From: a virus | Lineage: Duplodnaviria; Heunggongvirae; Uroviricota; Caudoviricetes | Strand: one strand, 5' to 3' | Length of the DNA: 64,000 nt | IMG/VR virus record: IMGVR_UViG_2684622670_000009 | Coordinates: 20,476-84,475 of that record | Shown here: positions 1-64,000 of the stretch, one piece after another | Layout of the letters: each line of letters begins with the position of its first letter | How positions within the stretch are numbered: the first letter of the stretch is position 1 | The notes under the pieces: model-generated | What the model saw: only the letters and a program-made list of their open reading frames with translations | What the model was told of the DNA's origin: nothing | The model's database searches: none | Position numbers and translations under genes: made by a program

Positions 1-1285
1 TCTTTGATGCTTCCTCTATAGTCGCAGCCCCCTTATCAAGCCGCATACGCCCTGATTTTACAGCTTCTGCCGCCTGAATATTCGCGAAAGCGCGCATATC
101 GAAATAAAGGCTTTTATCTTCGCGGCTGTGCATCTTTTTACCCCAGCGGATACGCTGGACGGTAATACCATAGCGTTCGTACATCAGATCAGCCGTCGAT
201 TTCCCCAAGCCATCGCCATCAATAGCTATGGTTATGTTCGGGAACCGTTCTGGGTTACATTCTGCGAAAATCTTGGCGGCTAACTGCGTTTCTGTAACGT
301 CTGTGTATTCCAGCATACGATAGTTGATTACACGGCGTTTATTTCGCTGGCCGGACACCATCATGATATTAATAACGGACTTATCTCGTCCTGTACCACC
401 AGCAACGTCAACACATGCAACCCAGCCCCATCCTTTGGCAATCTTGACCTTTCGCCGCGTCGCCCGCTCAACCTCATCACGACCAAGAAGAAAACCATCT
501 TGAGATTTGGGAAATTCCCCACGTACTTTGATCATGTACATGGGGTTATCACGACCGCCATACTCCGCAAGTTTTGCTCGTATAAATTTTGCATCTACAA
601 GCGGAGATTCTTCACTATTCAGTACTATCGCAGTAAACAATCCATCAGGATTTCCCGGGCGAATAGCTAGTCTGTGGTGTGAATCGTAGAAATAGCCTGA
701 AGGTCGCGTAGGCTGGGAAAGAAGCAGAATACGGTTATCCTTACCGGTCAGCGCACCTGTTATCACACTGAATGCTTTATCACTCACACCCGACGCTTCG
801 TCGATGATATACAAGAGATGATCGGCGTGTTCACCAGCCAACGCCTCCTCATTTCCGGGGCGACAGGACTTTATCAATATTGTCCAAACACCCTTGCCAG
901 TCACCTCAAAAAAAGACGTTTCTGTAAGAATGAAATACTTCGACAACCACGGGAATCTGCTAACAGCAGTAGCCCAATTGTTCTTTATGTATTTGAAAAT
1001 ACCATCAAGGACTTGCTGTCTTTTGTTAGCGACCAGAATGACGCGAGCGCCGGGGAAAAACATGATGAAGAGTATTGCAATGATACTCGTCATATCCGAT
1101 TTACCAGTACCATGGCCGGAGGTCACACTTGTCCAACTGCCGTCCTGCTGCGTGGACTCAATGATCTCATCCTGCTGCCAGGTTGGTGTCTTCCCAAACA
1201 ACACATCAGCGGCCGCAATCCAGTCATAACGATATAGCGCCACCAGCTCGCGCCAACGTGGGTCCGTTACGCAACTTCTGGCCAT
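1..1285 (-). CDS. pacB: Terminase large subunit PacB, N-terminal ~428 codons (gene leaves the window)
   Basis: Absent from the ORF track because it has no stop in the window. ATG at 1285 overlaps the pacA stop. Translation [22 protein letters not shown]...[19 protein letters not shown] (Walker A-like) matches my memory of P1 PacB. Confidence 0.9.
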
Positions 1286-2478
1286 TAATCATCATCCCCG
1301 TACAGTTTGCGGGTAACTTCTTCGTCTTCCTCCTCGTCTTCGTCCAGATCCTGTTCAAGCCATGCTTCGTTTGATATGCCTTCCGCATCGACATCACCAT
1401 AACCACCTGTATCGACGATATCGGCAATTTCTTCTCTACGATGCTCAATCCACAATGCGGCATCAGCGCGGCGACTGGCGGCCCGTTCTCGCGCGATTTT
1501 ATCCAGATCTTCAAGTGATGGAGCGCCAGATGCTGTTTGGTTTTCCTCATCATCGGTATTGGTCTTAGGAGCACGCAGATCGGCTTTGATTTGCTCCAGC
1601 ATCAGGGGCGGCACTTTTCCTCCATGCGCCTCGATGAATTCAGCCGCTTCCAGCACTGACCAGTTATTTTCACGCTTTCGTTCGTATGCCAGCTTAACAA
1701 TGCCAGCTTGCCCCATAGATAAAGCGTGCTTTTCCGCCTCCCGGCTTTCTTTTCGATAGTTATTCCGGATGCTGTAAATGGTGTTGATCAGGCTGCTTAT
1801 CTGCGCGGAACAGCTGTTTAGCATGCTCGCGATACGGTATTCAGGCGGAGTACCTTCATCATCGTCTTTTTGCTGATCGCGCATTTCCTGCACCAGGCGA
1901 ATACACGTATCCCTGGCGTTCTCCAGCATAAGGAGATGAGAAAGAGACTTTTCCAGAAGGGTGGTCTCCAGAACATCAGCCCCGGACCGACGCAACATAG
2001 CGCGCGCAGCCTTCCGCGCTTCAACGTTATCTATCAGGTAATCGCCAGCTTCGAATTCAAAGCGCTCACCATCATCATCCAGGGTGTCGCGTTCCAGGCG
2101 ATCACGTAAGGTCCGGTGGGCGCGGGTGATCACGTCATGATCATCTGAACGATCTTTTATGCGCTTATTTTGGCGCTTCGCGTTCTCGACTGCGGCACTG
2201 ACAACAGCATTAACCCTTTGTTTTCTCACCATTTCAGCAGCAATATGATCACCTGTACGTTGATCATTAGCGTGATCAATGATCATGTTTTTTAGTGGCT
2301 TCCTGACAGGCTTATTTGGCTTACGGCTGTCCGCTGTTCCGGTGTCTTCTTTGAATGCACGGAGATAACGACGTGCGGTGTTTGGGTTGAGATTAAACTC
2401 GGCGGCATATTGTGCGATGGTGTAACCACCATCTCGCGCCAGGCGAGCAAAATTCTTCTTGTGATCGTCCCAGGTCAC
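1285..2478 (-). CDS. pacA: Terminase small/pac-recognition subunit PacA
   Basis: 397-aa ORF starting [42 protein letters not shown] (HTH). It contains the pac hexamer clusters and has an acidic C-terminus. Same length as P1 PacA. Confidence 0.95.
2099..2285. promoter_or_regulatory. pac: pac packaging site (Dam-sensitive TGATCA/G hexamer clusters inside pacA)
   Basis: One side has TGATCA at 2127 and 2138 plus CGATCA (TGATCG on the other strand) at 2099. The other side has four TGATCA at 2246, 2261, 2273 and 2280. This fits the known 3+4 hexamer layout of P1 pac. Confidence 0.7.
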
Positions 2479-2513
2479 TTATGCTTCCTTTCGTAAAAAC
2501 TCTTTTTGACGCG

Positions 2514-2537
2514 AGGGTAACGAAAGTCACATGTCAA
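2514..2537 (-). promoter_or_regulatory. Possible Lpa-dependent late promoter upstream of pacA
   Basis: Minus strand reads TTGACATGTGACTTTCGTTACCCT. It resembles the motif seen at 17266, 38847, 53799 and 62070, but the -10 (TACCCT) is weak. Confidence 0.3.
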
Positions 2538-2563
2538 AAGGCCCGGAACGGGCAAGCAATCAA

Positions 2564-3016
2564 TCAGATACGTGCGGATGTGGCATTACCGTAATGACGG
2601 TGCTGACGGGCCACCTTATTGAAAAGTTGACGCGCCATTACCCAAGGCTGGTGCTCCCGGCGTTCCTTTTCGTCCTGCGTCATATAGAGTTCGTTCTGGA
2701 GTTTTTCATCAAACCGGCGCGGAGCGCGGCTACGGCGAAAGAATTCAGGATTCAGAGAGTGGATCTGAAATCTACGTGGGCGTGTACTGTCATCAATCAA
2801 AACAGACGAATACTTAGACACAGCGATAGCCTTTAAGCGCAGATAAACATCGCGCTTATCGACATCCAGATGCGGGTATTCCTTTTCAAGAATTGCTGCG
2901 AGTTCTTTCGCTGATAGAAGAGATTTAGTGCGGATCATGTAATCCGCAATCTCGTACGATGTTATTCGTGAGTGATTTATTTCCATGAAGTGGCGTCCCT
3001 GCCAGTTAAGTAACAT
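2564..3016 (-). CDS. lpa: Late promoter activator Lpa (gp10)
   Basis: 150-aa ORF between pdcB and pacA, as in P1. A C1 operator lies just upstream. Confidence 0.8.
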   Translation of the reverse strand: MLLNWQGRHFMEINHSRITSYEIADYMIRTKSLLSAKELAAILEKEYPHLDVDKRDVYLRLKAIAVSKYSSVLIDDSTRPRRFQIHSLNPEFFRRSRAPRRFDEKLQNELYMTQDEKERREHQPWVMARQLFNKVARQHRHYGNATSARI

Positions 3017-3086
3017 CCTGTCACCTACTGATTAGCCCATGTCAACTAATCAACGTGGAATATAATACCCTCGATTAAAGAAATAG

Positions 3087-3103
3087 CAATACATTAGAGC
3101 AAT
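3087..3103 (-). promoter_or_regulatory. C1 repressor operator upstream of lpa
   Basis: Minus strand ATTGCTCTAATGTATTG. The first 11 nt are identical to the C1 operator consensus ATTGCTCTAATAAATTT. Confidence 0.6.
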
Positions 3104-3104
3104 T

Positions 3105-4148
3105 TTATCTAACGCTCGACGAGTGACTTGTGATAGCGCCGACTCCAAGCGCGTAATCAAAGAACAATCGTTGATGCATCGCCAGCCTACCGTGCGTCTT
3201 CTCCCAATTATCGCGGTCACGCTCAATATCACGCTGGCATGACTGGCACAGAGGAATTGCGTAAATGTCATGCGCGCATAATCGACTATGACGAACGATA
3301 TAAGGCGTAATGTGAGCGCCAGCTCCCGCCGCTCCACACCCACAGCATGGACGGGAAGCAACAAAGTCCATGTACTCAGGTAATTTTAGCGATTGCAGTT
3401 TTGGTATTTTGAAATGCGCCATGCCAGGGTCGGAGTCAACATCCACAGGGCATACTTTTGCACGCATCAGCGCGGCGCGTTCTTCCATCATCTGAACATA
3501 TGCTGTAGCGCGATCGTCATACGGGCGAATATCCGCCTCTTTCAGAGGTCCGCTATCCTGCGTTGCGGCTTTCATCTTATTTATTGATATACGGCAAACT
3601 TCTTCCGGCATCAGGTGCATCATGTTGCGCATGAAAGCCCACCAGCACAGTTCCTGAATACTTAAATCATGGCCATCTGAAAGCCCCATTTCCTGACGGG
3701 CGACATCCAGTATCCAGTTAACGCGATTATTATGCAGCGTTTCTTTCAGCTCATTAAAACCACGCATCCGGTAATGGTTATCGTGATGCCAGCACAACAA
3801 CACCGCGCTATTGTCTCGTTCTGCGTGGACAATATGGTTGTCACACCAGCTACGATCTGCGGCCTGGCATTGCCCCTCTTTCCTGCGCAACCACGCCAAC
3901 AGCGAGTCAATTCCACCAATACGGCGAAACAGTTCATCGCTGTTAAAAAACGGCTGCAACGCCTCATTTGTTGCCATGGTTTGCTCGGTAACAACGAGGC
4001 CGTCTTCCATGTGCTCGATTAACTCACGCGGCACCGGCTCCATAATAAATTTACGGCCAGCCTCCACCAGCTTTCTGACCTCCTGATCCACTTTGAACGT
4101 GGCGAGGCCAAGCTCTTTCTGTACAAAGGGAGTAATTACGGCTTTCAC
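3105..4148 (-). CDS. pdcB: Cys/His-rich protein at the P1 pdcB (post-doc) position
   Basis: 347-aa ORF with CCGCG and CQSC clusters. Assigned by synteny doc-pdcA-pdcB-lpa. Confidence 0.6.
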
Positions 4149-4175
4149 ATCACACCTTTCATCACTGATTGGGCT

Positions 4176-4376
4176 TTATCTGCTGCCCGGCATTCTCTGT
4201 TTAAGCACAACCATTTCCTGACGGCATAACACAGCAATAGCTGTCCTGGCACCAATTTGCTTACCAACCAGGTATTGCTTTACCTCGCGGCGACTCACGC
4301 CATCAAGAAGCATCTTTAACGCTTCACGGGACAATTTGTTGTATTTACGTGCCATTAATCTACTCCGCGGAACCAT
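4176..4376 (-). CDS. pdcA: Small basic protein at the P1 pdcA position
   Basis: 66-aa ORF whose start overlaps the doc 3' end by 17 nt. Assigned by synteny only. Confidence 0.5.
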
Positions 4377-4740
4377 ACAATCTACGTAACGTGTCGGCGA
4401 CAGAAGATACAGATATCTCTCCGGTCGCAGCCCCTACGGTAAGGTCTGCCAGTTCAGGTGAATCAAATACCTGCACCCCGTTACGGCGTAGAAATAGCAG
4501 CGCACTGTTTAGCGCGGTACGCTTATTGGCATCATTGAATATATGCCCTCTCGCTGTAGCCACCAGGTAGGTGGCGGAGACTTCGAAAAGGTCGGTGATC
4601 TCTTCGTAGGCAACTCTGGCCTGAACTCTCCCGATAATGGCCTCTGCCCTACCCGGATCTGACATTCCCGGCAGGCCGCCGTAGCGGTTTATATTCGCAT
4701 CATGAAGCGCAATAAGTTCTTCCGGTGATATATGCCTCAT
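4360..4740 (-). CDS. doc: Doc toxin (Fic-fold kinase) of the phd-doc addiction module
   Basis: 126 aa, [22 protein letters not shown]...[19 protein letters not shown] (Fic-type motif). Start overlaps the phd stop. Confidence 0.95.
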
Positions 4741-4961
4741 TATCGGTTAACCAGTTCCTTGTTGGTGGAGTCCAAGGTGTCAAACAGGGATGCAAATTCA
4801 GCATCCAGCGCCGCTTTTTTGTAGGCTTCGAAAGTAGCCTTGCTGACAATTACTGCTGGCTCACGGCCTCTGCGGGTGATTTCAACCTCTTCCCCGGCCT
4901 CAACATTGTTGAGCACTTCAGAAAGGTTGCCGCGCGCGGTACGGAAGTTAATGGATTGCAT
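4740..4961 (-). CDS. phd: Phd antitoxin
   Basis: 73 aa, [49 protein letters not shown]; matches P1 Phd. Confidence 0.95.
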
Positions 4962-4967
4962 AAATAC

Positions 4968-4995
4968 CTCGTGTACTCGTTATGTGTACACAATT
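4968..4995. promoter_or_regulatory. Probable phd-doc operator palindromes
   Basis: GTGTAC at 4971 and the palindrome TGTGTACACA at 4984-4993 lie immediately upstream of phd. Confidence 0.35.
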
Positions 4996-5137
4996 ATAAA
5001 CTTCACAGGCATAAAGCACCAGCACTTTGCGGCTTAACAAACCTCTAGGCAGGTCATTCGTAGCCTAATGTCCGAACTGCTAAAGCATCCAAGTTGCTGT
5101 AGAATCACCGCCAATTACATAAGCCTGAAATAAGTGG

Positions 5138-6700
5138 ATGAAAATGACAAGTATTCAACAACGTGCAGAGCTTCATCGTCAAATCTGGCAAATTGCTAAC
5201 GATGTCAGGGGTTCGGTCGATGGATGGGATTTTAAGCAATACGTTCTGGGCGCACTTTTCTACCGTTTTATCAGCGAAAATTTTTCCAGCTATATTGAAG
5301 CCGGGGATGACAGTATCTGTTATGCGAAACTGGATGACAGCGTAATTACTGATGACATTAAAGACGATGCTATCAAAACTAAAGGCTACTTCATCTACCC
5401 CAGTCAGCTTTTCTGCAACGTAGCGGCGAAAGCAAATACCAATGACAGACTGAATGCAGATTTAAACAGCATCTTCGTTGCTATCGAAAGTTCTGCTTAC
5501 GGTTATCCTTCAGAAGCTGACATCAAAGGTTTGTTTGCTGATTTCGATACCACCAGTAACCGCCTGGGTAACACCGTTAAAGATAAAAATGCCCGCCTGG
5601 CTGCGGTTCTGAAAGGGGTTGAAGGGTTAAAACTTGGTGACTTCAACGAACATCAGATTGACCTGTTCGGTGATGCCTATGAGTTCCTGATCTCTAACTA
5701 TGCGGCAAATGCCGGTAAGTCAGGCGGCGAGTTCTTTACACCGCAGCACGTCTCTAAGCTGATTGCACAACTGGCTATGCACGGGCAGACCCACGTTAAC
5801 AAAATCTACGACCCGGCAGCAGGCTCCGGTTCGCTGTTGTTGCAGGCTAAAAAACAGTTTGATGACCATATCATCGAAGAAGGTTTTTTTGGTCAGGAAA
5901 TCAACCATACGACCTATAACCTGGCGCGTATGAACATGTTTTTGCACAACATCAACTACGACAAGTTTGATATCAAGCTGGGCAATACGCTGACTGAACC
6001 GCACTTCAGAGATGAAAAACCGTTTGATGCCATCGTTTCTAACCCGCCGTATTCGGTGAAATGGATTGGCAGCGATGACCCGACGCTGATTAACGATGAA
6101 CGTTTTGCCCCGGCTGGCGTTCTGGCCCCCAAATCCAAAGCTGACTTTGCGTTTGTATTACATGCGCTGAACTATCTTTCTGCCAAAGGTCGTGCTGCGA
6201 TTGTTTGCTTCCCGGGTATTTTTTACCGTGGCGGTGCGGAGCAGAAAATCCGTCAGTATCTGGTCGACAATAACTATGTCGAAACCGTGATTTCACTGGC
6301 ACCGAATCTGTTCTTTGGCACCACCATTGCCGTCAATATTCTGGTGTTGTCTAAACATAAAACGGATACCAACGTTCAGTTTATTGACGCCAGCGAACTG
6401 TTCAAAAAAGAGACTAACAACAACATTCTGACCGATGCTCATATCGAACAGATTATGCAGGTATTTGCCAGCAAGGAAGATGTTGCTCATCTGGCGAAAT
6501 CTGTCGCGTTTGAGACCGTTGTCGCTAATGACTATAACCTGTCGGTGAGCAGCTATGTGGAAGCGAAAGATAACCGCGAAATTATCGATATTGCTGAGTT
6601 GAACGCAGAGCTGAAAACCACGGTCAGCAAAATCGACCAGTTGCGTAAAGATATTGATGCGATTGTGGCTGAAATTGAAGGCTACGAGGTGCAGAAATGA
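5138..6700 (+). CDS. hsdM: Type IC restriction-modification methyltransferase subunit HsdM (EcoR124-like)
   Basis: 520 aa with the N6-adenine MTase motifs DPAAGSGS and NPPY. Near-identical to my memory of EcoR124I HsdM ([35 protein letters not shown]...). Confidence 0.95.
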
Positions 6701-7977
6701 GCGAGATGAGTTATCTGGAAAAATTGCTGGATGGGGTTGAGGTTGAATGGAAAACACTAGGGAAAGTGCTTAAACGAACTAAAGGCACAAAAATAACCGC
6801 TGGGCAGATGAAAGCTCTTCACAAAGATAATGCGCCGCTTAAAATTTTTGCAGGAGGAAAAACAGTAGCCTTTGTTGACTTTAAAGATATACCAGAGAAC
6901 GATATTAATAGAGAGCCATCGATTATTGTTAAATCCAGAGGTATTATCGAATTCGAGTATTACGATAAACCATTCTCTCACAAAAATGAGATGTGGTCAT
7001 ATCACTCAAATAATGATGCGATAAGCATAAAGTATATTTATTACTTCCTAAAAATAAATGAAGGATATTTCCAGAAAATTGGGGGTAAAATGCAAATGCC
7101 ACAAATTGCAACTCCTGATACAGATAAGTTTGAAGTTCCAATCCCTTGCCCGGACAATCCGGAAAAATCCCTTGCCATCCAGTCCGAAATTGTTCGGATT
7201 CTGGATAAATTTACTGAGCTTACAGCAGAGCTTACAGCAGAGCTTACAGCAGAGCTTAGCATGCGTAAAAAACAATACAACTACTATCGCGACCAGTTGT
7301 TAAGTTTTGATGAGGAGCAGGAAAAACCTATTTATCTGGAAAAATTGCTGGATGGGGTTGAGGTTGAGTGGAGAACTTTAGGAGAAATAGCAGTAATTTA
7401 TGATGGAACTCACAAGACTCCCAAATATACGGCTTCCGGAGTTCCTTTCGTTAGCGTGCAGAATATCAAAAATCTATACGGGACAAATAAATATATTTCA
7501 CCTGAGGATTTCAAAACATACAAGAACAAACCGCGCAAGCATGATTTGTTTATGACGAGGATTGGCGATGTCGGTACTTGTGCTATTGTGGAGGATGATA
7601 GACCATTAGCATACTACGTAACACTTGCATTAATACGAATAAATCAACAAATTGCTGTACCAGGATTCATTCGTTATTTAATCGAAAGCAGATTTGGTAA
7701 GGCCGAATTGTATAAAAGAACGCTTATACACGCAGTACCAATGAAGATTAATTTAGGCGAAATTGGTAAAGTTGCTGTACCAATCCCCTGCCCGGATAAT
7801 CCAGAAAAATCCCTTGCCATCCAGTCTGAAATCGTTCGGATTCTGGATAAATTCGACACACTGACCAACTCCATCACTGAAGGTCTCCCGCGTGAAATCG
7901 AGTTGCGCCAGAAACAATACGAATACTACCGTGATTTACTGTTCAGTTTCCCGAAACCTGAAACTGTCAGTAATTAA
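6697..7977 (+). CDS. hsdS: Type IC specificity subunit HsdS with non-EcoR124 target recognition domains
   Basis: 426 aa; ATGA overlap with hsdM. The conserved type IC ends ([18 protein letters not shown] ... [38 protein letters not shown]) flank two divergent TRDs and a central TAEL repeat. Confidence 0.95.
7222..7257 (+). repeat. 3 x 12-bp tandem repeat ACAGCAGAGCTT (TAEL x3) in the hsdS central spacer
   Basis: Three perfect copies, preceded by the related ACTGAGCTT (TEL). In EcoR124I versus EcoR124/3 the TAEL copy number (2 versus 3) sets the N6 versus N7 gap of the recognition site. Confidence 0.9.
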
Positions 7978-8098
7978 TTGACCATTGCTACCGATCGGGC
8001 CACCTTAACACCCGGTCAGTATATAGACTATTTTTTACGCGCCGGAAGTCACTCTTAACGCCCTTCCGGCTCTTGCCAGGCGGCACAAAGGATGCGCT

Positions 8099-11000
8099 AT
8101 GACTCATCAAACACACACCATTGCTGAATCCAATAACTTTATCGTCCTTGATAAGTACATCAAAGCTGAGCAAACAAGCGACAGCTACCAGAGCGAATCG
8201 GACCTGGAACGTGAACTGATTCAGGACCTGCGGAATCAGGGTTATGAATTTATTTCCGTAAAATCACAGTCGGCAATGCTGTCCAATGTTCGGGAACAGC
8301 TTCAGAGCCTCAATGGTGTGATGTTTAATGACAGCGAGTGGCGGCGCTTCACGGAGCAGTATCTGGACAACCCGAGTGATGGTATTCTGGATAAAACCCG
8401 TAAAATCCATATCGACTATATTTGCGACTTTATTTTTGATGACGAGCGACTTGAGAACATCTATTTGATAGATAAAAAGAATCTCATGCGCAATAAGGTG
8501 CAGATTATCCAGCAGTTTGAACAGACGGGTTCTCACGCTAACCGTTATGACGTCACGATCCTGGTTAATGGCTTACCACTGGTGCAAATCGAACTGAAAA
8601 AACGCGGCGTGGCGATTCGTGAGGCTTTCAACCAGATACATCGTTACAGTAAAGAGAGTTTTAACAGCGAAAATTCCCTGTTTAAGTATCTGCAGCTGTT
8701 CGTCATTTCCAACGGCACTGATACCCGTTATTTTGCCAACACAACAAAGCGCGATAAAAACAGTTTTGACTTCACCATGAACTGGGCTAAATCAGACAAT
8801 ACACTGATTAAAGACCTCAAAGACTTTACCGCTACCTTTTTCCAGAAACATACTCTGCTTAATGTTCTGGTGAACTACAGCGTTTTTGACAGCAGTCAGA
8901 CGCTACTGGTAATGCGACCGTACCAGATTGCTGCCACCGAGCGCATTCTGTGGAAAATTAAGAGCTCCTTTACAGCGAAGAACTGGTCAAAACCGGAAAG
9001 CGGTGGGTATATCTGGCACACCACGGGTTCCGGTAAAACCCTGACCAGCTTTAAAGCCGCGCGTCTGGCAACAGAACTGGACTTTATTGATAAAGTTTTC
9101 TTTGTGGTCGACAGGAAAGACCTCGATTACCAGACCATGAAGGAATATCAGCGTTTTTCGCCAGACAGCGTCAACGGCTCGGAAAATACCGCAGGCCTTA
9201 AACGAAATCTGGATAAGGACGATAACAAAATTATCGTCACTACTATTCAGAAACTCAATAACCTGATGAAAGCAGAAAGCGACCTGCCTGTATATAATCA
9301 GCAAGTGGTGTTTATATTTGATGAATGCCACCGCAGCCAGTTTGGAGAAGCTCAGAAAAACCTGAAGAAGAAATTCAAACGCTATTATCAGTTTGGTTTT
9401 ACCGGCACCCCTATTTTCCCGGAAAACGCCTTAGGCTCAGAAACAACCGCCAGCGTATTTGGTCGTGAATTGCATTCGTATGTAATTACCGATGCGATTC
9501 GTGACGAAAAAGTGCTCAAATTCAAGGTGGACTACAACGATGTGCGGCCACAGTTTAAGTCTTTAGAGACAGAAACTGACGAGAAAAAACTGAGTGCGGC
9601 TGAAAATCAGCAGGCGTTTCTTCATCCCATGCGTATTCAGGAAATCACGCAATATATTCTGAATAATTTCCGCCAGAAAACCCATCGTACCTTCCCTGGC
9701 TCAAAAGGTTTTAATGCTATGTTGGCAGTGAGCAGCGTGGATGCCGCGAAAGCCTATTATGCGACGTTTAAACGGTTACAAGAAGAAGCCGCTAATAAAT
9801 CGGCTACCTATAAACCGCTGCGTATTGCGACAATCTTCTCCTTTGCCGCCAATGAAGAACAAAATGCCATTGGTGAAATTTCCGATGAAACTTTTGATAC
9901 CAGCGCAATGGACAGCAGTGCTAAAGAGTTTCTGGACGCTGCAATTCGTGAATATAACAGCCATTTTAAAACTAACTTTAGCACCGACAGTAACGGTTTT
10001 CAGAACTACTATCGTGATTTAGCCCAGCGGGTTAAAAATCAGGATATCGATCTGCTAATTGTCGTGGGGATGTTTTTAACCGGCTTCGATGCTCCAACAT
10101 TGAACACGCTATTCGTCGATAAAAACTTGCGTTTTCACGGCCTGATGCAGGCATTTTCCCGCACCAACCGTATTTATGATGCAACTAAAACCTTCGGTAA
10201 TATCGTCACTTTTCGGGATCTGGAACGCTCAACTATTGATGCCATAACGCTGTTTGGTGACAAAAACACCAAAAATGTGGTGTTAGAAAAGAGTTATACA
10301 GAGTATATGGAAGGCTTTACTGATGCTGCTACTGGTGAAGCTAAACGCGGCTTCATGACAGTAGTTTCAGAACTGGAACAACGGTTCCCTGACCCTACCA
10401 GTATTGAAAGTGAAAAAGAGAAGAAAGACTTCGTTAAACTGTTTGGCGAATACCTGCGTGCCGAGAACATCCTGCAAAACTATGATGAATTTGCCACGCT
10501 AAAAGCCCTGCAACAAATCGATCTTAGCGATCCTGTTGCGGTAGAAAAATTCAAAGCAGAACATTATGTGGATGATGAAAAGTTCGCTGAATTGCAAACA
10601 ATTCGTCTCCCTGCTGATCGCAAGATTCAGGATTATCGTTCTGCCTATAACGATATTCGCGACTGGCAGCGCCGTGAGAAAGAAGCTGAGAAAAAAGAGA
10701 AATCAACCACTGACTGGGATGACGTAGTTTTTGAGGTCGATTTGCTGAAGTCTCAGGAAATAAACCTGGATTATATCCTTGGACTGATTTTCGAACACAA
10801 CAGACAAAATAAAGGCAAGGGCGAAATGATCGAAGAGGTCAAACGCTTAATTCGTTCAAGCCTAGGGAACCGTGCTAAAGAGGGCCTGGTGGTCGATTTT
10901 ATTCAGCAAACGAACCTGGATGATTTACCGGACAAAGCCAGCATCATTGACGCATTCTTTACGTTTGCTCAACGCGAACAGCAACGTGAAGCAGAAGCAT

Positions 11001-11215
11001 TGATAAAAGAAGAAAATCTCAATGAAGAGGCAGCAAAACGCTATATTCGCACGTCTTTAAAACGCGAATATGCCACCGAAAATGGCACAGAATTAAACGA
11101 AACATTACCAAAACTTAGTCCGTTAAATCCGCAATATAAAACGAAAAAACAGGCAGTTTTCCAGAAAATCGTCTCGTTTATTGAGAAGTTTAAAGGCGTA
11201 GGCGGAAAAATATAG
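8099..11215 (+). CDS. hsdR: Type IC restriction endonuclease/translocase subunit HsdR
   Basis: 1038 aa. Contains a PD-(D/E)xK region, helicase motifs ([15 protein letters not shown]) and the EcoR124-like length. Confidence 0.95.
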
Positions 11216-11294
11216 CCCAATTCGTGTTTTTCTTGCGGGTTCTTAATTAAACCCGCAAGAGACCGTGGGGTTCCAAATGGCTAATATACTCCCC

Positions 11295-11381
11295 TTACCC
11301 ATGCGCGACAATGCTGCCAAAAGTGATAGAAAACAGCCAGAAATAGATCGCGGCCATAATGATTTTGAATGCCGTGTTCAT
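11295..11381 (-). CDS. 28-codon hydrophobic ORF (hypothetical small membrane peptide)
   Basis: MNTAFKIIMAAIYFWLFSITFGSIVAHG. AGGAG lies 8 nt upstream of the ATG. Below the ORF-track size cut-off; no homolog recognised. Confidence 0.3.
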   Translation of the reverse strand: MNTAFKIIMAAIYFWLFSITFGSIVAHG

Positions 11382-11409
11382 ATCTTCAGCTCCTGTGATT
11401 GATTGGATA

Positions 11410-11443
11410 CATGCCGCGCCCCTTGCGGCATGTTTTTATTTTT
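11410..11443 (+). terminator. Rho-independent terminator (probably the real hsdR terminator)
   Basis: 8-bp stem CATGCCGC/GCGGCATG followed by TTTTTATTTTT. Confidence 0.7.
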
Positions 11444-11465
11444 ACCTTCTCTGCTTTAAATATCA

Positions 11466-11482
11466 AGATTTATTAGAGCAAT
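11466..11482 (-). promoter_or_regulatory. C1 operator at the pap 3' end
   Basis: Minus strand ATTGCTCTAATAAATCT (16/17 to consensus). Overlaps the pap stop codon. Confidence 0.65.
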
Positions 11483-24479: not shown

Positions 24480-24760
24480 TAACACTCCACCCTGGTGTGT
24501 TGAATGTCAGATATAATCGGCATACTCAAATCACTCCTAACGATATGAGTCATCACCAGAAAATCAGGATTAATGCGCCGGACTCTTCCCGGCTGTCACA
24601 CCGAATCGCCAGGATGGTGAATCCGCAGTCCGACGCTATGAACGGGGCTTGCACATTCCGGCTACCTGGTTTGTTGCCTGAGCTAGGGGAAAAGGTAACC
24701 CCTTTAACGTCACCAGACCGCTAACGACGCATGTGCCAGACGCCGTGTTACAACCAAATG

Positions 24761-24836
24761 TGGTGACCCCTACCGGACTTGAACCGGTGACCGTGCGATT
24801 ATGAGTCGCCAGCTCTAACCACTGAGCTAAAGGGCC
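24761..24836 (-). tRNA. trnI: tRNA-Ile2 type (anticodon CAU, ileX-like)
   Basis: GGCCCTTTAGCTCAGTGGTTAGAGCTGGCGACTCATAATCGCACGGTCACCGGTTCAAGTCCGGTAGGGGTCACCA. Full cloverleaf, encoded CCA, close to E. coli ileX. Confidence 0.85.
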
Positions 24837-24839
24837 GGA

Positions 24840-24947
24840 TTACTGTTTCCTAAGTGCTTCAATGGCGCTAACAACGCCGCCTACAACTATGGCAACAATG
24901 ATAATGAGAACAATTGGATACTTGTCAGCAAAATCCCAGAAGCCCAT
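24840..24947 (-). CDS. 35-aa membrane peptide (P1 tciC position)
   Basis: MGFWDFADKYPIVLIIIVAIVVGGVVSAIEALRKQ. Its ATG overlaps the stop of the upstream small gene. Confidence 0.5.
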   Translation of the reverse strand: MGFWDFADKYPIVLIIIVAIVVGGVVSAIEALRKQ

Positions 24948-25111
24948 CACTGATCCTTCGAAGCTGTTTTAAATATCGGCCATACCAATGTTACAGCCAC
25001 TGCCACCAACGCCCCGTCCGATAAAACTGACAGGATTGTGCTGGTGAAATCCACCAGCACGGACAGCAAGAGAAAACCAATGGCGATTGCGATACGTGCC
25101 TTGCTTGCCAT
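24947..25111 (-). CDS. 54-aa membrane protein (P1 tciB position)
   Basis: MASKARIAIAIGFLLLSVLVDFTSTILSVLSDGALVAVAVTLVWPIFKTASKDQ. TAATG overlap with tciA. Confidence 0.5.
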   Translation of the reverse strand: MASKARIAIAIGFLLLSVLVDFTSTILSVLSDGALVAVAVTLVWPIFKTASKDQ

Positions 25112-25545
25112 TACAGATAATCTTCCACACGAAGACCTAAACGACGGCCTACTTCTTCCAGTACTTTGTGTTCTGCTGGCTCGATTTCACCGTCCGCTTC
25201 TGCAATCGTCAGCATGTTAACGAATACTTCTTCCGCTTCTTTTGGGTCGTTTTTGATATCTTCAATTTCGCGAAGGATATTCATGCGACCAACACGGAAG
25301 CCAGCTTCCAGTTGCTCGGTAAAGCGGGTAATTGTTGCGGTAATTTCGTTACCAAAATGACTAAGACGCGGATTAGAGCGGATAAGCTGATCAAGTTTCG
25401 CTGTTTCTTCTTTTTTGATTTCACCATCAGCGGCAGACACCAACAAACAGCCACCGATAATGGCCTCCATCAGATCGCGATTCTCAACTTTTTTCAGCTC
25501 TACTTTTGCAGAAGCGACTTTCTTGCCGAACAATTTACCGAACAT
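25111..25545 (-). CDS. tciA: TerB-family tellurite-resistance-like protein TciA
   Basis: 144 aa with two ADGEI repeats characteristic of TerB. Confidence 0.8.
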   Translation of the reverse strand: MFGKLFGKKVASAKVELKKVENRDLMEAIIGGCLLVSAADGEIKKEETAKLDQLIRSNPRLSHFGNEITATITRFTEQLEAGFRVGRMNILREIEDIKNDPKEAEEVFVNMLTIAEADGEIEPAEHKVLEEVGRRLGLRVEDYL

Positions 25546-25694
25546 TGGTTATCCCTCAATAAAAGTGACATATTTATTAGATTGCGGTGCCGGGTGCCTC
25601 CCGGTGACGTTAACCAGTTAACAATTAACGCCGGAATGTTTAATCATCAAGGAGGATTGTTTTAACTGTTCCGCGTGCGCTTAGCCGAATTCAC

Positions 25695-25806
25695 CGCAAT
25701 GGTAAGAGCACTTGGCTGGCTGGGCGGCGATGACGCCTGTACGCATTTGGTGATCCGGTTCTGCTTCCGGCATTCGCTTAATTAGCCAAATACTCTTAAC
25801 GTTGCG
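25695..25806 (-). repeat. Long-hairpin module D (degenerate copy), immediately 3' of tRNA-Ser
   Basis: 5' arm CGCAACGTTAAGAGTATTTGG pairs with 3' arm CCAAGTGCTCTTACCATTGCG. The arms are homologous to modules A-C. An internal CCGG-AAGCAGAA-CCGG hairpin is present. Confidence 0.45.
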
Positions 25807-25807
25807 C

Positions 25808-25894
25808 TGGTGGAGAGTAATGGAATCGAACCATCATCGCTTGCGCAATGGGACGGTTTTCAAGACCGCTTGAGCGCCATACTCCCTACTCTCC
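25808..25894 (-). tRNA. tRNA-Ser (anticodon UGA), type II with a long variable arm
   Basis: 87 nt. Acceptor GGAGAGT/ACTCTCC; anticodon arm GCGGT-CTTGAAA-ACCGT; variable arm ATTGC-GCAA-GCGAT; T arm GATGG-TTCGATT-CCATT; encoded CCA. Confidence 0.8.
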
Positions 25895-26047
25895 AATGAT
25901 TGTGGTGGTCGGTGCTGATCTCCGACTGCGCCTCTTTTTTTCATAGCCCATAAGGCCGGTCAGTGCGCTTGATGACTGAGGCATCGATATTTACTACGCC
26001 GCCTCGTTGCCATAGGGCGGACTTGCGCGCCAGCAACGCGCATTCAC

Positions 26048-26134
26048 CACAACGGAAAGAGCATTCACGTCTCGCATCGCGGGAAAAAGCCCACGGTAGA
26101 GAGTCGAACTCTACAAATGCTCTTACCTGTTGTG
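26048..26134 (-). repeat. Long-hairpin module A (87 nt)
   Basis: CACAACAGGTAAGAGCATT...AATGCTCTTTCCGTTGTG. Contains a T-arm-like GTAGAG-TTCGACT-CTCTAC hairpin. Confidence 0.55.
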
Positions 26135-26262
26135 TTGTGATGACCGGTGCTGATCTCCGGCTTGCGGTTATTTCAGACTCTCACGGGCGTTTAATTGCCC
26201 CGCCGGACAGCTCTTTTCCGCAATAGCTGCAATGTCTTTCGCGCATCAGCCTGCGCATTCAT

Positions 26263-26349
26263 CACAACGGTAAGGGTACTTCGGAGGGATTCGAACCCTC
26301 TGCCAAGCTCGGCGATCTCCGACGTCGCAAAATACCCTTACCTGTTGTG
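26263..26349 (-). repeat. Long-hairpin module B (87 nt), immediately 3' of the tRNA-like gene
   Basis: CACAACAGGTAAGGGTATTTTG...CGAAGTACCCTTACCGTTGTG, a stem of about 21 bp with one bulged A. Contains GAGGG-TTCGAAT-CCCTC. Confidence 0.55.
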
Positions 26350-26350
26350 C

Positions 26351-26483
26351 TGGTGCCGGTTAACGGATTCGAACCGCTGACCTCTGGCCTAACATCGAAT
26401 CGTTGTCATTTGACCAGCAAGGCTGTCTACCGAAGTAGAAACGATGCTTTGGCTCTCGTGCTCTCCCACTGAGCTAAACCGGC
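26351..26483 (-). ncRNA. tRNA-like gene (Thr-type scaffold) with a ~57-nt insert replacing the anticodon arm
   Basis: GCCGGTT-TA-GCTC-AGTGGGA-GAGC-A...AGGTC-AGCGG-TTCGAAT-CCGTT-AACCGGC-A-CCA. Total length is 133 nt. The insert holds a TCTAC-TTCG-GTAGA hairpin and CATCG/CGATG pairing. I could not fold a canonical 7-nt anticodon loop. Confidence 0.5.
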
Positions 26484-26485
26484 AT

Positions 26486-26561
26486 TGGCGATGGTGGGTG
26501 GATTCGAACCACCGACCAGTTAGTTAACAGCCAACTGCTCTAACCGCTGAGCTACACCATC
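26486..26561 (-). tRNA. trnA: tRNA-Asn (anticodon GUU)
   Basis: GATGGTGTAGCTCAGCGGTTAGAGCAGTTGGCTGTTAACTAACTGGTCGGTGGTTCGAATCCACCCACCATCGCCA. Perfect cloverleaf. Confidence 0.9.
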
Positions 26562-26764
26562 ACTTGCCGGGTACGTCTCCGGCGAGGGCTTCCACCTCCG
26601 TATGCTTTTCGGCGCACCGCGCCCTGGCTGCAATTCGGTAACAGGGGATGCATAACCCTGGCTTCCAGCGTGATTAGCGCTTTCAGCATGACGGGATATA
26701 CCCGTAAATTCGTGGAACTGTACCCAAAGTGCTGTTAAGCACCGCTGTTACGCTGAAAAGAAGA

Positions 26765-26845
26765 CGCAACAGGAAAGGACGCTGACCAACAGATGGCCCC
26801 TTCTCGTTCATCTGGTTAATCACACCAGCGCCCTTACCTGTTGTG
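26765..26845 (-). repeat. Long-hairpin module C (81 nt)
   Basis: CACAACAGGTAAGGGCGCTG...CAGCGTCCTTTCCTGTTGCG. The variable stem part covaries relative to modules A and B. Confidence 0.5.
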
Positions 26846-27026
26846 CCTCCCCGTTCCCTAATACACAGACGGGGACACTCTGCGGTCGATTTTTTGACGG
26901 GGGACGACTCATACCCCGTGGCGTCTGGCTTCTTAGGCCGCAGCCATCATCAGATCATCGTTTGCATTTACTTTAATGGTCAGTTTCTAAACCGCCGCAA
27001 AGTCGCTAACCATGACGAAAACCCTG

Positions 27027-27051
27027 AAAAAACGCCCACCCGAAGATGGGC
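27027..27051 (-). terminator. Strong rho-independent terminator
   Basis: Minus strand GCCCATC-TTCG-GGTGGGC followed by GTTTTTT. Confidence 0.8.
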
Positions 27052-27213
27052 AAACAGGATGTAAGCTCGTTACGCATTTCGGTATTGCCACTTAGGCGTA
27101 TGGTCAACCTGGCAACTCGGCGTCATGAGGGGGAAGGAGTCACTACCCCGCCATACTTGCCGCCGCGCCTGTCGCGGCTAACAGCTAAATCGCTCTATAA
27201 ATCACGATTCATT
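27052..27213 (-). ncRNA. Candidate C1-regulated structured RNA (~185 nt including the terminator)
   Basis: Lies between a predicted sigma70 promoter and the terminator. Several GC-rich hairpins (GCCGCG/CGCGGC, TTGCCA/TGGCAA). Only tiny ORFs without SD. Confidence 0.4.
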
Positions 27214-27219
27214 GAAACC

Positions 27220-27249
27220 ATATTACACTAATAAATTTATTAGAGCAAT
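27220..27249 (-). promoter_or_regulatory. Bivalent C1 operator overlapping a sigma70 promoter
   Basis: Perfect ATTGCTCTAATAAATTT on the minus strand (27249-27233). An inverted, overlapping ATTACACTAATAAATTT sits on the plus strand (27222-27238). Promoter: -35 TTGCTC (27248-27243), 17-nt spacer, -10 TAATAT (27225-27220). Confidence 0.7.
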
Positions 27250-30200
27250 ATAGCAATAACGTCATGAGCTACACCACGAGTGTTCCCCTTACAAGACACA
27301 GAACGTCTGGCAAAAAGAGGTTCCACTCTGAAGCCACTGTCTTGGTAAAGCTCCCTGATGTTTGGCGCACCACTATTAGTAATGAGGATCTTTGCACCTC
27401 GGCGATGAGCATCCATTAGCAGAGATACCAGGCGTTTTTGCTCTTCAAACTTAAAGTCATGACCGGAATAGTTTGTGAACCCCTCTGTATTGGGGAGCGG
27501 TTCATACGGAGGATCGCAAAAGATGACATCTCCTTCTCCGGCAGCTTCAATCACCGCTGAAAAATCACCACATACAAACTCAGAACGCCCTTCAGCACCG
27601 AGGAAGGCTTCCATCTCCTGTAATGGGAAATACGGAGTTTTATACTTCCCATAACCAACATTAAACTCACCGGCCTGGTTGTAACGCGTCAATCCGTTAA
27701 AACAATGTCGGTTCAGGAACAAAAACGCTGCTGCACGATGTAAATCATCATAGGCTTGTTTGTTAAACGCATTCCGTACTGCCAGGTATCCTTCCTGTGT
27801 GTTGTAGTCCTGGAAAAACCGATGCGCCAGAGTGATAAGTGAATGTCCCTCACGTTGCAGAGTCCTGTAAAAGTTAATCAGGTCAGCATTCACATCATTT
27901 AGCAGATTTTCTTGATATCCGGCATTTATGAAGACAGCTCCGCCACCAACGAAAGGCTCGATCAGGCGCTTTCCGTCAGGTAAATGCCTAAAGATTTGTT
28001 CAAGAACACCAAATTTTCCGCCGACCCATTTAAATATGGGACGGTCAAATTCTGCCGTTAGCTTAACTCTCCGTTCTGTTGCTTCATGATTTTTTGCCTG
28101 CTGATATGCAGCCTTAATAATCCGCTCACCAATCCATCGCATTACTGGTATCGCCATGCTATTGCCGATCGCTTTGTAACGCGGTCCGTCAGCTGCAAGC
28201 ATCGCGGCCTCTTCTTCGCTTAAATCTGGATAGTGATTGCGAAGGTATGCCAGTTCATCTGAAGTAACTTTTTTACGCTTTTCCGTCGGGATCAACGTAT
28301 GCCCATCAGGAAAACCTTGCAGTCTTTCACATTCGACAGGGGTAAGACGGCGGACAGCTACTGCTGCGTTTCCTACGTCATAGCAAACGGCTGTTGTATT
28401 TTTGGCCATTAAAGATGGTGAAGTATTCTTAGTTGCAGCATGTTGTGTACCGCTCATACGCTCAGGAAAAGCCAATGTAACAAGATGCTCATGGCTTTCT
28501 TGCTCACGTGCCCGCAATGTACCATGCCCTTCTGACCAAAAACCTGCTCCTGTGCTGCTAAAAACTGCAAGGTCAGTGGCATCTTTAAAGTCTCTCGCCT
28601 TTACTGTCGATGCGGTTTCATCGCCAATATATTCCCCAAATGCCGCCATCCTGAAAGCGTTTACGGCTTTCGTCGATTTCATACCGGGGGTAATGTCAGC
28701 GTGTAGGCATGGATTTAGGCTTTCGCCACTGATTGCAGCGCCATTTGCAATAATGGCGGAAGCGATTTCCTTCTTTTTTCGGCTCGGCGCAATATTCCGG
28801 CGCACGCCTTCGAACTCAAAAAGTACCGTTGCGGGATCGAGGTCTGTTCGAGCACTTGCGACAACAAACACGCGTCGGCGTCGTTGTGCCACTCCGAAGT
28901 ATTGGGCATCAAGGATTCTCCAGGCCACCTTTCGCTGCGGTCCATAAATACAACCACACTGCGGCCACTTTGGAGCATGGCAACCGGTTTTGCCATCCCA
29001 CCGCCAGAACGCGTTACTTTTTCCTGATTCAGGTCGATCACCTGGTTCAAATGGCGCATCTTCTCCAGCCAATCCGGCAAGGAAACATCCGAAGGCGTTA
29101 TCTGCCGATGACAAGACTCCTGGGACATTTTCCCAGACGATAACGGCTGGTTTGAGAAATGACTCAGCCCGTTTGTCGTCAATTGCATTTGCAAGCTCCA
29201 CATACTTTAAAGTTAGCGCGCCACGCTCATCATCAAGCCCACCACGTAATCCCGCGATACTGAATGCCTGACAGTTATGGACCACCGCACCATTGAGGAT
29301 ATAGGAATGATCACCTTCGACTTCTATGTTGTATACAGTATCTAGGCCTACCGATTTAAACTCTTTGACTGTTCGTAAAAGCATTCCATGAGCCAATCTT
29401 GATTTACGTGACAATTTCTGCGGGCAGATTGTTACCTGATAATAATTCCGTTGATTTACCACGCGATCCTCGATCACTTTTTTGGGCTCAACTTCAATAA
29501 AGCTGACCGAAGAAACATAACCACAAGTCTGTGACACCCCCGCAACGCCCCAAGCAAGCGCAGGACTAACACTATTAATTCTAAATCCCGCTTTACCACT
29601 TGGTGTCCCATCAGTATCAAGATAGCCTTGTAAAAACACATGACGCAATGGATGCGACATCACCCATGCAGGGATACGCTTAGCATGGCTTAACTCGCCA
29701 AAATGTTCATTAAGCCAATTGGCATAACACGTATCATTCAAGGTTACTTTGATGCTCCCTCGGATTTCTCTTGCCACGGAAAATATGTTTTCTGGTATGC
29801 GACAATGAAACTTTCTCAATTTCTGGCAATTTATGCCAAAAACAACCGCCTTCTTAGATTTACCTCTCCATCTCCTAATATATCCATCGCCAACATAAGC
29901 GCCCGCAAGATACATAGCCTGTTCTTCAGACAAGAACCGAGAACAAATATCTGGAGATGCAATATTGAAATTAGTTAGAGCGCACCATTGATATCCTGGC
30001 ATATCACATGCTGCTCGCCATTCCGGTTCAGACAACAACTCTCTCTTAAAATATGTGCCATTTTTCCGGGTGTTTTGGGCTTTCCACCGAACAGCCAGGA
30101 AGGGATGGTCATTGGTTGTTCTTATACCTAAAGGCTGCCCAACGGCATTAAGTAACCCCGTATTAGCTATTTTTGAACCAACTCTTTTTACTTGTTGTAA

Positions 30201-30527
30201 CCGCCCGAGATGACTGACTACGTAATCGCCAGGGCAAACATCTTCTATTGGTTTATAACCATTTTTACAAAGAACCATATGCCCCGCGGTAAAACATGGT
30301 GTTCCCCCGACGAGCACGTCAGGGGATTCGATTTCCCCAGCCAGGACTTTTTTGGCAAGTTTAGTCATGTCGCCAAGGTTGGCGACATGGGGCCAGCGGT
30401 GCGCAAGAACGGCCGATGGAAAAGACTCGATTTCAGCAAACCACGCCGGACGCATACCCAACGGTTCCCAGGCAATACTCGCGGCTTCAATTCCACTGCA
30501 AACAGATCCATAGCACAGCTCTTTCAC
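27240..30527 (-). CDS. dmt: Bifunctional DNA methyltransferase Dmt (N-terminal C5-cytosine MTase interrupted by an intein; C-terminal Dam-like N6-adenine MTase)
   Basis: 1095 aa. C5 motifs: I ([10 protein letters not shown]), a split motif IV (GGTP/CQAFS), ENV, and QRRRRVF-type. C-terminal Dam motifs: KWVGGK, FVGGGAV, DPPY. Confidence 0.9.
29274..30296 (-). mobile_element. Intein with LAGLIDADG homing endonuclease domain (aa 78-418 of Dmt)
   Basis: Starts CFTAGHMVL (Cys1). Block [17 protein letters not shown] motifs [11 protein letters not shown] and [11 protein letters not shown]; ends GAVVHN followed by Cys+1. Excision restores GGTPCQAFS. Confidence 0.85.
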
Positions 30528-31429
30528 TGCTTAGCCTCTCCACCAAGGGCATTTACCAGAGCATCAACCAGGCACGAAATTTCACTGGTCAACAGGAAGA
30601 AATCTGCGTCCAGTCGCTGCGCAACATCTTCACTATCAATATCAGAGTTCTGCTCAAGCAATTCATCCGCAAATTTGACGCTGGTAAGGCTGAAGTTATG
30701 GTCCAGTGTAAATTTAATGCGGTTCTGCCAGTCGAGTGCCAACTTAGTGACGAGCTTGCCAGCTTCCAGGTGTGTGGAAATTTCATCGCTTCCCAAATCC
30801 TGCTTTTTCACTCGGGCAATACCGCCATCCTCAAGCACTGCCTTAAGTTCTGCCGCATCCCCCATTTGAAATCCCTGTGGAGCACTACCATCACGTACCC
30901 AGTCGGTCAGCGTTAATTCAATGGGATTTTCAACACTTAGGGGAACAACAGGAAGAGAACCCAGAGACTTACGCATAAGTGCGAGCATATCCTCTGCCTG
31001 CCGCGCGCAGGCATTGATATAGATACGTTTAGTTGAACGATCGTAGATCGCCTGGATAACAGAAAACTTTGAAAAAGCCCGTGGCAGAAGAGAATGCAGA
31101 ACTTCGTCTTTCAGGGAATCCTTTTCTGTTTTCTTCAGTTTACGCGCTTGTTCTTGCTCAAGTTTTTCAATTTTTTCTTGAATAGCTCGCTGGATAACCG
31201 GCAGGGGAAGAATTTTTGTTTCGCGCTTTGCTTCAACAAGGATAAAACCATTTCCATGCATAGCGATAACTTCGGAATTATCACCAAATGGCGATACAAA
31301 ACCGAACTTGGCCATATCCTGACTACCGCATGGCGTGAAAAGGATCATTTTCTTTTTATCTTCTAAGTCGGTCAGATCCGCCTCACGAGAAAGTTTATAA
31401 ATAGTAATGTTTTTCCAGTGCTTAAACAT
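30524..31429 (-). CDS. hrdC: RdgC homolog HrdC (recombination-associated protein)
   Basis: Start at ATG 31429 ([16 protein letters not shown]...[14 protein letters not shown]). Strongly similar to E. coli RdgC throughout. Confidence 0.9.
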
Positions 31430-31706
31430 GTTGTAACCCTTGAATATCAACCACAGAAAGCTCGTCTTTGTAGAAAAAGGCCAAGTTGTGGCCCCCCCTC
31501 GTTTGAGCGTATGAGCTGGGACCAATTTCGTTCTTCCAGACAAATGGCTTCAAATCCGTACGGCGAAGCATAAAAACGCGATTTGTTCCGCTCTGATTCC
31601 CAATGAGGCAAAAGCCTTCTTTCACCTTGATAGCCTGCAAGTTGTCGAGTTCACCGCTGGTTACACGGCTATCGAACTCCTTGCGGCTTATTAGCTCCAT
31701 CTGCAT
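31422..31706 (-). CDS. uhr: Small protein upstream of hrdC (P1 uhr position)
   Basis: Start taken at 31706 ([11 protein letters not shown]...). The N-terminal part of the track ORF overlaps the operator/promoter region. Confidence 0.5.
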
Positions 31707-31779
31707 CTGACGACTCCAAACAAATGCCCATTGAAGGGCGATGGCTGAATGGTACCGAAAACACGACATAAAAAAAACA

Positions 31780-31796
31780 ATATTTATTAGTGCAAT
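31780..31796 (-). promoter_or_regulatory. C1 operator upstream of uhr-hrdC-dmt
   Basis: Minus strand ATTGCACTAATAAATAT (15/17). Confidence 0.55.
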
Positions 31797-31877
31797 TTTA
31801 TAGTAAGTAAACGCCATACAGACCACAAATAACCTAAGTTAAAATAACGAAAATCAGAGCAAATCATTGGTGATGAC

Positions 31878-32162
31878 GTGGCAAGTATTGCAACAAAAGA
31901 CAGCATTTGTTCGGGGCACGGAGGATTCCCATCCAGGCCTCCTGTAGAGAGTGAACCACTACTTAAAGTCAACGGAGTCGAAGTGTTAGTTGATGGTAAG
32001 CAATATGCACAGCATACCGATGGAAACAGTACGCACGGTGGGCAAGCTATATCAACCAGGGCATGGTTTACCGTCAATGGTAAAGGGGTCGTATGCGTTG
32101 GTGACCCTGTTTCATGCGGTTCTACCGTAGCGTCAGGAGACGGCCTAGTTCAGGTAAGTTAG
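31878..32162 (+). CDS. PAAR-like spike-tip protein
   Basis: 94 aa, GTG start. Features: SGHGGFP, HTDGNSTHGG, VCVGDPVSCGS and repeated VNG-x-x-V strands. Confidence 0.45.
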   Translation: MASIATKDSICSGHGGFPSRPPVESEPLLKVNGVEVLVDGKQYAQHTDGNSTHGGQAISTRAWFTVNGKGVVCVGDPVSCGSTVASGDGLVQVS

Positions 32163-32170
32163 GAGATATC

Positions 32171-32959
32171 ATGCTGGAAAAAGACTACCAGTTATCCGCA
32201 TATAAAAAATTGGCCGCAGCCGGTGGGATGAAAACACCTGGCGCCATAACATCGGCACGAAACAGTGCTAACACGGCAAAACAGCTTGCAGAAGAATTGA
32301 TCGGATTAATTTTGGATACAATTGTCTATCCCGACACTATTACCAGCTATGTTTCAACGATCAGAACAACCACAACCGGCTTAACGAACATTGGAGAACT
32401 GGCAACTAAGCACGCGGACCTGTTGGCTGGTTATGCAGATCTGTCAATGCTGCTTCAACTCAATATTGGTTGGGATGTTTACTGCCGTGCTAATGAGCGA
32501 GAAGTATCAGAACTGCCGATCTCTATTGCCATTGGTGATGTGACTATTACTAAATCGCTTGAGGACGCTGTAAACGCGCTTAATACATCAAGTTTAGTCA
32601 CTGCTATGGGGGAGATTAACCAGACCCTTAACACTGGCTCAGGAAGCTCGTCAGGCTCTGGTTCAGGCGGCGGCACTGCCACTCCCCCACCAGCACTAAC
32701 AGAAGAGCAAATTGAATCTCTGAAAGTAGCAACTGAACAGTTTGGGGTTGTTTTCAACCAGACAACAGCGCCCACAACTGCGTTACAACAGCAGTATGAA
32801 CGAGCGAATGAAAGCGCCAACGTAGCCATAACTGCTTATAACCATGCTATCGGTACCGCGCTTGCGGAAGCATCAGCAAATAAGGCCAGCACAGCCAGCG
32901 CAGTCGCCGCTTTGGTTCCTGATTCTGTTCTTGATGAATTAAACAAAGCGGCACGGTAA
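32171..32959 (+). CDS. Hypothetical protein with a Gly/Ser-rich linker
   Basis: Start at ATG 32171 after AGGAG. Contains GSGSSSGSGSGGGTATPPP. Confidence 0.5.
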   Translation: MLEKDYQLSAYKKLAAAGGMKTPGAITSARNSANTAKQLAEELIGLILDTIVYPDTITSYVSTIRTTTTGLTNIGELATKHADLLAGYADLSMLLQLNIGWDVYCRANEREVSELPISIAIGDVTITKSLEDAVNALNTSSLVTAMGEINQTLNTGSGSSSGSGSGGGTATPPPALTEEQIESLKVATEQFGVVFNQTTAPTTALQQQYERANESANVAITAYNHAIGTALAEASANKASTASAVAALVPDSVLDELNKAAR

Positions 32960-32998
32960 CAAAGGACTTCATTGATAATTTTTCTTCAGGAGGAAGAC

Positions 32999-33421
32999 AT
33001 GTCATTCTTTTCTACGTTAAAAACAGCTTTGTCTTTGAAGGAGAAACTTGCTGCTACTGGTGTTCTTGTTCTGATTTGCGCACTTGTTGGTGCTGGGTTT
33101 GCATGGGAACGTCATCAGCTAAAGCAAGCCATGGAGAAAATTGGCAGTCTTGATCAGGCTGTTAAGGAACGTGATAAGTCAATAATGGATCTTAACCAGA
33201 CCATTGCGACGATGAACAAAGCAGAGCAACATTTTCACAGCCAGGAAGTGAAAAATGAATCAGAACAAGCCAAGTATGCTGACAGGCAAATGGAACGAAA
33301 AGCTGAAGTTCAGAAACAACTTGTTGCGGCGGGTAATGTTCGCCAGCGCATTCCTGCTGACACTCAGCGGTTGCTCCGGGAGTCGATCAGCGAATTTAAC
33401 GCCGACGCCGACAAAGATTAA
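32999..33421 (+). CDS. i-spanin (Rz-like; P1 ppfA position)
   Basis: 140 aa. N-terminal TM helix LAATGVLVLICALVGAGFAW followed by a coiled coil. AGGAGG lies upstream. Confidence 0.6.
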   Translation: MSFFSTLKTALSLKEKLAATGVLVLICALVGAGFAWERHQLKQAMEKIGSLDQAVKERDKSIMDLNQTIATMNKAEQHFHSQEVKNESEQAKYADRQMERKAEVQKQLVAAGNVRQRIPADTQRLLRESISEFNADADKD

Positions 33422-33587
33422 TCACCCTGCCCCCAAAAGTGCGTTTATGTGCAGGATGCCAGAGTTTAGCAGTGAATATTTTGATGATCTGCCAGCCTAT
33501 ATCCTCGATACAGAAACGATGTTGATGGGGATTAACAGGAAGAATCGCAACGTTAATGATTACAACCGCGCTATCAGCGGTAACTAA
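33336..33587 (+). CDS. o-spanin lipoprotein (Rz1-like; P1 mlp position), overlapping the i-spanin 3' end
   Basis: MFASAFLLTLSGCSG has the lipobox LSGC. Sits in the +1 frame overlapping the last 86 nt of the i-spanin gene, which is the classical overlapped spanin architecture. Confidence 0.6.
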   Translation: MFASAFLLTLSGCSGSRSANLTPTPTKINHPAPKSAFMCRMPEFSSEYFDDLPAYILDTETMLMGINRKNRNVNDYNRAISGN

Positions 33588-33598
33588 AAGGGATTTTT

Positions 33599-33991
33599 AT
33601 GTCTGATAAAGTAACAGTAAAGCAAACTATCAACAAAGCGACTTCAATCTACAAAATTGAGCACATCACAGTTGGCAAGCCAGGATCTGAACAATACCGT
33701 CATGCTTTCGAGCTTGCCGATCAGCTTGGTTTAAAACACCCGGATTGCATCGAGCATGTATTTCCGACCTATGCTGATGAGCAATGTACTCATGTTCTTA
33801 CCGAAGAGGATTTTTTCAGCACTGAAGAACGAGAAGGCGTTGATCGCTGCATTGGTGTGATTTGTTCTTCGGTAAGTGATGAGTTATTCCCTAATGTGCC
33901 TGAATATGGTGGTATTGGATACCAATTCCTGTACGAGGGCGATGAGCTTAAATGCTATGAACATGGTCTTCTCATCGAAAGCGTAGAATAA
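33599..33991 (+). CDS. Hypothetical 130-aa protein
   Basis: ORF with good spacing after the spanin pair; no motif recognised. Confidence 0.45.
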   Translation: MSDKVTVKQTINKATSIYKIEHITVGKPGSEQYRHAFELADQLGLKHPDCIEHVFPTYADEQCTHVLTEEDFFSTEEREGVDRCIGVICSSVSDELFPNVPEYGGIGYQFLYEGDELKCYEHGLLIESVE

Positions 33992-34034
33992 TACAGCTTC
34001 CTTCCAACCGGCTTTGTTGGCCGGTTTATTCAAC

Positions 34035-34142
34035 TTATCCACAGCATAGATCCAATAAACAGATCCAAAAGAGAACCCTAGAAGATCCAAATAAGATCCC
34101 GGATCGCTGCAGGCCGCGCCATGTCTGGCCTGAAACGTGATC
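34035..34142. promoter_or_regulatory. Plasmid origin (oriR-type) left part: DnaA box plus GATC cluster
   Basis: TTATCCACA at 34035-34043. GATC at 34049, 34062, 34084, 34095, 34102 and 34139, mostly within AGATCC heptamers as in P1 oriR. Confidence 0.7.
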
Positions 34143-34143
34143 A

Positions 34144-34250
34144 ACATTGACTATATGCGATTTTATGTTGACTGTACACGATTTATTGTTGACTACACGC
34201 GATTTTATGTTGACTATACGCGATATAAACATTGACTGTACGCGATTTTA
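34144..34250 (+). repeat. Five origin iterons (incC-type) at 21-22 bp spacing
   Basis: The TTGACT(A/G)(T/C)A(T/C)(A/G)CGAT core starts at 34147, 34168, 34189, 34210 and 34232. Confidence 0.8.
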
Positions 34251-34326
34251 AAGCCTGAATATTCACAGCTGTTGATAACAGCCATCCAAATTGACGTCAG
34301 GCCGCGCCACACATGGAGAAACCACG

Positions 34327-35211
34327 ATGCCGGAAGAAAGTAAAGGCTTCCTTAGCGTTGAAGAAGTTGCAGGAAATACAGGAGAAATCCACAGCCTGAA
34401 ACCCAATAACAACAGCACTATACAACCCATCGCTTTGTTGCGCTTAGGTGTGTTTGTGCCAACCTTAAAATCTACCAATGTGGCACTACGTCGCGGATCG
34501 TCAGTTACTACAAACACAACGAACGCAACCGAAGAACTATCAAGCCTCAAAATTGTTGAGCAGGAAGGCTATGAGGGAATTGAAATTCATGGTCCACGCC
34601 TGGATATGGATACTGATTTTAAGGTGTGGGTGGGCATAACCTCCGCGTTGTTTGACTATGCACCTGATGATGACGGTATAATTACCCTGCCATTCTCCGA
34701 GTTTGCCGATCGATGCGGCTATCCACGTAAGCGCCTTTCAAAGGCGTTCCGTAAAAGTATTGATGACTCTCTGACACGCATTCAGCAGACAGTTGTCAAA
34801 TTCCGCTTCCCGGCGGCAAAAGGTCATCTCAATAACATTAACGTCAACTTGTTGGCATATAGCAGCCTGAATACCGAGCTTGATGTTATCGAGATCCAGC
34901 CGCAGAAACAGCTATCTGAACTTTACTATGTTGACTATAAGCGAATCCTGAAGCTGAAGATGCTGGATAAGCTCGGGCGCAAAGAGACGGCCAAGGTACT
35001 GTATACATTCTTTGAGGCTCTACCTGCCAACCCAGCACCTGTCAGCATTGAGCGCCTTAGAGCAAGGCTTAACCTCAAATCATCCGTTAGCGTGCAAAAT
35101 AGCGTTATCAGAAAAGCCATGAAAGATTTGGAAGCTATTGAATATCTTAAATTTTCAGAGATAAAAAACGGCAGGAAAATCGGCTTCCAGATCCATAAGC
35201 GCAATCCATAA
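34327..35211 (+). CDS. repA: Iteron-binding replication initiator RepA (P1 RepA family, divergent)
   Basis: Shares blocks with P1 RepA (VQPVALMRLGVFVP-like IQPIALLRLGVFVP, ITGPRLDMDTDFK-like IHGPRLDMDTDFK) but is otherwise divergent. Start taken at ATG 34327 after GGAGA. Confidence 0.85.
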   Translation: MPEESKGFLSVEEVAGNTGEIHSLKPNNNSTIQPIALLRLGVFVPTLKSTNVALRRGSSVTTNTTNATEELSSLKIVEQEGYEGIEIHGPRLDMDTDFKVWVGITSALFDYAPDDDGIITLPFSEFADRCGYPRKRLSKAFRKSIDDSLTRIQQTVVKFRFPAAKGHLNNINVNLLAYSSLNTELDVIEIQPQKQLSELYYVDYKRILKLKMLDKLGRKETAKVLYTFFEALPANPAPVSIERLRARLNLKSSVSVQNSVIRKAMKDLEAIEYLKFSEIKNGRKIGFQIHKRNP

Positions 35212-35212
35212 T

Positions 35213-35480
35213 ATTGACTATATGCGATAGCGAGAAGTTGACTATAGGCGACATTCGTTGACGCTGGTGGATTTTTGCTGGCGTCAATATTCTGCAAGTC
35301 GCTATTGAGATGGCTTTTAGGGTCATTTCATCGCGTATAGTCAACGTTTCTCCCGACAATATCTTACATAGTCGATCTTTGGTGGAGTTAAATCGACTAC
35401 AGTCAACTTTTGACTGTGGTCATATCGCGCATAGTCAACTATTCACATTAACCTTCGCGCATAGTCAACATTTGCGCGGT
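35213..35480. repeat. incA-type iteron cluster (copy-number control)
   Basis: At least seven full or partial copies of the TTGACTATAnGCGA iteron. Two to three are direct (35216, 35238, 35258); the others are inverted (e.g. CGCGTATAGTCAAC, CGCGCATAGTCAAC x2, GACTACAGTCAAC). Confidence 0.7.
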
Positions 35481-35503
35481 TCTCATCAAGCAGTGGTATT
35501 GAT

Positions 35504-36313
35504 ATGCAAGAAGAGAAACAACACTACCTCTACGTTCTGGTGCCGGAGAACGGAGATACTTTTAAAATCGGCATTTCATGTGGTCCATTGGCACGGTTTA
35601 AAGGGCTACAAGTGAGTCCCGATATTGCGCTTTCACGAATCTATCGTGGTACGCGTTTGGCAATGGTTAATCTTGAGCGGGCTTTACACGCAACCTTTTT
35701 CCCCTGGAATGCGCCGTGGGAGAAAAGCGCCGGTGGCGGGCATACTGAATGGTTTACACGAGAGTGTCTTGATAAGGTTTTGGCTCATATCGAATATCTA
35801 AATGATATGTGGGGAGGGATTCTCGAGCTCATTAAGTCGAATGATTTACTTCAGCGTCCAGTAGATGCTGCTCGCTCTTTCGAAAAAGAGCTGGATGTTA
35901 CTTCTATCGTGACTTTCAAAGATGACGCAGGAATGAGGGATGTGGCTTATGTCTCCATATCTGGCTATGAACCGGACGCGATCCGCGCTCAATGTGAATT
36001 GCTGAAAGCAATGTTTATGCTTCGGACTAAATATCCCTGGGAGACAGGGCGGGTGTGCTTCCCTATGGAAGAGTTAACCGCCACCATTGATTCCCAGCTT
36101 TACCACGATAATCCAGAGAAGTTTTTTAGCCTTTTAGCCGGTAATGGGCTTAACTGTGTGTCCGGGCTGGGGCGAAGTAGAATCCAACATGCCTCGCTCT
36201 TCGGTCCCTTTTTTTACGATCGACACGGGTACTTTGAGGCTGAACTTCCGGCGCTTACGCGTGCTATAGATACTATCGATTTCGAACGATTATTCGCTGC
36301 TCTTAGCAAATAA
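35504..36313 (+). CDS. T5orf172 / GIY-YIG-like domain protein with an unknown C-terminal domain
   Basis: 269 aa with YLYVLVPENGDTFKIGIS...LERALHATF...GGGHTEWF, the T5orf172-type pattern. No equivalent gene between incA and parA in P1, as I recall it. Confidence 0.6.
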   Translation: MQEEKQHYLYVLVPENGDTFKIGISCGPLARFKGLQVSPDIALSRIYRGTRLAMVNLERALHATFFPWNAPWEKSAGGGHTEWFTRECLDKVLAHIEYLNDMWGGILELIKSNDLLQRPVDAARSFEKELDVTSIVTFKDDAGMRDVAYVSISGYEPDAIRAQCELLKAMFMLRTKYPWETGRVCFPMEELTATIDSQLYHDNPEKFFSLLAGNGLNCVSGLGRSRIQHASLFGPFFYDRHGYFEAELPALTRAIDTIDFERLFAALSK

Positions 36314-36320
36314 CACTGAT

Positions 36321-36341
36321 GCCCCTGAACGGGGCTTTTTT
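36321..36341 (+). terminator. Rho-independent terminator
   Basis: GCCCC-TGAAC-GGGGC followed by TTTTTT. Confidence 0.75.
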
Positions 36342-36481
36342 GTGCCCTCCTTGTAACTATCAATCGTACAAAATGAACGAAACATGCAGAGAATGTTATG
36401 TACAAGCATCTACGCATACATTATTATTTTATGCAGCATTTTTAATTAAATTCAAAAATACAGCATAAAGGATGACTTTCG

Positions 36482-37678
36482 ATGAGTGATTCCAGCCAGC
36501 TTCACAAGGTTGCTCAAAGAGCAAACAGAATGCTCAATGTTCTGACTGAACAAGTACAGTTGCAAAAGGATGAGCTACACGCGAACGAGTTTTACCAGGT
36601 CTATGCGAAAGCGGCACTGGCAAAATTGCCTCTACTGACTCGAGCGAACGTTGACTATGCCGTAAGTGAAATGGAAGAAAAGGGTTATGTTTTCGATAAA
36701 CGCCCTGCTGGCTCTTCAATGAAATATGCGATGTCAATTCAGAACATCATTGATATATATGAACATCGCGGAGTGCCAAAATACCGGGATCGCTACAGCG
36801 AAGCGTATGTTATTTTCATCTCCAATCTTAAAGGCGGTGTGTCAAAAACTGTATCGACGGTTTCTCTGGCGCATGCAATGCGTGCCCACCCTCATCTTCT
36901 GATGGAAGATTTAAGGATTCTGGTTATTGACCTTGATCCGCAATCTTCAGCAACGATGTTTTTAAGCCATAAACACTCTATTGGTATCGTAAACGCAACA
37001 TCTGCACAGGCTATGTTGCAGAATGTAAGCCGTGAAGAGCTGTTAGAGGAGTTTATTGTTCCTTCTGTTGTACCTGGGGTTGACGTTATGCCTGCGTCGA
37101 TTGACGATGCCTTTATTGCATCCGATTGGAGAGAGCTGTGCAATGAGCATCTACCGGGTCAGAACATCCATGCTGTCCTGAAAGAAAATGTGATTGATAA
37201 GCTGAAGAGCGATTATGACTTTATCCTCGTTGATAGTGGTCCTCACCTTGACGCCTTCCTGAAAAATGCTTTGGCCTCGGCCAATATACTGTTTACACCT
37301 CTGCCGCCAGCAACTGTCGATTTCCACTCATCGCTTAAATACGTTGCCCGCCTTCCTGAGTTGGTGAAACTCATTTCGGATGAAGGCTGCGAATGCCAGC
37401 TTGCGACTAACATTGGTTTTATGTCCAAGTTGAGTAACAAGGCAGACCATAAGTATTGCCATAGCCTGGCGAAAGAAGTGTTCGGTGGGGATATGCTCGA
37501 TGTCGTCCTACCTCGCCTTGATGGTTTCGAACGCTGCGGCGAGTCCTTTGACACTGTTATTTCTGCTAATCCGGCAACGTATGTTGGTAGTGCTGACGCA
37601 CTGAAGAACGCGCGCATCGCCGCTGAAGATTTTGCAAAAGCAGTTTTTGACCGTATTGAATTTATCAGATCTAACTAA
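36482..37678 (+). CDS. parA: Partition ATPase ParA (type Ia)
   Basis: 398 aa with the deviant Walker A KGGVSKT. Matches my memory of P1 ParA almost residue for residue. Confidence 0.95.
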   Translation: MSDSSQLHKVAQRANRMLNVLTEQVQLQKDELHANEFYQVYAKAALAKLPLLTRANVDYAVSEMEEKGYVFDKRPAGSSMKYAMSIQNIIDIYEHRGVPKYRDRYSEAYVIFISNLKGGVSKTVSTVSLAHAMRAHPHLLMEDLRILVIDLDPQSSATMFLSHKHSIGIVNATSAQAMLQNVSREELLEEFIVPSVVPGVDVMPASIDDAFIASDWRELCNEHLPGQNIHAVLKENVIDKLKSDYDFILVDSGPHLDAFLKNALASANILFTPLPPATVDFHSSLKYVARLPELVKLISDEGCECQLATNIGFMSKLSNKADHKYCHSLAKEVFGGDMLDVVLPRLDGFERCGESFDTVISANPATYVGSADALKNARIAAEDFAKAVFDRIEFIRSN

Positions 37679-37694
37679 GGAGTAAGAAAACGCC

Positions 37695-38696
37695 ATGTCA
37701 AAGAAAAACAGACCAACAATTGGGCGAACCCTTAATCCTTCAGTATTAAGCGCATTTGATAGTTCCTCTGCCTCTGGTGATCGGGTTGAGCAGGTATTCA
37801 AGCTATCAACTGGTCGCCAGGCTACATTCATTGAGGAGGTAATCCCTCCAAACCGGGTAGAAGGCGATACCTTTGTTGATCAGCATAACAACGGACGTGA
37901 TCAGGCAGCTCTTACACCAAAATCATTAAAAAGCATCAGAAGCACCATTAAGCATCAGCAATTTTACCCAGCAATAGGTGTTAGACGGGCTACAGGAAAA
38001 ATTGAAATTTTGGATGGTTCCCGGCGTCGAGCTTCTGCCATCTTAGAGAACGTAGGGTTGCGGGTTTTAGTCACGGACCAGGAGATCAGCGTCCAGGAAG
38101 CGCAAAATTTAGCGAAAGACGTTCAGACAGCATTGCAGCACAGCATTCGAGAAATAGGTCTGCGTTTGATGCGAATGAAAAATGATGGGATGAGTCAGAA
38201 GGATATTGCAGCCAAAGAAGGGCTATCTCAGGCGAAGGTCACGCGCGCTCTCCAGGCAGCGAGTGCTCCGGAAGAATTAGTCGCCCTTTTCCCTGTGCAG
38301 TCGGAATTAACCTTTTCGGACTACAAAACGCTTTGTGCTGTTGGCGACGAAATGGGGAACAAGAATTTAGAGTTTGATCAGCTTATTCAAAACATATCCG
38401 CGGAAATAAACGACATCTTATCCATTGAAGAAATGGCCGAAGATGAAGTTAAAAATAAAATCCTGCGCTTGATAACAAAGGAAGCCTCACTACTCACGGA
38501 TAAAGGTTCTAAAGATAAGTCCGTAGTTACTGAATTATGGAGATTTGAGGACAAGGATCGCTTTGCAAGGAAGCGCGTGAAAGGCCGTGCATTTTCTTAT
38601 GAGTTTAATCGACTTTCAAAAGAGCTACAGGAAGAACTCGACAGGATGATTGGGCATATCCTTAGAAAGAGCCTCGATAAAAAGCCGAAGCCTTAA
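37695..38696 (+). CDS. parB: Partition centromere-binding protein ParB
   Basis: 333 aa, MSKKNRPTIGRTLNPS...ILDGSRRR. Matches P1 ParB. Confidence 0.95.
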   Translation: MSKKNRPTIGRTLNPSVLSAFDSSSASGDRVEQVFKLSTGRQATFIEEVIPPNRVEGDTFVDQHNNGRDQAALTPKSLKSIRSTIKHQQFYPAIGVRRATGKIEILDGSRRRASAILENVGLRVLVTDQEISVQEAQNLAKDVQTALQHSIREIGLRLMRMKNDGMSQKDIAAKEGLSQAKVTRALQAASAPEELVALFPVQSELTFSDYKTLCAVGDEMGNKNLEFDQLIQNISAEINDILSIEEMAEDEVKNKILRLITKEASLLTDKGSKDKSVVTELWRFEDKDRFARKRVKGRAFSYEFNRLSKELQEELDRMIGHILRKSLDKKPKP

Positions 38697-38698
38697 AC

Positions 38699-38784
38699 TT
38701 TCGCCATTCAAATTTCACTATTAACCTACTGTTTTTAAATTAAATCCCTCTAAAATTTCAAGGTGAAATCGCCACGATTTCACC
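38699..38784 (+). promoter_or_regulatory. parS: parS centromere
   Basis: Box A ATTTCAC heptamers and Box B TCGCCA hexamers flank an AT-rich (IHF) centre: TTCGCCATTCAAATTTCAC...AAATTTCAAGGTGAAATCGCCACGATTTCAC. Confidence 0.85.
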
Positions 38785-38846
38785 TTGGATTTTACCTTCC
38801 TCGCCTACTCCCGAAAAAAATAAAAAAATTGCTTGTCACGAGAAAG

Positions 38847-38870
38847 TCAACAAGTGACTTTCAATAAAAT
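38847..38870 (+). promoter_or_regulatory. Late promoter of the head/sheath operon
   Basis: TCAACAAGTGACTTTCAATAAAAT, with the inverted repeat AGTCA-N5-TGACT. Confidence 0.55.
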
Positions 38871-38921
38871 CTCTTCCGAAAAGGGATTCACACAAGTGCC
38901 TTGTGTTTAAGGAAGAGTAAA

Positions 38922-40628
38922 TTGAGTAACTTACGCGAATACCAGAATCGTATTGCAGATATCGCAAAACGCTCTAAAGCTGTGCTTGGCTGGGCAAGCA
39001 CTGCGCAGTTCGGTACTGATAACCAATTCATTAAAGATGATGCCGCGCGTGCCGCATCTATCCTTGAAGCTGCACGTAAAGACCCGATTTTTGCGGGTAT
39101 CTCTGATAATGCCACCGCTCAAATCGCTACAGCGTGGGCAAGTGCACTGGCTGACTACGCCGCAGCACATAAATCTATGCCGCGTCCGGAAATTCTGGCC
39201 TCCTGCCACCAGACGCTGGAAAACTGCCTGATTGAGTCCACCCGCAATAGCATGGATGCCACTAATAAAGCGATGCTGGAATCCGTCGCAGCAGAGATGA
39301 TGAGCGTTTCTGACGGTGTTATGCGTCTGCCTTTATTCCTCGCGATGATCCTGCCTGTTCAGTTGGGGGCAGCTACCGCTGATGCGTGTACCTTCATTCC
39401 GGTTACGCGTGACCAGTCCGATATCTACGAAGTCTTTAACGTGGCAGGTTCCTCTTTTGGTTCTTATGCTGCTGGTGATGTTCTGGACATGCAATCCGTC
39501 GGTGTGTACAGCCAGTTACGCCGCCGCTATGTGCTGGTGGCAAGCTCCGATGGCACCAGCAAAACCGCAACCTTCAAGATGGAAGACTTCGAAGGCCAGA
39601 ATGTACCAATCCGAAAAGGTCGCACTAACATCTACGTTAACCGTATTAAGTATGTTGTTGATAACGGTTCCGGCAGCCTACTTCACTCGTTTACTAATGC
39701 TGCTGGTGAGCAAATCACTGTTACCTGCTCTCTGAACTACAACATTGGTCAGATTGCCCTGTCGTTCTCCAAAGCGCCGGATAAAGGCACTGAGATCGCA
39801 ATTGAGACGGAAATCAATATTGAAGCCGCTCCTGAGCTGATCCCGCTGATCAACCACGAAATGAAGAAATACACCCTGTTCCCAAGCCAGTTCGTTATCG
39901 CGGCTGAGCACACGGTACAGGCGGCGTATGAAGCACAGCGTGAATTTGGTCTGGACCTGGGTTCCTTACAGTTCCGCACCCTGAAAGAATACCTGTCCCA
40001 TGAACAGGATATGTTGCGTCTCCGCATCATGATCTGGCGTACTCTTGCGACCGACACCTTTGACATCGCTCTGCCGGTTAACCAGTCCTTTGATGTATGG
40101 GCAACCATCATTCGTGGCAAATTCCAGACTGTATATCGCGACATTATTGAGCGCGTTAAATCTTCTGGTGCGATGGGGATGTTTGCTGGTGCTGATGCAG
40201 CATCTTTCTTCAAACAGTTGCCGAAGGATTTCTTCCAGCCAGCCGAAGACTATATCCAGACTCCGTATGTTCACTACATCGGTACCCTGTTCGGTAACGT
40301 GAAAGTGTACGAAGTACCTGCTGGTATTTGTAAGAACTTAACGACAGAGAACATTCAGCTCAGCTCGATGGATGTGCTGTGCTACGTCCGTGATGAAAAT
40401 CCGGGTAAAGCAGGCTTCGTGACTGGTGATGCTGTCCCGGCCATCCCGTTCCAGCATCCGACCACTCCGGCGCTGGTCAACCGTACCACGCTGTGGGGTT
40501 CGGCTATCAACGATATGCACCCACGCAACGGCGCTGATTACTTCACTCGTGTAACGCTGACAATGGCCAAAAAAGGCGGGCTTAACTTCATTAGCGGCGA
40601 CACGATTGATGCCGGTGACTCTGAGTAA
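38922..40628 (+). CDS. 23: Major head protein (P1 gene 23)
   Basis: TTG start at 38922 after AAGGAAGAG. (M)SNLREYQNRIADIAKRSKAVLGWASTAQFGTDNQF matches P1 gp23. Confidence 0.85.
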   Translation: MSNLREYQNRIADIAKRSKAVLGWASTAQFGTDNQFIKDDAARAASILEAARKDPIFAGISDNATAQIATAWASALADYAAAHKSMPRPEILASCHQTLENCLIESTRNSMDATNKAMLESVAAEMMSVSDGVMRLPLFLAMILPVQLGAATADACTFIPVTRDQSDIYEVFNVAGSSFGSYAAGDVLDMQSVGVYSQLRRRYVLVASSDGTSKTATFKMEDFEGQNVPIRKGRTNIYVNRIKYVVDNGSGSLLHSFTNAAGEQITVTCSLNYNIGQIALSFSKAPDKGTEIAIETEINIEAAPELIPLINHEMKKYTLFPSQFVIAAEHTVQAAYEAQREFGLDLGSLQFRTLKEYLSHEQDMLRLRIMIWRTLATDTFDIALPVNQSFDVWATIIRGKFQTVYRDIIERVKSSGAMGMFAGADAASFFKQLPKDFFQPAEDYIQTPYVHYIGTLFGNVKVYEVPAGICKNLTTENIQLSSMDVLCYVRDENPGKAGFVTGDAVPAIPFQHPTTPALVNRTTLWGSAINDMHPRNGADYFTRVTLTMAKKGGLNFISGDTIDAGDSE

Positions 40629-40688
40629 TCAGGGGAAGTTCTCCGTTTAACATAGCGCCCCCGTGCGGGGCGCATAACAGGGAAAGTT

Positions 40689-42268
40689 ATGTCTCAATAT
40701 TCAATTCAACAGTCATTAGGTAATGCATCCGGCGTCGCGGTTAGCCCGATCAATGCCGATGCGACGTTATCTACCGGTGTTGCATTAAATAGCAGCTTGT
40801 GGGCTGGTATTGGCGTATTTGCGCGTGGCAAGCCGTTTACTGTTCTTGCGGTTACTGAGTCCAATTACGAAGATGTTCTCGGCGAACCGCTGAAACCGTC
40901 TTCCGGCTCACAGTTCGAATCAATTCGTCATGTGTACGAAGCTATTCAGCAAACGTCTGGTTACGTTGTTCGTGCTGTTCCGGATGATGCGAAGTTCCCG
41001 ATTATCATGTTCGATGAATCAGGCGAACCGGCTTACAGCGCGTTGCCATACGGTTCTGAAATTGAACTTGATAGCGGCGAAGCCTTTGCGATCTACGTTG
41101 ATGACGGCGACCCATGCGTTTCACCTACGCGTGAGTTAACCATCGAAACGGCAGCTGCGGACAGCGCAGATAATGAACGCTTCCTCCTGAAACTGACCCA
41201 GACGACTTCGCTCGGTGTGGTTACGACCCTGGAGACACATATTGTATCTTTGGCGGAAGAAGCGAAAGATGACATGGGCCGATTGTGTTATCTGCCTACG
41301 GCTCTGGAAGCCCGTTCTAAATATCTGCGCGCGGTTGTTAATGAAGAGCTGATTTCGACCGCGAAAGTAACAAATAAAAAATCACTGGCGGTACCAACGG
41401 CGATCAGTCGAAAATCTCCACCGAAGCCTACCTGCGTGCGGTTAAGGTGCTGAACAATGCGCCGTACATGTACACCGCTGTTCTCGGCCTGGGTTGCTAT
41501 GACAATGCGGCGATCACCGCATTAGGTAATATCTGTTCTGATCGCCTGATTGATGGCTTCTTTGATGTCAAACCGACATTGACGTATACGGAAGCGCTCT
41601 CTGCTGTTGAAGATACCGGTTTACTTGGTACCGATTATGTAAGCTGTGCTTTCTATCACTACCCGTTCTCCTGCAAAGACAAATGGACCCAATCCCGTGT
41701 TGTCTTCGGTTTGTCTGGCACGGCGTATGCGGCAAAAGCCCGTGGCGTCAAGAAAAACTCTGATGTCGGCGGTTGGCATTATTCTCCTGCTGGAGAAGAA
41801 CGCGCCATCATTGCTCGTGCGTCAATTCAACCGCTGTATCCGGAGGATACCCCAGACGAAGAAGCAATGGTCAAGGGCCGTCTCAATAAAGTATCTGTTG
41901 GCACCTCTGGCCAGATGATCATCGACGATGCTTTAACTTGCTGCACGCAGGATAACTATCTGCACTTCCAGCACGTCCCATCCCTGATGAATGCAATCAG
42001 CCGTTTCTTTGTCCAGTTAGCACGCCAGATGAAGCATAGCCCTGATGGTATTACTGCCGCTGGTCTGACTAAAGGGATGACCAAACTTTTGGATCGCTTT
42101 GTCGCTGCCGGTGCTCTGGTGGCTCCTCGTGATCCGGATGCTGACGGTACAGAACCGTATGTGCTGAAAGTTACGCAGGCGGAATTCGATAAATGGGAAG
42201 TGGTCTGGGCCTGCTGCCCGACAGGTGTCGCCCGTCGTATCCAGGGCATACCGCTGCTTATTAAGTAA
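40689..42268 (+). pseudogene. 22: Tail sheath gene (P1 gene 22) in two frames, 254-aa and 273-aa ORFs, joined at an A6 run
   Basis: The second frame is open back to 41378. A -1 slip or one extra A at AAT AAA AAA (41376-41381) gives the continuous product ...TAKVTNKK|ITGGTNGDQSKISTEAYLRAVKVLNNAPYMY... Confidence 0.7.
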
Positions 42269-42277
42269 GGGAATACA

Positions 42278-43093
42278 ATGAGCAAAAACTTTTTTCAATC
42301 CGGGGCATTTTTGGGGAATGGCCTGTCCCGTTTCGCTTTAAACGCTGATCCGGTACAGCTGATGGAATCTGCCCGTGCAAGTGCCCAACCGCCAACAGAT
42401 CCGGAGATTAATAATGACCAGGAACCGGCGGCACAGATTAACGAGAATGTTCAATCTGACCTGGCCCCTGATCAAATCCTGGAGGGGAAAGACGGTAAAG
42501 AATGGACTGTCGAACAGGCGCACCAGATGATTCTGGAAGCTGCAAATCGAAGTGCTATGCAGAATGCGTTGAGTAATGCGGCTGATGCCGTTTTCGCCTG
42601 GGCTGATAGCGGTGATCTGACTTTCGACTCTCTTGATGGTTTTGTTCAGGCTATCGCTGGCATCTCTGATGATGACGACTCCGAAGTTACAGAAGAACAG
42701 GATGATGCCTATAACGAAGCATGGACAAATGTTGCTGACTTCCTCGCAGCATGCGGTGTAGATGATGACCTGATCGAAGCACTGGCTGACGATGAAGACG
42801 ACGACGCAGCTGCTGATGTCGGTTCCGCTATTGCAGGTTTGGATAGCGATGACCGCGACGAACTGGAAGCTGCGTTTGTTGTTGCTGGCACTTCTGATGA
42901 AATGCTGACCGAAGCATTTAAGAAAGTTGTTCGTAACGGTGAGATCAAACTTATCCGTAAACGCCTGCGTAAAAAACGTCTGACAGCGGCTCAAAAATCG
43001 GCGCTGAAAAAAGCGCGTCGTAAAGCCCAGACCGGTGCGGCAAAACTGGCCCGCAAAAAGTCAATGAAACTGCGCCGTAAGCGCCTCGGCTAA
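42278..43093 (+). CDS. Highly acidic protein with a basic C-terminal tail (P1 gene 21 position)
   Basis: 271 aa with D/E-rich runs and the C-terminus KLIRKRLRKKRLTAAQKSALKKARRKAQ. Confidence 0.55.
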   Translation: MSKNFFQSGAFLGNGLSRFALNADPVQLMESARASAQPPTDPEINNDQEPAAQINENVQSDLAPDQILEGKDGKEWTVEQAHQMILEAANRSAMQNALSNAADAVFAWADSGDLTFDSLDGFVQAIAGISDDDDSEVTEEQDDAYNEAWTNVADFLAACGVDDDLIEALADDEDDDAAADVGSAIAGLDSDDRDELEAAFVVAGTSDEMLTEAFKKVVRNGEIKLIRKRLRKKRLTAAQKSALKKARRKAQTGAAKLARKKSMKLRRKRLG

Positions 43094-43100
43094 AGGAGGA

Positions 43101-43124
43101 GGCCGGAGAGCTCCGGCCTTTATC
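43101..43124 (+). terminator. Terminator/attenuator hairpin
   Basis: GGCCGGA-GAGC-TCCGGCC followed by TTTATCTT. Confidence 0.55.
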
Positions 43125-43128
43125 TTGA

Positions 43129-43710
43129 ATGGCACCTATACCTTTTGGAGTTCACGGCCAGGCTGATGGTGTATCACCATGCCTGAAAGTTACTCTGACT
43201 AACTCTAAGTATCAGGTTACTGGATATATCAGCCAGGGGGCGGCAATGAACATGGCCCAGAATTGGGAGGCTCCTTTTACTGGTATGTCCATGGGTTCTG
43301 TTGCTGGTGCCTTCAGTGGTTTTGCGCAGGTTGGTACTGAAACAACGTCGGTTGCCCGTTGGAACAGCTTAATGGTTTGGGAAGGGGGTACTCCGCCGAC
43401 GTTCACGCTGCCAGTAACTTTCATTGCTTTATTTGACCCGTTTACGGAGGTTTCAGGAGCTATCGCCGCGTTGTCAGCGATGATTAGCCCGGAACTTAAA
43501 GATGCCAGTATTGGTGGTCGTATCCCGGAGCGTGTGACGTTAAATATTGGTCGCCGGATCAACATCATTGATGTTGCTATCCAGGACCTAAGTTTCGATC
43601 TCGATGCGCCCAGGGACAGCAACGGGCATTTCCTGAAAAATACAGTCAACCTCCAGTTGACAGGTTCTTCGATATATAACAGCTCCGATATCATTCGGGC
43701 GTTCCAGTAA
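43129..43710 (+). CDS. Tail/baseplate structural protein (hypothetical)
   Basis: 193-aa ORF in the late structural block; start uncertain. Confidence 0.45.
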   Translation: MAPIPFGVHGQADGVSPCLKVTLTNSKYQVTGYISQGAAMNMAQNWEAPFTGMSMGSVAGAFSGFAQVGTETTSVARWNSLMVWEGGTPPTFTLPVTFIALFDPFTEVSGAIAALSAMISPELKDASIGGRIPERVTLNIGRRINIIDVAIQDLSFDLDAPRDSNGHFLKNTVNLQLTGSSIYNSSDIIRAFQ

Positions 43711-43721
43711 AAGGATTTTAT

Positions 43722-44231
43722 ATGGGACACAATAACACTAAGGGAAACCGTAAATTTATTAAGGGCCGCTATACTGCCAACGCGGCCAAAGGCGAACGAC
43801 TGGTATCGTCTGAATTCCAGCTCACTTTTGCAGGCCATGAAGATATCAGCGTACTGGTTCGCACATCGCAAATCCCTGAAATGACCCGAGAGGATGTGGA
43901 AGACTATGGTCCGAATGGTGTGAAGTTCAACCAGCACGGACCAATCCGTAACTCAGGGGAAATCCAGGTCCAGTGTGTGGAGACTATCGAAGGTGATATT
44001 CTTCAGTTCATTAAAGATCGCATTGCGGCGAAGGACTATGTTGATATCACTATGGCTGCAACTCCTGAATCCAAATCCTCCGGGGTTAAAGCTGTGACAA
44101 AAGCTGCTACAACAATTGAAATGTTGGACTGCAAAATCTACAGTGATGCAATTGACTTTAGTACCGAAGATGTGACTGCCGCTGTGCGCCCGTCACTTCG
44201 TATCGTCTACAACTGGATTGATTGGGATTAA
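43722..44231 (+). CDS. Tail-tube-like structural protein (hypothetical)
   Basis: 169 aa. Weak resemblance to the contractile-tail tube family, judged from the C-terminal pattern only. Confidence 0.4.
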   Translation: MGHNNTKGNRKFIKGRYTANAAKGERLVSSEFQLTFAGHEDISVLVRTSQIPEMTREDVEDYGPNGVKFNQHGPIRNSGEIQVQCVETIEGDILQFIKDRIAAKDYVDITMAATPESKSSGVKAVTKAATTIEMLDCKIYSDAIDFSTEDVTAAVRPSLRIVYNWIDWD

Positions 44232-44250
44232 GAGTCATCCCTTGTATTTT

Positions 44251-44274
44251 AAAGCTCCTTCGGGAGCTTTTTTT
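44251..44274 (+). terminator. Rho-independent terminator
   Basis: AAAGCTCC-TTCG-GGAGCTTT followed by TTTT. Confidence 0.8.
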
Positions 44275-44366
44275 ATAACTATTTTATATAAAAATGCATC
44301 GATAACATTGTCTGGAGTTTTATGTTAGATTATTAATGTTCTAATAAACTACAATTATTGAGGTAG

Positions 44367-44999
44367 ATGTTTGTGCCTGTACTGTTAAAGGGGGACTCTA
44401 AAATGGCTGTGATTCCAATGTCGTACTCCCCGGGCACTGTCGCTCGTCGATTTTCGATCCTGGACGGTGTAATCATCCAGGGTGTGCTTTACCAGATTAT
44501 ATGGGATTCCAAAACCCCATTTGCAGCCGTAATAGAAGCAGCGCCTTCTGTTATCGATGGTGATATGCGCCATAAGGTTGTCGCTACTCTTGAACTTCAA
44601 CGTCGCCCGCAGCTTGAAGGCGTACTGGTAAGGAAGTTCTGGGAGGATAGCGATGTTGCCCAGATTGAAGGTATCGTGGTTGATGGAACCGTCCGGGATG
44701 TCGGTTTAGCCACTTTTGTTTATGAAACCGTAGCTTCAAAAGCCGGAGTTGTTTTGCTAAGTGACAATGAGCAATACGAAGGCGGAAAGGCTCTTTGGCA
44801 GCACATCGCTCGTCGTTCTTCCGAACTAAAAGTTTTTATCCTGGACACCGATACTGCTCAGTATTACCCATTTGATGGCGAACGTGTTTGCTATGACGGG
44901 AAAAGTATTCCTGAATCCGAGATATGGAGTGAACATCCGGATCGAAGTAAGCATGGGGTTGTTCTTGTCGCAGAATCCATAACTGGAAAGGCGGCATAG
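44367..44999 (+). CDS. Hypothetical 210-aa protein
   Basis: GAGG upstream of the ATG. A weak operator-like AATGTTCTAATAAACTA lies at 44335-44351. A possible GNAT-like R-x-x-G-x-A (RDVGLA) motif is present but very weak. Confidence 0.45.
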   Translation: MFVPVLLKGDSKMAVIPMSYSPGTVARRFSILDGVIIQGVLYQIIWDSKTPFAAVIEAAPSVIDGDMRHKVVATLELQRRPQLEGVLVRKFWEDSDVAQIEGIVVDGTVRDVGLATFVYETVASKAGVVLLSDNEQYEGGKALWQHIARRSSELKVFILDTDTAQYYPFDGERVCYDGKSIPESEIWSEHPDRSKHGVVLVAESITGKAA

Positions 45000-45178
45000 C
45001 AGTAAAAAATTCCTTGCTCCTTGACAGAGGAGAGGATTAATCTAAGTACGCTAAGCATAGGTATGGCCCCGGTTAATGTTAAGCGTTGTGCGGGACGCAT
45101 AATGTTTACTGGGGCTTTCTTTTATCTATTTTGGGATAATCCTGAATTCCGTAGTATTTGGCATCGGCTGCGGCTACA

Positions 45179-45430
45179 TCAGCGTTTGACTCTATTTCTA
45201 TAGAAATCACCTGGAAGGGTGAATATCCACATCAGAAGAAACGTTGCAGCAAACATGATCCCTAATGGCCAGAATATGCCAAAAAAAATCATTATCCAAA
45301 AACGATCCCACCAGGCCATTTCTGCATTAGCTCGCAAAATATATCGACTTAATGCGTATATCAGCCCACCGATTAGTATATAGATGAGAATAGATACCAG
45401 GATAGTCATAGCGTTAGTCTCAATGGGCAT
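45179..45430 (-). CDS. 83-aa protein with three predicted TM helices
   Basis: MPIETNAMTILVSILIYILIGGLIYAL...FWIMIFFGIFWPLGIMFAATFLLMWIF. Confidence 0.5.
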   Translation of the reverse strand: MPIETNAMTILVSILIYILIGGLIYALSRYILRANAEMAWWDRFWIMIFFGIFWPLGIMFAATFLLMWIFTLPGDFYRNRVKR

Positions 45431-45489
45431 AACGAATATCGCCAGAGCAATGTATAAATCCCTCTGCGCCGGGCAGAGGGACTAAATAG

Positions 45490-46005
45490 TTAAAATCGGT
45501 AACCGACACCAAGCATCCAAATGCTATTGCTTAGATCACCTGGTTTAGAACGTTCATACGAGAGATCAACTGCAAACTGCGGAGCTGGGTTAAATTGAAG
45601 CCCAAGTCCATAAGCAAAATCGGTTCCAAAGCCAGCATATGACTGTCCATTCAGTTTTGCTGTTGCATCCGCATGGCTTAAACCCACCAAGCCGTATGCA
45701 CTCATTAATTCATTGAATCTGTATGACGGACCAAAAGTAAATGAGGCATACTCAACCTTGGCTTTGGCGGCATTCCATAGGTTTGTGTTTGACTTTTCGT
45801 AAGTGACCGAAGCTAATCCACCCCACGTAGAATCCATTTCGTAGCGATATTTAATATTCACGCCTTTTGGATCTTTTATATCTCCGCCTTTAACCGTTGC
45901 GCTTCCTTGGGCAAAGTCTAAGGAGAGTGTGTGCTGATATGCGGAGGCAGTCCCAGCAACCCCCAAGGCACATGCCAGAAGGGCCGTTAAAACTACTTTT
46001 TTCAT
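45490..46005 (-). CDS. Ail/Lom/OmpX-family 8-stranded outer-membrane beta-barrel protein
   Basis: 171 aa. Signal peptide MKKVVLTALLACALGVAGTASA, alternating aromatic beta-strand pattern, and the C-terminal signature LGVGYRF. Confidence 0.75.
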   Translation of the reverse strand: MKKVVLTALLACALGVAGTASAYQHTLSLDFAQGSATVKGGDIKDPKGVNIKYRYEMDSTWGGLASVTYEKSNTNLWNAAKAKVEYASFTFGPSYRFNELMSAYGLVGLSHADATAKLNGQSYAGFGTDFAYGLGLQFNPAPQFAVDLSYERSKPGDLSNSIWMLGVGYRF

Positions 46006-46100
46006 GGAAAAAGTTACCTATAAAAACGTTAAAAATAATACTGGTGACAAAATAGTGTGTATTGAGCGTTAAATACACGTAAAGATTCTATCATTCGCGA

Positions 46101-46943
46101 TCATCCGCGAAAACCAGTTGGAATATAAAATTCCTTTTCTTTTCTTGTAGATAGGACCATATCCAGAGCTTCGTTTACCGTCATGCAATGCGGCAGATTA
46201 TCGAAGTTTGATATCCCGCCCATATCAGGAGAACGCTTGTTCTTCAGGTAAGCATATTTCCGCGCTGCCGCCTCTACTTTCTGCTTGAACTCATGTTTTT
46301 GAGAGCGTTTTTTGGATAACCGCAGATTGTCAGCCTTTGCTTTTGCCTCAGCGATCCATGAAGTCAATTTTTTGAGTCTGGTCGTTCCGGCACCGCCGGA
46401 AACTGATCTTTTTGTTTTTTTAATTTGTGACTTCTTATTCTTTATTGCCACGTCATCCTGACAGGGGGAGGGGCTATCATTTTGACATGGGGATGTGGAT
46501 AAAAAATCGAATAAAGCCAATGTCTTAGCGAGAACAGCTTTAACCTTGGTTGCGGCTGAAGAGATCTTCAATTTGCTTTCAATTAGCGCATTTTTGGCTT
46601 GTTGAGCAAAGGCTAAAAAGGATGGTGTAAACCGGTACAGGTTAGCGCGGCGTTCACGGTGATCGCCGATAACAATCTCTACCGACAGGATTCCTTTGTT
46701 TACAGCTTCACGGAATGCGCGAACGACGGTTGATTGGCTATAACCAGTTTCTGCCGCGATCATGCGGTGAGGCTTGTGAATGAAGTATTCACTGGTTGTT
46801 GCCGCGAGATTTGCACATTGCGACAGGATATGCCCGGCGCTACGGGATAGACCGGAGTGTGTTACAAAGCAGGCCAATTCATAGCCAGAAAAAGTAAAAT
46901 CGCTCATCGTTATACAGCTCAGGAAAGTGACTTTAGCCAGCAT
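46101..46943 (-). CDS. repL: Lytic replication initiator RepL
   Basis: About 280 aa downstream of kilA in the Op53-controlled operon, as in P1. HTH-like segment ETGYSQSTVVRAFREAVNKG. The start may be the internal ATG 46907. Confidence 0.7.
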   Translation of the reverse strand: MLAKVTFLSCITMSDFTFSGYELACFVTHSGLSRSAGHILSQCANLAATTSEYFIHKPHRMIAAETGYSQSTVVRAFREAVNKGILSVEIVIGDHRERRANLYRFTPSFLAFAQQAKNALIESKLKISSAATKVKAVLAKTLALFDFLSTSPCQNDSPSPCQDDVAIKNKKSQIKKTKRSVSGGAGTTRLKKLTSWIAEAKAKADNLRLSKKRSQKHEFKQKVEAAARKYAYLKNKRSPDMGGISNFDNLPHCMTVNEALDMVLSTRKEKEFYIPTGFRG

Positions 46944-46972
46944 TACAATGCTGGTGGTTCTTACTACGTCTG

Positions 46973-47773
46973 TTAGCGCGTTGCCGCGACAGGTACCAGC
47001 ACACCAGCATCAAGCAATCGCTTCATCAGCCACTGCTGACCTTTGCCGGTTATACGAGTCGTGAAAGAAATCCTGCTTCCATTGCTTGTATCGATCACGG
47101 TTTCTTTGAGAGTGAAATACCCACGGGATATGTATTCTTGTTTGGGAACGTTCCTGCGTTCACCAGTTGCGATCAGAATTCCGTTATCACGCAACCAGGT
47201 GAAGAGATAGTTTTGGCCCAGGCCGAGAACTTTGGCATAGTTGCCGATTAGAACCCCGCTGGCGGTAGCAACGCGTTCGGCGAATTCGACTTTAGGAGCA
47301 TCCATAAGCATTTTTTGCTCCAGCCGTTGCTTTTGCTCTGCCAGGTCGGCAGCCAAACGGAGAGCTTCAGGGAGACTCTGCGGAATAGCAGGTTGTAATC
47401 TTCCGGCTCGATAGTCGATAAATGTCTGGTTTACCTTCAGCCGAAACGCGGGAGAAATCCAGCCTGCGTACTCCACAGCGAGCAATTCATGGGCAAAAGT
47501 GCCGCCGCCACGGCCCTCGAACGAAACTATGCAATTCTGCATCGTTTCTTTTTCAAGCTCTTCAATGAGCTGTTTGGCTGATTGCGTTCTTAGCCATTGA
47601 GCTGGCGCTTTATGGGCACCGAGTCCGCTCGCTCTGTGTAGAGCATTAAGGTTGTAACGGCCAGCGCGGTCGGTCGTAATTTCAACACCACAAATAACAG
47701 GCAGAGTGGTTGAAGGATCGACATTTTGATGAAGGTTTGATATATTCATATCCGCATTGAATGTTTGTTGCAT
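46973..47773 (-). CDS. kilA: KilA (KilA-N domain plus ANT/KilAC C-terminal domain)
   Basis: 266 aa. KilA-N pattern GRYNLNALHRASGLGAHKAPAQWLR. The C-terminal half is homologous to the Ant C-terminus. Confidence 0.85.
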   Translation of the reverse strand: MQQTFNADMNISNLHQNVDPSTTLPVICGVEITTDRAGRYNLNALHRASGLGAHKAPAQWLRTQSAKQLIEELEKETMQNCIVSFEGRGGGTFAHELLAVEYAGWISPAFRLKVNQTFIDYRAGRLQPAIPQSLPEALRLAADLAEQKQRLEQKMLMDAPKVEFAERVATASGVLIGNYAKVLGLGQNYLFTWLRDNGILIATGERRNVPKQEYISRGYFTLKETVIDTSNGSRISFTTRITGKGQQWLMKRLLDAGVLVPVAATR

Positions 47774-47842
47774 TTTTTCTCCAAATTTGCATCAACCTTC
47801 AATCACCAGCTCGAAATGGTGATTCTTTGCACTTAGAAAACG

Positions 47843-47859
47843 AAATTTATTAGAGCAAA
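47843..47859 (-). promoter_or_regulatory. C1 operator (Op53 position) controlling kilA-repL
   Basis: Minus strand TTTGCTCTAATAAATTT (16/17). Confidence 0.7.
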
Positions 47860-47901
47860 TTTTCTGACTCGATCCAGATCGGGTTGGTCGATCTGCTCAG
47901 A

Positions 47902-47930
47902 AACCTGCCAGTTCGCTGGCAGGTTTTTTT
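47902..47930 (+). terminator. Plus-strand terminator, candidate end of the antisense (P53as-type) RNA
   Basis: AACCTGCCAG-TTCG-CTGGCAGGTT followed by TTTTT. P1 is known to make an antisense RNA of about 180 nt against the P53 transcript. Confidence 0.6.
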
Positions 47931-47973
47931 GTATAAGGCGTTTTTCAATGTGGATTTGTGGCTGGCTAAAACG

Positions 47974-48002
47974 AAAAAGGCCACAGGTTTTACCCTGTGG
48001 CC
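47974..48002 (-). terminator. Minus-strand terminator after the small hydrophobic ORF
   Basis: Minus strand GGCCACAGG-GTAAAA-CCTGTGGCC followed by TTTTT. Confidence 0.7.
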
Positions 48003-48056
48003 TGTTCGGGCGCAACGCGCTGCTGTTACACTGCGAACTAACGCCCTTCAATGTTG

Positions 48057-48173
48057 TTATGCAATGTGGAGAAGTGAGGCAATCACTGATGCCAACACAG
48101 AACTTGAAGCTCCGATGATGACAGGAACAATGATGTTGGTCACAATCCACTTGCAAGCTTTTTGAAGAGTCAT
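48057..48173 (-). CDS. 38-codon hydrophobic ORF (candidate small membrane toxin/peptide)
   Basis: MTLQKACKWIVTNIIVPVIIGASSSVLASVIASLLHIA. GGAG lies 9 nt upstream and the ORF has its own terminator. Below the ORF-track cut-off. Confidence 0.4.
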   Translation of the reverse strand: MTLQKACKWIVTNIIVPVIIGASSSVLASVIASLLHIA

Positions 48174-48243
48174 TACGAAGCTCCGCATACTTGCAACAGC
48201 AACTGCTTGCGGCTATCCTCTTGTTGTTCAGACATAAGGAATG

Positions 48244-48287
48244 CCCTCGCTGGTTGCCTCCATGCAACGTTGTAGCGAGGGTTTTTT
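48244..48287 (+). terminator. Plus-strand terminator facing the 5' UTR of the small ORF
   Basis: CCCTCGCT...AGCGAGGG (with inner GTTGC/GCAAC) followed by TTTTTT. Confidence 0.6.
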
Positions 48288-48411
48288 CTGTCTGGAGGCT
48301 ACGCATCCAGGAGTTCATAACCCCCGCATAACGTTGCGCCTCCCCTGAAAAACAGGGTTGGGCATATCGTACACATGCCTGTAATTTATGGCAAATCCTG
48401 GTCTGAATACG

Positions 48412-49461
48412 TTAAGACAAGGACGCCACTGGTTTTAACAAACCAGCATCAAGTAGCTTGCGAGTTAACCACTGCTGGCCTTTACCCGTTAATTGGGGCG
48501 TCAGCCGTATCTGGTAGCCATTTTCATCATCCAGCCCCACTTCTTTCACCGTGAAATACCCGGCGTTGATGTACTGTTGGCGCGGTACGTTTTTGCGCGC
48601 ACCAAAAGCCATGAGAATGCCGTTCTGGCGCAACCATGAGAAAAGGGCGTTTTGCTTAAGTCCAACGACCTTTGCAAAGTTCCCGATCAGGATTCCATTG
48701 GCCACTGATACCCGGTCGGCAAAATCGACTTTAGGGGCTGCGGCCACCAGCTGTTGTTCCAACTGCATTTTCTGTTCTGCTAACTCGGCAGCCAGGCGTA
48801 GGGCTTCTGGTAATGTCTGGGGGATCGATGGGGTAGGGGAGTTTGCCTGCTGTAATTCTTCCAGTTTGTCGATCAGCGAACGGCGGACCGCTTTCGATTC
48901 GCGAGCAGCAACGCGCAGGGCTTGTTTGTATGTCATTACTATAACTACCTGATCCGCTCCACCTTTTTTCTTATCCATAGGGGTTACGAAGATTTCGTAA
49001 CCCTCCCCATCAAGCTCATCCTTAACTCTGGCAATGAAATCATTGTTGCGAACTGGTTTTTCGCTACATAATTTCCGTGCCTCATTGACCATCTTTAACA
49101 GTGTCAGGCTGTCGATTGTGTCTCCGGTGTTGGGGATAATATTCACGGCTGGTGCTGGCGTAGCTGACGTAACAGGTGCTGGTTTTTCAACATTCAAATT
49201 ATTACCGGTCATTCTATGTGCCTCCTTTCTCATTTCTGCTGCCACTGTTGCGTAACGTAGACGTCCTTGTTCAATCAAATAATCCCTGATCTCGGCTATC
49301 AGTAGCCTGTTGATCACAGCCTTATCTGTTCGGGTATAAAAACGCCTGGTTATCATGAAATAGTTAGCAATTGCGCTGGGGATCTCCCGTGTCGGCATAC
49401 AGGCAGTATGCAGGGCGATCGCTTCGGCTATGTCATTACGGGTGACGAGAGGTTTTTTCAT
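48412..49461 (-). CDS. ant1: Antirepressor Ant1 (Ant2 from an internal in-frame start)
   Basis: 349 aa immediately after icd. The C-terminal ANT/KilAC domain PQTLPEALRLAAELAEQK...FADRVSVANGILIGNFAKV is present. Confidence 0.85.
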   Translation of the reverse strand: MKKPLVTRNDIAEAIALHTACMPTREIPSAIANYFMITRRFYTRTDKAVINRLLIAEIRDYLIEQGRLRYATVAAEMRKEAHRMTGNNLNVEKPAPVTSATPAPAVNIIPNTGDTIDSLTLLKMVNEARKLCSEKPVRNNDFIARVKDELDGEGYEIFVTPMDKKKGGADQVVIVMTYKQALRVAARESKAVRRSLIDKLEELQQANSPTPSIPQTLPEALRLAAELAEQKMQLEQQLVAAAPKVDFADRVSVANGILIGNFAKVVGLKQNALFSWLRQNGILMAFGARKNVPRQQYINAGYFTVKEVGLDDENGYQIRLTPQLTGKGQQWLTRKLLDAGLLKPVASLS

Positions 49462-49679
49462 AAACCCCCCTGAACGTCGGCAGAGAAGGGAAGGCTCCAG
49501 TAACTAAGTGAATTGCGCGAGTTAGTTGAAAAACGGGCAGTAAAAATGCAGGGGCCATCAGGCAATTGAGAGCGTGCTTCGTCTTCTGTTGCTGCGATAA
49601 CGAAGTGATAGTGGTGTTTTTTACAGGAATAGAAACGCCAGATGAATTCTGGGCGTGCGCAAGGATTGGCATTAACCAT
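49458..49679 (-). CDS. icd: Icd (cell-division inhibitor; translation coupled to ant)
   Basis: 73 aa from ATG 49679 (MVNANPCARPEFIWRFYSCKKHHYHF...). ATGA overlap with ant. Confidence 0.75.
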   Translation of the reverse strand: MVNANPCARPEFIWRFYSCKKHHYHFVIAATEDEARSQLPDGPCIFTARFSTNSRNSLSYWSLPFSADVQGGL

Positions 49680-49729
49680 AGTTACGGCCTCATTCGTAGG
49701 TTTAACAACCTGCGCCCCGCTGCTAAACG

Positions 49730-49806
49730 GGTGGCAGGACGTGACGGGGTTAGCAGACTGGCACGAATGAAACCAGCAGGCCGAAGCCTCCCCATCACGC
49801 CCCACC
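49730..49806 (-). ncRNA. c4: c4 antisense repressor RNA (immI)
   Basis: 10-bp closing stem CGTGATGGGG/CCCCGTCACG and an AGGC-TTCG-GCCT hairpin. The loops carry CATTCGT and CTGCTAA. These are complementary to the direct repeats GTTTAGCAG...ACGAATG found both upstream (~49872-49900) and downstream (~49685-49730). Confidence 0.6.
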
Positions 49807-49993
49807 ATAATTCGGGCGTAACGTGGTTTTACGGACACAAAAATACCGCAATATCGGATATCTGCGGTTGTCCGCATTCGTATTCAGGCTGCTAAACCCG
49901 GTCGCAGAATTTGCTACGACGGCGGAACTATAAGCCTGAACGATTAAAAGGTCAATATGATGCGAAAAGATAGCATTCGCGACTTAAAAATAC

Positions 49994-50010
49994 AAATTTA
50001 TTAGAGCATT
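49994..50010 (-). promoter_or_regulatory. C1 operator (Op51 position) of the immI operon
   Basis: Minus strand AATGCTCTAATAAATTT (16/17). Confidence 0.7.
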
Positions 50011-50092
50011 AATTGTATGATAAATACACAAATGGATCTAATAACCTCTTTTTTTAAAGGCGAAAATATGTACCCTAAATGGGTTATCCGGT

Positions 50093-51430
50093 GCGCCTTA
50101 TATCCCCGTCCTTCAGGGCGGGGATATAAGGCGCGGTTTTCCACCTAACTGTTTTTGTTTAAAATAGTGGGATGAAACGACTACAAGCATTTAAATTCCA
50201 GTTAAGACCAGATGGTCAACAGGAGCGTCAAATGAGGCGCTTTGCCGGTGCTTGTCGTTTCGTTTTCAACCGTGCTCTGGCGCTTCAGAATGAGAATCAT
50301 GAGGCCGGTAAAAAATACATCCCTTACACGAAAATGGCTTCCTGGCTGGTTGAATGGAAAAATGCTACTGAAACGCAATGGCTTAAAGATTCGCCATCAC
50401 AGTCATTGCAGCAGTCACTGAAAGACCTTGAGCGGGCTTACAAAAACTTTTTCCAGAATCGGGCTGCTTTTCCCCGATTCAAAAAGCGGGGACAGAATGA
50501 TGCATTCCGCTACCCGCAGGGCGTTAAGCTCGATCAGGAAAACAGCCGTATTTTTCTGCCGAAACTTGGCTGGATGCGCTACCGGAATAGCCGTCAGGTC
50601 ACGGGTGTTGTGAAAAATGTCACTGTCAGCCAGTCCTGCGGTAAGTGGTACATCAGTATTCAGACAGAAAGAGAGGTATCCGCTCCTGTTCACCCTTCTG
50701 CATCAATGGTCGGACTGGATGCTGGTGTGGCTAAACTCGCCACGCTGTCAGATGGCACAGTCTTTGAACCTGTAAATAGTTTTCAGAAAAACCAGAAGAA
50801 GCTGGCGAGACTTCAGCGACAGTTAAGCCGCAAGGTCAAATTCAGCAACAACTGGCAGAAGCAGAAACGCAAAATACAGCGACTGCATTTTCGTATCGCA
50901 AATATCCGCAGAGACTACCTTCATAAAGTCACAACGATCATCAGCAAAAACCACGCAATGATTGTCATTGAGGATTTGAAGGTTAAAAACATGGCAAAGT
51001 CAGCAGCGGGTACGGTCAGCCAGCCGGGGCGCAATGTCTGGACAAAATCAGGTTTAAACCGTTCGATACTGGATCAGGGCTGGTATGAAATGCGCCGCCA
51101 GCTTGAGTATAAGCAGCTCTGGCATGGCGGTCAGGTACTGGCAGTGCCGCCAGCGTACACAAGCCAGCGTTGCGCGTGCTGTGGTCATACCGCGAAAGAA
51201 AATCGCCTGTCACAAAGTAAATTCAGATGCCAGGTATGTGGATATACAGCGAACGCCGATGTAAATGGCGCTCGTAACATTTTAGCGGCGGGGCACGCCG
51301 TTCTTGCCTGTGGAGGGATGGTGCAGTCAGGCCGCCCGTTGAAGCAGGAACCAACCGAAATGATTCAGGCGATAGCCTGAACGTAGCAGGAATCCACGCC
51401 CGTCAGGGTGCGGAGGATGTCAAAAGGCAG
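50093..51430 (+). mobile_element. IS200/IS605-family element remnant carrying only tnpB (ends approximate)
   Basis: Perfect 15-bp stem hairpin GCGCCTTATATCCCC/GGGGATATAAGGCGC (50093-50134) upstream of tnpB. An imperfect hairpin (CACGCCC-GTCA-GGGTGCG) lies about 30 nt after the stop. No tnpA is present. Confidence 0.6.
50172..51380 (+). CDS. tnpB: TnpB (RuvC-like RNA-guided nuclease, OrfB zinc ribbon)
   Basis: 402 aa. [13 protein letters not shown]...GLDAGV (RuvC-I), [10 protein letters not shown] (RuvC-II), CACCGH...[18 protein letters not shown] (Zn ribbon plus RuvC-III). Confidence 0.9.
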
Positions 51431-51441
51431 GTGAGGTTATA

Positions 51442-51933
51442 ATGAGAAAACTATTACTACCGTTATTATTTATGGCTGGGACTGTTAATGCAGCATCAAG
51501 TGTAAAGGAGATTTGTACCGATTATACGAAATACCTTGGGCACGTTTACGGCTTTGCTGTCAGTCAAGACGAATCCATGCGCAAGAAGTTACTGTCAGAT
51601 ATGAAACGCCTTAAACTTTCTGAAGCGATGGTGCAGCAAGAACTGTATAAAGTCGCAACCAACGAAAATGCTAAATATCAATATTCTCGCCTATTAAACC
51701 CCGATGCAAACGAGATTAATCGAAACTCTTTCGATTATATGGTAAAGGCATGCGAAACCGCTCCTGATTTTGCTATTCCTAGCTGGGGCGTGCTGGTGGC
51801 GAGCAATGCCGTTAATAAAGAAGATATTGGAAGAAATGGCATTGACTCAATCAGAAATGCCCCTGGAATGCGCCATCAAAACGTTCAGGGTACGCTTGAA
51901 GAGCGGGCCAGGGGACCGGGTGTAGCTCCATAA
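51442..51933 (+). CDS. Secreted 163-aa protein with a Sit-like C-terminal motif
   Basis: Signal peptide MRKLLLPLLFMAGTVNAA. The C-terminus GIDSIRNAPGMRHQNVQGTLEERARGPG resembles two Sit segments. Confidence 0.6.
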   Translation: MRKLLLPLLFMAGTVNAASSVKEICTDYTKYLGHVYGFAVSQDESMRKKLLSDMKRLKLSEAMVQQELYKVATNENAKYQYSRLLNPDANEINRNSFDYMVKACETAPDFAIPSWGVLVASNAVNKEDIGRNGIDSIRNAPGMRHQNVQGTLEERARGPGVAP

Positions 51934-52021
51934 TTTAATGAATAATATTAAATTCTCTGGGCATAGTGGATCTAACAATATGGATTATGCCTATAATATC
52001 TAAAATAAAAAGGATAAAAAT

Positions 52022-52528
52022 ATGAAATTATATAAGTCATTGTATATCTTTTTATTAATGTCCTCTTTTCTGCCATTATCAGCAATGGCAGGTTCTATCG
52101 TTTGGACGGTAGGAGGTGAGCAAGGGTGGAGAGAAATCTCTGCAACCAATGACGATGGTTACACAATTAACTTTTCTTGTGATGCTGGAGCAAGGGAAGG
52201 TTCCGAAGATCATATCGCTGGAAGAAATTTGTATGTAAGCGGAGGAAAAGAGAATGTCGATTTTTCTACACGCGACACAATCTCACGTAAAGCAGATGTA
52301 ATTACTTTAATTGTTGGTCAGGATAGTTTTAATATTGGCACGCAAAACACTGCTCCAAATCGTAGGGAATGGTATTCTTTTTGGAAGTCAGCGTCAGCCA
52401 CAAAAGAAAAAAACATGGATGTATATATCGGATCGCATCGAATTACATCATTCTCTCTTGATGGAATTTCAAGTATTTACAAGGAAGCTAAAAATGATGG
52501 ATGTTTAAAGCAAGATGACGGTGAATAA
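52022..52528 (+). CDS. Secreted 168-aa protein (unknown)
   Basis: Signal peptide MKLYKSLYIFLLMSSFLPLSAMA. AT-rich codons; two Cys residues. Confidence 0.55.
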   Translation: MKLYKSLYIFLLMSSFLPLSAMAGSIVWTVGGEQGWREISATNDDGYTINFSCDAGAREGSEDHIAGRNLYVSGGKENVDFSTRDTISRKADVITLIVGQDSFNIGTQNTAPNRREWYSFWKSASATKEKNMDVYIGSHRITSFSLDGISSIYKEAKNDGCLKQDDGE

Positions 52529-53699
52529 AGTGAAGGATATTAAAAAACTTGCACTTGGCTCAGTAAGCGATCTCTATAATAGAGATTCAAATATTACTTG
52601 GCGTGATAACTTAAGTAAAATCAAAATGCCAGGATATACATCGGCAAGTGATTTATTAAAATCAGAATATGCTTCTAATAATTTGGTTAGACAGTTGGCA
52701 CAACTGCAAAAAAACGCAATCATTCCATCGTATAAAGAACATATGGCAATCTTGCACAGACAGTTAAGAATATCGCGCCATGCTCAAGAACAACTTGCAA
52801 AGTTGAGTACACAAGCCTTAATTAGTGATTCTATTCTAAAACAGTTTTCGCATAGACCGAATTTGGCAGAAATAGGCAACGAGTATCGTAAACATATTGA
52901 TATTTTACAGAAACAGGCTCTGGCTTTTTTCCCGCGTGATGCCAATAAATACATTCAAATGCTAAGGAAACAGGCAGAAATTGCTATGCCGTTACGAAAC
53001 CAGTTCGAGATGCTTAATAAGCAAGCTGGTTTAAATAACATGCAGGCGATGTTTAATGAATTAAGACAACATGTAAATTATAAGACAGATTTAAATAATG
53101 GAATAGCACTATTATTAAAACAATATACTCTGGCAAAAGGTTCTCCATTGCATCAAGTAATGGAGCAAGGTCTTTCATCTTTTGCACAGGCTTATGCTGA
53201 AGGTGCTACTGAAACATCACACACGAAAAGTAATGTTCAAAACAAAGGATTAAATAAATATAGCTCAAAGTTTGTTGATTCATTTAAAGAGCTTCCTTAT
53301 CCACTGCAATGGTTACTAATGGTTATATTTTCTCAGGTTGTGTTTGGTGCTTTTATTGATTACGGAAAAGAGAAAACCTTGCTGGGAATACACAAGGCAG
53401 AATCATATGTTATATCGCTGTTTGAGGATAAACCAATATCAAAACAACAAATAATTAAAGAAAACAAAGAAATTAGTTGGGATGATCTCAATGGTTTTCG
53501 TTTTATAACTGGTGAGAACGTAAGATTACACGTCAGTCCTTCTATAAATAGTGAGGTTATTGAATGCATTGGCAAAAATACTATAGTGGCTGTTTTAGAT
53601 AAAAAAGATCGCCAATGGCTTTTCGTGCAGGTTAAATCAGGGGACGAGTTTATTACTGGATGGATTACACGAACATACACAAAGCCTCTTAAGGCTTGA
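52515..53699 (+). CDS. 394-aa membrane-anchored protein with helical Q/K-rich repeats and a C-terminal SH3b domain
   Basis: Overlaps the previous stop by 14 nt. TM segment LQWLLMVIFSQVVFGAFIDYG. C-terminus VRLHVSPSINSEVIECIGKNTIVAVLDKKDRQWLFVQVKSGDEFITGWI is typical of bacterial SH3. Confidence 0.6.
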   Translation: MTVNKVKDIKKLALGSVSDLYNRDSNITWRDNLSKIKMPGYTSASDLLKSEYASNNLVRQLAQLQKNAIIPSYKEHMAILHRQLRISRHAQEQLAKLSTQALISDSILKQFSHRPNLAEIGNEYRKHIDILQKQALAFFPRDANKYIQMLRKQAEIAMPLRNQFEMLNKQAGLNNMQAMFNELRQHVNYKTDLNNGIALLLKQYTLAKGSPLHQVMEQGLSSFAQAYAEGATETSHTKSNVQNKGLNKYSSKFVDSFKELPYPLQWLLMVIFSQVVFGAFIDYGKEKTLLGIHKAESYVISLFEDKPISKQQIIKENKEISWDDLNGFRFITGENVRLHVSPSINSEVIECIGKNTIVAVLDKKDRQWLFVQVKSGDEFITGWITRTYTKPLKA

Positions 53700-53798
53700 A
53701 TTTTATCACCGTATCTTGGGGCTGGTTGTTGATGACGATGTGCTACTTGAAGTACTTGAGTTTTTTAACGCAGCATCTGAAATGTGCAGACTGACCGG

Positions 53799-53821
53799 TA
53801 ACAAATGACAACTCGTAGAAT
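53799..53821 (+). promoter_or_regulatory. Late promoter of the tail operon
   Basis: TAACAAATGACAACTCGTAGAAT; same core as the sites at 17266 and 38847. Confidence 0.5.
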
Positions 53822-53828
53822 CGGTTAA

Positions 53829-54419
<591 letters not shown>

Positions 54420-54429
54420 GGTCGTTGAT

Positions 54430-55041
54430 ATGGGACTTAATGTTGCATCAGTAAAGTCTTATGTATCTTCGGCATTAACGACGACATTATTTGGCTCCGG
54501 CGTTGGTGAGCGGGAAGTTGGTAAGCTGACGTCAATCATCATGAACAAAATGTTGTTCGCGCAAGGATGGCAGTTCTCTGTCGAAGTTGATGGACTGGAG
54601 GGGGCAGACTTCTTTGCCAAAGACATTACCTACCACGATTACAGCATCGAATATGAAACGATTAAAATCGGCGGAGGGAATATCCTTCAGCCAACGGAGC
54701 GTTCTCCTGGGCAGATAACAATGATGGTCAGGGATACCGTTGATGGCCTCGTTTTGGACTGGTTTAAGACGGCAAAAAGTCGGGTGATCAATCCGGACGG
54801 TACCGGGAACATACCGTCTAAATATTTGCTCAATGTGCGTATTTATCGGTTGCTGTCTTCCGGTTTAACCAAACTGGAAAATGAGATGACGGTATTCCCG
54901 GTCACTACCGGCGATGTCACCTATGCGCGGGATCAGGTTACGGAATTTAAGTCATTCCCAATGACCTTCGCATTGCACAGCACGTTTAACCAATCCTCAA
55001 GTTCTTTGGCTTCCCTTCTGGGCTTTAGCTTTTCTCTTTGA
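54430..55041 (+). CDS. tub: Tail tube protein
   Basis: 203 aa in the P1 tub position two genes upstream of sit. Tube-like beta-rich sequence. Confidence 0.6.
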   Translation: MGLNVASVKSYVSSALTTTLFGSGVGEREVGKLTSIIMNKMLFAQGWQFSVEVDGLEGADFFAKDITYHDYSIEYETIKIGGGNILQPTERSPGQITMMVRDTVDGLVLDWFKTAKSRVINPDGTGNIPSKYLLNVRIYRLLSSGLTKLENEMTVFPVTTGDVTYARDQVTEFKSFPMTFALHSTFNQSSSSLASLLGFSFSL

Positions 55042-55055
55042 ATTAAGGAGCAAGG

Positions 55056-55937
55056 ATGCTTTTACCTCTTTTCCCGCTACCATCGCGGCCAACTGAATTG
55101 ATCCAGTTCCGTCAGCCAAATATTGCTGATGCGATGCGTTTCAACTCGATAACGCCGGAGGAGCAAGAACAGCAGACAACGGCGTATTTAAAAGCCTTGC
55201 TGGCTGAACCCGCGAAACATGATCCCCTGACATGGACGGCGCAGGACCGGATTACCGCGTTATGGTGGATATTTACTGGCTCTCGTGAAACACCGGTCGA
55301 GACATTCACCTACACCTGTAAACATTGCGGTAAAGAGCATTATTACGATTGCGATATGAATGCTCTGGCTGAAGATATCCAGGTCCTGGAAGTGGAACCG
55401 TTCATTGACGATATTGAGGTGTCTGTAGAGGGAGTGCCTTATCAATGGCGTATCGTGCCGCTTGATGGCTGGGCAATGGAAATGCTGGAGATGCGCCGTG
55501 CAGCATTGCCATCTGAAGACGACGCGGAATTCAAAGAAGCGATCGTTGATTTGCGTTTTTGGGAATTCGCTTATCAGTGTGAGCTTTATAACGATGTTAG
55601 CGGTACTCGTGAAGATCAGGCTGAGCGTCGTTATGAAACGATTAAACGGATGGCCATTGATACTGAATTTATGAAGCTGGCGGCACACATCCGACTGGCT
55701 CATGAAAAGCTCGAACATGGTTTACCGTGCTACATCGATAAAGGTGAAATGCGTCTTCGTCTCCCGCCGCATAAATGCCCAAATCAGGATAAAAAGGAGT
55801 CCACAGAGGGTGCATATACCCGTCTGTGGGTGCCCTTTCGGGCTACCGACTTCATTCCACAGGTGGGGATTGAAAAGCTATCAGACCTTAGTGTCCAACC
55901 TGGTTTTGTATGGGGGTATACCGATTCAGGACGCTGA
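55056..55937 (+). CDS. Tail assembly protein (P1 pmgB position); the 3' end may continue in the +1 frame to 56007
   Basis: 293 aa with CKHCGKEHYYDC. The stop lies 80 nt before sit, while the +1 frame stays open across a G5 run (55912-55916). Confidence 0.55.
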   Translation: MLLPLFPLPSRPTELIQFRQPNIADAMRFNSITPEEQEQQTTAYLKALLAEPAKHDPLTWTAQDRITALWWIFTGSRETPVETFTYTCKHCGKEHYYDCDMNALAEDIQVLEVEPFIDDIEVSVEGVPYQWRIVPLDGWAMEMLEMRRAALPSEDDAEFKEAIVDLRFWEFAYQCELYNDVSGTREDQAERRYETIKRMAIDTEFMKLAAHIRLAHEKLEHGLPCYIDKGEMRLRLPPHKCPNQDKKESTEGAYTRLWVPFRATDFIPQVGIEKLSDLSVQPGFVWGYTDSGR

Positions 55938-56018
55938 AAGGCTTACTGAATCCTATGCGTTTTTCCTGTTGGAGAAACTGGAAGAAAAACTTAAACCGAA
56001 ACGGTAGGCGATAAGATC

Positions 56019-59000
56019 ATGGAAAGAAAAAACGCCAACATTGACGATGTTATAAGGACAGTTGAAACCGCCAGCGCAAAAGAGCTGGAAGAGCTTGCAG
56101 GTATCCGGGAAGCTGTTGAAGATTTGAAAGGGGGGCGCGTTGCAACTGTTGATCCTGTCTCTCGCAGTGTGTCGGCATTAAATCGCACAATCGAAAATTC
56201 CCGGCCTGACTTTGTGGCCAAAGCGCCATCCGTAGACCCTATTGTTGACGCAATGAAACGGCTTAATTTAGGGGACGTTTCTCGTGTAGTTCAGGAAGAT
56301 GTTGCTCAACAGGAACAGCAGGCCAAATCAACCACACCAAAGGGTAAAAAACGACGCAGGAAGGCTATACCAGAGGATGTAAAGGCACAACGGACCGAAG
56401 CAGCCGAACACGCTCGCGAAATGTTCGGTCAAAAAGGCGGTGCGCAAAAAAGCCAAAACCAACGCGATGCGCGTGGTCGTTTTATTGGAAAGTCAGGGAG
56501 TAAGTCCGCAGCGGAAGATGCCCGTGCTGAACGTGCTGAAAAGGCCAGGCGCAAAGAGGATGATGAGCGTCTAAATGCTGAATCAGGTTTATTAAAAAAA
56601 CTGTCAAAAGTAGCTGAAGGCATAGGTAACCCTTCAGAGACTCGTGCCGTCGATGCGTTAGGTTATGCCGTTGCTGGTCCATTGTGGGCAGCAGGGAAGG
56701 AGCTTGGCGGGATATCAAAAGAAGTTGGTGGATCGCTTAATGGTGCCAGAAAGTCTATTGCCGATGTGATTCGTGGCAATGACGATAACAGCCGTAGAAA
56801 AGGTTTTTTTAGGCGTAAATCGCAAAATAGTGCCGATGTCGTTCAGGTTAACACCCAAAAACGGACGGTTCAGGAACTTCAGGAGCAGACCAGCGAAATT
56901 AAAGAGGGCAATGACAAGATTCTCAGCGCCCTTGATCAAATAGCCAAAAACACCGGGAAAAAGAAGGGCGGCTTGCTGTCCAAACTATTTAGCCTGTTAG
57001 GGAAGGGGGCCGGTGGCGTCGCGTCGTTGTTAATGGGGCGTGGCATGCTGAAAAAAGCTGGAGCACTCGCTTTTGGCGCTCTGGGGGCAAAGAAACTTGT
57101 AGGAATGCTACGCGGTGGTGGCAAGAAAACTCTCACCCATGAAGGCGGAGATTTGGCTGCCCGGGCAGCAGGTAAACTTGGATTAAAGGTAGTTGGTAAA
57201 GGGGCGTTACGCGCAATTCCCCTAGTCGGCACAGTGGCTGGAGGTATTTATGATGCGGTAACCGGTTGGAATGATACAGAAGCGCAACGTCGAGCGTTTG
57301 GGCTTAAATCAGGACAAGATCCATCATTCCAGCAAAAAGCCGCTTATACGTTAGCCAATGTTCTTGATTTGGGAGGACTGGTATCTGGTATTAGCAATGT
57401 CATTGGTAGCGTTCTCAAATCACTTGGATTTGAGGATATCGGCAATATGTTGCAATCATTTTCGACGGAAAGTATTGCACAGGCCATTGATAGTGGAATT
57501 ACCAATTTAGAAACATATATTTCTAACCTTGGTGATACTATATCCACGACATTTAGTGATTATACCGCAAAGATTGGTGATGCTATTTCAGGATGGTTCA
57601 GTGACACAACAAAGAACTTGAACGAAAAATTAGACGCCATCAAAAACTTCTTTACTGTCGATAACCTGAAACAGGTTTTTAGTGATGCAATTGATAGTGC
57701 AATTGATTTCATTAAGAACCCAAGGAAACACATTAAAGAGGCTGGCAGTAATCTATGGAGTGCCGCAAAAGAGCTTTCAGGTGAGATTGCAGATGCTGCT
57801 GTTCAGAGCACTCCTGTGGCCTGGGTTGCATCAAAGCTAGTCAATAAAGCGGATGCGAAAGAGGTTACACCTGAATTAAAAATACCTGCTAAAGAACGTC
57901 AGGAGGGCAATGCTCCTAAGACTGAATATATCCCTAAAAAGGCTAATATTGTCACTCGTGTTGTAAATGCATCCCTGGATACGGCGAAAGATAGCAATAA
58001 AACAGTTAAAGAAACTGCCAATCAGATAATCAATGCAAATGCTGTAGAAACGGGCAATAGCGCGTTGCAGAAAATTGATAAAGCTATTGGTCAAAATAGC
58101 TCGTCATCATCCTCGCTTAATACCACTGGCACCAGGAATGACATTCAGAAAGCTGCGGATACCTACAATAATGGCAACTTGGATGTAAAAGTCGGAAGTC
58201 TTGGAGCTGAAGGTAAGGCAAATCTCGATAAGTTGGCTCCGTATTTTGCTGAACTAGAGAATAAATATGGCCTTCCTGAAGGTACTCTTTACGCGATCGC
58301 TGCAACTGAATCTGGTGGTGATCCTAACGCAAAATCTACGCTTACAAGATCACCAAATGGAAAGCTAAGTGGTGGCGCTCTCGGAATGTTCCAGTTTACG
58401 AGCGTTGCTCGTGAGGAAACTGGATTATCCCGGGAAGATTCTTTTAATCCGGAAAAATCGGCAGAAGCTGCGGCTCTTCTCATGAGCAAGTATCTGAAGC
58501 AAGCCAATGGAGACTTAAACGAGGCCATCACTGCATATAACGCTGGGTTTGGCACTATCAATAAGTGGAAAAAAGGCACAGGTGACTTATCGAAAGAAAA
58601 CCGTGAGTACGCGATCAAGGTCAATACTCATCGTGCTCGCTATTTAGGTGGTGAAATCTATACACCTGGAGCAGGAGCACAGGGTGGGGCGCAATATGGA
58701 GTGAGGGGACCACTGCCTGATAACGCTGTTATCGATCAGTCTACTGGCCTAGCGTTTACCCCTGGTGATAGCCCGTTTGAGAAAGGCGGTCTGGTAGACA
58801 AAATCGGCAATGCTGTTGGCGTTAACGATCTGGTCAACAAATTCATGAATGGCCGGGGTATGCGTCGGGAAGTCGTTCAGGGAACGCTCGAAGAACGTGC
58901 ACGAGGGAAGGGGACCGCAACAGCAGCTGGCAATGTGTATGTTGATACTCCGATGCCAGTTGAAGAGGCGCGTCCGGTGGCCAGCAACTCAAGTTACTTT

Positions 59001-59423
59001 GACCAGCTCGGCGCACAAATGGGGATTGATGGGCTATTCGATAAACTCCGCAATGCGCCGGGGATGCGGAAAAGTAATGCGCCTGAACCAGCCACTACGT
59101 CCCAGGTGACGACTGCCGCCAACGATTTGCAGCAACCAACTGGTCGTATGCAGATAGATGGGCAGGTTATTAGTGACCTTGGCGGCTCCGGTGCCAAGCC
59201 GACAATGCAGTTGGCTGATAATACCGTTTCACTTGATGGTGAAACGAAGCGGCTGTTTGCGCAGATGACCTCATTGCTTGCCAGGATTGAAGAGCACACT
59301 AAAGACTCGGCGAAAGGCCAGGGAACTGTCGTAAAGGTCAGCACGCCTCAACCGGGCGTTATGCGCACGGTGCCACTGTCAATTGATGATCCGTTGATGA
59401 ATGACTACGCGAGAGTTGATTGA
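56019..59423 (+). CDS. sit: Tape-measure-like protein with a lytic transglycosylase domain (Sit)
   Basis: 1134 aa. SLT motif AIAATESGGDPNAKS...GALGMFQF. Long helical and Gly-rich regions. Confidence 0.85.
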   Translation: MERKNANIDDVIRTVETASAKELEELAGIREAVEDLKGGRVATVDPVSRSVSALNRTIENSRPDFVAKAPSVDPIVDAMKRLNLGDVSRVVQEDVAQQEQQAKSTTPKGKKRRRKAIPEDVKAQRTEAAEHAREMFGQKGGAQKSQNQRDARGRFIGKSGSKSAAEDARAERAEKARRKEDDERLNAESGLLKKLSKVAEGIGNPSETRAVDALGYAVAGPLWAAGKELGGISKEVGGSLNGARKSIADVIRGNDDNSRRKGFFRRKSQNSADVVQVNTQKRTVQELQEQTSEIKEGNDKILSALDQIAKNTGKKKGGLLSKLFSLLGKGAGGVASLLMGRGMLKKAGALAFGALGAKKLVGMLRGGGKKTLTHEGGDLAARAAGKLGLKVVGKGALRAIPLVGTVAGGIYDAVTGWNDTEAQRRAFGLKSGQDPSFQQKAAYTLANVLDLGGLVSGISNVIGSVLKSLGFEDIGNMLQSFSTESIAQAIDSGITNLETYISNLGDTISTTFSDYTAKIGDAISGWFSDTTKNLNEKLDAIKNFFTVDNLKQVFSDAIDSAIDFIKNPRKHIKEAGSNLWSAAKELSGEIADAAVQSTPVAWVASKLVNKADAKEVTPELKIPAKERQEGNAPKTEYIPKKANIVTRVVNASLDTAKDSNKTVKETANQIINANAVETGNSALQKIDKAIGQNSSSSSSLNTTGTRNDIQKAADTYNNGNLDVKVGSLGAEGKANLDKLAPYFAELENKYGLPEGTLYAIAATESGGDPNAKSTLTRSPNGKLSGGALGMFQFTSVAREETGLSREDSFNPEKSAEAAALLMSKYLKQANGDLNEAITAYNAGFGTINKWKKGTGDLSKENREYAIKVNTHRARYLGGEIYTPGAGAQGGAQYGVRGPLPDNAVIDQSTGLAFTPGDSPFEKGGLVDKIGNAVGVNDLVNKFMNGRGMRREVVQGTLEERARGKGTATAAGNVYVDTPMPVEEARPVASNSSYFDQLGAQMGIDGLFDKLRNAPGMRKSNAPEPATTSQVTTAANDLQQPTGRMQIDGQVISDLGGSGAKPTMQLADNTVSLDGETKRLFAQMTSLLARIEEHTKDSAKGQGTVVKVSTPQPGVMRTVPLSIDDPLMNDYARVD

Positions 59424-59779
59424 TGGCCAACAATAACGAAATTGATCCTTTACTGACGCTGGAGTTATCCGGCGTAAAAACGTATGAGTCCCAGGAGGAG
59501 GCCTGGGGCGCTCGTTTATATGAGTGGCTAAACACTTATCAGGGTGAGGTATACGGCGATCCGTCATGGGGCAATGTTTTACCGCAGTTTAAACACGAAC
59601 CGACCAACTTGTCGCATGTTCAAATTGCGGTTGAGGCCATGCTTTTGCAAAAGTTGACGGTGGATTTACCCGACATACCTATTTCTGGCTTGTCAGTAGC
59701 CGAGGGAGATGCTTTTGATAAGTTGAAAATATCCATTCGTATCAGGGATATAACTATCACACAGGACGTGGTGCTATGA
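59420..59779 (+). CDS. Baseplate wedge protein (gpW/gp25-like; P1 pmgA position)
   Basis: 119 aa with GEVYGDPSWGNVLPQF, typical of the family. Confidence 0.55.
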   Translation: MMANNNEIDPLLTLELSGVKTYESQEEAWGARLYEWLNTYQGEVYGDPSWGNVLPQFKHEPTNLSHVQIAVEAMLLQKLTVDLPDIPISGLSVAEGDAFDKLKISIRIRDITITQDVVL

Positions 59780-61209
59780 ATAAAACAACACCAACTAAAG
59801 ACAGTATTCGTGCAGAGTTTGAAGAGCTTGTCGAGAAAGATTCATTCTGGTCTAAGTTTGTCGGCTCTCAATTTGTCTCGATGCTGACATTGTTTATTAC
59901 CCAGATTGTCTACAGGTGCTTTCAGTATGCCGATGCGGCGCTGGCTGAAGGCTTTATATCGACCGCGACGCGGCGTTCCTCTATCCTGGCAGCGGCAGAA
60001 ACGAATAGTTACGTTGGTACCAAGCCAACACCATCATCGGGGATGATTGAGATCACCGCCACAAGTGAAGATGCCCCAGTGGTAATCCCCAAAAACATGC
60101 CTTTAATATCTGACGACCAGTACCCTTACATGACTATGGATGTATGCAGGTTGGTTGACGGCACCGGTACGGTAGAAGTGGCACAGTTGGAAATCCAGGA
60201 GGTGACATATACCGTTACGGCAGCCAAAGAATTTCTGGAAGTCGTGTTATCAAAGGCTCTCACTGCTGTCTGCTATAAGCTGGAAGTATTCGTGACGACC
60301 GATGGTAAGACCACGCAGTGGTCTTCCAGCACTATGTTCCGGTTAGCCGGTAGTAAAAGCCAGGTCTACGTTGAGTTTTATAAACCATCCGAGCAGTTGG
60401 GGGTTCGATTCGGCGATGGGCTAATTGGGCAAATACCGCCAGAAGGCTCGACAATTACGCTTAAGGTATGGTGCACCAACGGCGATATAACCCTGGTTGC
60501 TGGCCAAAACCTGACGCCTGTCGATTCTGCGGCTAATTTAGCTAATTTGATTTCAGTTAAGACAACGACACCTATAACCGCAGGTACCGATGCCGAAACA
60601 ACGGAGATCACACGTAACCGTGCACAATATTACCTTGCATATGATGATCAGGTCGTATGGGGCGGGGACTATACGTATTTTCTGGTGCGTAACATCCCGG
60701 GACTGTCCTGGGTAAAGGCATGGGGCGAGGGTCAGCAAGAAAAATTAGATGGTGCTTATAATGTTCAGAATATCAATAAGATATTTATTTCAGGATGGCA
60801 TCCGAATAAAAGTCAGTCAGAGCTTGAAGAAATGATCCTGGCCGCCTTTAAGAAGGTGCCGAATGAGTTGAACAAGAAATTCTCGTATAAAGAGGTCAGA
60901 AAACTACCCTTTAAGATCACCATCACCGGGCGGATATCGGCAAGCCTGACCATTGAGAACGTAACCGATGAGCTGAAGTCGGCACTGGAAACAAAATTTG
61001 GGCGCGACTCAACTTTCTTTGATCCGAACCGCGTCGGAAAGTACATCCTGATTAAGAAAAAAGATGTTTGGGCGTTTATCGAAACGCTAGGTTATTTCCG
61101 CGACTTTTATCTGGAATTTGTCGAGTGGAATGAGTCCAACGGCTTTTACGATTTCGTTTATCTGGATACAGAAAACTCCACCTTTAATATTTCGTATGAG
61201 GAGGAGTGA
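59776..61209 (+). CDS. bplA: Baseplate J-like protein
   Basis: 477 aa, overlapping both neighbours by 4 nt. Size and position match gpJ/gp6-type baseplate proteins. Confidence 0.6.
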   Translation: MNKTTPTKDSIRAEFEELVEKDSFWSKFVGSQFVSMLTLFITQIVYRCFQYADAALAEGFISTATRRSSILAAAETNSYVGTKPTPSSGMIEITATSEDAPVVIPKNMPLISDDQYPYMTMDVCRLVDGTGTVEVAQLEIQEVTYTVTAAKEFLEVVLSKALTAVCYKLEVFVTTDGKTTQWSSSTMFRLAGSKSQVYVEFYKPSEQLGVRFGDGLIGQIPPEGSTITLKVWCTNGDITLVAGQNLTPVDSAANLANLISVKTTTPITAGTDAETTEITRNRAQYYLAYDDQVVWGGDYTYFLVRNIPGLSWVKAWGEGQQEKLDGAYNVQNINKIFISGWHPNKSQSELEEMILAAFKKVPNELNKKFSYKEVRKLPFKITITGRISASLTIENVTDELKSALETKFGRDSTFFDPNRVGKYILIKKKDVWAFIETLGYFRDFYLEFVEWNESNGFYDFVYLDTENSTFNISYEEE

Positions 61210-62045
61210 TGCAACGTTCCTGGTTTAATAACCGACTTACATCAGCTAAGCAAAAGTCATTGCTCTATAAATCATTGGCTGATTTGGTTCAGTCAATGAT
61301 AGACACCTTTGTTGACCCATGGTTGGAGCGAATTACCAACCGGAAGTCTATTTTCTCCATGAGCAAGGAGGATCTGGAGACCAGGACAAATGAACTTGGC
61401 CAGTTCTTTACTATCAGAACTTCGAACTCATCTTCCGTTCCGATGTTGTTACAACAGCGGCTTGATGAGATCCACTTTAAGGGAACTGAACGCCCTATAA
61501 ACCAGACAATTTACCGCGAATTTAACGGTATTTCTGTTTTATGGGATCCGATATATGCACCGGTGGACCTTGAGCGTCATCCCTACGGCACAGTTCTAAT
61601 ACCAGAAAGCACACTGGAGACTACCGGCGGCACATTCGGTGAGATGTTTCTGACTTCCAGAGGGATGATCAGTATTCCCATAAACGACCTGGCCCGGACA
61701 ATGGGAATTACTGGCACGATAGATCAGTCCGCAATTACAGAAGAAATTCTCAGAAAGTTTAATCAGTTCGTAAAGCCTCTACTGCCACTGCATATAGTGT
61801 TTGATGGGCTTACGCTCTATTTGTCGGTTGTTGTAAATGAACAGGCCGACATGATCACTTTGAACGAGATTTCTGATATCGAAAAAGCGTACTGCTGGTT
61901 TGAAACTTCGGATACAACTTCGCTTACTGGAGTTACGTCGATTAGCGCCCCGATCACCGCAACGCCGGGCGGCACTATTGTGAAAGCCACACCTACGTTT
62001 GATCGCACCCGTGCAGATGATTTGTTGCTGGATAGCGATGTCTGA
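61206..62045 (+). CDS. Baseplate/tail-fibre attachment protein (P1 gene 16 position)
   Basis: 279 aa; assigned by synteny. Confidence 0.5.
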   Translation: MMQRSWFNNRLTSAKQKSLLYKSLADLVQSMIDTFVDPWLERITNRKSIFSMSKEDLETRTNELGQFFTIRTSNSSSVPMLLQQRLDEIHFKGTERPINQTIYREFNGISVLWDPIYAPVDLERHPYGTVLIPESTLETTGGTFGEMFLTSRGMISIPINDLARTMGITGTIDQSAITEEILRKFNQFVKPLLPLHIVFDGLTLYLSVVVNEQADMITLNEISDIEKAYCWFETSDTTSLTGVTSISAPITATPGGTIVKATPTFDRTRADDLLLDSDV

Positions 62046-62051
62046 TAACAA

Positions 62052-62093
62052 CCCCGTCCGCAGGGCGGGGTGACAAGTTACTTCTCTTACAAT
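62052..62093 (+). promoter_or_regulatory. Terminator-like hairpin followed by the late promoter of the tail-fibre operon
   Basis: CCCCGTCC-GCAG-GGCGGGG, then GTGACAAGTTACTTCTCTTACAAT. Confidence 0.5.
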
Positions 62094-62123
62094 GAGGCTT
62101 CACAACATTGATTAGGGAAAATC

Positions 62124-62558
62124 ATGTCTGACGTCTCAACAAACCTCTATAAGAGTCAGTTGTTGGACTATTACTATCAGCGGCGCGCTGAATCGTCCAT
62201 TAACAAAGGCTCTCGATTTTTAATCAGCAAGGCCGTTTTCGGTACCAGTTCACTGGTTACTAAGAAAGGAGATGGCACTTATGAGATTGGAGAACTGCCA
62301 AAGGCTTTCGATCTGGCAGAACTGACCAGTCAATTTTGCACCATCAACCTCGTGCCAACCTACTCAGGTGGGATAATTACTGTCCGGATGGACCTTGATC
62401 AAAGCCAGTTGCAGGAAGGGAAAAACTACCCATTCAACACTCTGGTTGTTCTGGATAACGAGAACAAGCCAATCGCCATTATTTGTGTCCAGGAAGACTC
62501 GCTGTATGTGGGCAAAACATATACCGCAGTTATGGCCATAAACACGACTACAGCATAA
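62124..62558 (+). CDS. R: Tail-fibre-associated structural protein R
   Basis: 144 aa directly upstream of S. Confidence 0.7.
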   Translation: MSDVSTNLYKSQLLDYYYQRRAESSINKGSRFLISKAVFGTSSLVTKKGDGTYEIGELPKAFDLAELTSQFCTINLVPTYSGGIITVRMDLDQSQLQEGKNYPFNTLVVLDNENKPIAIICVQEDSLYVGKTYTAVMAINTTTA

Positions 62559-62569
62559 GGATATGCTTG

Positions 62570-64000
62570 ATGAATGACGTTACAGTTGTCACATCGGTTA
62601 CTTACCCATCACCCGAGTCGTTGGCTCTGGTGGCTGATGTGCAATACCACGAACCATATCTGTCAGCCGCGCTAAACCGAAAATTCAGGGGGATTGTTGA
62701 CCCGGGATTTTATGCCGGTTTCTTACCTAAGCCTGGCGGTGGGATGAACCTGTTAATCACCTCAGTGGATGGTGATAAAACTGCTGGCGCTGCGTCAGTG
62801 GATATTGGTGAATTCTACCAGGTAACTATTCAGCAACGTAAGGATATTTCTCTTGCACTTAGTGCAGGCAAGAAATATGCAATCGTTTTGAAGGGAAGAT
62901 ATATCCTTGGAGAAGATACCTATCAGGTTAATACCGCGTCACATATTCATGCGGCTGAATTTATTGCCAGAATCTATACCGATTCATATCAGTTGGGAGA
63001 TGGGGAGCTACTTGTTTGTACGGTAAATATCCCTGCTGGCGTATCTGCCATTACCCAGGAGATGATTGATACATCTGAGCGTATCAACCGCACGATCGGC
63101 ATTGAAATATCAGACTCTGTAACCAGCACCAGAAGTGATGTTGCGGCAAGTTCGCTGGCAGTTAAAAAAGCCTACGATCTGGCGAAAAGTAAGTATACGG
63201 CGCAGGATGCAAGCACAACGCAAAAGGGATTAGTTCAGCTCAGTAGCACAATTGACAGCGACAGCGAAACAATGGCGGCCACCCCTAAAGCCGTTAAGTC
63301 TGTAAAAGAACTGGCTGATACCAAAGCGCCAATAGAAAGCCCGAATCTGACAGGGAAACCAGGTGCCCCGACTGCGGCCCCAGGTACAAACAGTAATCAG
63401 ATCGCGAATACAGCATTTGTTCATGCAGCTATAAGCGCGCTTATCAACGGCGCCCCGGGAACACTGGATACGCTGAAAGAAATTGCTGCTGCTATCAACA
63501 ACGATCCGAAGTTCAGCACGACTATCAATAATGCGCTGAATCTTAAGGCTCCTTTAGCAAGCCCTGCATTCACCGGAATACCTACCGCGCCTACAGCACC
63601 GCAGGGTACAAATAATACACAGATAGCAACGACTGCTTATGTTAGGGCGGCTATTTCCGCATTGGTCGGTTCATCTCCTGAAGCTCTGGATACTCTGAAT
63701 GAGTTAGCTGCGGCGCTTGGCAATGACCCGAACTTTGCGACAACCATGACCAATGCACTGGCAGGGAAACAGCCTCTTGATGCAACCTTAACCGCGCTCG
63801 CTGCCCTTGCGACTGGTGCAAATAAACTGCCTTATTTCACCGGTAAGGATACGGTAGCGCAGACTGATTTAACGTCAGTCGGTCGCGATATTCTGGCTAA
63901 AACAAGCACACTGGCCGTTATCCAATACCTTGGTTTAAGAGAACTTGGCACAAGCGGTGAAAAGATCCCCCTGTTGAGCACGGCTAACACATGGAGTGCA
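62570..64000 (+). CDS. S: Tail fibre protein S, N-terminal 477 codons (gene leaves the window)
   Basis: Absent from the ORF track (no stop in the window). MNDVTVVTSVTYPSPESLALVADVQYHEPYLSAALNRKFRGIVDPGFYAGF matches P1 S. Contains phage tail-fibre repeats. Confidence 0.9.
   Translation, partial: MNDVTVVTSVTYPSPESLALVADVQYHEPYLSAALNRKFRGIVDPGFYAGFLPKPGGGMNLLITSVDGDKTAGAASVDIGEFYQVTIQQRKDISLALSAGKKYAIVLKGRYILGEDTYQVNTASHIHAAEFIARIYTDSYQLGDGELLVCTVNIPAGVSAITQEMIDTSERINRTIGIEISDSVTSTRSDVAASSLAVKKAYDLAKSKYTAQDASTTQKGLVQLSSTIDSDSETMAATPKAVKSVKELADTKAPIESPNLTGKPGAPTAAPGTNSNQIANTAFVHAAISALINGAPGTLDTLKEIAAAINNDPKFSTTINNALNLKAPLASPAFTGIPTAPTAPQGTNNTQIATTAYVRAAISALVGSSPEALDTLNELAAALGNDPNFATTMTNALAGKQPLDATLTALAALATGANKLPYFTGKDTVAQTDLTSVGRDILAKTSTLAVIQYLGLRELGTSGEKIPLLSTANTWSA

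Follow-up and report, generated by a model that had tools for sequence, protein, structure and literature searches.

The archetype of the type IC R-M systems is the EcoR124I/EcoR124II pair of plasmids R124 and R124/3, in which the gene order is hsdM-hsdS-hsdR. In type IC enzymes, the TAEL repeat is a determinant of spacer length (PMC3874165). Following Tyndall et al. (1997), the GenBank record of P1 notes that its segments 87969-88647 and 84263-84482 are homologous to the DNA on either side of the EcoDXXI and R124/3 hsd loci, and that P1-derived DNA is also found downstream of hsdR in EcoR124. According to its title, as cited in PMC12707154, the paper of Tyndall et al. (1997) deals with type IC hsd loci flanked by P1 DNA, among them the EcoPrrI/prr locus (hsdM-hsdS-prrC-hsdR), a member of the same type IC family. 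In a 2022 survey, the pmgT-humD block of P1 was described as variable region 8 (PMC9603915). The arrangement reported below is thus real but already known, having been described since 1997, and adds nothing beyond Tyndall et al. 1997, the 2004 P1 annotation and recent surveys of P1-like plasmids. The one fresh detail, as read from the assembled sequence, is an hsdS gene with three TAEL-coding 12-bp repeats, compared with two in a sister plasmid of 99% identity.

The window (the whole 64-kb stretch of DNA analysed here) is collinear with P1 93006-36411, in 9 aligned blocks with identities of 92-98%, which is the synteny of a Punavirus, and the gaps in this alignment coincided with the variable regions of PMC9603915. 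By blastn, P1 (NC_005856) 93006-87970 corresponded to window 1-5037 (98.2%) and 84482-70688 to window 11291-25080 (96.5%). Because the matches stop at 5037 and resume at 11291, the true non-P1 segment is 5038-11290, that is 6,253 bp lying between phd and pap, with 43% G+C as against 48-49% in its flanks. It replaces P1 84483-87969, a block of nine P1 genes (pmgT, pmgU, pmgV, upfM-O, hot, lxr and humD). The initial annotation had placed an EcoR124-like type IC hsdM-hsdS-hsdR cassette in the phd-pap interval instead of the pmgT-to-humD block, and this was confirmed by blastn against P1, by the P1 annotation and by matches to PDB chains. The interval that it gave, 5011-11443, marks the right locus but extends into the backbone by 27 bp on its left side and by 153 bp on its right. 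On sequence grounds, 5038-11290 is very probably an intact type IC (EcoR124-family) R-M operon, which a P1-like phage-plasmid of Escherichia albertii carries as accessory cargo in one of its known variable regions, in place of pmgT-humD. The features of the locus are as follows.

4360-4740, - strand: doc (Pfam Fic/DOC), P1 addiction module, left backbone flank; with phd, 98% nucleotide identity to P1.
4740-4961, - strand: phd (Pfam PhdYeFM), P1 addiction module, left backbone flank.
4993..5021, - strand: Pphd promoter, retained; mapped from P1 87986-88014 via ungapped alignment.
5038..5137, + strand: non-P1 cassette leader before hsdM; every hsd-bearing locus keeps it to one common end (window 5039).
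5138-6700, + strand: hsdM, type IC m6A methyltransferase subunit, 520 aa (Pfam N6_Mtase and HsdM_N, E = 7e-121).
6697-7977, + strand: hsdS, specificity subunit, 426 aa (Pfam Methylase_S).
7216..7258, + strand: 12-bp tandem repeat GAGCTTACAGCA x 3.6 (TRF, 100% matches), coding (TAEL)3 in the central conserved region; the count of three is that of a draft assembled from short reads; in an independent Logan assembly there is a break within hsdS.
7978..8098, + strand: 121-bp spacer between hsdS and hsdR; 8005-8034 resembles a promoter in a scan that as a whole did no better than shuffles.
8099-11215, + strand: hsdR, motor/nuclease subunit, 1038 aa (Pfam HSDR_N, SWI2_SNF2, T1R_D3 and EcoR124_C, the last with E = 1e-71).
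11216..11290, + strand: cassette tail, with a hairpin at ~11232-11259 read from the sequence.
11295..11381, - strand: small hydrophobic ORF of 28 aa, P1 backbone, unannotated in P1.
11409..11443, + strand: terminator-like site, a 10-bp stem (6 G-C pairs) followed by TTTTATTTTT, in P1-homologous DNA.
11438..11482, - strand: C1 operator Op88/OpmgT and PpmgT promoters, retained (P1 annotation 84293-84337; sequence comparison).
11482..11988, - strand: pap, right backbone flank (ORF, Pfam, P1 annotation).

The left breakpoint, 5037/5038, falls 16 bp upstream of the Pphd -35 and at the same point as the humD stop codon of P1. On the right, the blastn boundary 11290/11291 lies 4 nt beyond the stop codon of the 28-aa ORF, which is open in 76 IMG/VR loci (5 synonymous and 9 nonsynonymous substitutions in a test for purifying selection) and gave no Pfam match. 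The terminator-like site is predicted to be oriented so as to halt hsdR transcription ahead of pap; terminator scan counts were no better than shuffles, and only this long-stem site and the P1-annotated ones were kept. Op88/OpmgT (11466-11482) is identical to its P1 counterpart, and a promoter scan match was found at 11466..11438, promoter calls as a whole being no better than shuffles (11 found versus 13.1 expected). The retained PpmgT promoters now face the 3' end of hsdR.

All three genes lie on the + strand, hsdR standing apart downstream, and hsdM and hsdS overlap by 4 nt, the stop of the former and the start of the latter sharing ATGA. As stated in the initial annotation, HsdM and HsdR are near-identical to EcoR124I. 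HsdM matched the EcoR124 M protein (PDB chain) at 518/520 residues, and both its AdoMet motif (DPAAGSG at residue 225) and its catalytic motif (NPPY at residue 302) are intact. HsdR matched EcoR124I HsdR (PDB chain) end to end (2292 bits, ~99% identical), and 9 substitutions could be seen among its first ~1010 residues; the nuclease residues D151, E165, K167, Q179 and Y183, the Walker A K313 and DECH at 408-411 are all preserved. Together with the HsdS conserved regions and their TAEL repeat, also shared with EcoR124, these features are those of a type IC system. No prrC is present in the 121-bp gap between hsdS and hsdR, unlike in the EcoPrrI locus. The exact HsdR protein is WP_059276278.1 of E. 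albertii. Look-ups of the exact HsdM and HsdS proteins found no entry, even though the gene is annotated on the source contig; the probable cause is the choice of start codon or indexing.

Besides being carried on a complete P1-like backbone rather than a conjugative plasmid, the cassette differs from EcoR124 in hsdS. The match to EcoR124 HsdS is confined to the conserved N-terminal, central and C-terminal regions, whereas both TRDs (TRD1 ~6762-7124, TRD2 ~7383-7766) are unrelated, so that the specificity of the enzyme would differ from GAA N6/7 RTCG. In addition, the copy of the N-terminal conserved segment in the central region is longer. Direct repeats flank each TRD, 6711-6761/7332-7382 (92%) and 7125-7211/7767-7853 (89%). 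Comparison of the TRDs with structurally characterised ones gave no useful similarity, and no PLSDB record covered at least 80% of the window hsdS. EcoDXXI (plasmid pDXX1) resembles the window in its three TAEL repeats (PMC3874165) and in its P1-homologous flanks, which end at P1 87969 and 84482, the same breakpoints as in the window; its TRDs are presumed to differ. The same order, hsdMSR between doc-phd and pap, is found in phages vB_EcoM-673R5 (ON470615.2) and phi456 (OR339795.1) and in plasmids such as NZ_CP099909.1, NZ_KX518745.1 and NZ_CP059290.1, at 96-97.5% nucleotide identity over 84-96% of window 3000-13500, but with different hsdS alleles.

The closest relatives, sister contig BJWW01000143.1 (E. 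albertii GCA_008326765.1) and protein P0018, share both TRDs and an identical HsdR with the window, at 99.1-99.5% nucleotide identity. Both have one TAEL unit fewer (two versus three; 422 versus 426 aa), and this in-frame 12-bp unit is the only indel in the cassette relative to the sister. As far as sequence can tell, this two- versus three-repeat difference is the classic EcoR124I/II spacer-length switch. The chances are about even that the three-repeat hsdS, as a specificity variant of the sister's two-repeat allele, is both functional and of recent origin; it would share the half-sites of that allele and recognise a spacer one bp longer. Three TAEL repeats were found in 0/120 nearest homologues, which indicates that switching is not frequent. 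TRDs are also rearranged among relatives: in P0016 the same two TRDs have exchanged places, and in P0019 TRD1 occurs twice.

By analogy with EcoR124I, HsdS and two HsdM would form the methyltransferase, its two TRDs setting a bipartite asymmetric target in which one adenine is methylated per strand. HsdR would then join, one copy followed by a second, and unmodified targets would trigger ATP-driven DNA translocation and distant cutting, which may shield the lysogen from incoming phages and plasmids. Translation of hsdM and hsdS would be coupled, hsdR being a separate downstream unit, again as in EcoR124I. New specificities could arise by two routes, either TRD exchange via the repeats that bracket each TRD, or gain and loss of the 12-bp TAEL repeat, three repeats being predicted to lengthen the spacer by 1 bp relative to the two-repeat sister.

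Rather than for antiphage defence, the cassette could have been selected mainly for its part in rivalry among P1-like elements, or as an epigenetic switch: changes in TAEL number would toggle its specificity, and sister elements would then restrict one another or have their methylome reset. Such a role would fit the perfect 12-bp x 3.6 array, the exact one-unit difference between two 99%-identical elements and the EcoR124I/II precedent (PMC3874165). However, just two repeat states are documented, in two strains, and the absence of a third repeat from all of the nearest homologues counts against it; we regard this role as rather unlikely.

The element that carries the cassette shows signs of decay. 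Its pmgS is frameshifted by a 1-nt deletion after an A7 run, and ref (150 versus 186 aa), ulx (79 versus 146 aa) and darB fall short of their counterparts in the sister contig, whose pmgS, ref and ulx are either intact or of greater length. Such decay could mean that expression of the cassette, or selection on it, is relaxed. The cassette could even be a silent or non-functional relic, carried by a defective prophage-plasmid in decay, the more so as no promoter passed the scan threshold in the leader upstream of hsdM (5038..5137). Yet none of the three hsd ORFs is shortened and no catalytic motif is damaged, HsdR is the same as in the sister, and the sole indel leaves the reading frame open, which makes a dead cassette improbable.

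The intact type IC operon that we favour occupies an interval of variable content. The phd/hsdM junction was present in 647/5,426 complete E. coli genomes, about one in eight, and the same junctions occurred in 208 PLSDB plasmids and two sequenced phages. Among 50 complete IMG/VR intervals, 19 carried hsd, one of them with prrC (locus L019, a P1-like contig; PADLOC PrrC 6e-148), and 28, the majority, were of the pmgT type. The slot also held Ea22-like, DUF551, PAPS-reductase-like and invasin-like genes. The proposal of a defence-gene swapping hotspot is thus correct only in part, since most of the other cargo is non-defence. Three hybrid loci keep hot/lxr/humD beside hsd, with an identical hsd boundary, which suggests a stepwise replacement of P1-type genes. 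The opposite direction, an ancestral hsd arrangement with the pmgT-humD block of P1 acquired later, would account for the + strand terminator suited to stopping hsdR in backbone DNA that P1 has kept, and for the fact that the exact 3.75-kb interval of P1 was in no IMG/VR locus. Against this, the compositional outlier is hsd, with 43.3% G+C where the P1 block has 46.5% and the backbone 47-49%, and both the prevalence of pmgT-type intervals and the hybrid loci argue for replacement of P1-type genes; the reverse order thus seems hardly probable. In the scenario that we prefer, the cassette would spread among P1-like elements and other plasmids through homologous recombination in its conserved flanks, phd/doc on one side and pap on the other.

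That the P1 genes were moved elsewhere on the element rather than lost has a negligible probability and is largely refuted already: the 84.5-kb source contig falls ~10 kb short of the 95-kb sister and its first 11.7 kb lie outside the sequence read, but tblastn with PmgT, PmgU, PmgV, Hot, Lxr and HumD was blank in the 64-kb window and in the complete 97-kb relative NZ_CP099909.1, and the 21 kb of source contig around pacA hold none of the replaced genes.

A second R-M type on the element, envisaged in the initial annotation in case res/mod were present elsewhere, did not materialise. Between mat and lxc, the source contig (E. albertii GCA_001514785.1) has a 132-aa ORF and no res/mod, and NZ_CP099909.1 likewise lacks them there. 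Res of the EcoP1I type III system had no tblastn match in the window or in NZ_CP099909.1; it was absent from every hsd-bearing IMG/VR contig and present in 10 IMG/VR loci only. These small samples suggest that hsd and res/mod may exclude each other.

The locus is a textbook case of a phage-plasmid-borne defence system spread via recombination in conserved flanks. Carriage of the cassette on P1-like elements, and its spread through their flanks, would explain the P1 sequences at the edges of the R124 and pDXX1 type IC systems. In practical terms, the analysis provides a refined coordinate map, an element devoid of type III res/mod, and a natural pair of sister plasmids, one TAEL repeat apart, for studying spacer-length switching outside the laboratory. 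If the three-repeat allele is indeed a recent, functional variant, wild P1-like phage-plasmids still use the unequal-crossover switch of EcoR124I/II, and this switch, along with TRD swaps (as in P0016) and TRD duplications (as in P0019), would diversify specificity and raise barriers between sister elements.

The window carries the P1 backbone reversed, with P1 93006-36411 matched in collinear blocks at 92-98% identity. P1 homology from the phd side ends at 5037 (P1 87970, the humD stop codon) and restarts at 11291 (P1 84482, five nt before the pmgT start), so that the non-P1 segment is 5038-11290, 6,253 bp. Its G+C content is 43.3% (39% in hsdS), versus 48-49% in the flanks and 46.5% in the replaced P1 block. 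The initial annotation, which had a type IC cassette replacing this block, was borne out both in its observation and in its core interpretation, the coordinates being slightly narrower. A tblastn search with the proteins of the replaced genes gave no match in either the window or NZ_CP099909.1, a complete P1-like relative, indicating that the genes were lost, not moved.

Features of the phd-pap interval (window coordinates).
4993-5021: Pphd promoter, intact, 16 bp from the left breakpoint
5138-6700, + strand: hsdM, 520 aa, intact ORF; Pfam N6_Mtase, HsdM_N
6697-7977, + strand: hsdS, 426 aa, intact ORF; Pfam Methylase_S
8099-11215, + strand: hsdR, 1038 aa, intact ORF; Pfam HSDR_N, SWI2_SNF2, T1R_D3-like, EcoR124_C
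11295-11381, - strand: small hydrophobic ORF, 28 aa (MNTAFKIIMAAIYFWLFSITFGSIVAHG), P1-homologous, between the right breakpoint and pap
11409-11443, + strand: predicted terminator, strong hairpin then T-run, P1-homologous, oriented to end hsdR transcripts
11466-11482: C1 operator Op88/OpmgT, identical to P1, with the PpmgT promoters alongside

PADLOC models identify the cassette proteins as type I MTase, specificity subunit and REase. HsdM is identical to the EcoR124 M protein (7bst) at 518 of 520 residues, and HsdR aligns end to end with that of EcoR124I (2w00; 2292 bits; the first ~1010 residues show nine substitutions). For HsdS, similarity to the EcoR124 S subunit is confined to the conserved regions at the N terminus, centre and C terminus; its two target recognition domains (TRDs) differ. 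All HsdR catalytic residues are kept (D151, E165, K167, Q179, Y183, K313, DECH at 408-411), as are the HsdM motifs DPAAGSG (residue 225) and NPPY (residue 302). The hsdM stop and hsdS start overlap as ATGA; hsdR begins after a spacer of 121 bp.

At the right junction, the C1-repressed promoter PpmgT is here directed into the 3' end of hsdR. The 28-aa ORF has a good Shine-Dalgarno sequence, carries no annotation in P1 and is open in 76 IMG/VR loci. The predicted terminator, common to P1, opposes pap-pmgT transcription, and P1 has no nearby convergent gene for it to terminate.

The arrangement phd-hsd-pap was described almost three decades ago, and databases contain it in abundance. According to notes in the P1 GenBank record, P1 87969-88647 shares 98% identity with the DNA that lies upstream of hsd in EcoDXXI, and P1 84263-84482 shares 96-98% identity with the DNA downstream of hsd in both EcoDXXI and R124/3. 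The coordinates in these notes are the breakpoints found in the window. Their source is Tyndall et al. (1997). Coverage of window 3000-13500 reaches at least 80% in 208 PLSDB plasmids and in the sequenced phages vB_EcoM-673R5 and phi456; of 5,426 complete E. coli genomes, 647 cover a 701-bp phd/hsdM junction probe to at least 80%.

A second restriction-modification type, anticipated if res/mod lay elsewhere on the element, was not found. The window is 100% identical to contig BBVP01000027.1 (E. albertii GCA_001514785.1), where, outside the window, only a 132-aa ORF (no Pfam match) lies between mat and lxc, without res/mod; these are likewise absent between mat and lxc in NZ_CP099909.1. Res relatives are encoded in only 10 IMG/VR loci versus 129 with Pap, and none of the 10 is on an hsd-bearing contig. 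On the source contig outside the window (L101, 18046-21194), ref (150 versus 186 aa), ulx (79 versus 146 aa) and darB seem shortened relative to the sister contig, BJWW01000143.1 (L100; E. albertii GCA_008326765.1), which suggests that recombination and anti-restriction functions are decaying there. Compared with P1 and the sister, pmgS (~12690, - strand) has lost 1 nt after an A7 run and is thereby split into ORFs 12061-12633 and 12579-13322. The split recurs in a separate Logan assembly of run DRR017159 and reflects either a genuine pseudogene of a defective prophage or a sequencing error at the homopolymer.

In PMC9603915, the pmgT-humD block is variable region 8 of P1-like elements, and the remaining gaps of the window's alignment with P1 coincide with regions 4-7 of that paper. 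P1 homology is missing at 25081-26459 (tci/plp; region 7), 34130-36379 (repA/incA, a different replicon; region 6) and 44274-46130 (rlfA-rlfB-pmgF; region 5). The P1 sim region is replaced at 50088-53799 (especially 50120-51422), and part of the new sequence matches the stretch of NZ_CP099909.1 whose annotation is RNA-guided endonuclease, TnpB family. The Dmt methyltransferase (27240-30527, - strand) has 1095 aa versus 754 in P1. The extra length is an intein (29274-30293) that interrupts the C5-cytosine methyltransferase half precisely at its catalytic PCQ motif. Hint and LAGLIDADG domains are present in the intein, whose first residue is Cys and whose last two are His-Asn, with Cys as the next residue. 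A long dmt is present in NZ_CP099909.1 too.

The sole fresh detail lies in hsdS. Both TRDs are individually bracketed by direct repeats, 6711-6761/7332-7382 (92%) and 7125-7211/7767-7853 (89%). Among database HsdS proteins, P0016, present on 31 contigs, has the window's two TRDs in exchanged positions, P0019 has TRD1 in both, and P0038 has TRD1 shifted to the second position, next to a different first TRD; further combinations also exist. These arrangements and the bracketing repeats are consistent with modular shuffling of hsdS. In the central region, (TAEL)3 is encoded by a perfect 12-bp x 3.6 array, as counted in a short-read draft assembly. The sister contig is 99.1-99.5% identical, with the same HsdR, and its HsdS (422 aa) is the same but for one TAEL unit fewer, as is P0018; three perfect repeats were found in none of the 120 nearest homologues. 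In EcoR124I/II, the identical change turns GAA N6 RTCG into GAA N7 RTCG (PMC3874165), and by inference from this precedent the window enzyme is predicted to share the sister's half-sites, separated by a spacer longer by one bp. This polymorphism adds a small new example of a mechanism already known.

The slot had been proposed as a defence-gene swapping hotspot. Of 80 IMG/VR loci retrieved through Pap, the pap-phd interval is complete in 50, and hsdRSM occupies 19 of these. In L019 (3300029516_000004, a near-complete 95-kb P1-like contig), prrC lies between hsdS and hsdR (396 aa; PADLOC PrrC 6e-148), the layout of EcoPrrI, here on a phage-plasmid. The proposal holds only in part, as the occupants besides hsd and this prrC are not recognised defence genes: P1-type genes mixed with Ea22-like, DUF551 and PAPS-reductase-like ORFs or, in L051 and L074, a 1,211-aa invasin/intimin-like inverse autotransporter without P1 genes or hsd. 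In three hybrid loci (L012, L026 and L031), hsdRSM with the window's left boundary (5039) is separated from phd by ~1-2.8 kb that carries upfM-hot-like genes, humD and, in one of the three, lxr. Since they keep these genes beside hsd at the same boundary, replacement of the P1 block was probably stepwise. "Defence hotspot" thus overstates the case, and the slot is a general cargo hotspot.

What the first reader, a model, noticed from the sequence alone, without database searches (positions are those of the whole stretch)
25695..26845. Four copies of a covarying long-hairpin module interleaved with the phage tRNA genes
On the minus (transcribed) strand, four elements share a conserved base, CACAAC-A-GGTAAG ... 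CTT(A/T)CC-GTTGTG. They are A 26048-26134, B 26263-26349, C 26765-26845 and degenerate D 25695-25806. The adjoining stem differs in each copy but stays paired: GGTA/TACC, AGCATT/AATGCT, GGCGCTG/CAGCGTC. This gives stems of about 20 bp with one bulged A and variable tops. The tops of A and B contain T-arm-like GGTTCGA(A/C)TCC hairpins. B and D start exactly 2 nt after the CCA of a tRNA or tRNA-like gene. A second small motif, (C/T)CGG-AGA(T/C)nnnn-CCG(G/A), usually with GATC, recurs at 25909, 26144, 26309 and 26567, each time just 5' of the next RNA element. A and B are also followed by homologous GTG(A/G)TGAATGCGC hairpins. The compensatory changes argue for a selected RNA or ssDNA structure. 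Candidate roles: processing signals for the tRNA operon, stable tRNA-like decoy RNAs, or cassette-like recombination sites. I do not recognise the family.
Basis: seen in the sequence. Interest (0 to 1): 0.8.

Follow-up and report, generated by a model that had tools for sequence, protein, structure and literature searches.

The report
Phage hairpin plus tRNA-shaped RNA module
The four long hairpins are real, and each is the front half of a two-part structured RNA module (a variable long hairpin followed by a tRNA-shaped domain related to the prophage small RNA STnc100) that occurs, almost entirely unannotated, in hundreds of phages and prophages across the Proteobacteria.

Summary
Four stable long hairpins (L) lie on the minus strand between dmt and tciA of a P1-like phage-plasmid.

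The GTTGTG base, the GTGRTGAATGCGC hairpin and the CCGG-AGAYnnnn-CCGG hairpin are the two ends of one 90-150 nt domain, S, which follows each L.

S has a closing stem P1, then AAU, then a 4-bp hairpin (loop AGGCUGAU), a variable arm, and a 5-bp hairpin (loop AGAUCAGCA) abutting P1. The two loops are complementary. This is a cloverleaf-like shape.

My covariance model finds three S copies in the window. The third is exactly the Rfam STnc100 hit.

The invariant 21-mer TGAATGYGCAGGCTGATGCGC occurs in at least 120 viral contigs and at least 120 bacterial species. Covariation is very strong. About 30-55% of copies are preceded by an L whose sequence differs but whose pairing is kept.

L's outer base pairs reuse the 5' strand of P1. 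L tops are sometimes tRNA-like, and one is a real tRNA-Gly.

Function is inferred, not shown. I propose tRNA-like scaffolds processed together with tRNAs. A tmRNA-like tag template lies just upstream.

The parts
26765..26845 (-). Here the A is paired with U rather than bulged.
   Evidence: Fold. Compensatory variant CATAAC..GTTACG in D6-type plasmids. Equivalent to the L that follows the tag block in HK620, IME11 and Magnus.
26572..26768 (-). S_C: atypical closed domain after L_C. It is closed by CGUCUUC (26766-26760) pairing with GGAGACG (26580-26574). Not a canonical S.
   Evidence: MFE. The helix is compensated in P1 (CGUUUUC / GGAAACG). No hit with model R1 at E<=5.
26486..26561 (-). tRNA-Asn (GUU)
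   Evidence: ARAGORN; Rfam tRNA 71.7 bits.
26351..26485 (-). tRNA-like gene with about 60 extra nt in place of the anticodon arm. P1, P7 and D6 have a normal tRNA-Thr here.
   Evidence: Sequence; comparison; fold; not called by ARAGORN.
26263..26349 (-). L_B: long hairpin with a tRNA-like top (one arm plus a T-arm stacked on the 3' strand).
   Evidence: Identical copy in P1 itself (L003 3095-3181).
26136..26266 (-). S_B: canonical tRNA-shaped domain. P1 26266-26260 pairs with 26142-26136. Hairpin 1 is 26256-26241 (loop AGGCUGAU). The T-like hairpin is 26161-26143 (loop AGAUCAGCA).
   Evidence: Model R1, 84.1 bits, E 2.5e-21. 95-98% identical copies in lambdoid phages and in about 20% of complete E. 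coli genomes.
26048..26134 (-). L_A: long hairpin with a T-arm-like hairpin next to the 5' strand.
25901..26051 (-). S_A: tRNA-shaped domain. Hairpin 1 is GCGCG-UUGCUG-GCGCGC, the T-like hairpin is UCGG-AGAUCAGCA-CCGA, and P1 is UGUGGUG/CACCACA.
   Evidence: Model R1, 58.4 bits (this copy was in the training alignment).
25808..25894 (-). tRNA-Ser (UGA), class II
   Evidence: ARAGORN. Annotated in D6. 82% identical to tRNA-Ser of rV5-like phages.
25695..25806 (-). L_D: long hairpin. Its interior (two small hairpins) is conserved in rV5-like phages behind a different closing stem.
   Evidence: GGCG/CGCC versus GUCG/CGAC compensation in the inner hairpin, read.
25583..25698 (-). S_D: divergent S, identical in extent to the Rfam STnc100 match. 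It is the 5' leader of tciA (ATG at 25545).
   Evidence: Rfam RF02076, 50.3 bits against gathering score 47. Model R1, 23.1 bits, E 3e-4, same coordinates, not in the training set.
26933..26965 (-). tmRNA-like tag reading frame GCA AAC GAT GAT CTG ATG ATG GCT GCG GCC TAA (ANDDLMMAAA*). It has a conserved upstream block and two pseudoknots (about 27010-26850) leading into L_C.

Best explanation
SHOWN.
- The four hairpins are copies of L, the 5' half of a bipartite non-coding RNA module, L-S.
- S is a 90-150 nt domain with a cloverleaf-like topology:
  - a closing stem P1 of 7-10 bp;
  - a 3-nt linker AAU;
  - a 4-bp hairpin GCGC-AGGCUGAU-GCGC;
  - a hypervariable middle of 20-150 nt;
  - a 5-bp hairpin GCCGG-AGAUCAGCA-CCGGC that abuts the 3' strand of P1 with no linker.
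- The two hairpin loops are complementary (GCUGAU with AUCAGC), like a D-loop/T-loop elbow.
- Rfam STnc100 is one divergent branch of this family. According to Zhu et al. 2026, so is PasD.
- L is a 15-27 bp hairpin. Its sequence and top are free but its pairing is kept.
- L's outer 6-8 bp use the same nucleotides as the 5' strand of P1, so L and S compete for one strand. In the full transcript the predicted ground state has P1 closed, L shortened and stacked directly on P1, and CACAAC released.
- The module is transcribed in the sense direction with its neighbours: the ban-operon leader in P1-like phages, the cI transcript or the pR' late leader in lambdoid phages.

INFERRED.
- S is handled by the cell like a tRNA. 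RNase P would cut at the 5' end of P1, and the 3' end would be trimmed after P1, where an NCCA-like tail is frequent.
- In arrays such as this window, tRNAs and L-S units would punctuate one another. Each cut at S would also create the 3' end of whatever lies upstream, whether a tRNA or the L hairpin.
- L, long enough to be an RNase III substrate, would act as a 5' processing or insulating hairpin, and as a decayed or occasionally intact tRNA held in a leader-trailer stem.
- The products would be stable, structured small RNAs whose variable arms carry the function: base-pairing seeds, as reported for the Hfq-bound STnc100/PasD, or tRNA-like decoys.

My confidence that the identity and anatomy are right is about 0.85. 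My confidence in the processing and scaffold mechanism is about 0.35.
For: Anatomy in the window:
- Folds.
- Three S copies found with my model R1. The third coincides exactly with the Rfam STnc100 hit.

S structure:
- Alignment A1 of 37 sequences: P1 is 100% paired, with 5 of 7 pairs changed on both sides.
- Independent set of about 100 bacterial species (A3): 99.0% of cells paired, 13 of 16 pairs with double changes, 196 compensatory cells, covariation score 0.385 against 0.099 in shuffles and 0.063 or less when slid.

Kissing loops (P7 sequence):
- At least 4 complementary bases in nearly all of 108 copies, whatever the loop length.
- Two independent compensations: GACUGA/UCAGU in P7, and GGUGAU/AUCACC.

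Breadth:
- The exact 21-mer occurs in at least 120 IMG/VR contigs.
- It occurs in at least 120 species genomes, mostly alpha-, beta- and gamma-proteobacteria by record title, plus a few MAGs labelled from other phyla.
- Full-length S is present in 108 and 103 matches respectively.

L coupled to S:
- 70 of 121 viral contexts have a helix of at least 12 bp ending at the junction.
- 17 of 45 non-redundant classes beat the 1% cross-locus control, where 0.45 is expected.
- 33 of 115 genome contexts do the same.
- The 3' strands have a median identity of 30%.

Shared strand: MFE of L+S.

tRNA link:
- T-arm-like hairpins in 10 of 67 L tops against 1.4 in shuffles.
- In Massilia the L is a real tRNA-Gly with an acceptor stem extended by 6 bp. 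Its 3' strand runs straight into P1.
- D-arm and T-arm pieces occur inside the S middles of L122 and L044.
- A same-strand tRNA lies within 400 nt of 23 of 234 S copies, about 7 times background.
- CCA starts 0-4 nt after P1 in 34 of 100 copies, against about 2 per offset elsewhere.

Expression of family members: Northern-verified, Hfq-dependent PasD RNAs of 80-240 nt (PMC8550237). PasD/STnc100 homology is claimed in bioRxiv 10.64898/2026.05.13.724894.
Against: - No cleavage, end-mapping or expression data exist for these particular copies. RNase P and RNase III involvement is inference only.
- S is not recognised as a tRNA by ARAGORN or Rfam.
- Its 9-nt T-like loop does not fit the 7-nt T-loop consensus.
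- The CCA-like tail is present in only about a third of copies.
- Single-sequence folding energies of S are unremarkable, z -0.9 to -1.3.
- L is absent from roughly half of S copies, so it cannot be essential for S.
- Published work treats STnc100/PasD as ordinary Hfq base-pairing sRNAs with terminators. The P1-like copies have no terminators.
- The near-invariance of the 21-mer, stems included, suggests a sequence-specific partner that my model does not name.
Confidence: 0.55

Rival explanations
1. L and S are only processing signals for the phage tRNA operon. They would be spacers recognised by RNase III or RNase E that separate the tRNAs, with no product of their own.
For: - The window copies are interleaved with tRNAs, and B and D start right after a CCA.
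- L stems of about 21 bp fit RNase III substrates, from established knowledge of T7 and rRNA processing stems.
- tRNAs are enriched about 7-fold near S.
Against: - 211 of 234 S contexts have no same-strand tRNA within 400 nt.
- HK620 and mEp460 carry L-S with no tRNA at all.
- The S core is far more conserved than a spacer needs to be.
- Family members accumulate as discrete Hfq-bound RNAs.
Confidence: 0.1
2. The L hairpins are fossils of tRNA genes that sat in leader-trailer stems. The tops are decaying pseudo-tRNAs and L has no present function beyond not harming S.
For: - A real tRNA-Gly occupies the L position in Massilia.
- A class-II tRNA-like D-arm and T-arm are present in the Magnus L.
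- T-arm-like hairpins are 7-fold enriched in L tops.
- P1-like plasmids swap tRNA sets at this locus.
Against: - Stems stay perfectly paired while their sequences diverge to about 30% identity. That indicates selection on the helix itself.
- 85% of tops show nothing tRNA-like.
- The helix always ends at the same junction with S.
Confidence: 0.1
3. The three-strand arrangement is a riboregulatory switch. The L 5' strand, a shared middle strand and the P1 3' strand would give alternative folds (L closed versus S closed) that control downstream expression, for example of tciA, whose leader is S_D.
For: - L's outer pairs and P1 are mutually exclusive in every family examined.
- S_D ends 37 nt before the tciA start codon.
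- STnc100 and TerB-family genes are neighbours in lambdoid prophages.
Against: - Most L-S units are not followed closely by a gene, and some are followed by a terminator (HK620 tQ).
- No ligand or protein partner is known.
- The predicted ground state is simply S closed.
Confidence: 0.1
4. L and S are parts of a larger phage tmRNA-like RNA. It would comprise a tag template, pseudoknots, L and a tRNA-like S with a CCA tail, and would act in ribosome rescue or protein tagging.
For: - A 10-codon tag frame AN(D/E)(D/E)....A(A) lies directly upstream of L_C in the window, and upstream of L-S in HK620, IME11 and Magnus.
- Within each tag type all nucleotide variants are synonymous.
- Two covarying pseudoknots follow the tag (read).
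- tmRNA models give sub-threshold hits in three unrelated phages.
Against: - Only 12 of 124 S contexts have a tag within 700 nt.
- ARAGORN calls no tmRNA in 0 of 46 block loci, against 21 of 89 control loci.
- S has no G3-U70 pair.
- The tag lies 5' of the acceptor-like stem. That topology is incompatible with known trans-translation, and an RNase P cut would sever the tag from S.
Confidence: 0.1
5. The elements act at the DNA level, as recombination or cassette boundaries (attC-like), MITEs or replication signals.
For: - The locus is mosaic among P1-like plasmids.
- Near-identical S_B copies are shared by P1-like and lambdoid phages.
- By eye, CACAAC/GTTGTG resembles integron core sites.
Against: - 11% of L pairs are G-U. 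G-U and compensatory pairs also define P1 and the loop-loop contact, so the structure exists on one strand only.
- That strand is always the transcribed one.
- I did not look for target-site duplications, terminal inverted repeats or an associated recombinase.
Confidence: 0.03

Closest known systems
Rfam STnc100 (RF02076) and the PasD prophage sRNAs
   Same: - S_D is a threshold-passing STnc100 match.
- The Rfam consensus shows the same closing stem, GGUGAAU, first hairpin and a last hairpin abutting the closing stem.
- My model, built from canonical S copies, recovers S_D.
- Both are prophage-encoded and sit near Q, TerB-family and lysis genes.
   Different: - The Rfam model does not detect the canonical S copies, even at E<=10.
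- In what I could search, the literature describes enteric Hfq sRNAs with terminators. It does not describe a pan-proteobacterial family, the loop-loop contact, the L hairpin or the link to tRNAs.
tRNA and tRNA-like punctuation elements (mascRNA after MALAT1, mitochondrial tRNA punctuation, tRNA scaffolds for recombinant RNA); from general knowledge
   Same: - Closing stem stacked on a 5-bp hairpin.
- A 4-bp hairpin after a short linker.
- Loop-loop elbow.
- Frequent NCCA-like tail.
- Location inside tRNA arrays, with a real tRNA abutting P1 in Massilia.
   Different: - Not recognised by tRNA models.
- 3-nt linker.
- 8- and 9-nt loops joined by up to 6 Watson-Crick pairs instead of the T-loop/D-loop contacts.
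- Huge variable middle.
- Processing by RNase P is not shown.
tmRNA, including two-piece (permuted) tmRNA
   Same: - Tag template with resume codon GCA, AN(D/E)(D/E) start and AA-type end.
- Stop codon in a small hairpin.
- Pseudoknots after the tag.
- A tRNA-like domain nearby.
   Different: - No recognisable tRNA-like domain with G3-U70 enclosing the tag.
- Scores are below threshold (21-33 bits against 47-50).
- The order tag, then L, then S fits neither the standard nor the permuted gene.
Stable RNAs rnaC/rnaD in the phage T4 tRNA cluster, and large phage RNAs found next to tRNAs (GOLLD, ROOL); from memory
   Same: Structured non-coding RNAs of unknown role, co-transcribed with phage tRNA genes.
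   Different: No sequence or model match (Rfam holds GOLLD and ROOL). L-S is much smaller and modular.
RNase III processing stems (T7 early region, rRNA operon stems); from general knowledge
   Same: L is a 15-27 bp mostly perfect helix with small bulges, lying between functional RNAs.
   Different: - Cleavage is untested.
- L shares a strand with the next domain, which classical sites do not.
- Many L stems are shorter than two helical turns.
Y RNA-like YrlA
   Same: A long stem carrying a tRNA-like module. Module A has the YrlA order: T-arm, then hairpin, then a short arm.
   Different: The Rfam YrlA score is 21.4 bits against 69, and that hit lies on the true tRNAs, not on L. E. coli K-12 lacks Rsr (from memory).

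Membership tests
Rfam STnc100 (RF02076) | Covariance-model score at or above the gathering score (47 bits) | tested here: met
   S_D 25583-25698 scores 50.3 bits. This applies to S_D only.
Rfam STnc100 (RF02076) | The same threshold applied to the canonical copies S_A and S_B and to S in other phages | tested here: not met
   No STnc100 match at E<=10 in 25400-27300 apart from S_D. None in the HK620, IME11, mEp460 or Magnus loci at E<=1, nor in Pseudomonas, Massilia and other loci at E<=0.1. Relatedness is shown instead by my model R1 hitting S_D at E 3e-4.
Rfam STnc100 (RF02076) | Hfq-associated, discretely accumulating small RNA | not testable with these tools
   Only literature on relatives is available (PMC8550237).
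tRNA | Cloverleaf recognised by ARAGORN or Rfam RF00005 | tested here: not met
   Neither L nor S is called. Only tRNA-Asn, tRNA-Ser and the CAU tRNA are found.
tRNA | Acceptor stem stacked on a 5-bp T stem, an elbow contact between two loops, and a 3' NCCA | tested here: inconclusive
   The topology and the loop-loop complementarity are supported by covariation. CCA is within 0-4 nt of P1 in 34 of 100 copies. The loops do not match the T-loop or D-loop consensus.
tmRNA | Tag reading frame with resume codon and protease-type C-terminus | tested here: met
   ANDDLMMAAA* at 26965-26933. Nine 10-codon tag types carry only synonymous variation within each type.
tmRNA | tRNA-like domain (acceptor stem with G3-U70, T-arm, CCA) enclosing the tag, with the gene recognised by ARAGORN or Rfam | tested here: not met
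   ARAGORN of 46 block loci against 21 of 89 controls. Rfam scores are 21-33 bits against gathering scores of 47-50.
Y RNA-like (YrlA) | Rfam gathering score of 69 bits, and an adjacent rsr gene | tested here: not met
   21.4 bits, located on the tRNA-Asn/tRNA-like pair and not on L. The rsr neighbourhood was not examined.
Integron attC site | Imperfect inverted repeat with RYYYAAC / GTTRRRY cores that folds as single-stranded DNA next to an integron integrase | not tested
   Only a resemblance by eye of CACAAC/GTTGTG. No integrase search was done. The strand-specific G-U pairs and the RNA-type covariation argue against a DNA role.
RNase III processing hairpin | About two turns of mostly uninterrupted double-stranded RNA that is cleaved by RNase III | not testable with these tools
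   Length is compatible for A and B (21 bp) and for many relatives of 15-27 bp. Cleavage cannot be assessed.
Hammerhead ribozyme | CUGANGA, then helix II, then GAAA, then helix III, then the cleavage site, in that cyclic order | tested here: not met
   Read from the sequence: GAAU precedes CUGAUG, one hairpin holds both, and GAAAG after hairpin 1 is not conserved.

The most novel reading that the evidence does not exclude
L-S is an undescribed, pan-proteobacterial class of phage and prophage structured RNA. In this reading:
- S is a tRNA-shaped scaffold with a nearly invariant 21-nt core.
- S is matured by the host tRNA-processing machinery.
- S displays a hypervariable arm.
- S is often preceded by a tRNA or ex-tRNA locked in a long stem.
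- In one enterobacterial lineage, which includes phage P1 itself, S is fused downstream of a translated tmRNA-like tag template that lacks any conventional tRNA-like domain.

STnc100 and PasD would then be two local twigs of this family.
Probability: 0.45. Interest if true: 0.9.

Novelty: new variant of a known kind. Interest (0 to 1): 0.78.

Why it matters
- **Extreme conservation.** A 21-nt sequence is invariant from Rhizobium to Pseudomonas to E. coli prophages, inside a domain whose stems covary freely. That degree of constraint is usually seen only in core cellular RNAs.
- **Unannotated.** Nothing is annotated on it in about 1,060 of 5,426 complete E. coli genomes that carry it.
- **Hidden in P1.** In the model phage P1 the modules lie under the hypothetical ORFs plp and upl.
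- **A structural frame for known sRNAs.** The finding gives STnc100 and PasD, which are known only as Hfq-bound prophage sRNAs, a structural and evolutionary context.
- **A link between tRNA arrays and sRNAs.** It connects phage tRNA arrays with small-RNA biogenesis.
- **A simple testable prediction.** RNase P and RNase III should punctuate these transcripts at the P1 and L boundaries.
- **A possible new use of trans-translation.** The tmRNA-like tag template beside the module could reveal a new way for phages to use or subvert that pathway.

Tried and rejected
- **Known Rfam family for L.** Nothing at gathering scores, and only noise at E<=10 (mir-465, MIR1094).
- **Hammerhead or another known self-cleaving core in GUGAUGAAUGCGC...CUGAUG...GAAAG.** The order of elements is wrong and GAAAG is not conserved.
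- **YrlA / Y RNA.** The weak hit sits on the true tRNAs.
- **A canonical S between L_C and tRNA-Asn.** Model R1 finds none. The interval is instead closed by a different long-range helix.
- **A complete tmRNA around the tag block.** ARAGORN is negative. I could find no acceptor partner for the sequences flanking the block in HK620, IME11 or P1.
- **Alanine identity (G3-U70) in P1 of S.** Absent.
- **A universal CCA tail.** CCA is only enriched, not constant.
- **Literature search by sequence.** The 21-mer and five tag peptides appear in no paper. A keyword search for tRNA-like, prophage, RNase P and kissing found nothing. The P1 genome paper (the id I tried, PMC523184) is not held.
- **First permutation control for L.** It was contaminated by related loci. 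I redid it on non-redundant classes.
- **First CCA count.** It mishandled minus-strand hits. I redid it.
- **First tag scan.** The frame was off by one. I redid it.
- **Isolated phages carrying the GC-rich L-S types.** None in the phage collection. Host range was taken from the genome scan instead.
Full report
**Setting.** The window is a P1-like phage-plasmid. It carries C4 antisense RNA at 49727-49812, dmt at 27240-30527 and tciA at 25111-25545, all on the minus strand. The locus matches the dmt-tciA interval of P1, P7 and D6 at 92-97% identity, in a mosaic pattern. The same interval occurs in 1,121 plasmid records.

On the transcribed (minus) strand the order is:
- the C1-controlled ban promoter region;
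- a DicF-like segment ending in a terminator (27056-27033);
- a tmRNA-like tag frame;
- L_C;
- a closed 200-nt domain;
- tRNA-Asn;
- an odd tRNA-like gene;
- L_B, S_B, L_A, S_A;
- tRNA-Ser;
- L_D, S_D;
- tciA.

**Step 1, the observation.** The four hairpins exist at the stated coordinates. They fold with z-scores of -4.6 to -6.2, and no shuffle out of 200 folds as well. The shared base, the differing but paired inner stems, the T-arm-like hairpins in A and B, the positions right after CCA and the recurring small motif are all as described. Relatives add compensatory changes in the base itself. P1 proper carries the modules too: L003 2656-2736, 3095-3181, 3321-3408 and 3597-3675. They lie partly under the hypothetical ORFs plp and upl on the other strand. 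Neither ORF has a Pfam match.

**Step 2, what follows each hairpin.**
- The Rfam STnc100 alignment begins with UGCGGUGAAU plus a hairpin. It ends with CCGGGAGGCACCCGG directly followed by CACCGCA, which pairs back to the start.
- The sequences after A and B have the same plan. After B: GUUGUGAUGAAU, GCGC-AGGCUGAU-GCGC, about 80 variable nt, GCCGG-AGAUCAGCA-CCGGU, then CAUCACAAC.
- A distant BLAST with B-S-A found the S part at 88-98% identity in lambdoid phages (mEp460, Stx2 phages, HK620), N4-like phages (IME11), Ackermannviridae (Magnus) and many Klebsiella phages.
- In HK620 it sits in the pR' late leader, between qut and the terminator tQ.

**Step 3, the family.**
- It also occurs in at least 120 species-representative genomes. 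These include Enterobacterales, Pseudomonas, Burkholderiales, Xanthomonadales, Halomonas, Alteromonas, Rhizobium and Pelagibacterium, plus a few MAGs labelled from other phyla.
- I aligned 37 diverse copies and counted pairs. P1 is paired in 100% of cells, with 5 of 7 pairs changed on both sides.
- The P1 3' strand was located by complementarity, so there is some circularity. However, it always abuts the independently conserved last hairpin.
- The covariance model R1 finds three S copies in the window: 84, 58 and 23 bits. The third was not in the training set and has exactly the coordinates of the STnc100 hit.
- R1 finds full-length S in 108 matches over 100 viral loci and 103 matches over 100 genome loci.
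- On the independent genome set, 99.0% of cells pair and 13 of 16 pairs show double changes. The covariation score is 0.385, against 0.099 for shuffles and 0.063 or less for slid partners.
- The two hairpin loops are complementary (GCUGAU/AUCAGC). CAGC is kept even in loops of 12-14 nt. Two independent double changes preserve the pairing: GACUGA/UCAGU in P7, and GGUGAU/AUCACC.
- No Rfam family covers S in Pseudomonas, Massilia, Caballeronia, Pseudoxanthomonas or Rhizobium loci.
- No annotation lies on it in the 1,060 of 5,426 complete E. coli genomes that carry an S_B-like copy.

**Step 4, L in the family.**
- In 70 of 121 viral contexts, a helix of at least 12 bp ends at the last bases before UGAAU. 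The stem sequences are unrelated, for example CACACATGAGAGCG/CGCTCTCATGTGTG, CCTTCACAGAAGCAG/CTGCTTCTGTGAGGG and CCATCACAAGATGCGC/GCGTATCTTGTGATGG.
- Among 45 classes whose 3' strands are under 60% identical, 17 beat the 1% level of cross-locus controls (0.45 expected) and 12 beat the 0.1% level.
- In genomes, 33 of 115 contexts beat the 1% level.
- L is therefore a frequent, structurally selected, sequence-free accessory of S.
- G-U pairs make up 265 of 2,313 predicted pairs, so the fold is strand-specific.
- L's outer 6-8 bp use the nucleotides that form the 5' strand of P1. Folding L+S together gives P1 closed, L shortened to the GGUAAG/CUUACC stem and abutting P1 with no gap, and CACAAC single-stranded.

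**Step 5, the tRNA connection.**
- T-arm-like hairpins occur in 10 of 67 L tops, against 1.4 in shuffles. They lie next to either the 3' or the 5' strand.
- The Magnus L holds a class-II D-arm and a T-arm.
- In Massilia sp. the L is an intact tRNA-Gly(UCC). Its acceptor stem is lengthened by CACACA/UGUGUG, it has no encoded CCA, and the extension runs straight into P1 of S.
- Some S middles contain D-arm and T-arm pieces (L122 and L044).
- Same-strand tRNAs lie within 400 nt of 23 of 234 S copies. The loci hold only 64 tRNAs in 1.96 Mb.
- CCA starts 0-4 nt after the 7-bp P1 in 34 of 100 copies, against about 2 per offset further on. HK620 reads CACCACA-G-CCA.
- S itself has the topology of a tRNA: closing stem stacked on a 5-bp hairpin, a 4-bp hairpin after a short linker, and an elbow-like loop contact. 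It is not recognised by tRNA models.

**Step 6, contexts.** The neighbour clusters are:
- a cI-like XRE/S24 repressor upstream on the same strand, in 25 loci;
- an endolysin-like protein downstream on the same strand, in 14 loci (my reading of the sequence);
- Q-like, RusA-like and spanin-like proteins (names are my reading of the sequences and of the annotations).

By analogy with the lambda pRM and pR' transcripts, and from general knowledge, these positions are transcribed in lysogens. In P1-like phages the array lies in the leader of the C1-controlled ban operon.

**Mechanism.** The anatomy, family, covariation, strand, contexts and tRNA association are shown. The following is inferred:
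- S is processed like a tRNA, with RNase P cutting at P1 and 3' trimming after P1.
- In arrays such as this window, tRNAs and L-S units punctuate one another.
- L acts as a 5' processing or insulating hairpin and is a possible RNase III site. It is also a tRNA or ex-tRNA held in a leader-trailer stem.
- The stable products carry function in their variable arms.

Expression as discrete Hfq-dependent RNAs is documented for PasD (PMC8550237). Zhu et al. relate PasD to STnc100. I did not verify that PasD matches my model.

The extreme invariance of the 21-mer, stems included, is not explained by folding alone. It suggests an unidentified sequence-specific partner.

**Comparison with known families.** S_D is a member of Rfam STnc100. 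The canonical copies fail that model but are linked to it by R1. L and S fail the tests for tRNA, tmRNA, YrlA and hammerhead (see the membership table). I found no paper that holds the 21-mer or describes the L hairpin, the loop contact or the breadth of the family. The library does not cover subscription journals.

**The tag block.**
- Upstream of L_C, at 26965-26933, lies GCA AAC GAT GAT CTG ATG ATG GCT GCG GCC TAA, which reads ANDDLMMAAA*.
- The same block occurs in 35 distinct contexts. It has a conserved upstream sequence ending in AAAG(A)TAAAT and then a 10-codon frame.
- There are nine 10-codon tag types: ANDDVVLMAA, ANDDLMLMAA, ANDEQFLAVA, ANEEMYLAVA, ANDDLMMVAA and others. A tenth context has an open, unterminated frame.
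- Every nucleotide variant within a type is synonymous.
- Two pseudoknots follow the tag, with covarying loop pairings: CCAG/CUGG, CCGA/UCGG and GUCG/CGAC. The second pseudoknot uses the same CACA(A)C that forms the 5' edge of L (read).
- tmRNA models score 21-33 bits, below threshold.
- ARAGORN calls none of 46 block loci, against 21 of 89 control loci.
- The peptide-level constraint argues that the frame is decoded. No conventional tRNA-like domain encloses it.

**Verdict.**
- The family is vastly broader than the P1 tRNA operon.
- Function remains to be shown.

Noticed in passing
window 26850-27010 (minus), tag frame 26965-26933: A tmRNA-like tag template (ANDDLMMAAA*) with a conserved upstream block and two covarying pseudoknots. 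It is also present in P1, P7, D6, HK620, N4-like IME11 and Ackermannviridae Magnus. It is always 10 codons and shows only synonymous variation within each tag type. No recognisable tRNA-like domain accompanies it (ARAGORN 0 of 46).
   Followed up: partly
window 27240-30527 (minus): The Dmt methyltransferase is 1095 aa, against about 754 aa in P1. It carries an intein-like insert (Hint_2, Intein_splicing and LAGLIDADG_3 hits at residues about 77-418) inside the C5-methylase half.
   Followed up: partly
window 26351-26485 (minus): In place of the tRNA-Thr of P1, P7 and D6 there is a tRNA-like gene with a normal acceptor, D-arm and T-arm. About 60 extra nt replace the anticodon arm. ARAGORN does not call it. 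The nearly identical E. albertii plasmid (L005) also lacks an ARAGORN tRNA call at this position.
   Followed up: partly
L003 (phage P1 NC_005856) 3064-3633: The hypothetical ORFs plp and upl lie on the strand opposite to tRNA-Thr, three L hairpins and one S domain. Neither has a Pfam match. They may be spurious calls over structured-RNA genes.
   Followed up: partly
L004 (rV5-like phage phita32) 2592-2790: After tRNA-Ser lies a homologue of the interior of L_D, closed by a different stem (UGUUGACC/GGUCAACA). After that comes an unannotated tRNA-like gene with a long variable arm, which ARAGORN cannot assign (tRNA-???, 2690-2788).
   Followed up: no
L136 (Massilia sp. TS11) 4473-4800: The order is tRNA-Gly(UCC) in an extended acceptor stem, then S, then another tRNA. 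This shows the L-S logic with a live tRNA in a betaproteobacterial genome.
   Followed up: partly
many loci, e.g. L111, L133, L122, L012; P1 L003 3574-3596: A small hairpin with a covarying stem and a loop GAAAGA or ACGAAAC (CCGG-GAAAGA-CCGG, CUCC-ACGAAAC-GGAG) sits immediately 5' of L in many lone L-S units. It looks like a vestige of the last hairpin plus the P1 3' strand of a preceding S.
   Followed up: no
window 27033-27200 (minus): A DicF-like segment, as annotated in P1, ends in a strong intrinsic terminator (27056-27033). The scan found no promoter-like site downstream on that strand. The tRNA/L-S array therefore seems to depend on read-through from the ban promoter or on an unrecognised promoter.
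   Followed up: no
L137 (Rhizobium MAG) 2325-2405: An Rfam Proteo-phage-1 RNA (60.4 bits) lies about 1.9 kb from the S copy in the same prophage-like contig.
   Followed up: no
L001-L010 (P1-like plasmids): The tRNA set at this locus differs between relatives: Asn-Thr; Arg-Tyr-Thr; Arg-Thr; or Asn plus the tRNA-like gene. tRNA-Ser may be present or absent. The flanking L/S modules stay in place, which suggests cassette-like exchange by recombination within the conserved RNA modules.
   Followed up: no

What the first reader, a model, noticed from the sequence alone, without database searches (positions are those of the whole stretch)
26351..26483. tRNA-like gene with canonical acceptor, D and T arms but a ~57-nt structured insert instead of an anticodon arm
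Two nt downstream of tRNA-Asn lies GCCGGTT-TA-GCTC-AGTGGGA-GAGC ... AGGTC-AGCGG-TTCGAAT-CCGTT-AACCGGC-A-CCA. This sits where P1 has trnT, as I recall. The element is 133 nt long. The central part (about 26376-26440) forms its own helices: GCC/GGC, CATCG/CGATG, and a TCTAC-UUCG-GTAGA hairpin. I could not fold a 5-bp stem with a 7-nt loop presenting a Thr anticodon. It could be a disrupted tRNA, a tRNA with an unusual intron, or a tRNA-scaffolded small RNA processed by RNase P/Z.
Basis: seen in the sequence. Interest (0 to 1): 0.65.

Follow-up and report, generated by a model that had tools for sequence, protein, structure and literature searches.

The report
Phage tRNA mimic with four-way-junction head
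A gene shaped like a tRNA, but carrying a conserved four-helix knob where the anticodon arm should be, sits in this P1-like phage-plasmid and in many unrelated phages; it is a real, selected RNA that cannot decode codons, it is in no RNA family library, and its function is unknown.

Summary
On the minus strand, 26483→26351, two bases after tRNA-Asn, lies a 133-nt gene with canonical tRNA acceptor, D and T arms and a CCA end. The 17-nt anticodon arm of P1 trnT is replaced by about 74 nt.

It is not a decayed tRNA and not an intron. I found 20 distinct versions. They occur in P1-like and SSU5-like phage-plasmids, phages related to E. coli phage Jgk1, jumbo-phage contigs, a 171-kb phage contig, lambdoid prophages and an Orrella MAG.

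Acceptor, T, P1, P3 and P4 stems keep pairing through compensatory changes. A core is invariant: AUCGUU, the UCUAC/GUAGA stem and AACGAYYCGRU. The arm is an irregular purine-rich helix, a hinge, a closing stem and three short hairpins that form a four-way junction. No conserved anticodon loop exists.

Rfam 15 has no matching family, and PGAP labels the copies "tRNA-OTHER".

Best reading: a natural tRNA scaffold. It would be matured and stabilised like a tRNA, and would present a conserved head to an unknown partner, possibly as a decoy for a tRNA-binding factor. The structure is well supported. The function is inferred.

The parts
26351..26483 (-). Whole tRNA-like gene (133 nt, including the encoded CCA)
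   Evidence: Sequence. Covariance model R1 hit at exactly 26351-26483(-), 147.7 bits. Homologous copies are annotated tRNA-OTHER by PGAP.
26477..26483 (-). Acceptor stem, 5' strand GCCGGTT. It pairs with 26355-26361 (AACCGGC).
   Evidence: All 7 pairs show changes on both sides across the family; 98.5% of cells are paired.
26460..26476 (-). U8-A9 and the D arm (GCTC-AGTGGGA-GAGC), with A14, G15, G18, G19 and A21 in place
   Evidence: D stem is 100% paired, with one compensatory GTTC/GAAC variant (L234).
26451..26458 (-). Basal irregular helix, 5' strand CGAGAGCC. From the tRNA body outward it forms a C-G closing pair, then G·A, A·G, G·A and A·C mismatches, then 3 Watson-Crick pairs. It pairs with 26382-26389 (GGCCAGAG).
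   Evidence: The inner 3 pairs covary (GC/CG). The purine-purine positions are non-standard in 16-17 of 19 sequences and become G·U, G·U, A-U in L234.
26442..26450 (-). A-rich hinge (AAA) and P1 5' strand GCATCG. P1 pairs with 26392-26397 (CGATGT).
   Evidence: P1 is 100% paired. Pair column 43/97 occurs as CG, GC, AU, GU and UA.
26426..26441 (-). J1/2 (UU) and hairpin P2 (TCTAC-TTCG-GTAGA)
   Evidence: The stem is invariant in all versions found, even when the search pattern left it free. The loop varies: UUCG, CUCG, GAAA, UCCG, UUAG, GUAA.
26415..26425 (-). Hairpin P3 (CAGC-CTT-GCTG)
   Evidence: 3 of 4 pairs have compensatory variants (CGC/GCG, CUGC/GCAG, GCC/GGC, CCC/GGG). The loop is 3-4 nt and variable.
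26405..26414 (-). Hairpin P4 (GTC-AAAT-GAC)
   Evidence: Compensatory GGC/GCC and GG/CC variants; variable loop.
26392..26404 (-). J4/1 (AACGATT) and P1 3' strand CGATGT. Together they form the invariant stretch AACGAYYCGRU, which offers two alternative partners for the 5' AUCGUU.
26379..26391 (-). Hinge 3' side (TA), basal helix 3' strand GGCCAGAG, and the rest of the variable loop (GTC, including the G46 and C48 equivalents)
26362..26378 (-). T arm AGCGG-TTCGAAT-CCGTT
   Evidence: 3 of 5 pairs covary. The GGTTCRA..CC motif is conserved, apart from GGTTTGA in L056.
26351..26361 (-). Acceptor 3' strand AACCGGC, discriminator A, encoded CCA
   Evidence: The discriminator varies among lineages (A, G, U, C) and CCA is encoded in only some of them.
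26486..26561 (-). tRNA-Asn(GUU), immediately upstream in the same transcript
27222..27249 (.). Overlapping pair of P1 C1-repressor operator sites (Oban/Op72 of P1), about 660 nt upstream. They place the element in the C1-controlled ban operon.
   Evidence: (0 and 2 mismatches to the operator consensus) and the P1 annotation.

Best explanation
The element is a member of a phage-borne family of non-decoding tRNA mimics. It is a complete tRNA body (acceptor, D and T arms, plus the nucleotides that build the L-shape) whose anticodon arm has been replaced by a long arm. That arm consists of an 8-position irregular purine-rich helix, a variable A-rich hinge, a 6-7-bp stem P1, and a four-way junction carrying three short hairpins (P2-P4).

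How it most likely works:
1. It is transcribed with the neighbouring tRNAs; in this window that means from the C1-repressed ban promoter.
2. It is cut out by RNase P at the 5' end and by the tRNA 3'-end enzymes, so it accumulates as a stable 133-nt RNA with a CCA end.
3. It has no anticodon loop and no conserved aminoacylation identity, so it cannot act in decoding.
4. The tRNA body serves as processing signal, stabiliser and possibly address label. The invariant junction core (AUCGUU, the UCUAC/GUAGA stem, AACGAYYCGRU) is the working part and binds a partner.
5. My preferred guess for the partner is a host or defence factor that normally handles tRNA, so the RNA would act as a decoy or sponge.

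Shown here: gene structure, family, covariation, absence of an anticodon arm, genomic contexts. Inferred: transcription, processing, stability, lack of charging, partner binding and decoy function.
For: - **The tRNA body is under selection.** Acceptor (7 of 7 pairs) and T stem (3 of 5 pairs) change on both sides while staying paired. U8, A14, G15, G18-G19, A21, the G46/C48 equivalents and the GGTTCRA T-loop are kept.
- **The arm is a selected structure.** RNAalifold recovers the same fold on its own. 90.4% of cells are paired, against 75% in shuffles and 28-42% in slid controls. 21 pairs carry double changes; covariation score is 0.409 against 0.113.
- **Loops vary, stems persist.** P3 and P4 stems are swapped for other complementary sequences in divergent members. 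All three hairpin loops vary in sequence, and the P3 and P4 loops also in length.
- **There is no conserved anticodon arm**.
- **The core is conserved far beyond its surroundings.** Jgk1 and L229 flanks are about 77-84% identical where alignable, yet the roughly 45-nt core is identical.
- **It occurs in unrelated phage types**, with no shared neighbouring protein gene. This is the pattern of an autonomous accessory RNA gene.
- **A C1 operator pair lies upstream**, as in the P1 ban operon.
- **In P1/SSU5 relatives it replaces a functional tRNA-Thr in an otherwise identical scaffold**. The tRNA body was therefore kept while decoding was given up.
Against: - There are no expression, processing or binding data of any kind.
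- The decoy idea rests only on analogy and on the accessory-gene distribution.
- The invariance of a plain helix (P2) and of both alternative P1 registers fits a catalytic or switching RNA at least as well as a passive protein-binding site.
- The family is rare: 1 of 50,697 phage records, 11 of 72,556 plasmids, 6 of 5,426 E. coli genomes.
- All members were retrieved with patterns that fixed parts of the core, so the apparent invariance is partly ascertainment. Two scans with complementary free regions, a scan with P2 left free and a covariance-model hit to a divergent member reduce this concern but do not remove it.
Confidence: 0.55

Rival explanations
1. The head is an active RNA device, either a small ribozyme or a ligand- or temperature-sensing switch, mounted on a tRNA body. 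The two mutually exclusive pairings of AUCGUU would be its two states: with AACGAU, giving a perfect four-way junction, or with the downstream CGAU, giving P1 plus a 7-nt single strand.
For: Both registers are invariant and nearly equal in energy. Model A is the minimum-energy fold for the window module, L248 and L234; the other register is the minimum for L142 and L253. Invariance of sequences that serve two pairings is typical of switches. About 30 nt are invariant even in divergent members.
Against: There is no match to any Rfam ribozyme or riboswitch. I saw no hammerhead, twister, pistol or hatchet core motif when reading the sequence; that was a check by eye from memory, not a model search beyond Rfam. 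There is no expression platform, because the element is a free-standing gene rather than a leader. Covariation supports only the outer P1 pairs, which belong to one register.
Confidence: 0.15
2. It is a carrier for a base-pairing small RNA. The tRNA body gives RNase P/E processing and stability, and a single-stranded part of the head (J4/1, AACGAUU) pairs with a host or phage transcript.
For: The element sits in a transcript packed with small-RNA-like units: a dicF-like region upstream (annotated in P1) and STnc100/PasD-like units downstream. The conserved single strand AACGAYY exists in the model A fold.
Against: The only candidate seed is 5-7 nt. The hosts of the carrier phages are diverse, so a common mRNA target is unlikely. 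The window holds no significant complementary site: 11 matches with up to 3 mismatches against 6.75 expected. A seed function does not explain the conserved helices.
Confidence: 0.12
3. It is a tRNA gene with an intron. The insert is spliced out and a decoding tRNA results.
For: tRNAscan-based PGAP annotation accepts it as a tRNA of undetermined type. ARAGORN with introns allowed can force a call in some members.
Against: The forced calls differ between lineages (Ser-cga, Val-gac, His-gtg, none), use stems with 2 mismatches, and place the intron at non-canonical sites. The flanks of the insert (CGAGAGCC / GGCCAGAG) cannot form an anticodon stem. The insert is 57 nt, whereas bacterial tRNA introns are group I introns of a few hundred nt (established knowledge), and there is no Rfam intron hit. 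The structure that covaries is the insert itself joined to the tRNA body.
Confidence: 0.05
4. It is a tRNA-Thr pseudogene disrupted by insertion of unrelated or mobile DNA, with no function. A variant of this rival is a DNA-level site such as an integrase attachment site.
For: Close relatives (P1, P7, D6, Cyrano) carry an intact trnT at the same place with the same acceptor and T arms. In several prophage contigs the element lies within 0.05-1.8 kb of a contig end.
Against: The same insert sits at the same place in at least 10 different tRNA-like scaffolds, and every copy found lies in such a scaffold. RNA-level compensatory changes occur in the scaffold and in P1, P3 and P4. Hairpin loops vary in length, as in RNA hairpins. 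Two scans of one genome per bacterial species gave a single MAG hit, so it is not a host attachment gene.
Confidence: 0.03

Closest known systems
Engineered 'tRNA scaffold' for recombinant RNA (Ponchon & Dardel design; cited from my own knowledge)
   Same: A tRNA body with the anticodon stem-loop replaced by a structured RNA payload. In that design the body gives RNase P and 3'-end processing and stability in E. coli.
   Different: This one is natural, conserved across phages, and has an invariant payload. Its processing and stability have not been measured.
YrlA / bacterial Y RNA-like RNAs (Rfam RF02553; PMC4201824)
   Same: A non-decoding RNA with a tRNA-like D/T/acceptor module joined to a long irregular helix. 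Also reported in phages.
   Different: YrlA is circularly permuted relative to a tRNA: its ends lie in the long helix and its acceptor is closed by a loop. Here the acceptor is open and the long arm is closed by a four-way junction. The Rfam score is 21.4 bits against a gathering score of 69, and that match spans the T arm of tRNA-Asn and the D arm of the element, not the element itself. No Ro60/Rsr link is known for these phages.
Phage T4 species 1 and species 2 stable RNAs (rnaC, rnaD)
   Same: Stable RNAs of about 120-140 nt and unknown function, encoded in a phage tRNA cluster. rnaC contains a T-arm-like hairpin.
   Different: No sequence or model similarity. R1 listed only the T4 tRNAs in that locus, although 15 lowest-scoring rows of that output were not shown. 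They do not have the same head.
Bacillus cereus tRNA-Other (pseudo-tRNA with a regulatory role; PMC3399842)
   Same: Annotated as tRNA-Other, does not function in translation, and has a cellular effect independent of decoding.
   Different: It is a chromosomal, tRNA-sized molecule with an anticodon arm. It has no inserted module and is not homologous.
tmRNA tRNA-like domain
   Same: An acceptor/T-arm mimic whose anticodon-arm position continues into a long irregular helix.
   Different: The element has no reading frame with a conserved tag, no pseudoknots and an intact D arm. ARAGORN finds no tmRNA. The Rfam tmRNA hits in the region are noise and lie elsewhere.

Membership tests
Canonical tRNA (Rfam RF00005) | 7-bp acceptor stem, D arm and T arm with the GTTCRA loop, and the tertiary-interaction nucleotides | tested here: met
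   all three arms are paired and covary; U8, A14, G15, G18-G19, A21, the C48 equivalent and the T-loop are conserved.
Canonical tRNA (Rfam RF00005) | 5-bp anticodon stem with a 7-nt loop (U33, anticodon, purine 37) | tested here: not met
   No call by ARAGORN or by RF00005 at E≤10. The flanks CGAGAGCC/GGCCAGAG form an irregular helix that leads into the head.
Intron-containing tRNA | Removing one contiguous segment leaves a canonical anticodon arm of the same isotype in all relatives | tested here: not met
   ARAGORN -i gives Ser-cga, Val-gac, His-gtg or nothing, with mismatched stems.
Intron-containing tRNA | A recognisable self-splicing (group I) core, or a bulge-helix-bulge motif together with a splicing endonuclease in the host | tested here: not met
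   The insert is 57 nt and there is no Rfam intron or ribozyme hit. The bulge-helix-bulge motif and the endonuclease were not modelled explicitly; that proteobacteria lack such an endonuclease is from my own knowledge.
tRNA pseudogene | Neutral decay: no conservation of the disrupting sequence and no compensatory changes | tested here: not met
   20 distinct versions, of which 19 were aligned; 21 pairs with double changes; invariant core.
YrlA / Y RNA-like (RF02553) | Match to the family model at the gathering score; permuted tRNA-like module plus a Ro60-binding stem formed by the RNA ends | tested here: not met
   21.4 bits against 69, spanning two neighbouring genes. The topology differs.
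tmRNA | tRNA-like domain plus a tag reading frame and pseudoknots | tested here: not met
   ARAGORN finds no tmRNA. A possible frame in the window copy (GCC AAA GCA ... UAG, read by eye) shifts in L229, which has one extra base.
tRNA-scaffolded / tRNA-mimic non-coding RNA (functional class, not a sequence family) | A tRNA-shaped body that is a substrate of RNase P and the 3'-end enzymes, giving a stable non-decoding RNA | not testable with these tools
   The shape and the absence of an anticodon are shown. Processing and stability need experiments.

The most novel reading that the evidence does not exclude
This is an undescribed class of phage RNA: a natural tRNA scaffold that carries an invariant, two-register four-way-junction head. 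It has been passed among unrelated phages (P1-like and SSU5-like phage-plasmids, Jgk1-like phages, jumbo phages, lambdoid phages). It acts as a decoy or inhibitor of a tRNA-recognising host or defence factor, or as a small catalytic or switching RNA. In the P1/SSU5 lineage it arose by a cassette-like swap of the anticodon arm of tRNA-Thr.
Probability: 0.3. Interest if true: 0.8.

Novelty: new variant of a known kind. Interest (0 to 1): 0.62.

Why it matters
- **Counter-defence.** Phage tRNA genes are now seen as counter-defence tools as well as codon-usage aids (for example bioRxiv 10.1101/2023.03.15.532788). A conserved phage RNA that keeps the whole tRNA body but gives up the anticodon would be a purely RNA-based mimic with a different job. 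It would be a new candidate for anti-defence or host take-over.
- **Annotation.** "tRNA-OTHER" calls and over-long tRNA-like genes in phage tRNA arrays can be real structured RNAs rather than junk. Several unrelated examples turned up in passing.
- **Structural biology.** About 30-45 invariant nucleotides around a four-way junction, with two competing registers, make a compact and tractable target for structural and biochemical work.
- **A natural precedent.** Nature appears to have used the same design that RNA engineers use as the tRNA scaffold.

Tried and rejected
- **Rfam.** Gathering mode on the whole window, E≤10 on 24.5-27.2 kb and E≤10 on the insert alone. Only noise came back: YrlA at 21 bits across two genes, and CRISPR-DR26 at 12 bits.
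- **Intron reading.** ARAGORN -i gave inconsistent calls.
- **Short or junction-based patterns.** The 14-mer GAGCCAAAGCATCG and the pattern GCTGGTCAA..GACAACGA mostly hit coding DNA by chance. GAGCNCGAGAGCCAAAGC gave 6 chance hits. The locus L254 from the last scan is a chance coding hit.
- **First genome scan.** Nothing found.
- **Conserved neighbouring protein.** All-against-all comparison of ORFs around the element in every lineage found only phage-lineage synteny (Jgk1, L229 and L252; L142 and L247) and spurious ORFs across the RNA itself.
- **Canonical tRNA twin of each scaffold.** Found only for the P1/SSU5 lineage, where it is trnT.
- **Host rRNA or other chromosomal mimicry.** blastn with 11-nt words against 5,426 E. 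coli genomes hit only plasmid copies.
- **Complementary target in the window.** At chance level.
- **T4 rnaC/rnaD as homologues.** No similarity.
- **K-turn reading of the basal purine loop.** Considered because GGC-CA-GA / GA-GCC resembles Kt-7 as I recall it. I did not prefer it: the bulge would be 2 nt, and L234 replaces the mismatches with in-register G·U, G·U, A-U pairs.
- **tmRNA-like tag frame.** Not conserved.
- **Literature.** Seven full-text searches found no description of this element.

Full report
**What the window is**

The window is a P1-like phage-plasmid.
- It carries the C4 antisense RNA and its a1/b1 targets.
- It has twelve C1-operator-like sites where 0.4 are expected by chance.
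- The element is 100% identical to copies on IncY plasmids of Escherichia albertii.
- The tRNA genes are on the minus strand: Asn(GUU) at 26486-26561, Ser(UGA) at 25808-25894, and a CAU tRNA at 24761-24836.

Read on the minus strand, tRNA-Asn is followed after two bases by a 133-nt gene at 26483→26351. Its parts are:
- GCCGGTT-TA-GCTC-AGTGGGA-GAGC-A
- a 77-nt arm
- GTC-AGCGG-TTCGAAT-CCGTT-AACCGGC-A-CCA

P1, P7, D6, RCS47, JL22 and the SSU5-like phage Cyrano align at about 95% identity on both sides of the arm and have a normal tRNA-Thr(UGU) there. The acceptor stem of the window element is identical to that of Cyrano trnT. So a tRNA-Thr gene lost its anticodon arm (CCTGC-CTTGTAA-GCAGG) and the start of its variable loop, and carries about 74 nt in their place.

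Default ARAGORN and the Rfam tRNA model do not call it. PGAP annotates the E. coli plasmid copies as "tRNA-OTHER", 133 nt long.

**It is a family, not an accident**

BLAST and pattern scans recovered 20 distinct versions:
- P1-like plasmids and proviruses (the window, L007, L131, L132, L136).
- SSU5-like phage-plasmids of E. coli and Salmonella (L004-L006, L056, L137, L240).
- E. coli phage Jgk1 and its relatives L229/L239 and L252+L153. I suspect these are N4-like, because L153 holds a 2,434-aa reading frame that runs to the end of the locus; I did not test that.
- Jumbo-phage contigs of 135-369 kb, and one 866-kb metagenome contig (L174, L182, L189, L237, L238, L242, L244, L245).
- A 171-kb phage contig with 18 tRNAs (L250).
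- Contigs of about 40-137 kb (L234/235/243, L142).
- Lambdoid enterobacterial prophages (L247-L251).
- A short metagenome contig (L241).
- A MAG of Orrella sp. (L253).

A covariance model built from 11 of these versions scores 19 members at 86.6-148.6 bits. About 290 ordinary tRNAs in 734 kb score 54 bits or less. The model also found the divergent member L142 before any pattern did.

The family is rare: 1 of 50,697 phage records, 11 of 72,556 plasmids, and 6 of 5,426 complete E. coli genomes, always on plasmids.

**Structure**

RNAalifold run on the model-guided alignment returns the cloverleaf body plus the arm I had drawn by hand. Counts on the 19 distinct aligned sequences:

| Measure | Observed | Controls |
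|---|---|---|
| Cells forming standard pairs | 90.4% | 75.0% in shuffles; 28-42% with partners slid |
| Pairs with changes on both sides | 21 | 14.7 in shuffles |
| Covariation score | 0.409 | 0.113 in shuffles |

For each of these measures, none of the 500 shuffles reached the observed value.

Per helix (unless stated):

| Helix | Result |
|---|---|
| Acceptor | 7 of 7 pairs with double changes |
| T stem | 3 of 5 pairs with double changes |
| D stem | One compensatory variant |
| P1 | One pair seen as CG, GC, AU, GU and UA |
| P3 | 3 of 4 pairs with double changes |
| P4 | 1 of 3 pairs with double changes |
| P2 (UCUAC/GUAGA) | Never varies; its tetraloop does (UUCG, CUCG, GAAA, UCCG, UUAG, GUAA) |

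The basal helix has three covarying Watson-Crick pairs. Going outward from these toward the tRNA body come a mismatch, G·A, A·G, R·A and a closing C-G. In L234 three of those non-standard positions become G·U, G·U and A-U, which fixes the register.

The alignment was fitted to the model, so the counts lean toward it. However, a plain MAFFT alignment of the first 11 sequences gave the same picture.

**The invariant core and two registers**

Three pieces are the same in all versions: (R)AUCGUU, the P2 stem, and AACGAYYCGRU.

Part of this is ascertainment, because patterns fixed parts of the core. Four checks reduce the concern:
- A scan with P2 free and the rest fixed and a scan with P2 fixed and the rest free returned the same loci.
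- A scan with P2, P3 and P4 all free added only a chance hit.
- Flanks of Jgk1 and L229 are only 77-84% identical, yet their cores are identical.

The 5' AUCGUU can pair in two ways:
- with the distal CGAU, giving P1 plus a 7-nt J4/1. This is the consensus fold, and the minimum-energy fold of the window module, L248 and L234.
- with AACGAU, giving a perfect four-way junction. This is the minimum-energy fold of L142 and L253.

Covariation supports only the outer P1 pairs. The shared part cannot be tested because it never varies.

**What it is not**

- **Not an intron-bearing tRNA.** Forced calls are inconsistent between lineages.
- **Not a pseudogene.** The covariation argues against decay.
- **Not a tmRNA or YrlA**.
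- **Not any Rfam 15 family**.
- **Not an rRNA or chromosomal mimic** at the level of 11-nt words.
- **No conserved charging identity.** The acceptor sequence and the discriminator differ among lineages, so no aminoacylation identity set is conserved. That ThrRS needs the anticodon is from my own knowledge.

**Context**

- In this window a pair of C1 operators identical in layout to P1 Oban lies at 27222-27249. The element should therefore be made from the C1-repressed ban promoter, together with tRNA-Asn, the small-RNA-like units, tRNA-Ser, tciA-C and the CAU tRNA.
- In jumbo phages, Jgk1-like phages and the 171-kb contig, it lies in or beside tRNA arrays.
- In lambdoid prophages, L142, L241 and the Orrella contig, no other tRNA lies in the stretch I hold.
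- In L248 it is downstream of, and in the same orientation as, an S24 CI-type repressor and a P63C-domain ORF.
- No protein gene travels with it.

**Interpretation**

The tRNA body is kept by selection although decoding is impossible. It must therefore be needed for something else. The simplest reading is maturation by RNase P and the 3'-end enzymes, stability, and perhaps recognition by a tRNA-binding partner. The head is the functional part.

I favour a decoy or sponge for a tRNA-handling host or defence factor. Three things point that way: the element behaves like an exchangeable accessory gene across unrelated phages, it replaces a dispensable tRNA in P1/SSU5 relatives, and phage tRNAs are already known to counter tRNA-targeting defences (bioRxiv 10.1101/2023.03.15.532788). 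This last step is inference. A switch or ribozyme in the head, or a base-pairing payload, remain open.

Literature searches found no description of the element.

**Verdict**

The structure is well supported and the function is unknown. Interest is moderate to high.

Noticed in passing
window 25580-26350 and about 26600-26860, minus strand: Three to four tandem units related to the prophage small RNA STnc100/PasD. The Rfam RF02076 hit is at 25583-25698 (50.3 bits), and repeat families D1, D2 and D5 mark the other units. Each unit is closed by a stem GTTGTGRTGA...TCAYCACAAC. In P1 the equivalent stretch is annotated as the plp and upl CDS on the opposite strand. About 70 nt (about 26200-26269) are 97% identical to Stx and lambdoid phages (PasD/STnc100 relation from bioRxiv 10.64898/2026.05.13.724894).
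   Followed up: partly
window about 26262-26345 and about 26065-26130, minus strand: Long hairpins (ACAACAGGTAAGGGTA ... TACCCTTACCGTTGT) lie between the STnc100-like units. Each encloses a T-arm-like hairpin (GAGGG-TTCGAAT-CCCTC, and GTAGAG-TTCGAC-TCTCTAC). There is a weak mascRNA-like Rfam hit at 26277-26326 (18 bits, E 2.7). These may be further tRNA-derived processing signals.
   Followed up: no
L189 1895-2001, L237 1846-1952, L174 677-785; L186 9405-9545; L147 6263-6377; L002 1698-1787: Other over-long tRNA-like genes (90-141 nt) in phage tRNA arrays that ARAGORN misses. They have acceptor, D and T arms, with different and mutually unrelated inserts in the anticodon-arm position. In the jumbo contigs one sits just upstream of the element. 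tRNA bodies carrying foreign heads may be a wider phenomenon.
   Followed up: partly
window 25808-25894 (tRNA-Ser UGA) and the Asn/element/Ser block: P1 itself has no tRNA-Ser here. The SSU5-like phage Cyrano has Asn-Thr-Ser in a row, and SSU5-like plasmids have Asn-(Tyr)-element-Ser. The tRNA block seems to be shared by recombination between P1-like and SSU5-like phage-plasmids.
   Followed up: partly
window 27033-27058, minus strand: A terminator-like hairpin with a T run lies between the ban promoter/operator and tRNA-Asn. P1 annotates a dicF-like region in this same interval, but I did not align the two.
   Followed up: no
L002 (Jgk1) 2997-3130 versus L229 1017-1151: These are two related phages (neighbouring proteins 54-95% identical). 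Their elements differ at 4 of 7 acceptor base pairs, all compensated, while the T stem and the head core are identical. The acceptor stem seems to turn over faster than its surroundings.
   Followed up: partly

What the first reader, a model, noticed from the sequence alone, without database searches (positions are those of the whole stretch)
27027..27249. C1-operator-embedded promoter driving a ~185-nt structured, terminated RNA at the 3' end of dmt
A perfect C1 operator (27249-27233, minus) overlaps an inverted 15/17 copy (27222-27238), forming a palindromic bivalent operator. The -35 TTGCTC lies inside the operator, and a 17-nt spacer leads to the -10 TAATAT. Transcription would start near 27213 and meet a strong terminator (GCCCATC-TTCG-GGTGGGC-T6) at 27051-27027. 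The intervening RNA is GC-rich and hairpin-dense and has only 3-17-codon ORFs without SD. It is either a repressor-controlled sRNA or a leader/attenuator gating the downstream tRNA/hairpin locus.
Basis: seen in the sequence. Interest (0 to 1): 0.55.

Follow-up and report, generated by a model that had tools for sequence, protein, structure and literature searches.

The report
P1 ban promoter with DicF-like leader
This is the already-annotated, repressor-controlled promoter of the phage P1/P7 ban operon; the short terminated RNA it should make is laid out like the 190-nt long form of the E. coli prophage small RNA DicF and shares a conserved, probably pseudoknotted 5' domain that the RNA family database Rfam does not list.

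Summary
The window is a P1/P7-like phage-plasmid. The operator pair and promoter at 27220-27249(-) match Op72ab/Obanab and P1ban base for base in the P1 GenBank record. The 3' half of the predicted RNA is annotated there as a 'dicF-like region'. Downstream lie tRNAs, tciA/B and ban, so this is the ban operon leader.

The new part is what the ~187-nt RNA is made of. It has a 5' hairpin, then a 105-nt element I call X (27180-27076), then a 49-nt tail. The tail has a U-rich stretch, a GC hairpin and U6. X is about 82% identical to the sequence just upstream of DicF in the Qin prophage and occurs in 4412 of 5426 complete E. coli genomes. Its helices covary, and it has a probable pseudoknot. It matches no Rfam family and is not a detectable relative of the HK022 put RNA. 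Almost every copy is followed by a variable, terminator-ended module, of which DicF is one.

Published Northern blots show a 190-nt DicF species, which by length is X plus DicF. The P1/P7 RNA has the same layout, with its 5' end set by the C1-controlled promoter. It is most likely both an sRNA precursor and the leaky leader of the ban operon. Its function is untested.

The parts
27233..27249 (-). C1 operator Oban-a (former Op72a), a perfect 17-mer ATTGCTCTAATAAATTT. It contains the -35 hexamer and the dmt stop codon.
   Evidence: 0 mismatches. It corresponds to the protein_bind feature Obana in P1 AF234172. It is near-invariant in 11 distinct P1-like variants.
27222..27238 (+). C1 operator Oban-b (former Op72b), an inverted 15/17 copy overlapping Oban-a. 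It covers four bases of the -10 hexamer.
   Evidence: 2 mismatches. P1 annotation Obanb, the bivalent operator Obanab.
27243..27248 (-). -35 hexamer TTGCTC of P1ban
   Evidence: Sequence. Same position relative to the operator as minus_35_signal P1ban in AF234172.
27220..27225 (-). -10 hexamer TAATAT of P1ban, after a 17-nt spacer. The predicted start is the A at 27213.
   Evidence: Sequence. minus_10_signal P1ban in AF234172. The start site is inferred, not mapped here.
27240..29507 (-). dmt, a bifunctional Dam-type N6-adenine plus C5-cytosine DNA methyltransferase. Its stop codon lies inside the operator. No terminator lies between dmt and the RNA, so dmt transcripts also run into it.
   Evidence: Pfam MethyltransfD12 4e-57 and DNA_methylase 1e-22. 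P1 dmt annotation.
27186..27211 (-). 5' terminal hairpin of the predicted primary transcript
   Evidence: -6.5 kcal/mol against -1.8 +/- 1.5 for shuffles, z = -3.1. Invariant among P1-like variants except one loop base.
27076..27180 (-). Element X, the conserved structured domain shared with the sequence upstream of DicF. Its helices are hairpin P1 (27178-27173 with 27167-27162), hairpin P2 (27149-27146 with 27133-27130), helix S2 (27118-27110 with 27090-27082) and pseudoknot S1 (GUAUGG 27156-27151 with CCAUAC 27103-27098).
   Evidence: Covariance model R1 scores 94.5 bits, E 7e-20. blastn to Qin and 4412 of 5426 E. coli genomes. Covariation counts. No Rfam family.
27052..27075 (-). Spacer or candidate seed, largely unstructured, ending in GUUU just 5' of the terminator stem. 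It is the likely region of endonucleolytic processing, by analogy with DicF.
   Evidence: Fold. The UUUG motif sits before the stem in nearly all 11 module types. It differs between P1 and P7 by substitutions and a 4-nt indel.
27027..27051 (-). Intrinsic terminator and Hfq-module-like 3' end: GCCCAUC-UUCG-GGUGGGC, then G and U6
   Evidence: Identical in P1.
25583..25698 (-). STnc100-like long hairpin directly upstream of tciA. It is homologous to the dicF-dicB spacer of Qin and is the downstream flank of the same ancestral cassette.
   Evidence: Rfam RF02076 at 50.3 bits, above the gathering score of 47. Alignment to Qin.
23115..26561 (-). Rest of the ban operon reached by read-through: tRNA-Asn 26486-26561, tRNA-Ser(TGA) 25808-25894, tciA 25111-25545, tciB 24947-25111, tRNA(CAT) 24761-24836 and ban 23115-24485.
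   Evidence: ARAGORN. Pfam TerB, DUF3927, DnaB and DnaB_C. Synteny with P1.

Best explanation
The locus is the Op72ab (Obanab) operator and P1ban promoter of a P1/P7-like phage-plasmid, followed by the first 187 nt of the ban operon transcript.

Shown or annotated: C1 repressor sites overlap both promoter hexamers, so the promoter should be off in the lysogen.

Inferred: when C1 is inactivated, transcription starts near 27213. The nascent RNA forms a 5' hairpin and then element X, a conserved domain of four helices that probably includes a pseudoknot. RNA polymerase then meets a canonical intrinsic terminator at 27051-27027. Most transcripts stop there and yield a ~187-nt RNA. A fraction read through into the tRNAs, tciA/B and ban.

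The 187-nt RNA has the same layout as the experimentally observed 190-nt DicF species of the Qin prophage, which by length is X plus spacer plus DicF. In Qin, RNase III makes the 5' end of that species and RNase E trims it to the 53-nt sRNA. In P1/P7 the promoter itself sets the 5' end, and the 3' module is a different sequence with the same architecture (U-rich stretch, GC hairpin, U tail).

I therefore expect a C1-controlled long RNA and probably a shorter processed form of about 50 nt that binds Hfq and acts in trans. X would serve as the stable 5' domain of the precursor. The target of the short RNA and the biochemical role of X are unknown.
For: Identity of the control region: the window is 93% identical to P1 over 2.5 kb and 96% in column identity over the 880-nt aligned stretch. 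The P1 record annotates 'sigma 70 promoter P1ban', the divalent operator Obanab (Op72ab) and a 'dicF-like region' at the homologous positions. The operator is perfect and is conserved in 11 distinct P1-like variants while its flanks vary. The locus occurs in 478 PLSDB plasmids.

Operon: the tRNAs and the TerB, DUF3927 and DnaB-like genes lie downstream on the same strand.

Homology to the DicF precursor: RNA nt 39-131 match the ydfC-dicB spacer of Qin at about 82% identity, and matches occur in 4412 of 5426 E. coli genomes. The Qin match ends 30 nt before DicF, which lies at L002 3122-3173. Model R1 finds X once in each of 99 loci at 89-128 bits.

Structure: 95.1% of cells are paired, against 36-51% when partners are slid. 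Eight pairs change on both sides, against 2.8 +/- 1.1 in shuffles (1 of 500 shuffles reach this). The Izhakiella copy carries three compensatory pairs in S2.

Cassette architecture: 136 of 142 pattern matches are followed within 43-125 nt by a hairpin plus T-run, and these fall into 11 module types. Three of the six exceptions are chance matches in GC-rich genomes, two have terminator hairpins longer than my detection window, and one is a decayed Shigella copy.

Published transcripts: 190-nt and 53-nt DicF species are seen on Northern blots. The 190-nt form depends on RNase III and accumulates without RNase E (PMC10448788). 190 nt back from the DicF 3' end is about 9 nt upstream of X.

The window also keeps the other flank of the Qin cassette, the STnc100-like element, directly upstream of tciA.
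Against: No transcript mapping is available for P1 or P7 at this locus. The two P1vir transcriptome papers I could read do not mention it.

The promoter hexamers are weak by consensus, 7 of 12.

The 3' module is not DicF by Rfam, with no hit at E <= 1. It shows no excess complementarity to the ftsZ translation start, although the DicF positive control was only marginal in that test. It also shows no significant complementarity to the rest of the window.

The spacer or 'seed' differs between P1 and P7 by several substitutions and a 4-nt indel. That is not what a conserved trans-acting seed would show.

Support for pseudoknot S1 rests on one covarying pair (UA 50, UG 3, CG 2). A targeted search for compensated variants at two other positions found none.

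The whole ban operon scored non-essential in a P1 CRISPRi screen (PMC10695390), so any phenotype may be subtle.
Confidence: 0.7

Rival explanations
1. Pure cis-acting leader. The terminated RNA has no function of its own. The terminator throttles ban operon expression, and X is a cis-acting RNA that modifies RNA polymerase or the termination decision, working like the HK022 put RNA, so that some polymerases reach the tRNAs and ban.
For: In lambdoid phages X lies in the untranslated leader of the early-left operon, downstream of the repressor gene and upstream of dicB, kil or exo. This is the position held by nutL or putL. No N-like antiterminator was recognised among the neighbouring ORFs. X is always just upstream of an intrinsic terminator that must be passed to express the downstream genes. 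From my own knowledge, not a tool result: P1 bac-1 operator mutants express ban from this promoter, so read-through occurs. The unpaired stretches of X are almost invariant, as expected for a surface that contacts a protein or polymerase.
Against: Model R1 does not match HK022 putL or putR, or HK639 putL: the putL region scores 0.6 bits, E 3.9 with filters off. The put architecture of two stem-loops differs from X. An antiterminator placed directly before a terminator that is conserved in every module type is hard to reconcile with the terminated 53-nt and 190-nt DicF species actually observed. Partial read-through of a normal terminator needs no special element.
Confidence: 0.2
2. The element mainly serves dmt. 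X plus the terminator is the 3' UTR and terminator of the dmt mRNA and protects it from 3' exonucleases. Pban transcripts merely start inside this 3' UTR.
For: The dmt stop codon lies inside the operator, and no terminator lies between dmt and 27027. Every dmt transcript must therefore contain X and end at, or pass, this terminator.
Against: X occurs in hundreds of lambdoid prophages with no dmt upstream. The conserved partner of X is the downstream terminator module, not the upstream gene. The operator and promoter are conserved independently.
Confidence: 0.07
3. X is a ligand- or factor-sensing aptamer, and the variable terminator is its expression platform, as in a riboswitch-type attenuator.
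For: A conserved structured domain followed by a sequence-variable terminator is the classical riboswitch layout.
Against: No Rfam aptamer class matches. By inspection of the module types I found no conserved alternative pairing between the 3' strand of X and the 5' arm of the terminator. The gap between X and the terminator T-run varies from 43 to 125 nt. In Qin the X-DicF RNA is a stable, processed species.
Confidence: 0.05
4. The region encodes small proteins on the opposite strand: the 61-aa ORF at 27046-27231(+) and the 73-aa ORF at 26843-27064(+), which some phage records annotate as 'hypothetical protein'.
For: ORFs of 61 and 73 aa exist on the + strand. 'Hypothetical protein' is annotated under the match in JL22, SJ46 and several lambdoid phages.
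Against: Neither ORF has a Pfam match. Substitutions in the region preserve RNA base pairs. Indels of 1-7 nt in the P2 loop would shift any reading frame.
Confidence: 0.02

Closest known systems
Op72ab (Obanab) operator and P1ban promoter of phage P1, the control region of the ban operon (GenBank AF234172 annotation; Lurz et al. 1987 and Lobocka et al. 2004 cited from memory, not readable here)
   Same: Same position at the 3' end of dmt. The same perfect 17-mer and the same 15/17 inverted partner, the same -35 and -10 with a 17-nt spacer, and the same downstream gene order.
   Different: Nothing essential. The window is closer to P7 than to P1 in the transcribed part: 95.9% against 85.9% over 196 nt. 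It is 100% identical over 241 nt to an Escherichia albertii plasmid.
Long (190-nt) form of DicF from the dicBF operon of the Qin prophage (Faubladier et al. 1990 as cited in, and confirmed by, Ragunathan et al. 2023, PMC10448788)
   Same: Same order of parts and almost the same length: short 5' extension, X, spacer, then a hairpin with a U tail. X is about 82% identical. Both sit in a repressor-controlled phage operon, upstream of genes annotated as affecting cell division (dicB in Qin, tciA in P1). Both loci keep the STnc100-like hairpin before the first downstream gene.
   Different: In Qin the 5' end is cut out of a polycistronic RNA by RNase III; here a promoter sits 33 nt upstream of X. 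The 3' module is unrelated in sequence to DicF, with no RF00039 hit. About 1.3 kb of non-coding RNA and tRNA genes separates the terminator from the STnc100-like element.
DicF sRNA proper (Rfam RF00039): a 53-nt, Hfq-dependent regulator of ftsZ, xylR and pykA
   Same: Same slot in the cassette. Same 3' architecture of a UUUG stretch, GC hairpin and U run.
   Different: Different sequence. No match to the family model and no detectable ftsZ complementarity. It is not a member of the family.
HK022/HK639 put RNAs, cis-acting antiterminator RNAs
   Same: A promoter-proximal structured RNA in an early phage operon, upstream of terminators. A few short words are shared (GCGCGGCGG, ACCAUGCG, CAGGNUGA), seen by eye.
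   Different: No significant similarity under the X covariance model. put has two stem-loops and no pseudoknot. X is always followed immediately by a terminator that is known to work in Qin.
Promoter-proximal terminated phage transcripts that double as sRNAs, such as StxS from PR'-tR' of Stx phages, and the P1 c4 RNA processed from the immI operon (both from my own knowledge, not checked here)
   Same: A short RNA released from the start of, or from within, a long phage operon transcript by termination or processing.
   Different: StxS is made constitutively in the lysogen, whereas Pban is repressed there. c4 is antisense to a target in its own operon, and no such target was found here.

Membership tests
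P1-type C1-controlled operator/promoter (Op72ab-P1ban) | 17-bp asymmetric C1 operator matching ATTGCTCTAATAAATTT | tested here: met
   0 mismatches at 27233-27249(-). The window has 12 sites with at most 3 mismatches, against 0.39 expected.
P1-type C1-controlled operator/promoter (Op72ab-P1ban) | Bivalent arrangement: a second, overlapping, inverted operator | tested here: met
   27222-27238(+), 2 mismatches, 6-bp overlap. Same as Obana/Obanb in AF234172.
P1-type C1-controlled operator/promoter (Op72ab-P1ban) | Position and synteny: at the dmt stop codon, upstream of the tRNAs, tciABC and ban | tested here: met
P1-type C1-controlled operator/promoter (Op72ab-P1ban) | Binding by C1 (with Bof) and repression of a transcript starting a few nt after the -10 | not testable with these tools
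   Needs footprinting, reporter assays or transcript mapping. The P1 record lists the promoter without the word 'predicted'.
DicF RNA (Rfam RF00039) | Match to the family covariance model at or above the gathering score (48 bits) | tested here: not met
   No DicF hit at E <= 1 in 25000-28500. The same search scores 76.7 bits in Qin and in mEp460.
DicF RNA (Rfam RF00039) | Base-pairing potential with the ftsZ translation initiation region | tested here: inconclusive
   The duplex energy is no better than shuffles for the P7 and P1 modules (fraction of shuffles at or below observed: 0.96 and 0.93). The DicF control was itself only marginal at 0.087, so the test has little power.
DicF-type cassette (X + variable module + terminator, as in the 190-nt DicF species) | Element X present immediately upstream, on the same strand | tested here: met
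   R1 scores 94.5 bits at 27180-27076. blastn to Qin.
DicF-type cassette (X + variable module + terminator, as in the 190-nt DicF species) | Intrinsic terminator within about 125 nt after X, preceded by a U-rich stretch | tested here: met
   Terminator at 27051-27027, with GUUU before the stem.
DicF-type cassette (X + variable module + terminator, as in the 190-nt DicF species) | RNase III / RNase E processing into long and short species; Hfq binding | not testable with these tools
   Shown for Qin only (PMC10448788).
HK022-type put antiterminator RNA | Sequence and structure similarity to putL/putR (two stem-loops of about 70 nt) | tested here: not met
   R1 gives 0.6 bits, E 3.9 over putL with filters off, and no hit on HK639 putL. 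Rfam has no put family to test the reverse direction.
HK022-type put antiterminator RNA | Suppression of downstream terminators in cis, dependent on the RNA polymerase beta' zinc-binding domain | not testable with these tools
   Needs transcription assays.
Known riboswitch or ribozyme classes | Match to any curated structured-RNA family | tested here: not met
   No Rfam 15 family covers X in the window or in five other contexts.

The most novel reading that the evidence does not exclude
Element X is an undescribed, widespread structured RNA domain of about 105 nt. It has four helices, probably including a pseudoknot, and near-invariant unpaired stretches. It occurs in about 80% of complete E. 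coli genomes and in P1-like phage-plasmids. It would have an active role of its own: for example setting the ratio of termination to read-through at the adjacent terminator, or acting as a docking and stability platform that licenses interchangeable sRNA modules such as DicF. On this reading the P1/P7 RNA would be the one case where X sits at a defined, repressor-controlled 5' end, which makes it the cleanest system for testing that role.
Probability: 0.3. Interest if true: 0.6.

Novelty: already known. Interest (0 to 1): 0.33.

Why it matters
The promoter/operator adds nothing new: it is the textbook control region of the P1 ban operon.

The value lies in the link between two literatures. The P1 label 'dicF-like region' turns out to reflect similarity to the sequence upstream of DicF, not to DicF itself. 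That sequence is a conserved structured domain, X, that forms the body of the 190-nt DicF species seen on Northern blots.

X carries at least 11 different terminator-ended modules in enterobacterial prophages and phage-plasmids. If X has an activity in stabilisation, processing or termination control, this would explain how toxic early-operon genes behind a terminator (dicB, kil, tciA, ban) are dosed. It would also explain how phages swap sRNA 'payloads' on a common chassis.

P1/P7 offer a thermo-inducible, plasmid-borne version with a defined 5' end for testing this.

Tried and rejected
1. Rfam scans of the window region and of five homologous loci found nothing over X or the P1/P7 module. 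Weak hits (RefB11, mir-465, tmRNA_permuted) are chance-level.

2. put homology. I located HK022 putL (L009 713->640) and HK639 putL (L130 34312->34187) and noticed shared short words. The X covariance model gives no signal, so I rejected membership.

3. A local hairpin GUC-AGGUU-GAC, resembling the apex of put stem II, is broken by the U-to-C change in P1/P7. That change is compensated in S2 instead, so I rejected the hairpin.

4. An alternative helix GGYAA/UUGYC, predicted by RNAfold for the window, is contradicted by the L030 and Izhakiella variants, which compensate in S2.

5. I searched IMG/VR directly for compensated S1 variants (patterns GAYTAT and GATCAT). The result was 0 hits and 1 chance hit, so S1 rests on a single covarying pair.

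6. P2-loop to 3'-flank pairing (UCCUU with GAGGA) holds in some variants and fails in others, so I did not adopt it. The loops are nevertheless pyrimidine-rich, and 15 of 21 distinct loops contain UCCU or CUCC.

7. Target prediction found no signal against the ftsZ leader or for k-mer complementarity within the 64-kb window: one 13-mer, one 12-mer and four 11-mers, about as expected by chance. Genome-wide host target prediction was not possible with the data held.

8. I looked for a riboswitch-type antiterminator pairing by inspection and found no conserved one.

9. Literature. Lobocka 2004 and Faubladier & Bouche 1994 are not held. No held paper discusses the P1 dicF-like RNA.

10. Folding energy of the whole RNA is not distinguishable from shuffles.
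Full report
What the window is. A 2.5-kb stretch around the finding is 93% identical to phage P1 and its relatives. The annotated features under the match are dmt, a 'dicF-like region', tRNA-Asn and tRNA-Thr. Over the 196 nt of the predicted RNA the closest phage is P7, at 95.9% against 85.9% for P1. An Escherichia albertii 99.8-kb plasmid is 100% identical over 241 nt, and 478 PLSDB plasmids carry the locus. The window is therefore a P1/P7-like phage-plasmid.

Checking the observation.
- The perfect C1 operator ATTGCTCTAATAAATTT lies at 27233-27249(-). An inverted 15/17 copy lies at 27222-27238(+). The window has 12 sites with at most 3 mismatches, against 0.39 expected.
- TTGCTC (27248-27243) and TAATAT (27225-27220) are 17 nt apart, and an A at 27213 is 7 nt downstream.
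- The terminator GCCCAUC-UUCG-GGUGGGC-G-U6 occupies 27051-27027.
- The dmt stop codon is inside the operator.

Two qualifications apply. First, the hexamers match the consensus at only 7 of 12 positions and were missed by the generic scan. Second, the 187-nt RNA folds no better than shuffled sequence (z = -0.82) and is only mildly GC-rich (52.9% against 46.8%).

It is a known control region. The P1 record AF234172 annotates, at the homologous positions, 'sigma 70 promoter P1ban' with the same -35 and -10. It also annotates the 'divalent C1-controlled operator Obanab; corresponds to former Op72ab; controls expression of ban' and, 95-196 nt downstream of the -10, a 'dicF-like region'. The window and P1 align with 96% column identity over the 880-nt stretch compared. 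Downstream on the same strand lie tRNA-Asn, tRNA-Ser, a TerB-family tciA, a DUF3927 tciB, a tRNA with anticodon CAT and a DnaB-like ban. Among 11 distinct P1-like variants the operator/promoter core and the 5' hairpin of the transcript are essentially invariant, while the last dmt codons and the discriminator vary.

What the RNA is made of. blastn of the RNA against 5,426 complete E. coli genomes finds nt 39-131 at about 82% identity in 4,412 genomes, with a median of two copies and up to eight. In K-12 the match lies in the ydfC-dicB spacer of the Qin prophage. It ends 30 nt before DicF itself, which Rfam places at L002 3122-3173 with 76.7 bits. The P1 label 'dicF-like' therefore reflects similarity to the sequence upstream of DicF, not to DicF. 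Rfam finds no DicF in the window even at E <= 1.

I aligned the window, P1, Qin, an O157 prophage, mEp460, phage cdtI, Salmonella phage F1055 and an Actinobacillus phage. The alignment shows a conserved core of about 105 nt, which I call element X. In every case X is followed by a variable short module that ends in an intrinsic terminator.

Structure of X. I collected X copies from IMG/VR and from one genome per species. True copies come from Escherichia, Shigella, Citrobacter, Trabulsiella, Erwinia and Izhakiella; the other genome hits are chance matches in GC-rich DNA. I built covariance model R1 from 36 diverse copies. R1 finds the window's X at 27180-27076 with 94.5 bits, and one X in each of 99 loci.

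On the resulting alignment of 55 distinct rows, I counted pairs for four helices: P1, P2, S2, and a pseudoknot S1 between GUAUGG and the CCAUAC inside the S2 loop.
- 95.1% of cells are paired, against 36-51% when partners are slid.
- Eight pairs change on both sides, against 2.8 +/- 1.1 in shuffles (1 of 500 shuffles reach this).
- S2 has five covarying pairs. The Izhakiella copy alone carries three compensations (GGGUAACCA/UGGUUACCC).
- P2 has two covarying pairs.
- S1 has one, with the series U-A, U-G, C-G.

Three caveats apply. My fishing patterns fixed GGCGCGGCGG and CAGGTTGACC, so those columns cannot vary. The sequences are related, so the shuffle control is lenient. A direct search for compensated S1 variants found none. 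I regard P2 and S2 as established and S1 as probable. No Rfam family matches X in any context.

The cassette. Of 142 pattern matches with enough downstream sequence, 136 have a hairpin plus T-run within 43-125 nt. Of the six exceptions, three are chance matches, two have terminator hairpins longer than my detection window, and one is a decayed Shigella copy. The modules fall into 11 sequence types. DicF is the commonest, and the P1/P7 type is the most divergent. Nearly all have UUUG just before the stem, then a GC-rich stem, then five or more U. From my own knowledge, this is the architecture described for Hfq-binding modules.

In lambdoid phages the cassette sits in the untranslated leader of the early-left operon, downstream of the repressor gene and upstream of dicB, kil or exo-type genes. 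It is followed by the long STnc100-type hairpin. The window retains that hairpin too, at 25583-25698 directly upstream of tciA (50.3 bits). The P1 ban leader therefore looks like a dicBF-type leader into which about 1.3 kb of non-coding RNA and tRNA genes has been inserted.

Link to experiment. Ragunathan et al. 2023 (PMC10448788) confirm Faubladier et al. 1990. On Northern blots DicF appears as a 190-nt and a 53-nt species. The 190-nt form has an RNase III-made 5' end, disappears in an rnc mutant and accumulates when RNase E is inactivated. RNase E makes the 53-nt form. Their Figure S1 prints the sequence of the region, which contains X. Counting 190 nt back from the DicF 3' end lands about 9 nt upstream of the R1 match. 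The 190-nt species is therefore X plus a 20-nt spacer plus DicF.

The RNA predicted here runs from 27213 to 27027. It consists of a 33-nt leader with a 5' hairpin (z = -3.1), the 105-nt X and a 49-nt module, 187 nt in all. The two RNAs have the same order of parts. The difference is that P1/P7 put a repressor-controlled promoter where Qin uses an RNase III cut.

Most likely mechanism.
- Shown or annotated: C1 operators cover both hexamers; a canonical terminator follows X; the operon continues to ban.
- Inferred: derepression gives a ~187-nt terminated RNA, which by analogy with DicF is probably trimmed in the AU-containing spacer to an Hfq-type RNA of about 50 nt. A minority of polymerases read through. 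From my own knowledge, P1 bac-1 operator mutants express ban, which implies read-through.
- Also inferred: because no terminator separates dmt from X, dmt transcripts can feed the same pathway.
- Unknown: the target and the role of X.

The P1 and P7 spacers differ by several substitutions and a 4-nt indel. I found no complementarity signal to ftsZ (a weak test) or to the rest of the window. The ban operon genes scored non-essential in a P1 CRISPRi screen (PMC10695390).

Rivals. The main rival is that the short RNA is only a by-product and that X is a cis-acting modulator of termination, working like put. In favour are X's position, the absence of a recognisable N-like gene nearby, its invariant unpaired stretches, and the need to pass the terminator. 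Against are the lack of any detectable similarity to put, a different architecture, and the fact that the adjacent terminator demonstrably works in Qin. I also considered a dmt 3'-UTR stabiliser, a riboswitch-like sensor and opposite-strand small proteins, and rate all three unlikely for the reasons given with each rival.

Verdict. The control region is already known, and the RNA is already flagged in the P1 annotation. What this analysis adds is the anatomy: a conserved, probably pseudoknotted domain absent from Rfam, a family of interchangeable terminator-ended modules, and the equivalence with the 190-nt DicF species. Overall interest is modest. The open question worth testing is what X does.

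Noticed in passing
window 26954-27010 (-), extending to about 26917-27023: The first ~110 nt after the terminator match 251 phage records from unrelated groups at 72-88% identity. These include 157-kb Klebsiella, Salmonella and Shigella phages, ~47-kb T1-like phages, HK620, Bp4-like phages, Cronobacter CS01 and a Vibrio phage, and the region is almost always unannotated. In HK620 the match lies between PR'/qut and the late terminator tQ. In CS01 it lies in a 380-nt gap between small ORFs, about 600 nt upstream of the terminase genes. The core sequence is CATGGTTAGCGACTTTGCGGCGGTTTAGAAACTGACCATTAAAGTAAATGCAAACGA. Rfam gives only a chance-level tmRNA_permuted hit. This may be a widespread undescribed phage non-coding RNA.
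   Followed up: partly
window 26562-27026 (-): The whole 465-nt non-coding stretch between the terminator and tRNA-Asn is 98-99% identical among P1, JL22 and the window. It is more conserved than element X or the 3' end of dmt. It has no Rfam match and no convincing ORF.
   Followed up: partly
window 25583-25698 (-): An STnc100-family element (50.3 bits, gathering score 47) lies directly upstream of tciA. It is homologous to the dicF-dicB spacer of Qin. In Qin this long hairpin sits where published work places the RNase III cut that makes the 72-nt DicF 3' end; that link is my inference.
   Followed up: partly
window about 26400-26485 (-), just after tRNA-Asn: P1 has tRNA-Thr two bases after tRNA-Asn. 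The window keeps only about 25 nt resembling the 5' part of that tRNA and then diverges (end of alignment A1). ARAGORN calls no tRNA there, and instead finds a tRNA-Ser(TGA) at 25808-25894 that is not among the tRNAs annotated in the homologous stretch of P1 (Asn, Thr, Ile). A recombination breakpoint probably lies inside a tRNA gene.
   Followed up: no
window 11466-11482, 13557-13573/13606-13622, 16323-16339, 17230-17246, 31780-31796, 47843-47859, 49994-50010: These are further matches to the C1 operator with 1-3 mismatches, on both strands. They are presumably the other C1-controlled operators of the phage.
   Followed up: no
element X, P2 loop (window 27145-27134; A4 columns 38-51): The stem of hairpin P2 varies freely with compensation, but its loop stays pyrimidine-rich (64-100%). 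Fifteen of 21 distinct loops contain UCCU or CUCC, which is anti-Shine-Dalgarno-like. A pairing with a downstream GAGGA holds in some variants but not in all.
   Followed up: partly
L002 2978-2986 and about 3211-3219 (Qin): By eye, CGUGCGCUU just upstream of the inferred 5' end of the 190-nt DicF is complementary to GAGCGCACG in the STnc100 element downstream of DicF. Such long-range pairing could form the RNase III substrate. The window has no equivalent upstream sequence, which fits with a promoter replacing the cut (sequence).
   Followed up: no
L152, L184, L188, L199, L006 (Trabulsiella, Erwinia, Izhakiella, Salmonella phage F1055): In these copies the module after X is longer. Its terminator hairpin encloses a GGAGG-type Shine-Dalgarno sequence and an ATG. 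The short reading frames are not conserved between species, so the conservation is probably at the RNA level.
   Followed up: no

What the first reader, a model, noticed from the sequence alone, without database searches (positions are those of the whole stretch)
29274..30296. Full-length intein (Hint + LAGLIDADG) inserted in the catalytic PCQ motif of the P1-type Dmt methyltransferase
The dmt ORF is 1095 aa. C5-MTase motif IV is split as VGGTP | CFTAGHMVL...GAVVHN | CQAFSIAG. The 341-aa insert has every class-1 intein hallmark: Cys1, block B TTNDHPF, two LAGLIDADG motifs ([22 protein letters not shown]), and a terminal HN followed by Cys+1. That Cys+1 is the catalytic cysteine of the methyltransferase. 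Removing the insert restores GGTPCQAFS and leaves 754 aa, the length I recall for P1 Dmt. Inteins are very rare in E. coli-type phages and plasmids. Here methyltransferase activity, and so self-protection and Dam-dependent pac and oriR control, would depend on protein splicing.
Basis: partly seen in the sequence, partly recalled or inferred. Interest (0 to 1): 0.8.

Follow-up and report, generated by a model that had tools for sequence, protein, structure and literature searches.

The report
Mobile intein splitting P1-type Dmt methyltransferase
The DNA methyltransferase gene of this P1-like phage-plasmid is interrupted, exactly at its catalytic cysteine, by a complete and intact-looking self-splicing intein with its own homing endonuclease; about 30% of P1-like elements carry it, but I found no annotation or paper that mentions it.

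Summary
ORF 27240..30527 (minus strand, 1095 aa) is a P1-type Dmt, with a C5-cytosine MTase at the N-terminus and Dam at the C-terminus. It carries a 341-aa in-frame insert (29274..30296) between VGGTP and CQAFS.

- **Identity.** The insert is a canonical intein with a LAGLIDADG endonuclease: Cys1, TxxH, two LAGLIDADG motifs with their aspartates, terminal His-Asn and Cys+1. The AlphaFold model (pLDDT 91.7) best matches PI-SceI, Tli/Pho VMA, PI-PfuI and PI-PkoII.
- **Host gene.** Removing it gives 754 aa, collinear with P1 Dmt, and raises the PF00145 score.
- **Distribution.** It is present or absent at one site: 133 of about 495 P1-like plasmids and 152 of 492 dmt-carrying complete E. coli genomes have it. 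One laboratory P1vir stock has it too.
- **Integrity.** All 38 copies examined are intact and at least 98.5% identical (dN/dS about 0.29). They sit in diverged dmt alleles with three different target-recognition regions.
- **Overstated claim.** Only the C5 activity must wait for splicing. Dam is a separate domain, and dmt is dispensable in Dam+ hosts.
- **Wider family.** Same-site inteins occur in C5-MTases of many taxa, and C-5 methylases are a listed intein host in actinophages.

Verdict: a new member of a known kind. Splicing and homing remain untested.

The parts
27240..30527 (-). dmt ORF (1095-aa precursor): C5-cytosine MTase, intein and Dam N6-adenine MTase
   Evidence: ORF list and translation. 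PF00145 scores 105.7 bits and PF02086 193.3 bits. TIGR00571 (dam) scores 252.5 bits. 94% identical to P1 Dmt once the insert is removed.
30297..30527 (-). N-extein (aa 1-77): C5-MTase motif I up to GGTP of motif IV
   Evidence: Translation ends ...DVLVGGTP. Collinear with P1, P7 and SJ46 Dmt.
29274..30296 (-). Intein, 341 aa (1023 nt), in frame, Cys1 to Asn341
   Evidence: Absent from 363 of about 495 P1-like plasmid dmt genes. GC is 42.8%, against 48.9% for the exteins.
29976..30296 (-). N-terminal Hint (splicing) region with block A ([13 protein letters not shown]) and block B (..TTNDHPF.., Thr61/His64)
   Evidence: Hint_2 match to residues 1-49. All-beta in the model. C1, T61 and H64 are invariant in a 10-member family alignment and in 38 of 38 P1-like copies.
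29412..29939 (-). LAGLIDADG homing-endonuclease domain (approximate limits, intein residues 120-295)
   Evidence: PF14528 scores 33.2 bits. The helix/strand pattern is in the model. Foldseek hits to I-SceI, I-OnuI and I-AniI cover this part.
29883..29909 (-). LAGLIDADG motif 1, LAGAYVGDG (catalytic Asp137)
   Evidence: G132, D137 and G138 are invariant across the family. Intact in 38 of 38 copies.
29607..29633 (-). LAGLIDADG motif 2, LQGYLDTDG (catalytic Asp229)
   Evidence: D229 is nearly invariant and G230 invariant. Intact in 38 of 38 copies.
29274..29402 (-). C-terminal Hint region with block F ([16 protein letters not shown]) and block G (NGAVVHN)
   Evidence: TIGR01443 is above its cutoff. 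phmmer alignment to the Spl DnaX mini-intein C-terminus. N323 and N341 are invariant.
29271..29273 (-). Cys+1 codon: first C-extein residue and the catalytic Cys of the motif IV PCQ
   Evidence: Cys at +1 in 9 of 9 aligned relatives and in all 74 same-site or related loci translated.
27240..29273 (-). C-extein: rest of the C5-MTase (motifs IV-X and the variable target-recognition region), then the Dam domain (27252..28043)
   Evidence: [26 protein letters not shown] and GNSMAIPV are seen in the translation. Dam profile matches.
31780..31796 (-). C1 repressor operator Odmt (Op68 homolog) upstream of the uhr-hrdC-dmt operon
   Evidence: Operator consensus scan. Alignment to the annotated P1 Odmt/Pdmt region.

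Best explanation
This is a bona fide, full-length, most likely active mobile intein. It is inserted between Pro77 and the catalytic Cys of motif IV (GGTP|CQAFS) of the C5-cytosine methyltransferase half of a P1-type Dmt.

Inferred mechanism:
1. The uhr-hrdC-dmt operon sits behind a C1-repressed promoter, so the 1095-aa precursor is made on derepression.
2. The Hint domain splices itself out by the standard pathway: Cys1 N-S acyl shift, trans-thioesterification to Cys+1, Asn341 cyclisation and S-N shift. This yields the 754-aa Dmt, whose catalytic Cys is the former +1 residue, plus a free 341-aa intein.
3. The free intein's double-motif LAGLIDADG endonuclease cuts the uninterrupted GGTP-CQAFS coding sequence of intein-less P1-like dmt alleles when two elements meet in one cell. 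Repair from the intein+ copy then copies in the intein together with a short flanking tract (homing).

Shown here: the anatomy, the fold, conservation of every catalytic residue, presence/absence at a single site, and near-identical copies in diverged alleles. Inferred only: splicing, DNA cleavage and homing. Only the C5-MTase activity must wait for splicing; the Dam domain probably does not.
For: **Anatomy**
- Cys1, T61xxH64, two LAGLIDADG motifs with D137 and D229, K206, H340-N341 and Cys+1 are all present.
- C1, T61, H64, D137, K206 and N341 are invariant, and D229 and Cys+1 nearly invariant (at least 90% of sequences), in relatives down to 29% identity; H340 is not conserved in them. All nine of C1, T61, H64, D137, K206, D229, N323, H340 and N341 are intact in 38 of 38 P1-like copies.

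**Profiles**
- LAGLIDADG_3 and Hint_2 reach the Pfam thresholds. TIGR01443 is above its cutoff.

**Fold**
- The AF2 model has pLDDT 91.7 and pTM 0.89.
- The best PDB matches are all endonuclease-containing inteins: PI-SceI 2.6e-17, TliVMA 3e-16, PhoVMA, PI-PfuI and PI-PkoII.

**Host gene**
- Removing the insert gives 754 aa, collinear with P1 Dmt.
- PF00145 rises from 105.7 to 126.2 bits, with one continuous match across the junction.

**Mobility signature**
- 133 intein+ against 363 uninterrupted alleles among P1-like plasmids. 152 against 339 among complete E. coli genomes.
- 38 of 38 copies are exactly 1023 nt with no stop codon, at least 98.5% identical, dN/dS about 0.29.
- The adjacent N-extein diverges down to 92% among intein+ alleles.
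- Identical intein haplotypes occur in dmt alleles with different target-recognition regions. Host ORFs are 1095, 1013 and 1148 aa, and all three types also exist without the intein.
- A synonymous marker travels with the intein. The base at -1 is A in 38 of 38 intein+ alleles and T in 9 of 9 sampled intein-less alleles. None of 363 intein-less plasmids matches the precise-excision junction exactly.
- In one allele (L004) the sequence is identical to the P1vir-type allele through the intein and switches to the P1-reference haplotype within 24 nt after it.

**Other**
- Intein GC is 6 points below the exteins.
- The operon has the conserved C1 operator.
Against: - No experiment: splicing, cleavage and homing are all inferred.
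- Block F position 4 is Asn (VYNIEV) rather than the Asp common in class-1 inteins. It is invariant in this intein family, so it looks like a family trait rather than decay.
- P1-like elements are highly mosaic. General homologous recombination could by itself spread one ancient insertion among alleles and produce the same haplotype patterns.
- The Hint_2 score only just reaches its threshold, and Intein_splicing is below threshold.
- C5 methylation by P1 Dmt has itself never been shown, as far as the records and papers seen here say.
Confidence: 0.85

Rival explanations
1. The intein splices, but its endonuclease no longer promotes homing. On this reading the patchy distribution comes from one old insertion shuffled among P1-like plasmids by ordinary homologous recombination, plus occasional loss.
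For: P1-like dmt regions are visibly mosaic: there are three target-recognition-region types and several flank haplotypes. Recombination alone could place one intein in many backgrounds. No cleavage data exist.
Against: All 38 copies keep both LAGLIDADG aspartates and K206, with no stops or deletions and dN/dS about 0.29; a useless endonuclease should decay. Intein divergence (at most 1.5%) is well below that of the adjacent 231-nt N-extein (up to 7.8%). At least one exchange breakpoint lies within 24 nt of the intein end. No precise-loss allele was found among 363 empty sites.
Confidence: 0.12
2. A decayed, non-splicing insertion. It permanently inactivates the C5-MTase half, and this is tolerated because only the Dam half, or neither half, matters.
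For: dmt is non-essential in Dam+ hosts (PMC10695390). C5 activity of P1 Dmt is only 'perhaps' in the annotation. Block F has Asn instead of the usual Asp. A Mannheimia relative keeps the intein in a truncated MTase.
Against: Every splicing residue is intact in 38 of 38 copies, and apart from the penultimate His they are invariant or nearly so across relatives at 29-52% identity. The reading frame is always preserved. There is purifying selection on the insert. The C-extein MTase motifs VI, VIII, IX and X remain intact.
Confidence: 0.03
3. Not an intein, but a lineage-specific accessory domain of Dmt, or a bacterial intein-like (BIL) autoprocessing domain.
For: None beyond the marginal Hint_2 score.
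Against: The insert is absent from about 70% of orthologs, with a seamless junction. It sits in the most conserved catalytic motif, not in a variable region. It has a nested homing endonuclease, a terminal Asn and a +1 Cys. Its whole-length structural matches are to canonical inteins.
Confidence: 0.01

Closest known systems
Endonuclease-containing inteins with solved structures: PI-SceI (yeast VMA1), TliVMA/PhoVMA, PI-PfuI, PI-PkoII
   Same: Same two-part architecture: a Hint splicing domain interrupted by a double-motif LAGLIDADG endonuclease. These are the best whole-length structural matches. Cys1, block B His, terminal His-Asn and Cys+1 are shared. Insertion is at a catalytic or conserved site of the host protein.
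   Different: Only 11-16% sequence identity. At 341 aa it is more compact than these (361-537 residues in the solved chains). The host is a phage-plasmid DNA methyltransferase rather than an ATPase, RNR or polymerase. Block F position 4 is Asn. No biochemical data exist.
Inteins of actinobacteriophage DNA methylases (N6/N4 MTases: PMC5050341, PMC9957025; the C-5 methylase IPR001525 is listed as an intein host in bioRxiv 10.1101/2025.01.02.630785)
   Same: Phage-borne methyltransferase invaded by a LAGLIDADG-type intein. Patchy presence among close relatives, interpreted as homing and within-gene recombination.
   Different: Different phage group and hosts (Actinobacteria versus Enterobacteriaceae phage-plasmids). 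Most described cases are N6/N4 enzymes. Their insertion sites were not compared with this one here.
Unnamed same-site inteins in C5-MTases of other bacteria, phages and giant-virus MAGs (for example the Mannheimia haemolytica 'Hint domain-containing protein / DOD-type homing endonuclease' P0011, and loci L021-L050 and L124-L177)
   Same: Inserted at the identical point, between the residue before the motif IV catalytic Cys and that Cys (..GGTP|C..HN|CQAFS..SPD|C..HN|CKHFS..GFP|C..HN|CQGFS). Same length class (313-403 aa) and same CF[TP]AG start. 28-54% identity to the window intein.
   Different: At most 54% identical, so the P1-like copy is a distinct lineage. Most relatives have intein GC equal to that of their locus, whereas the P1-like copy is 6 points lower than its exteins. 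None of them has been characterised, as far as the literature searched shows.

Membership tests
Canonical (class-1-type) intein | Nucleophile (Cys/Ser) as first residue | tested here: met
   Cys1 (CFTAGH). It is invariant in the family alignment and in 38 of 38 copies.
Canonical (class-1-type) intein | Block B TxxH motif | tested here: met
   T61-N-D-H64. Both T61 and H64 are invariant.
Canonical (class-1-type) intein | C-terminal Asn (usually His-Asn) followed by a Cys/Ser/Thr +1 residue | tested here: met
   H340-N341 then Cys+1. TIGR01443 scores 25.9 bits against a cutoff of 15.6.
Canonical (class-1-type) intein | HINT fold of the splicing domain | tested here: met
   AF2 model with pLDDT 91.7. 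Foldseek hits to PI-SceI, VMA, Prp8 and gp41-1 inteins and to a branched-intermediate structure.
Canonical (class-1-type) intein | In-frame insertion at a conserved host site, absent from orthologs, whose removal restores the host protein | tested here: met
   363 plasmid alleles and 339 E. coli genome alleles are uninterrupted. The spliced product is 754 aa and collinear with P1 Dmt. The PF00145 score rises.
Canonical (class-1-type) intein | Protein splicing actually occurs (ligated exteins plus free intein) | not testable with these tools
   Needs expression followed by western blot or mass spectrometry.
LAGLIDADG (DOD) homing endonuclease, intein-borne | Two LAGLIDADG motifs, each ending in an acidic catalytic residue | tested here: met
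   LAGAYVGD137G and LQGYLDTD229G. PF14528 scores 33.2 bits against 22.5.
LAGLIDADG (DOD) homing endonuclease, intein-borne | Pseudo-dimeric alpha-beta-beta-alpha-beta-beta-alpha fold | tested here: met
   Secondary structure of residues 124-291 in the model. Foldseek hits to I-SceI, I-OnuI, I-AniI and I-WcaI.
LAGLIDADG (DOD) homing endonuclease, intein-borne | Site-specific cleavage of the intein-less allele | not testable with these tools
   Needs purified protein and an empty-site DNA substrate.
LAGLIDADG (DOD) homing endonuclease, intein-borne | Population signature of homing: the same element at one site in diverged alleles, with co-converted flanks | tested here: inconclusive
   The pattern fits. 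General recombination among mosaic P1-like plasmids is not excluded.
C5-cytosine DNA methyltransferase (host domain) | Motif IV Pro-Cys with catalytic Cys, plus motifs I, VI (ENV), VIII (QxRxR), IX and X | tested here: met
   After in-silico splicing the protein reads [40 protein letters not shown] and GNSMAIPV are present. PF00145 scores 126.2 bits.
C5-cytosine DNA methyltransferase (host domain) | m5C methylation activity and specificity | not testable with these tools
   The P1 annotation says 'perhaps at C5 cytosine'. No data were found.

The most novel reading that the evidence does not exclude
The intein is more than a passenger. Its endonuclease would work as a weapon between competing P1-like phage-plasmids, cutting the dmt gene of intein-less co-resident or superinfecting relatives during lytic growth (marker exclusion, as with T-even intron endonucleases). 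In addition, or instead, splicing through the Cys1/Cys+1 pair would act as a post-translational switch that delays or conditions m5C methylation of the phage genome.
Probability: 0.1. Interest if true: 0.7.

Novelty: new member of a known kind. Interest (0 to 1): 0.45.

Why it matters
- **Textbook system.** P1 is a classic phage and the standard E. coli transduction tool, and E. coli is the default 'intein-free' host for intein work. Yet an intact-looking, probably mobile intein sits in about 30% of P1-like phage-plasmids, in 2.8% of complete E. coli genomes, and in at least one laboratory P1vir stock.
- **Missed by annotation.** The records carry it simply as 'Dam family methyltransferase'. 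I found no paper that mentions it.
- **Experimental model.** Natural intein+ and intein- partners exist, along with three host-allele types and diagnostic flanking markers. That makes it a ready genetic system for measuring intein homing, co-conversion and fitness effects in a phage-plasmid.
- **Practical point.** dmt lengths of 1013, 1095 and 1148 aa are intein-containing precursors, not novel fusion enzymes.
- **Limits.** It does not change concepts. The intein is canonical, and C5-MTase motif IV turns out to be a widely used intein site.

Tried and rejected
1. **Conserved Dmt domain.** Rejected: 363 of about 495 plasmid alleles and 339 of 492 E. coli genomes lack the insert, with a seamless junction.
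2. **Literature.** Ten full-text searches combined intein with P1, dmt, RCS47, punavirus, phage-plasmid, Mannheimia and cytosine methyltransferase. They found no description of this intein. One Mannheimia hit concerned unrelated BIL domains in FhaB. One search was wasted on 'DMT' noise.
3. **Sequence search of the PDB.** It gave only weak hits: Spl DnaX mini-intein at 1e-3 and PI-PkoII at 0.01. The fold search was needed.
4. **Tracing the donor.** I compared the two upstream flank haplotypes with the flanks of the 44-54%-identity relatives. No clear match emerged. The low intein GC only hints at a lower-GC source.
5. **Dependence of Dam function on splicing.** Considered and rejected as unsupported. 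P7's record even predicts an internal late promoter inside the gene; I did not test this in the window.
6. **Other inteins nearby.** The DnaB-like ban ORF (23115..24485, 456 aa) has a normal length, so I saw no second intein candidate.
Full report
**1.

The window carries a 1095-codon ORF on the minus strand, 27240..30527. Its N-terminal part matches C5-cytosine methylases (PF00145, 105.7 bits, in three separate stretches). Its C-terminal 270 residues match Dam (PF02086 193.3 bits; TIGR00571 252.5 bits).

Residues 78-418 correspond to window 29274..30296, exactly the coordinates given. This segment begins [10 protein letters not shown] and ends ILNGAVVHN. It is preceded by DVLVGGTP and followed by CQAFSIAG. 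Deleting it leaves 754 aa.

The reference P1 Dmt (NC_005856, annotated as a bifunctional methyltransferase that acts 'perhaps at C5 cytosine') is 754 aa. Its alignment to the window protein has a single gap, the 341 residues, and the exteins are 94% identical. After in-silico splicing, PF00145 rises to 126.2 bits with one continuous match over residues 8-135. The insert has 42.8% GC, against 48.9% for the rest of the gene.

**2. What the insert is**

Sequence profiles:
- LAGLIDADG_3 scores 33.2 bits against a gathering score of 22.5.
- Hint_2 scores 28.5 against 28.4.
- Intein_splicing is below threshold.
- TIGR01443, the intein C-terminal splicing region, scores 25.9 against 15.6.
- PHROGs matches only the intein portion of an intein-containing NrdD family.

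Motifs:
- Block A is [13 protein letters not shown].
- Block B is ..TTNDHPF.. (Thr61/His64).
- LAGLIDADG motif 1 is LAGAYVGD137G, and motif 2 is LQGYLDTD229G.
- Block F is [16 protein letters not shown].
- Block G is NGAVVH340N341, followed by Cys+1.

An AlphaFold2 model built on a 10-sequence alignment is confident (mean pLDDT 91.7, pTM 0.89). Its best PDB matches over the whole length are all endonuclease-bearing inteins: PI-SceI (2.6e-17), TliVMA (3e-16), PhoVMA, PI-PfuI and PI-PkoII. Free-standing LAGLIDADG enzymes (I-SceI, I-OnuI, I-AniI) cover the central domain, and mini-inteins (Prp8, gp41-1) cover the Hint part.

One departure from the usual class-1 pattern is Asn, not Asp, at block F position 4. 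It is invariant across the family alignment, so I read it as a family trait rather than decay.

**3. The insertion point**

The intein sits between Pro and Cys of the motif IV Pro-Cys dipeptide of the C5-MTase. Cys+1, which the intein needs for trans-thioesterification, is therefore the catalytic nucleophile of the methyltransferase once the exteins are ligated. That role of the motif IV Cys is established knowledge of C5-MTases.

The remaining C5 motifs are intact in the C-extein: [31 protein letters not shown] and GNSMAIPV.

**4. Population evidence**

| Collection | dmt junction found | Uninterrupted | Intein found |
|---|---|---|---|
| PLSDB plasmids | 495 records | 363 | 133 records |
| GenBank phage records | 18 records | 13 | 5 records (3 phages) |
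| Complete E. coli genomes (5,426) | 492 genomes | 339 | 152 genomes (148 plasmid and 5 chromosomal places) |

- The three intein+ phages are RCS47, vB_EcoM-Ro157c2YLVW and a 'P1' isolate.
- The intein is also in Salmonella, E. albertii, E. fergusonii and Shigella plasmids.
- The closest relatives of the window are E. albertii IncY plasmids: the intein is 99.9% identical and the first 750 nt of the C-extein are identical.

I extracted 38 intein+ loci and 9 intein-less loci.

Integrity:
- Every intein copy is exactly 1023 nt with no stop codon.
- Each retains C1, T61, H64, D137, K206, D229, N323, H340 and N341.
- There are 18 nucleotide haplotypes. The lowest pairwise identity is 98.5%, and a crude dN/dS is about 0.29.

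Flanking divergence:
- The 231-nt N-extein next to the intein diverges down to 92% among intein+ alleles.
- dmt exists in three target-recognition-region length variants (672, 754 and 807 aa). Each is found with the intein (1013, 1095 and 1148 aa) and without it. Identical intein haplotypes occur in different variants.

Flank markers:
- The last N-extein base is A (CCA) in 38 of 38 intein+ alleles and T (CCT) in 9 of 9 sampled intein-less alleles.
- None of the 363 uninterrupted plasmid alleles matches the window's precise-excision junction at 100%.
- Two near-upstream flank haplotypes accompany the intein, in 30 and 8 copies.
- In one allele (L004) the sequence is identical to the P1vir-type allele through 600 nt upstream, the N-extein and the intein. 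It then switches to the P1-reference haplotype by +24 nt.

This is the pattern expected of an element spreading by endonuclease-initiated gene conversion with short co-conversion tracts. It does not exclude spread by general recombination in these mosaic plasmids.

**5. Relatives elsewhere**

The protein search found inteins 47-52% identical at the same site of related Dcm-like enzymes. These include a Mannheimia haemolytica protein that sources name 'Hint domain-containing' or 'DOD-type homing endonuclease'. About 30%-identical ones sit at the equivalent Pro/Glu-Cys site of actinobacterial C5-MTases.

Scans of species-representative genomes and of IMG/VR gave many more. I translated the junctions of 74 loci. 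Most are again at the motif IV catalytic Cys, with junctions such as ..GGTP|C..HN|CQAFS..FGSP|C..|CQDLS..SPD|C..|CKHFS and ..GFP|C..|CQGFS. They come from Firmicutes, Actinobacteria, Proteobacteria, Chloroflexota and giant-virus MAG contigs. A minority, mostly archaeal, are in other proteins.

So the C5-MTase motif IV Cys is a widely used intein site, and the P1-like copy is one distinct lineage of that family.

**6. Literature**

- No paper in the searchable library links an intein to P1, dmt, RCS47 or P1-like phage-plasmids.
- Inteins in actinophage DNA methylases are described (N6/N4 type: PMC5050341, PMC9957025). A 2025 preprint lists the C-5 methylase (IPR001525) among known actinophage intein hosts (10.1101/2025.01.02.630785).
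- Database records call the P1-like gene only 'Dmt' or 'Dam family site-specific DNA-(adenine-N6)-methyltransferase'.
- The intein+ 'P1' record OP279344 is the genome of a laboratory P1vir stock used in Argonaute work (10.1101/2022.09.09.507302).

**7.

The gene lies in the uhr-hrdC-dmt operon. The operon sits behind the conserved C1 operator Odmt (window 31780..31796) and is followed by the Oban operators (27222..27249). Expression, including that of the endonuclease, is therefore expected on derepression; this is an inference. Splicing would create active C5-MTase and release the endonuclease.

The claim that Dam-dependent pac and oriR control depends on splicing is not supported, for three reasons:
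- Dam is a separate C-terminal domain.
- dmt is non-essential in Dam+ hosts by CRISPRi (PMC10695390). It is required only in Dam- hosts (PMC12707154).
- P7's record even predicts an internal late promoter within the gene.

**8. Verdict**

This is a real, canonical, apparently active and mobile intein. It is undescribed for this well-known phage family but belongs to a known kind. Identity is near certain. Activity and homing are probable (about 0.75-0.85) but untested.

Interest is moderate. It is a surprise for people who work on P1 and E. coli, and a convenient experimental system. It is not a new principle.

Noticed in passing
L001:3130-3150 (NC_005856 dmt, motif IV): The reference P1 genome encodes VWGTPCQAFS. 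That is a Trp in place of the second conserved Gly of motif IV, which is GGTPCQ in the window and in the 8 other intein-less alleles sampled. The reference strain's C5-MTase may be impaired, which could explain why m5C activity of P1 Dmt is only 'perhaps' in the annotation.
   Followed up: partly
L002 (OP279344.1 58915-65937): A GenBank 'Escherichia phage P1 isolate del res del mod' is the genome of a laboratory P1vir stock. It carries the intein and the short (P7-like) target-recognition region of dmt, so it differs substantially from the reference P1 at this locus.
   Followed up: partly
window 28100-28950 (C5-MTase variable region); L011, L016, L108: The dmt target-recognition region comes in at least three length variants (spliced proteins of 672, 754 and 807 aa). 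All three occur with and without the intein. This implies different m5C specificities circulating among P1-like elements.
   Followed up: partly
window 24761-24836, 25808-25894, 26486-26561 (all minus strand): The tRNA cluster downstream of dmt is tRNA-Asn(gtt), an 87-nt tRNA-Ser(tga) and tRNA-Met/Ile-type(cat). Reference P1 has Asn and Thr at the corresponding place, and phage Ro157c2YLVW has Asn, Tyr and Thr. The tRNA cargo is variable.
   Followed up: no
P0011 (Mannheimia haemolytica, 439 aa; seen on 578 contigs); L134/L135: In Mannheimia the related intein (47% identity) is followed by CQSDKGGTVKAS... and an early stop. An intact-looking intein persists inside a truncated C5-MTase gene.
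   Followed up: no
L154, L156, L159, L161, L164 (IMG/VR GVMAG contigs): Giant-virus MAG contigs carry 28-31%-identical inteins at the same motif IV Pro|Cys site of their C5-MTases (..GFP|CF..HN|CQGFS).
   Followed up: no
L101, L102 (IMG/VR P1-like contigs): In two intein+ loci the reading frame from the dmt start stops after 61 and 8 codons, although the intein itself is intact. This is either an N-extein frameshift (pseudogene) or a sequencing error.
   Followed up: no
L009 (NZ_CP173574.1 plasmid): An intein+ dmt is truncated after about 564 codons next to an IS91-family transposase and is annotated as a partial 'DNA cytosine methyltransferase' pseudogene. The intein is retained.
   Followed up: no
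window 49727-49933 (minus strand) and 25583-25698 (minus strand): Rfam finds the P1 immI C4 antisense RNA and its a1/b1 targets. It also finds an STnc100-like sRNA match between the tRNAs, in the region of P1's annotated dicF-like segment. Both fit a P1-type backbone.
   Followed up: no
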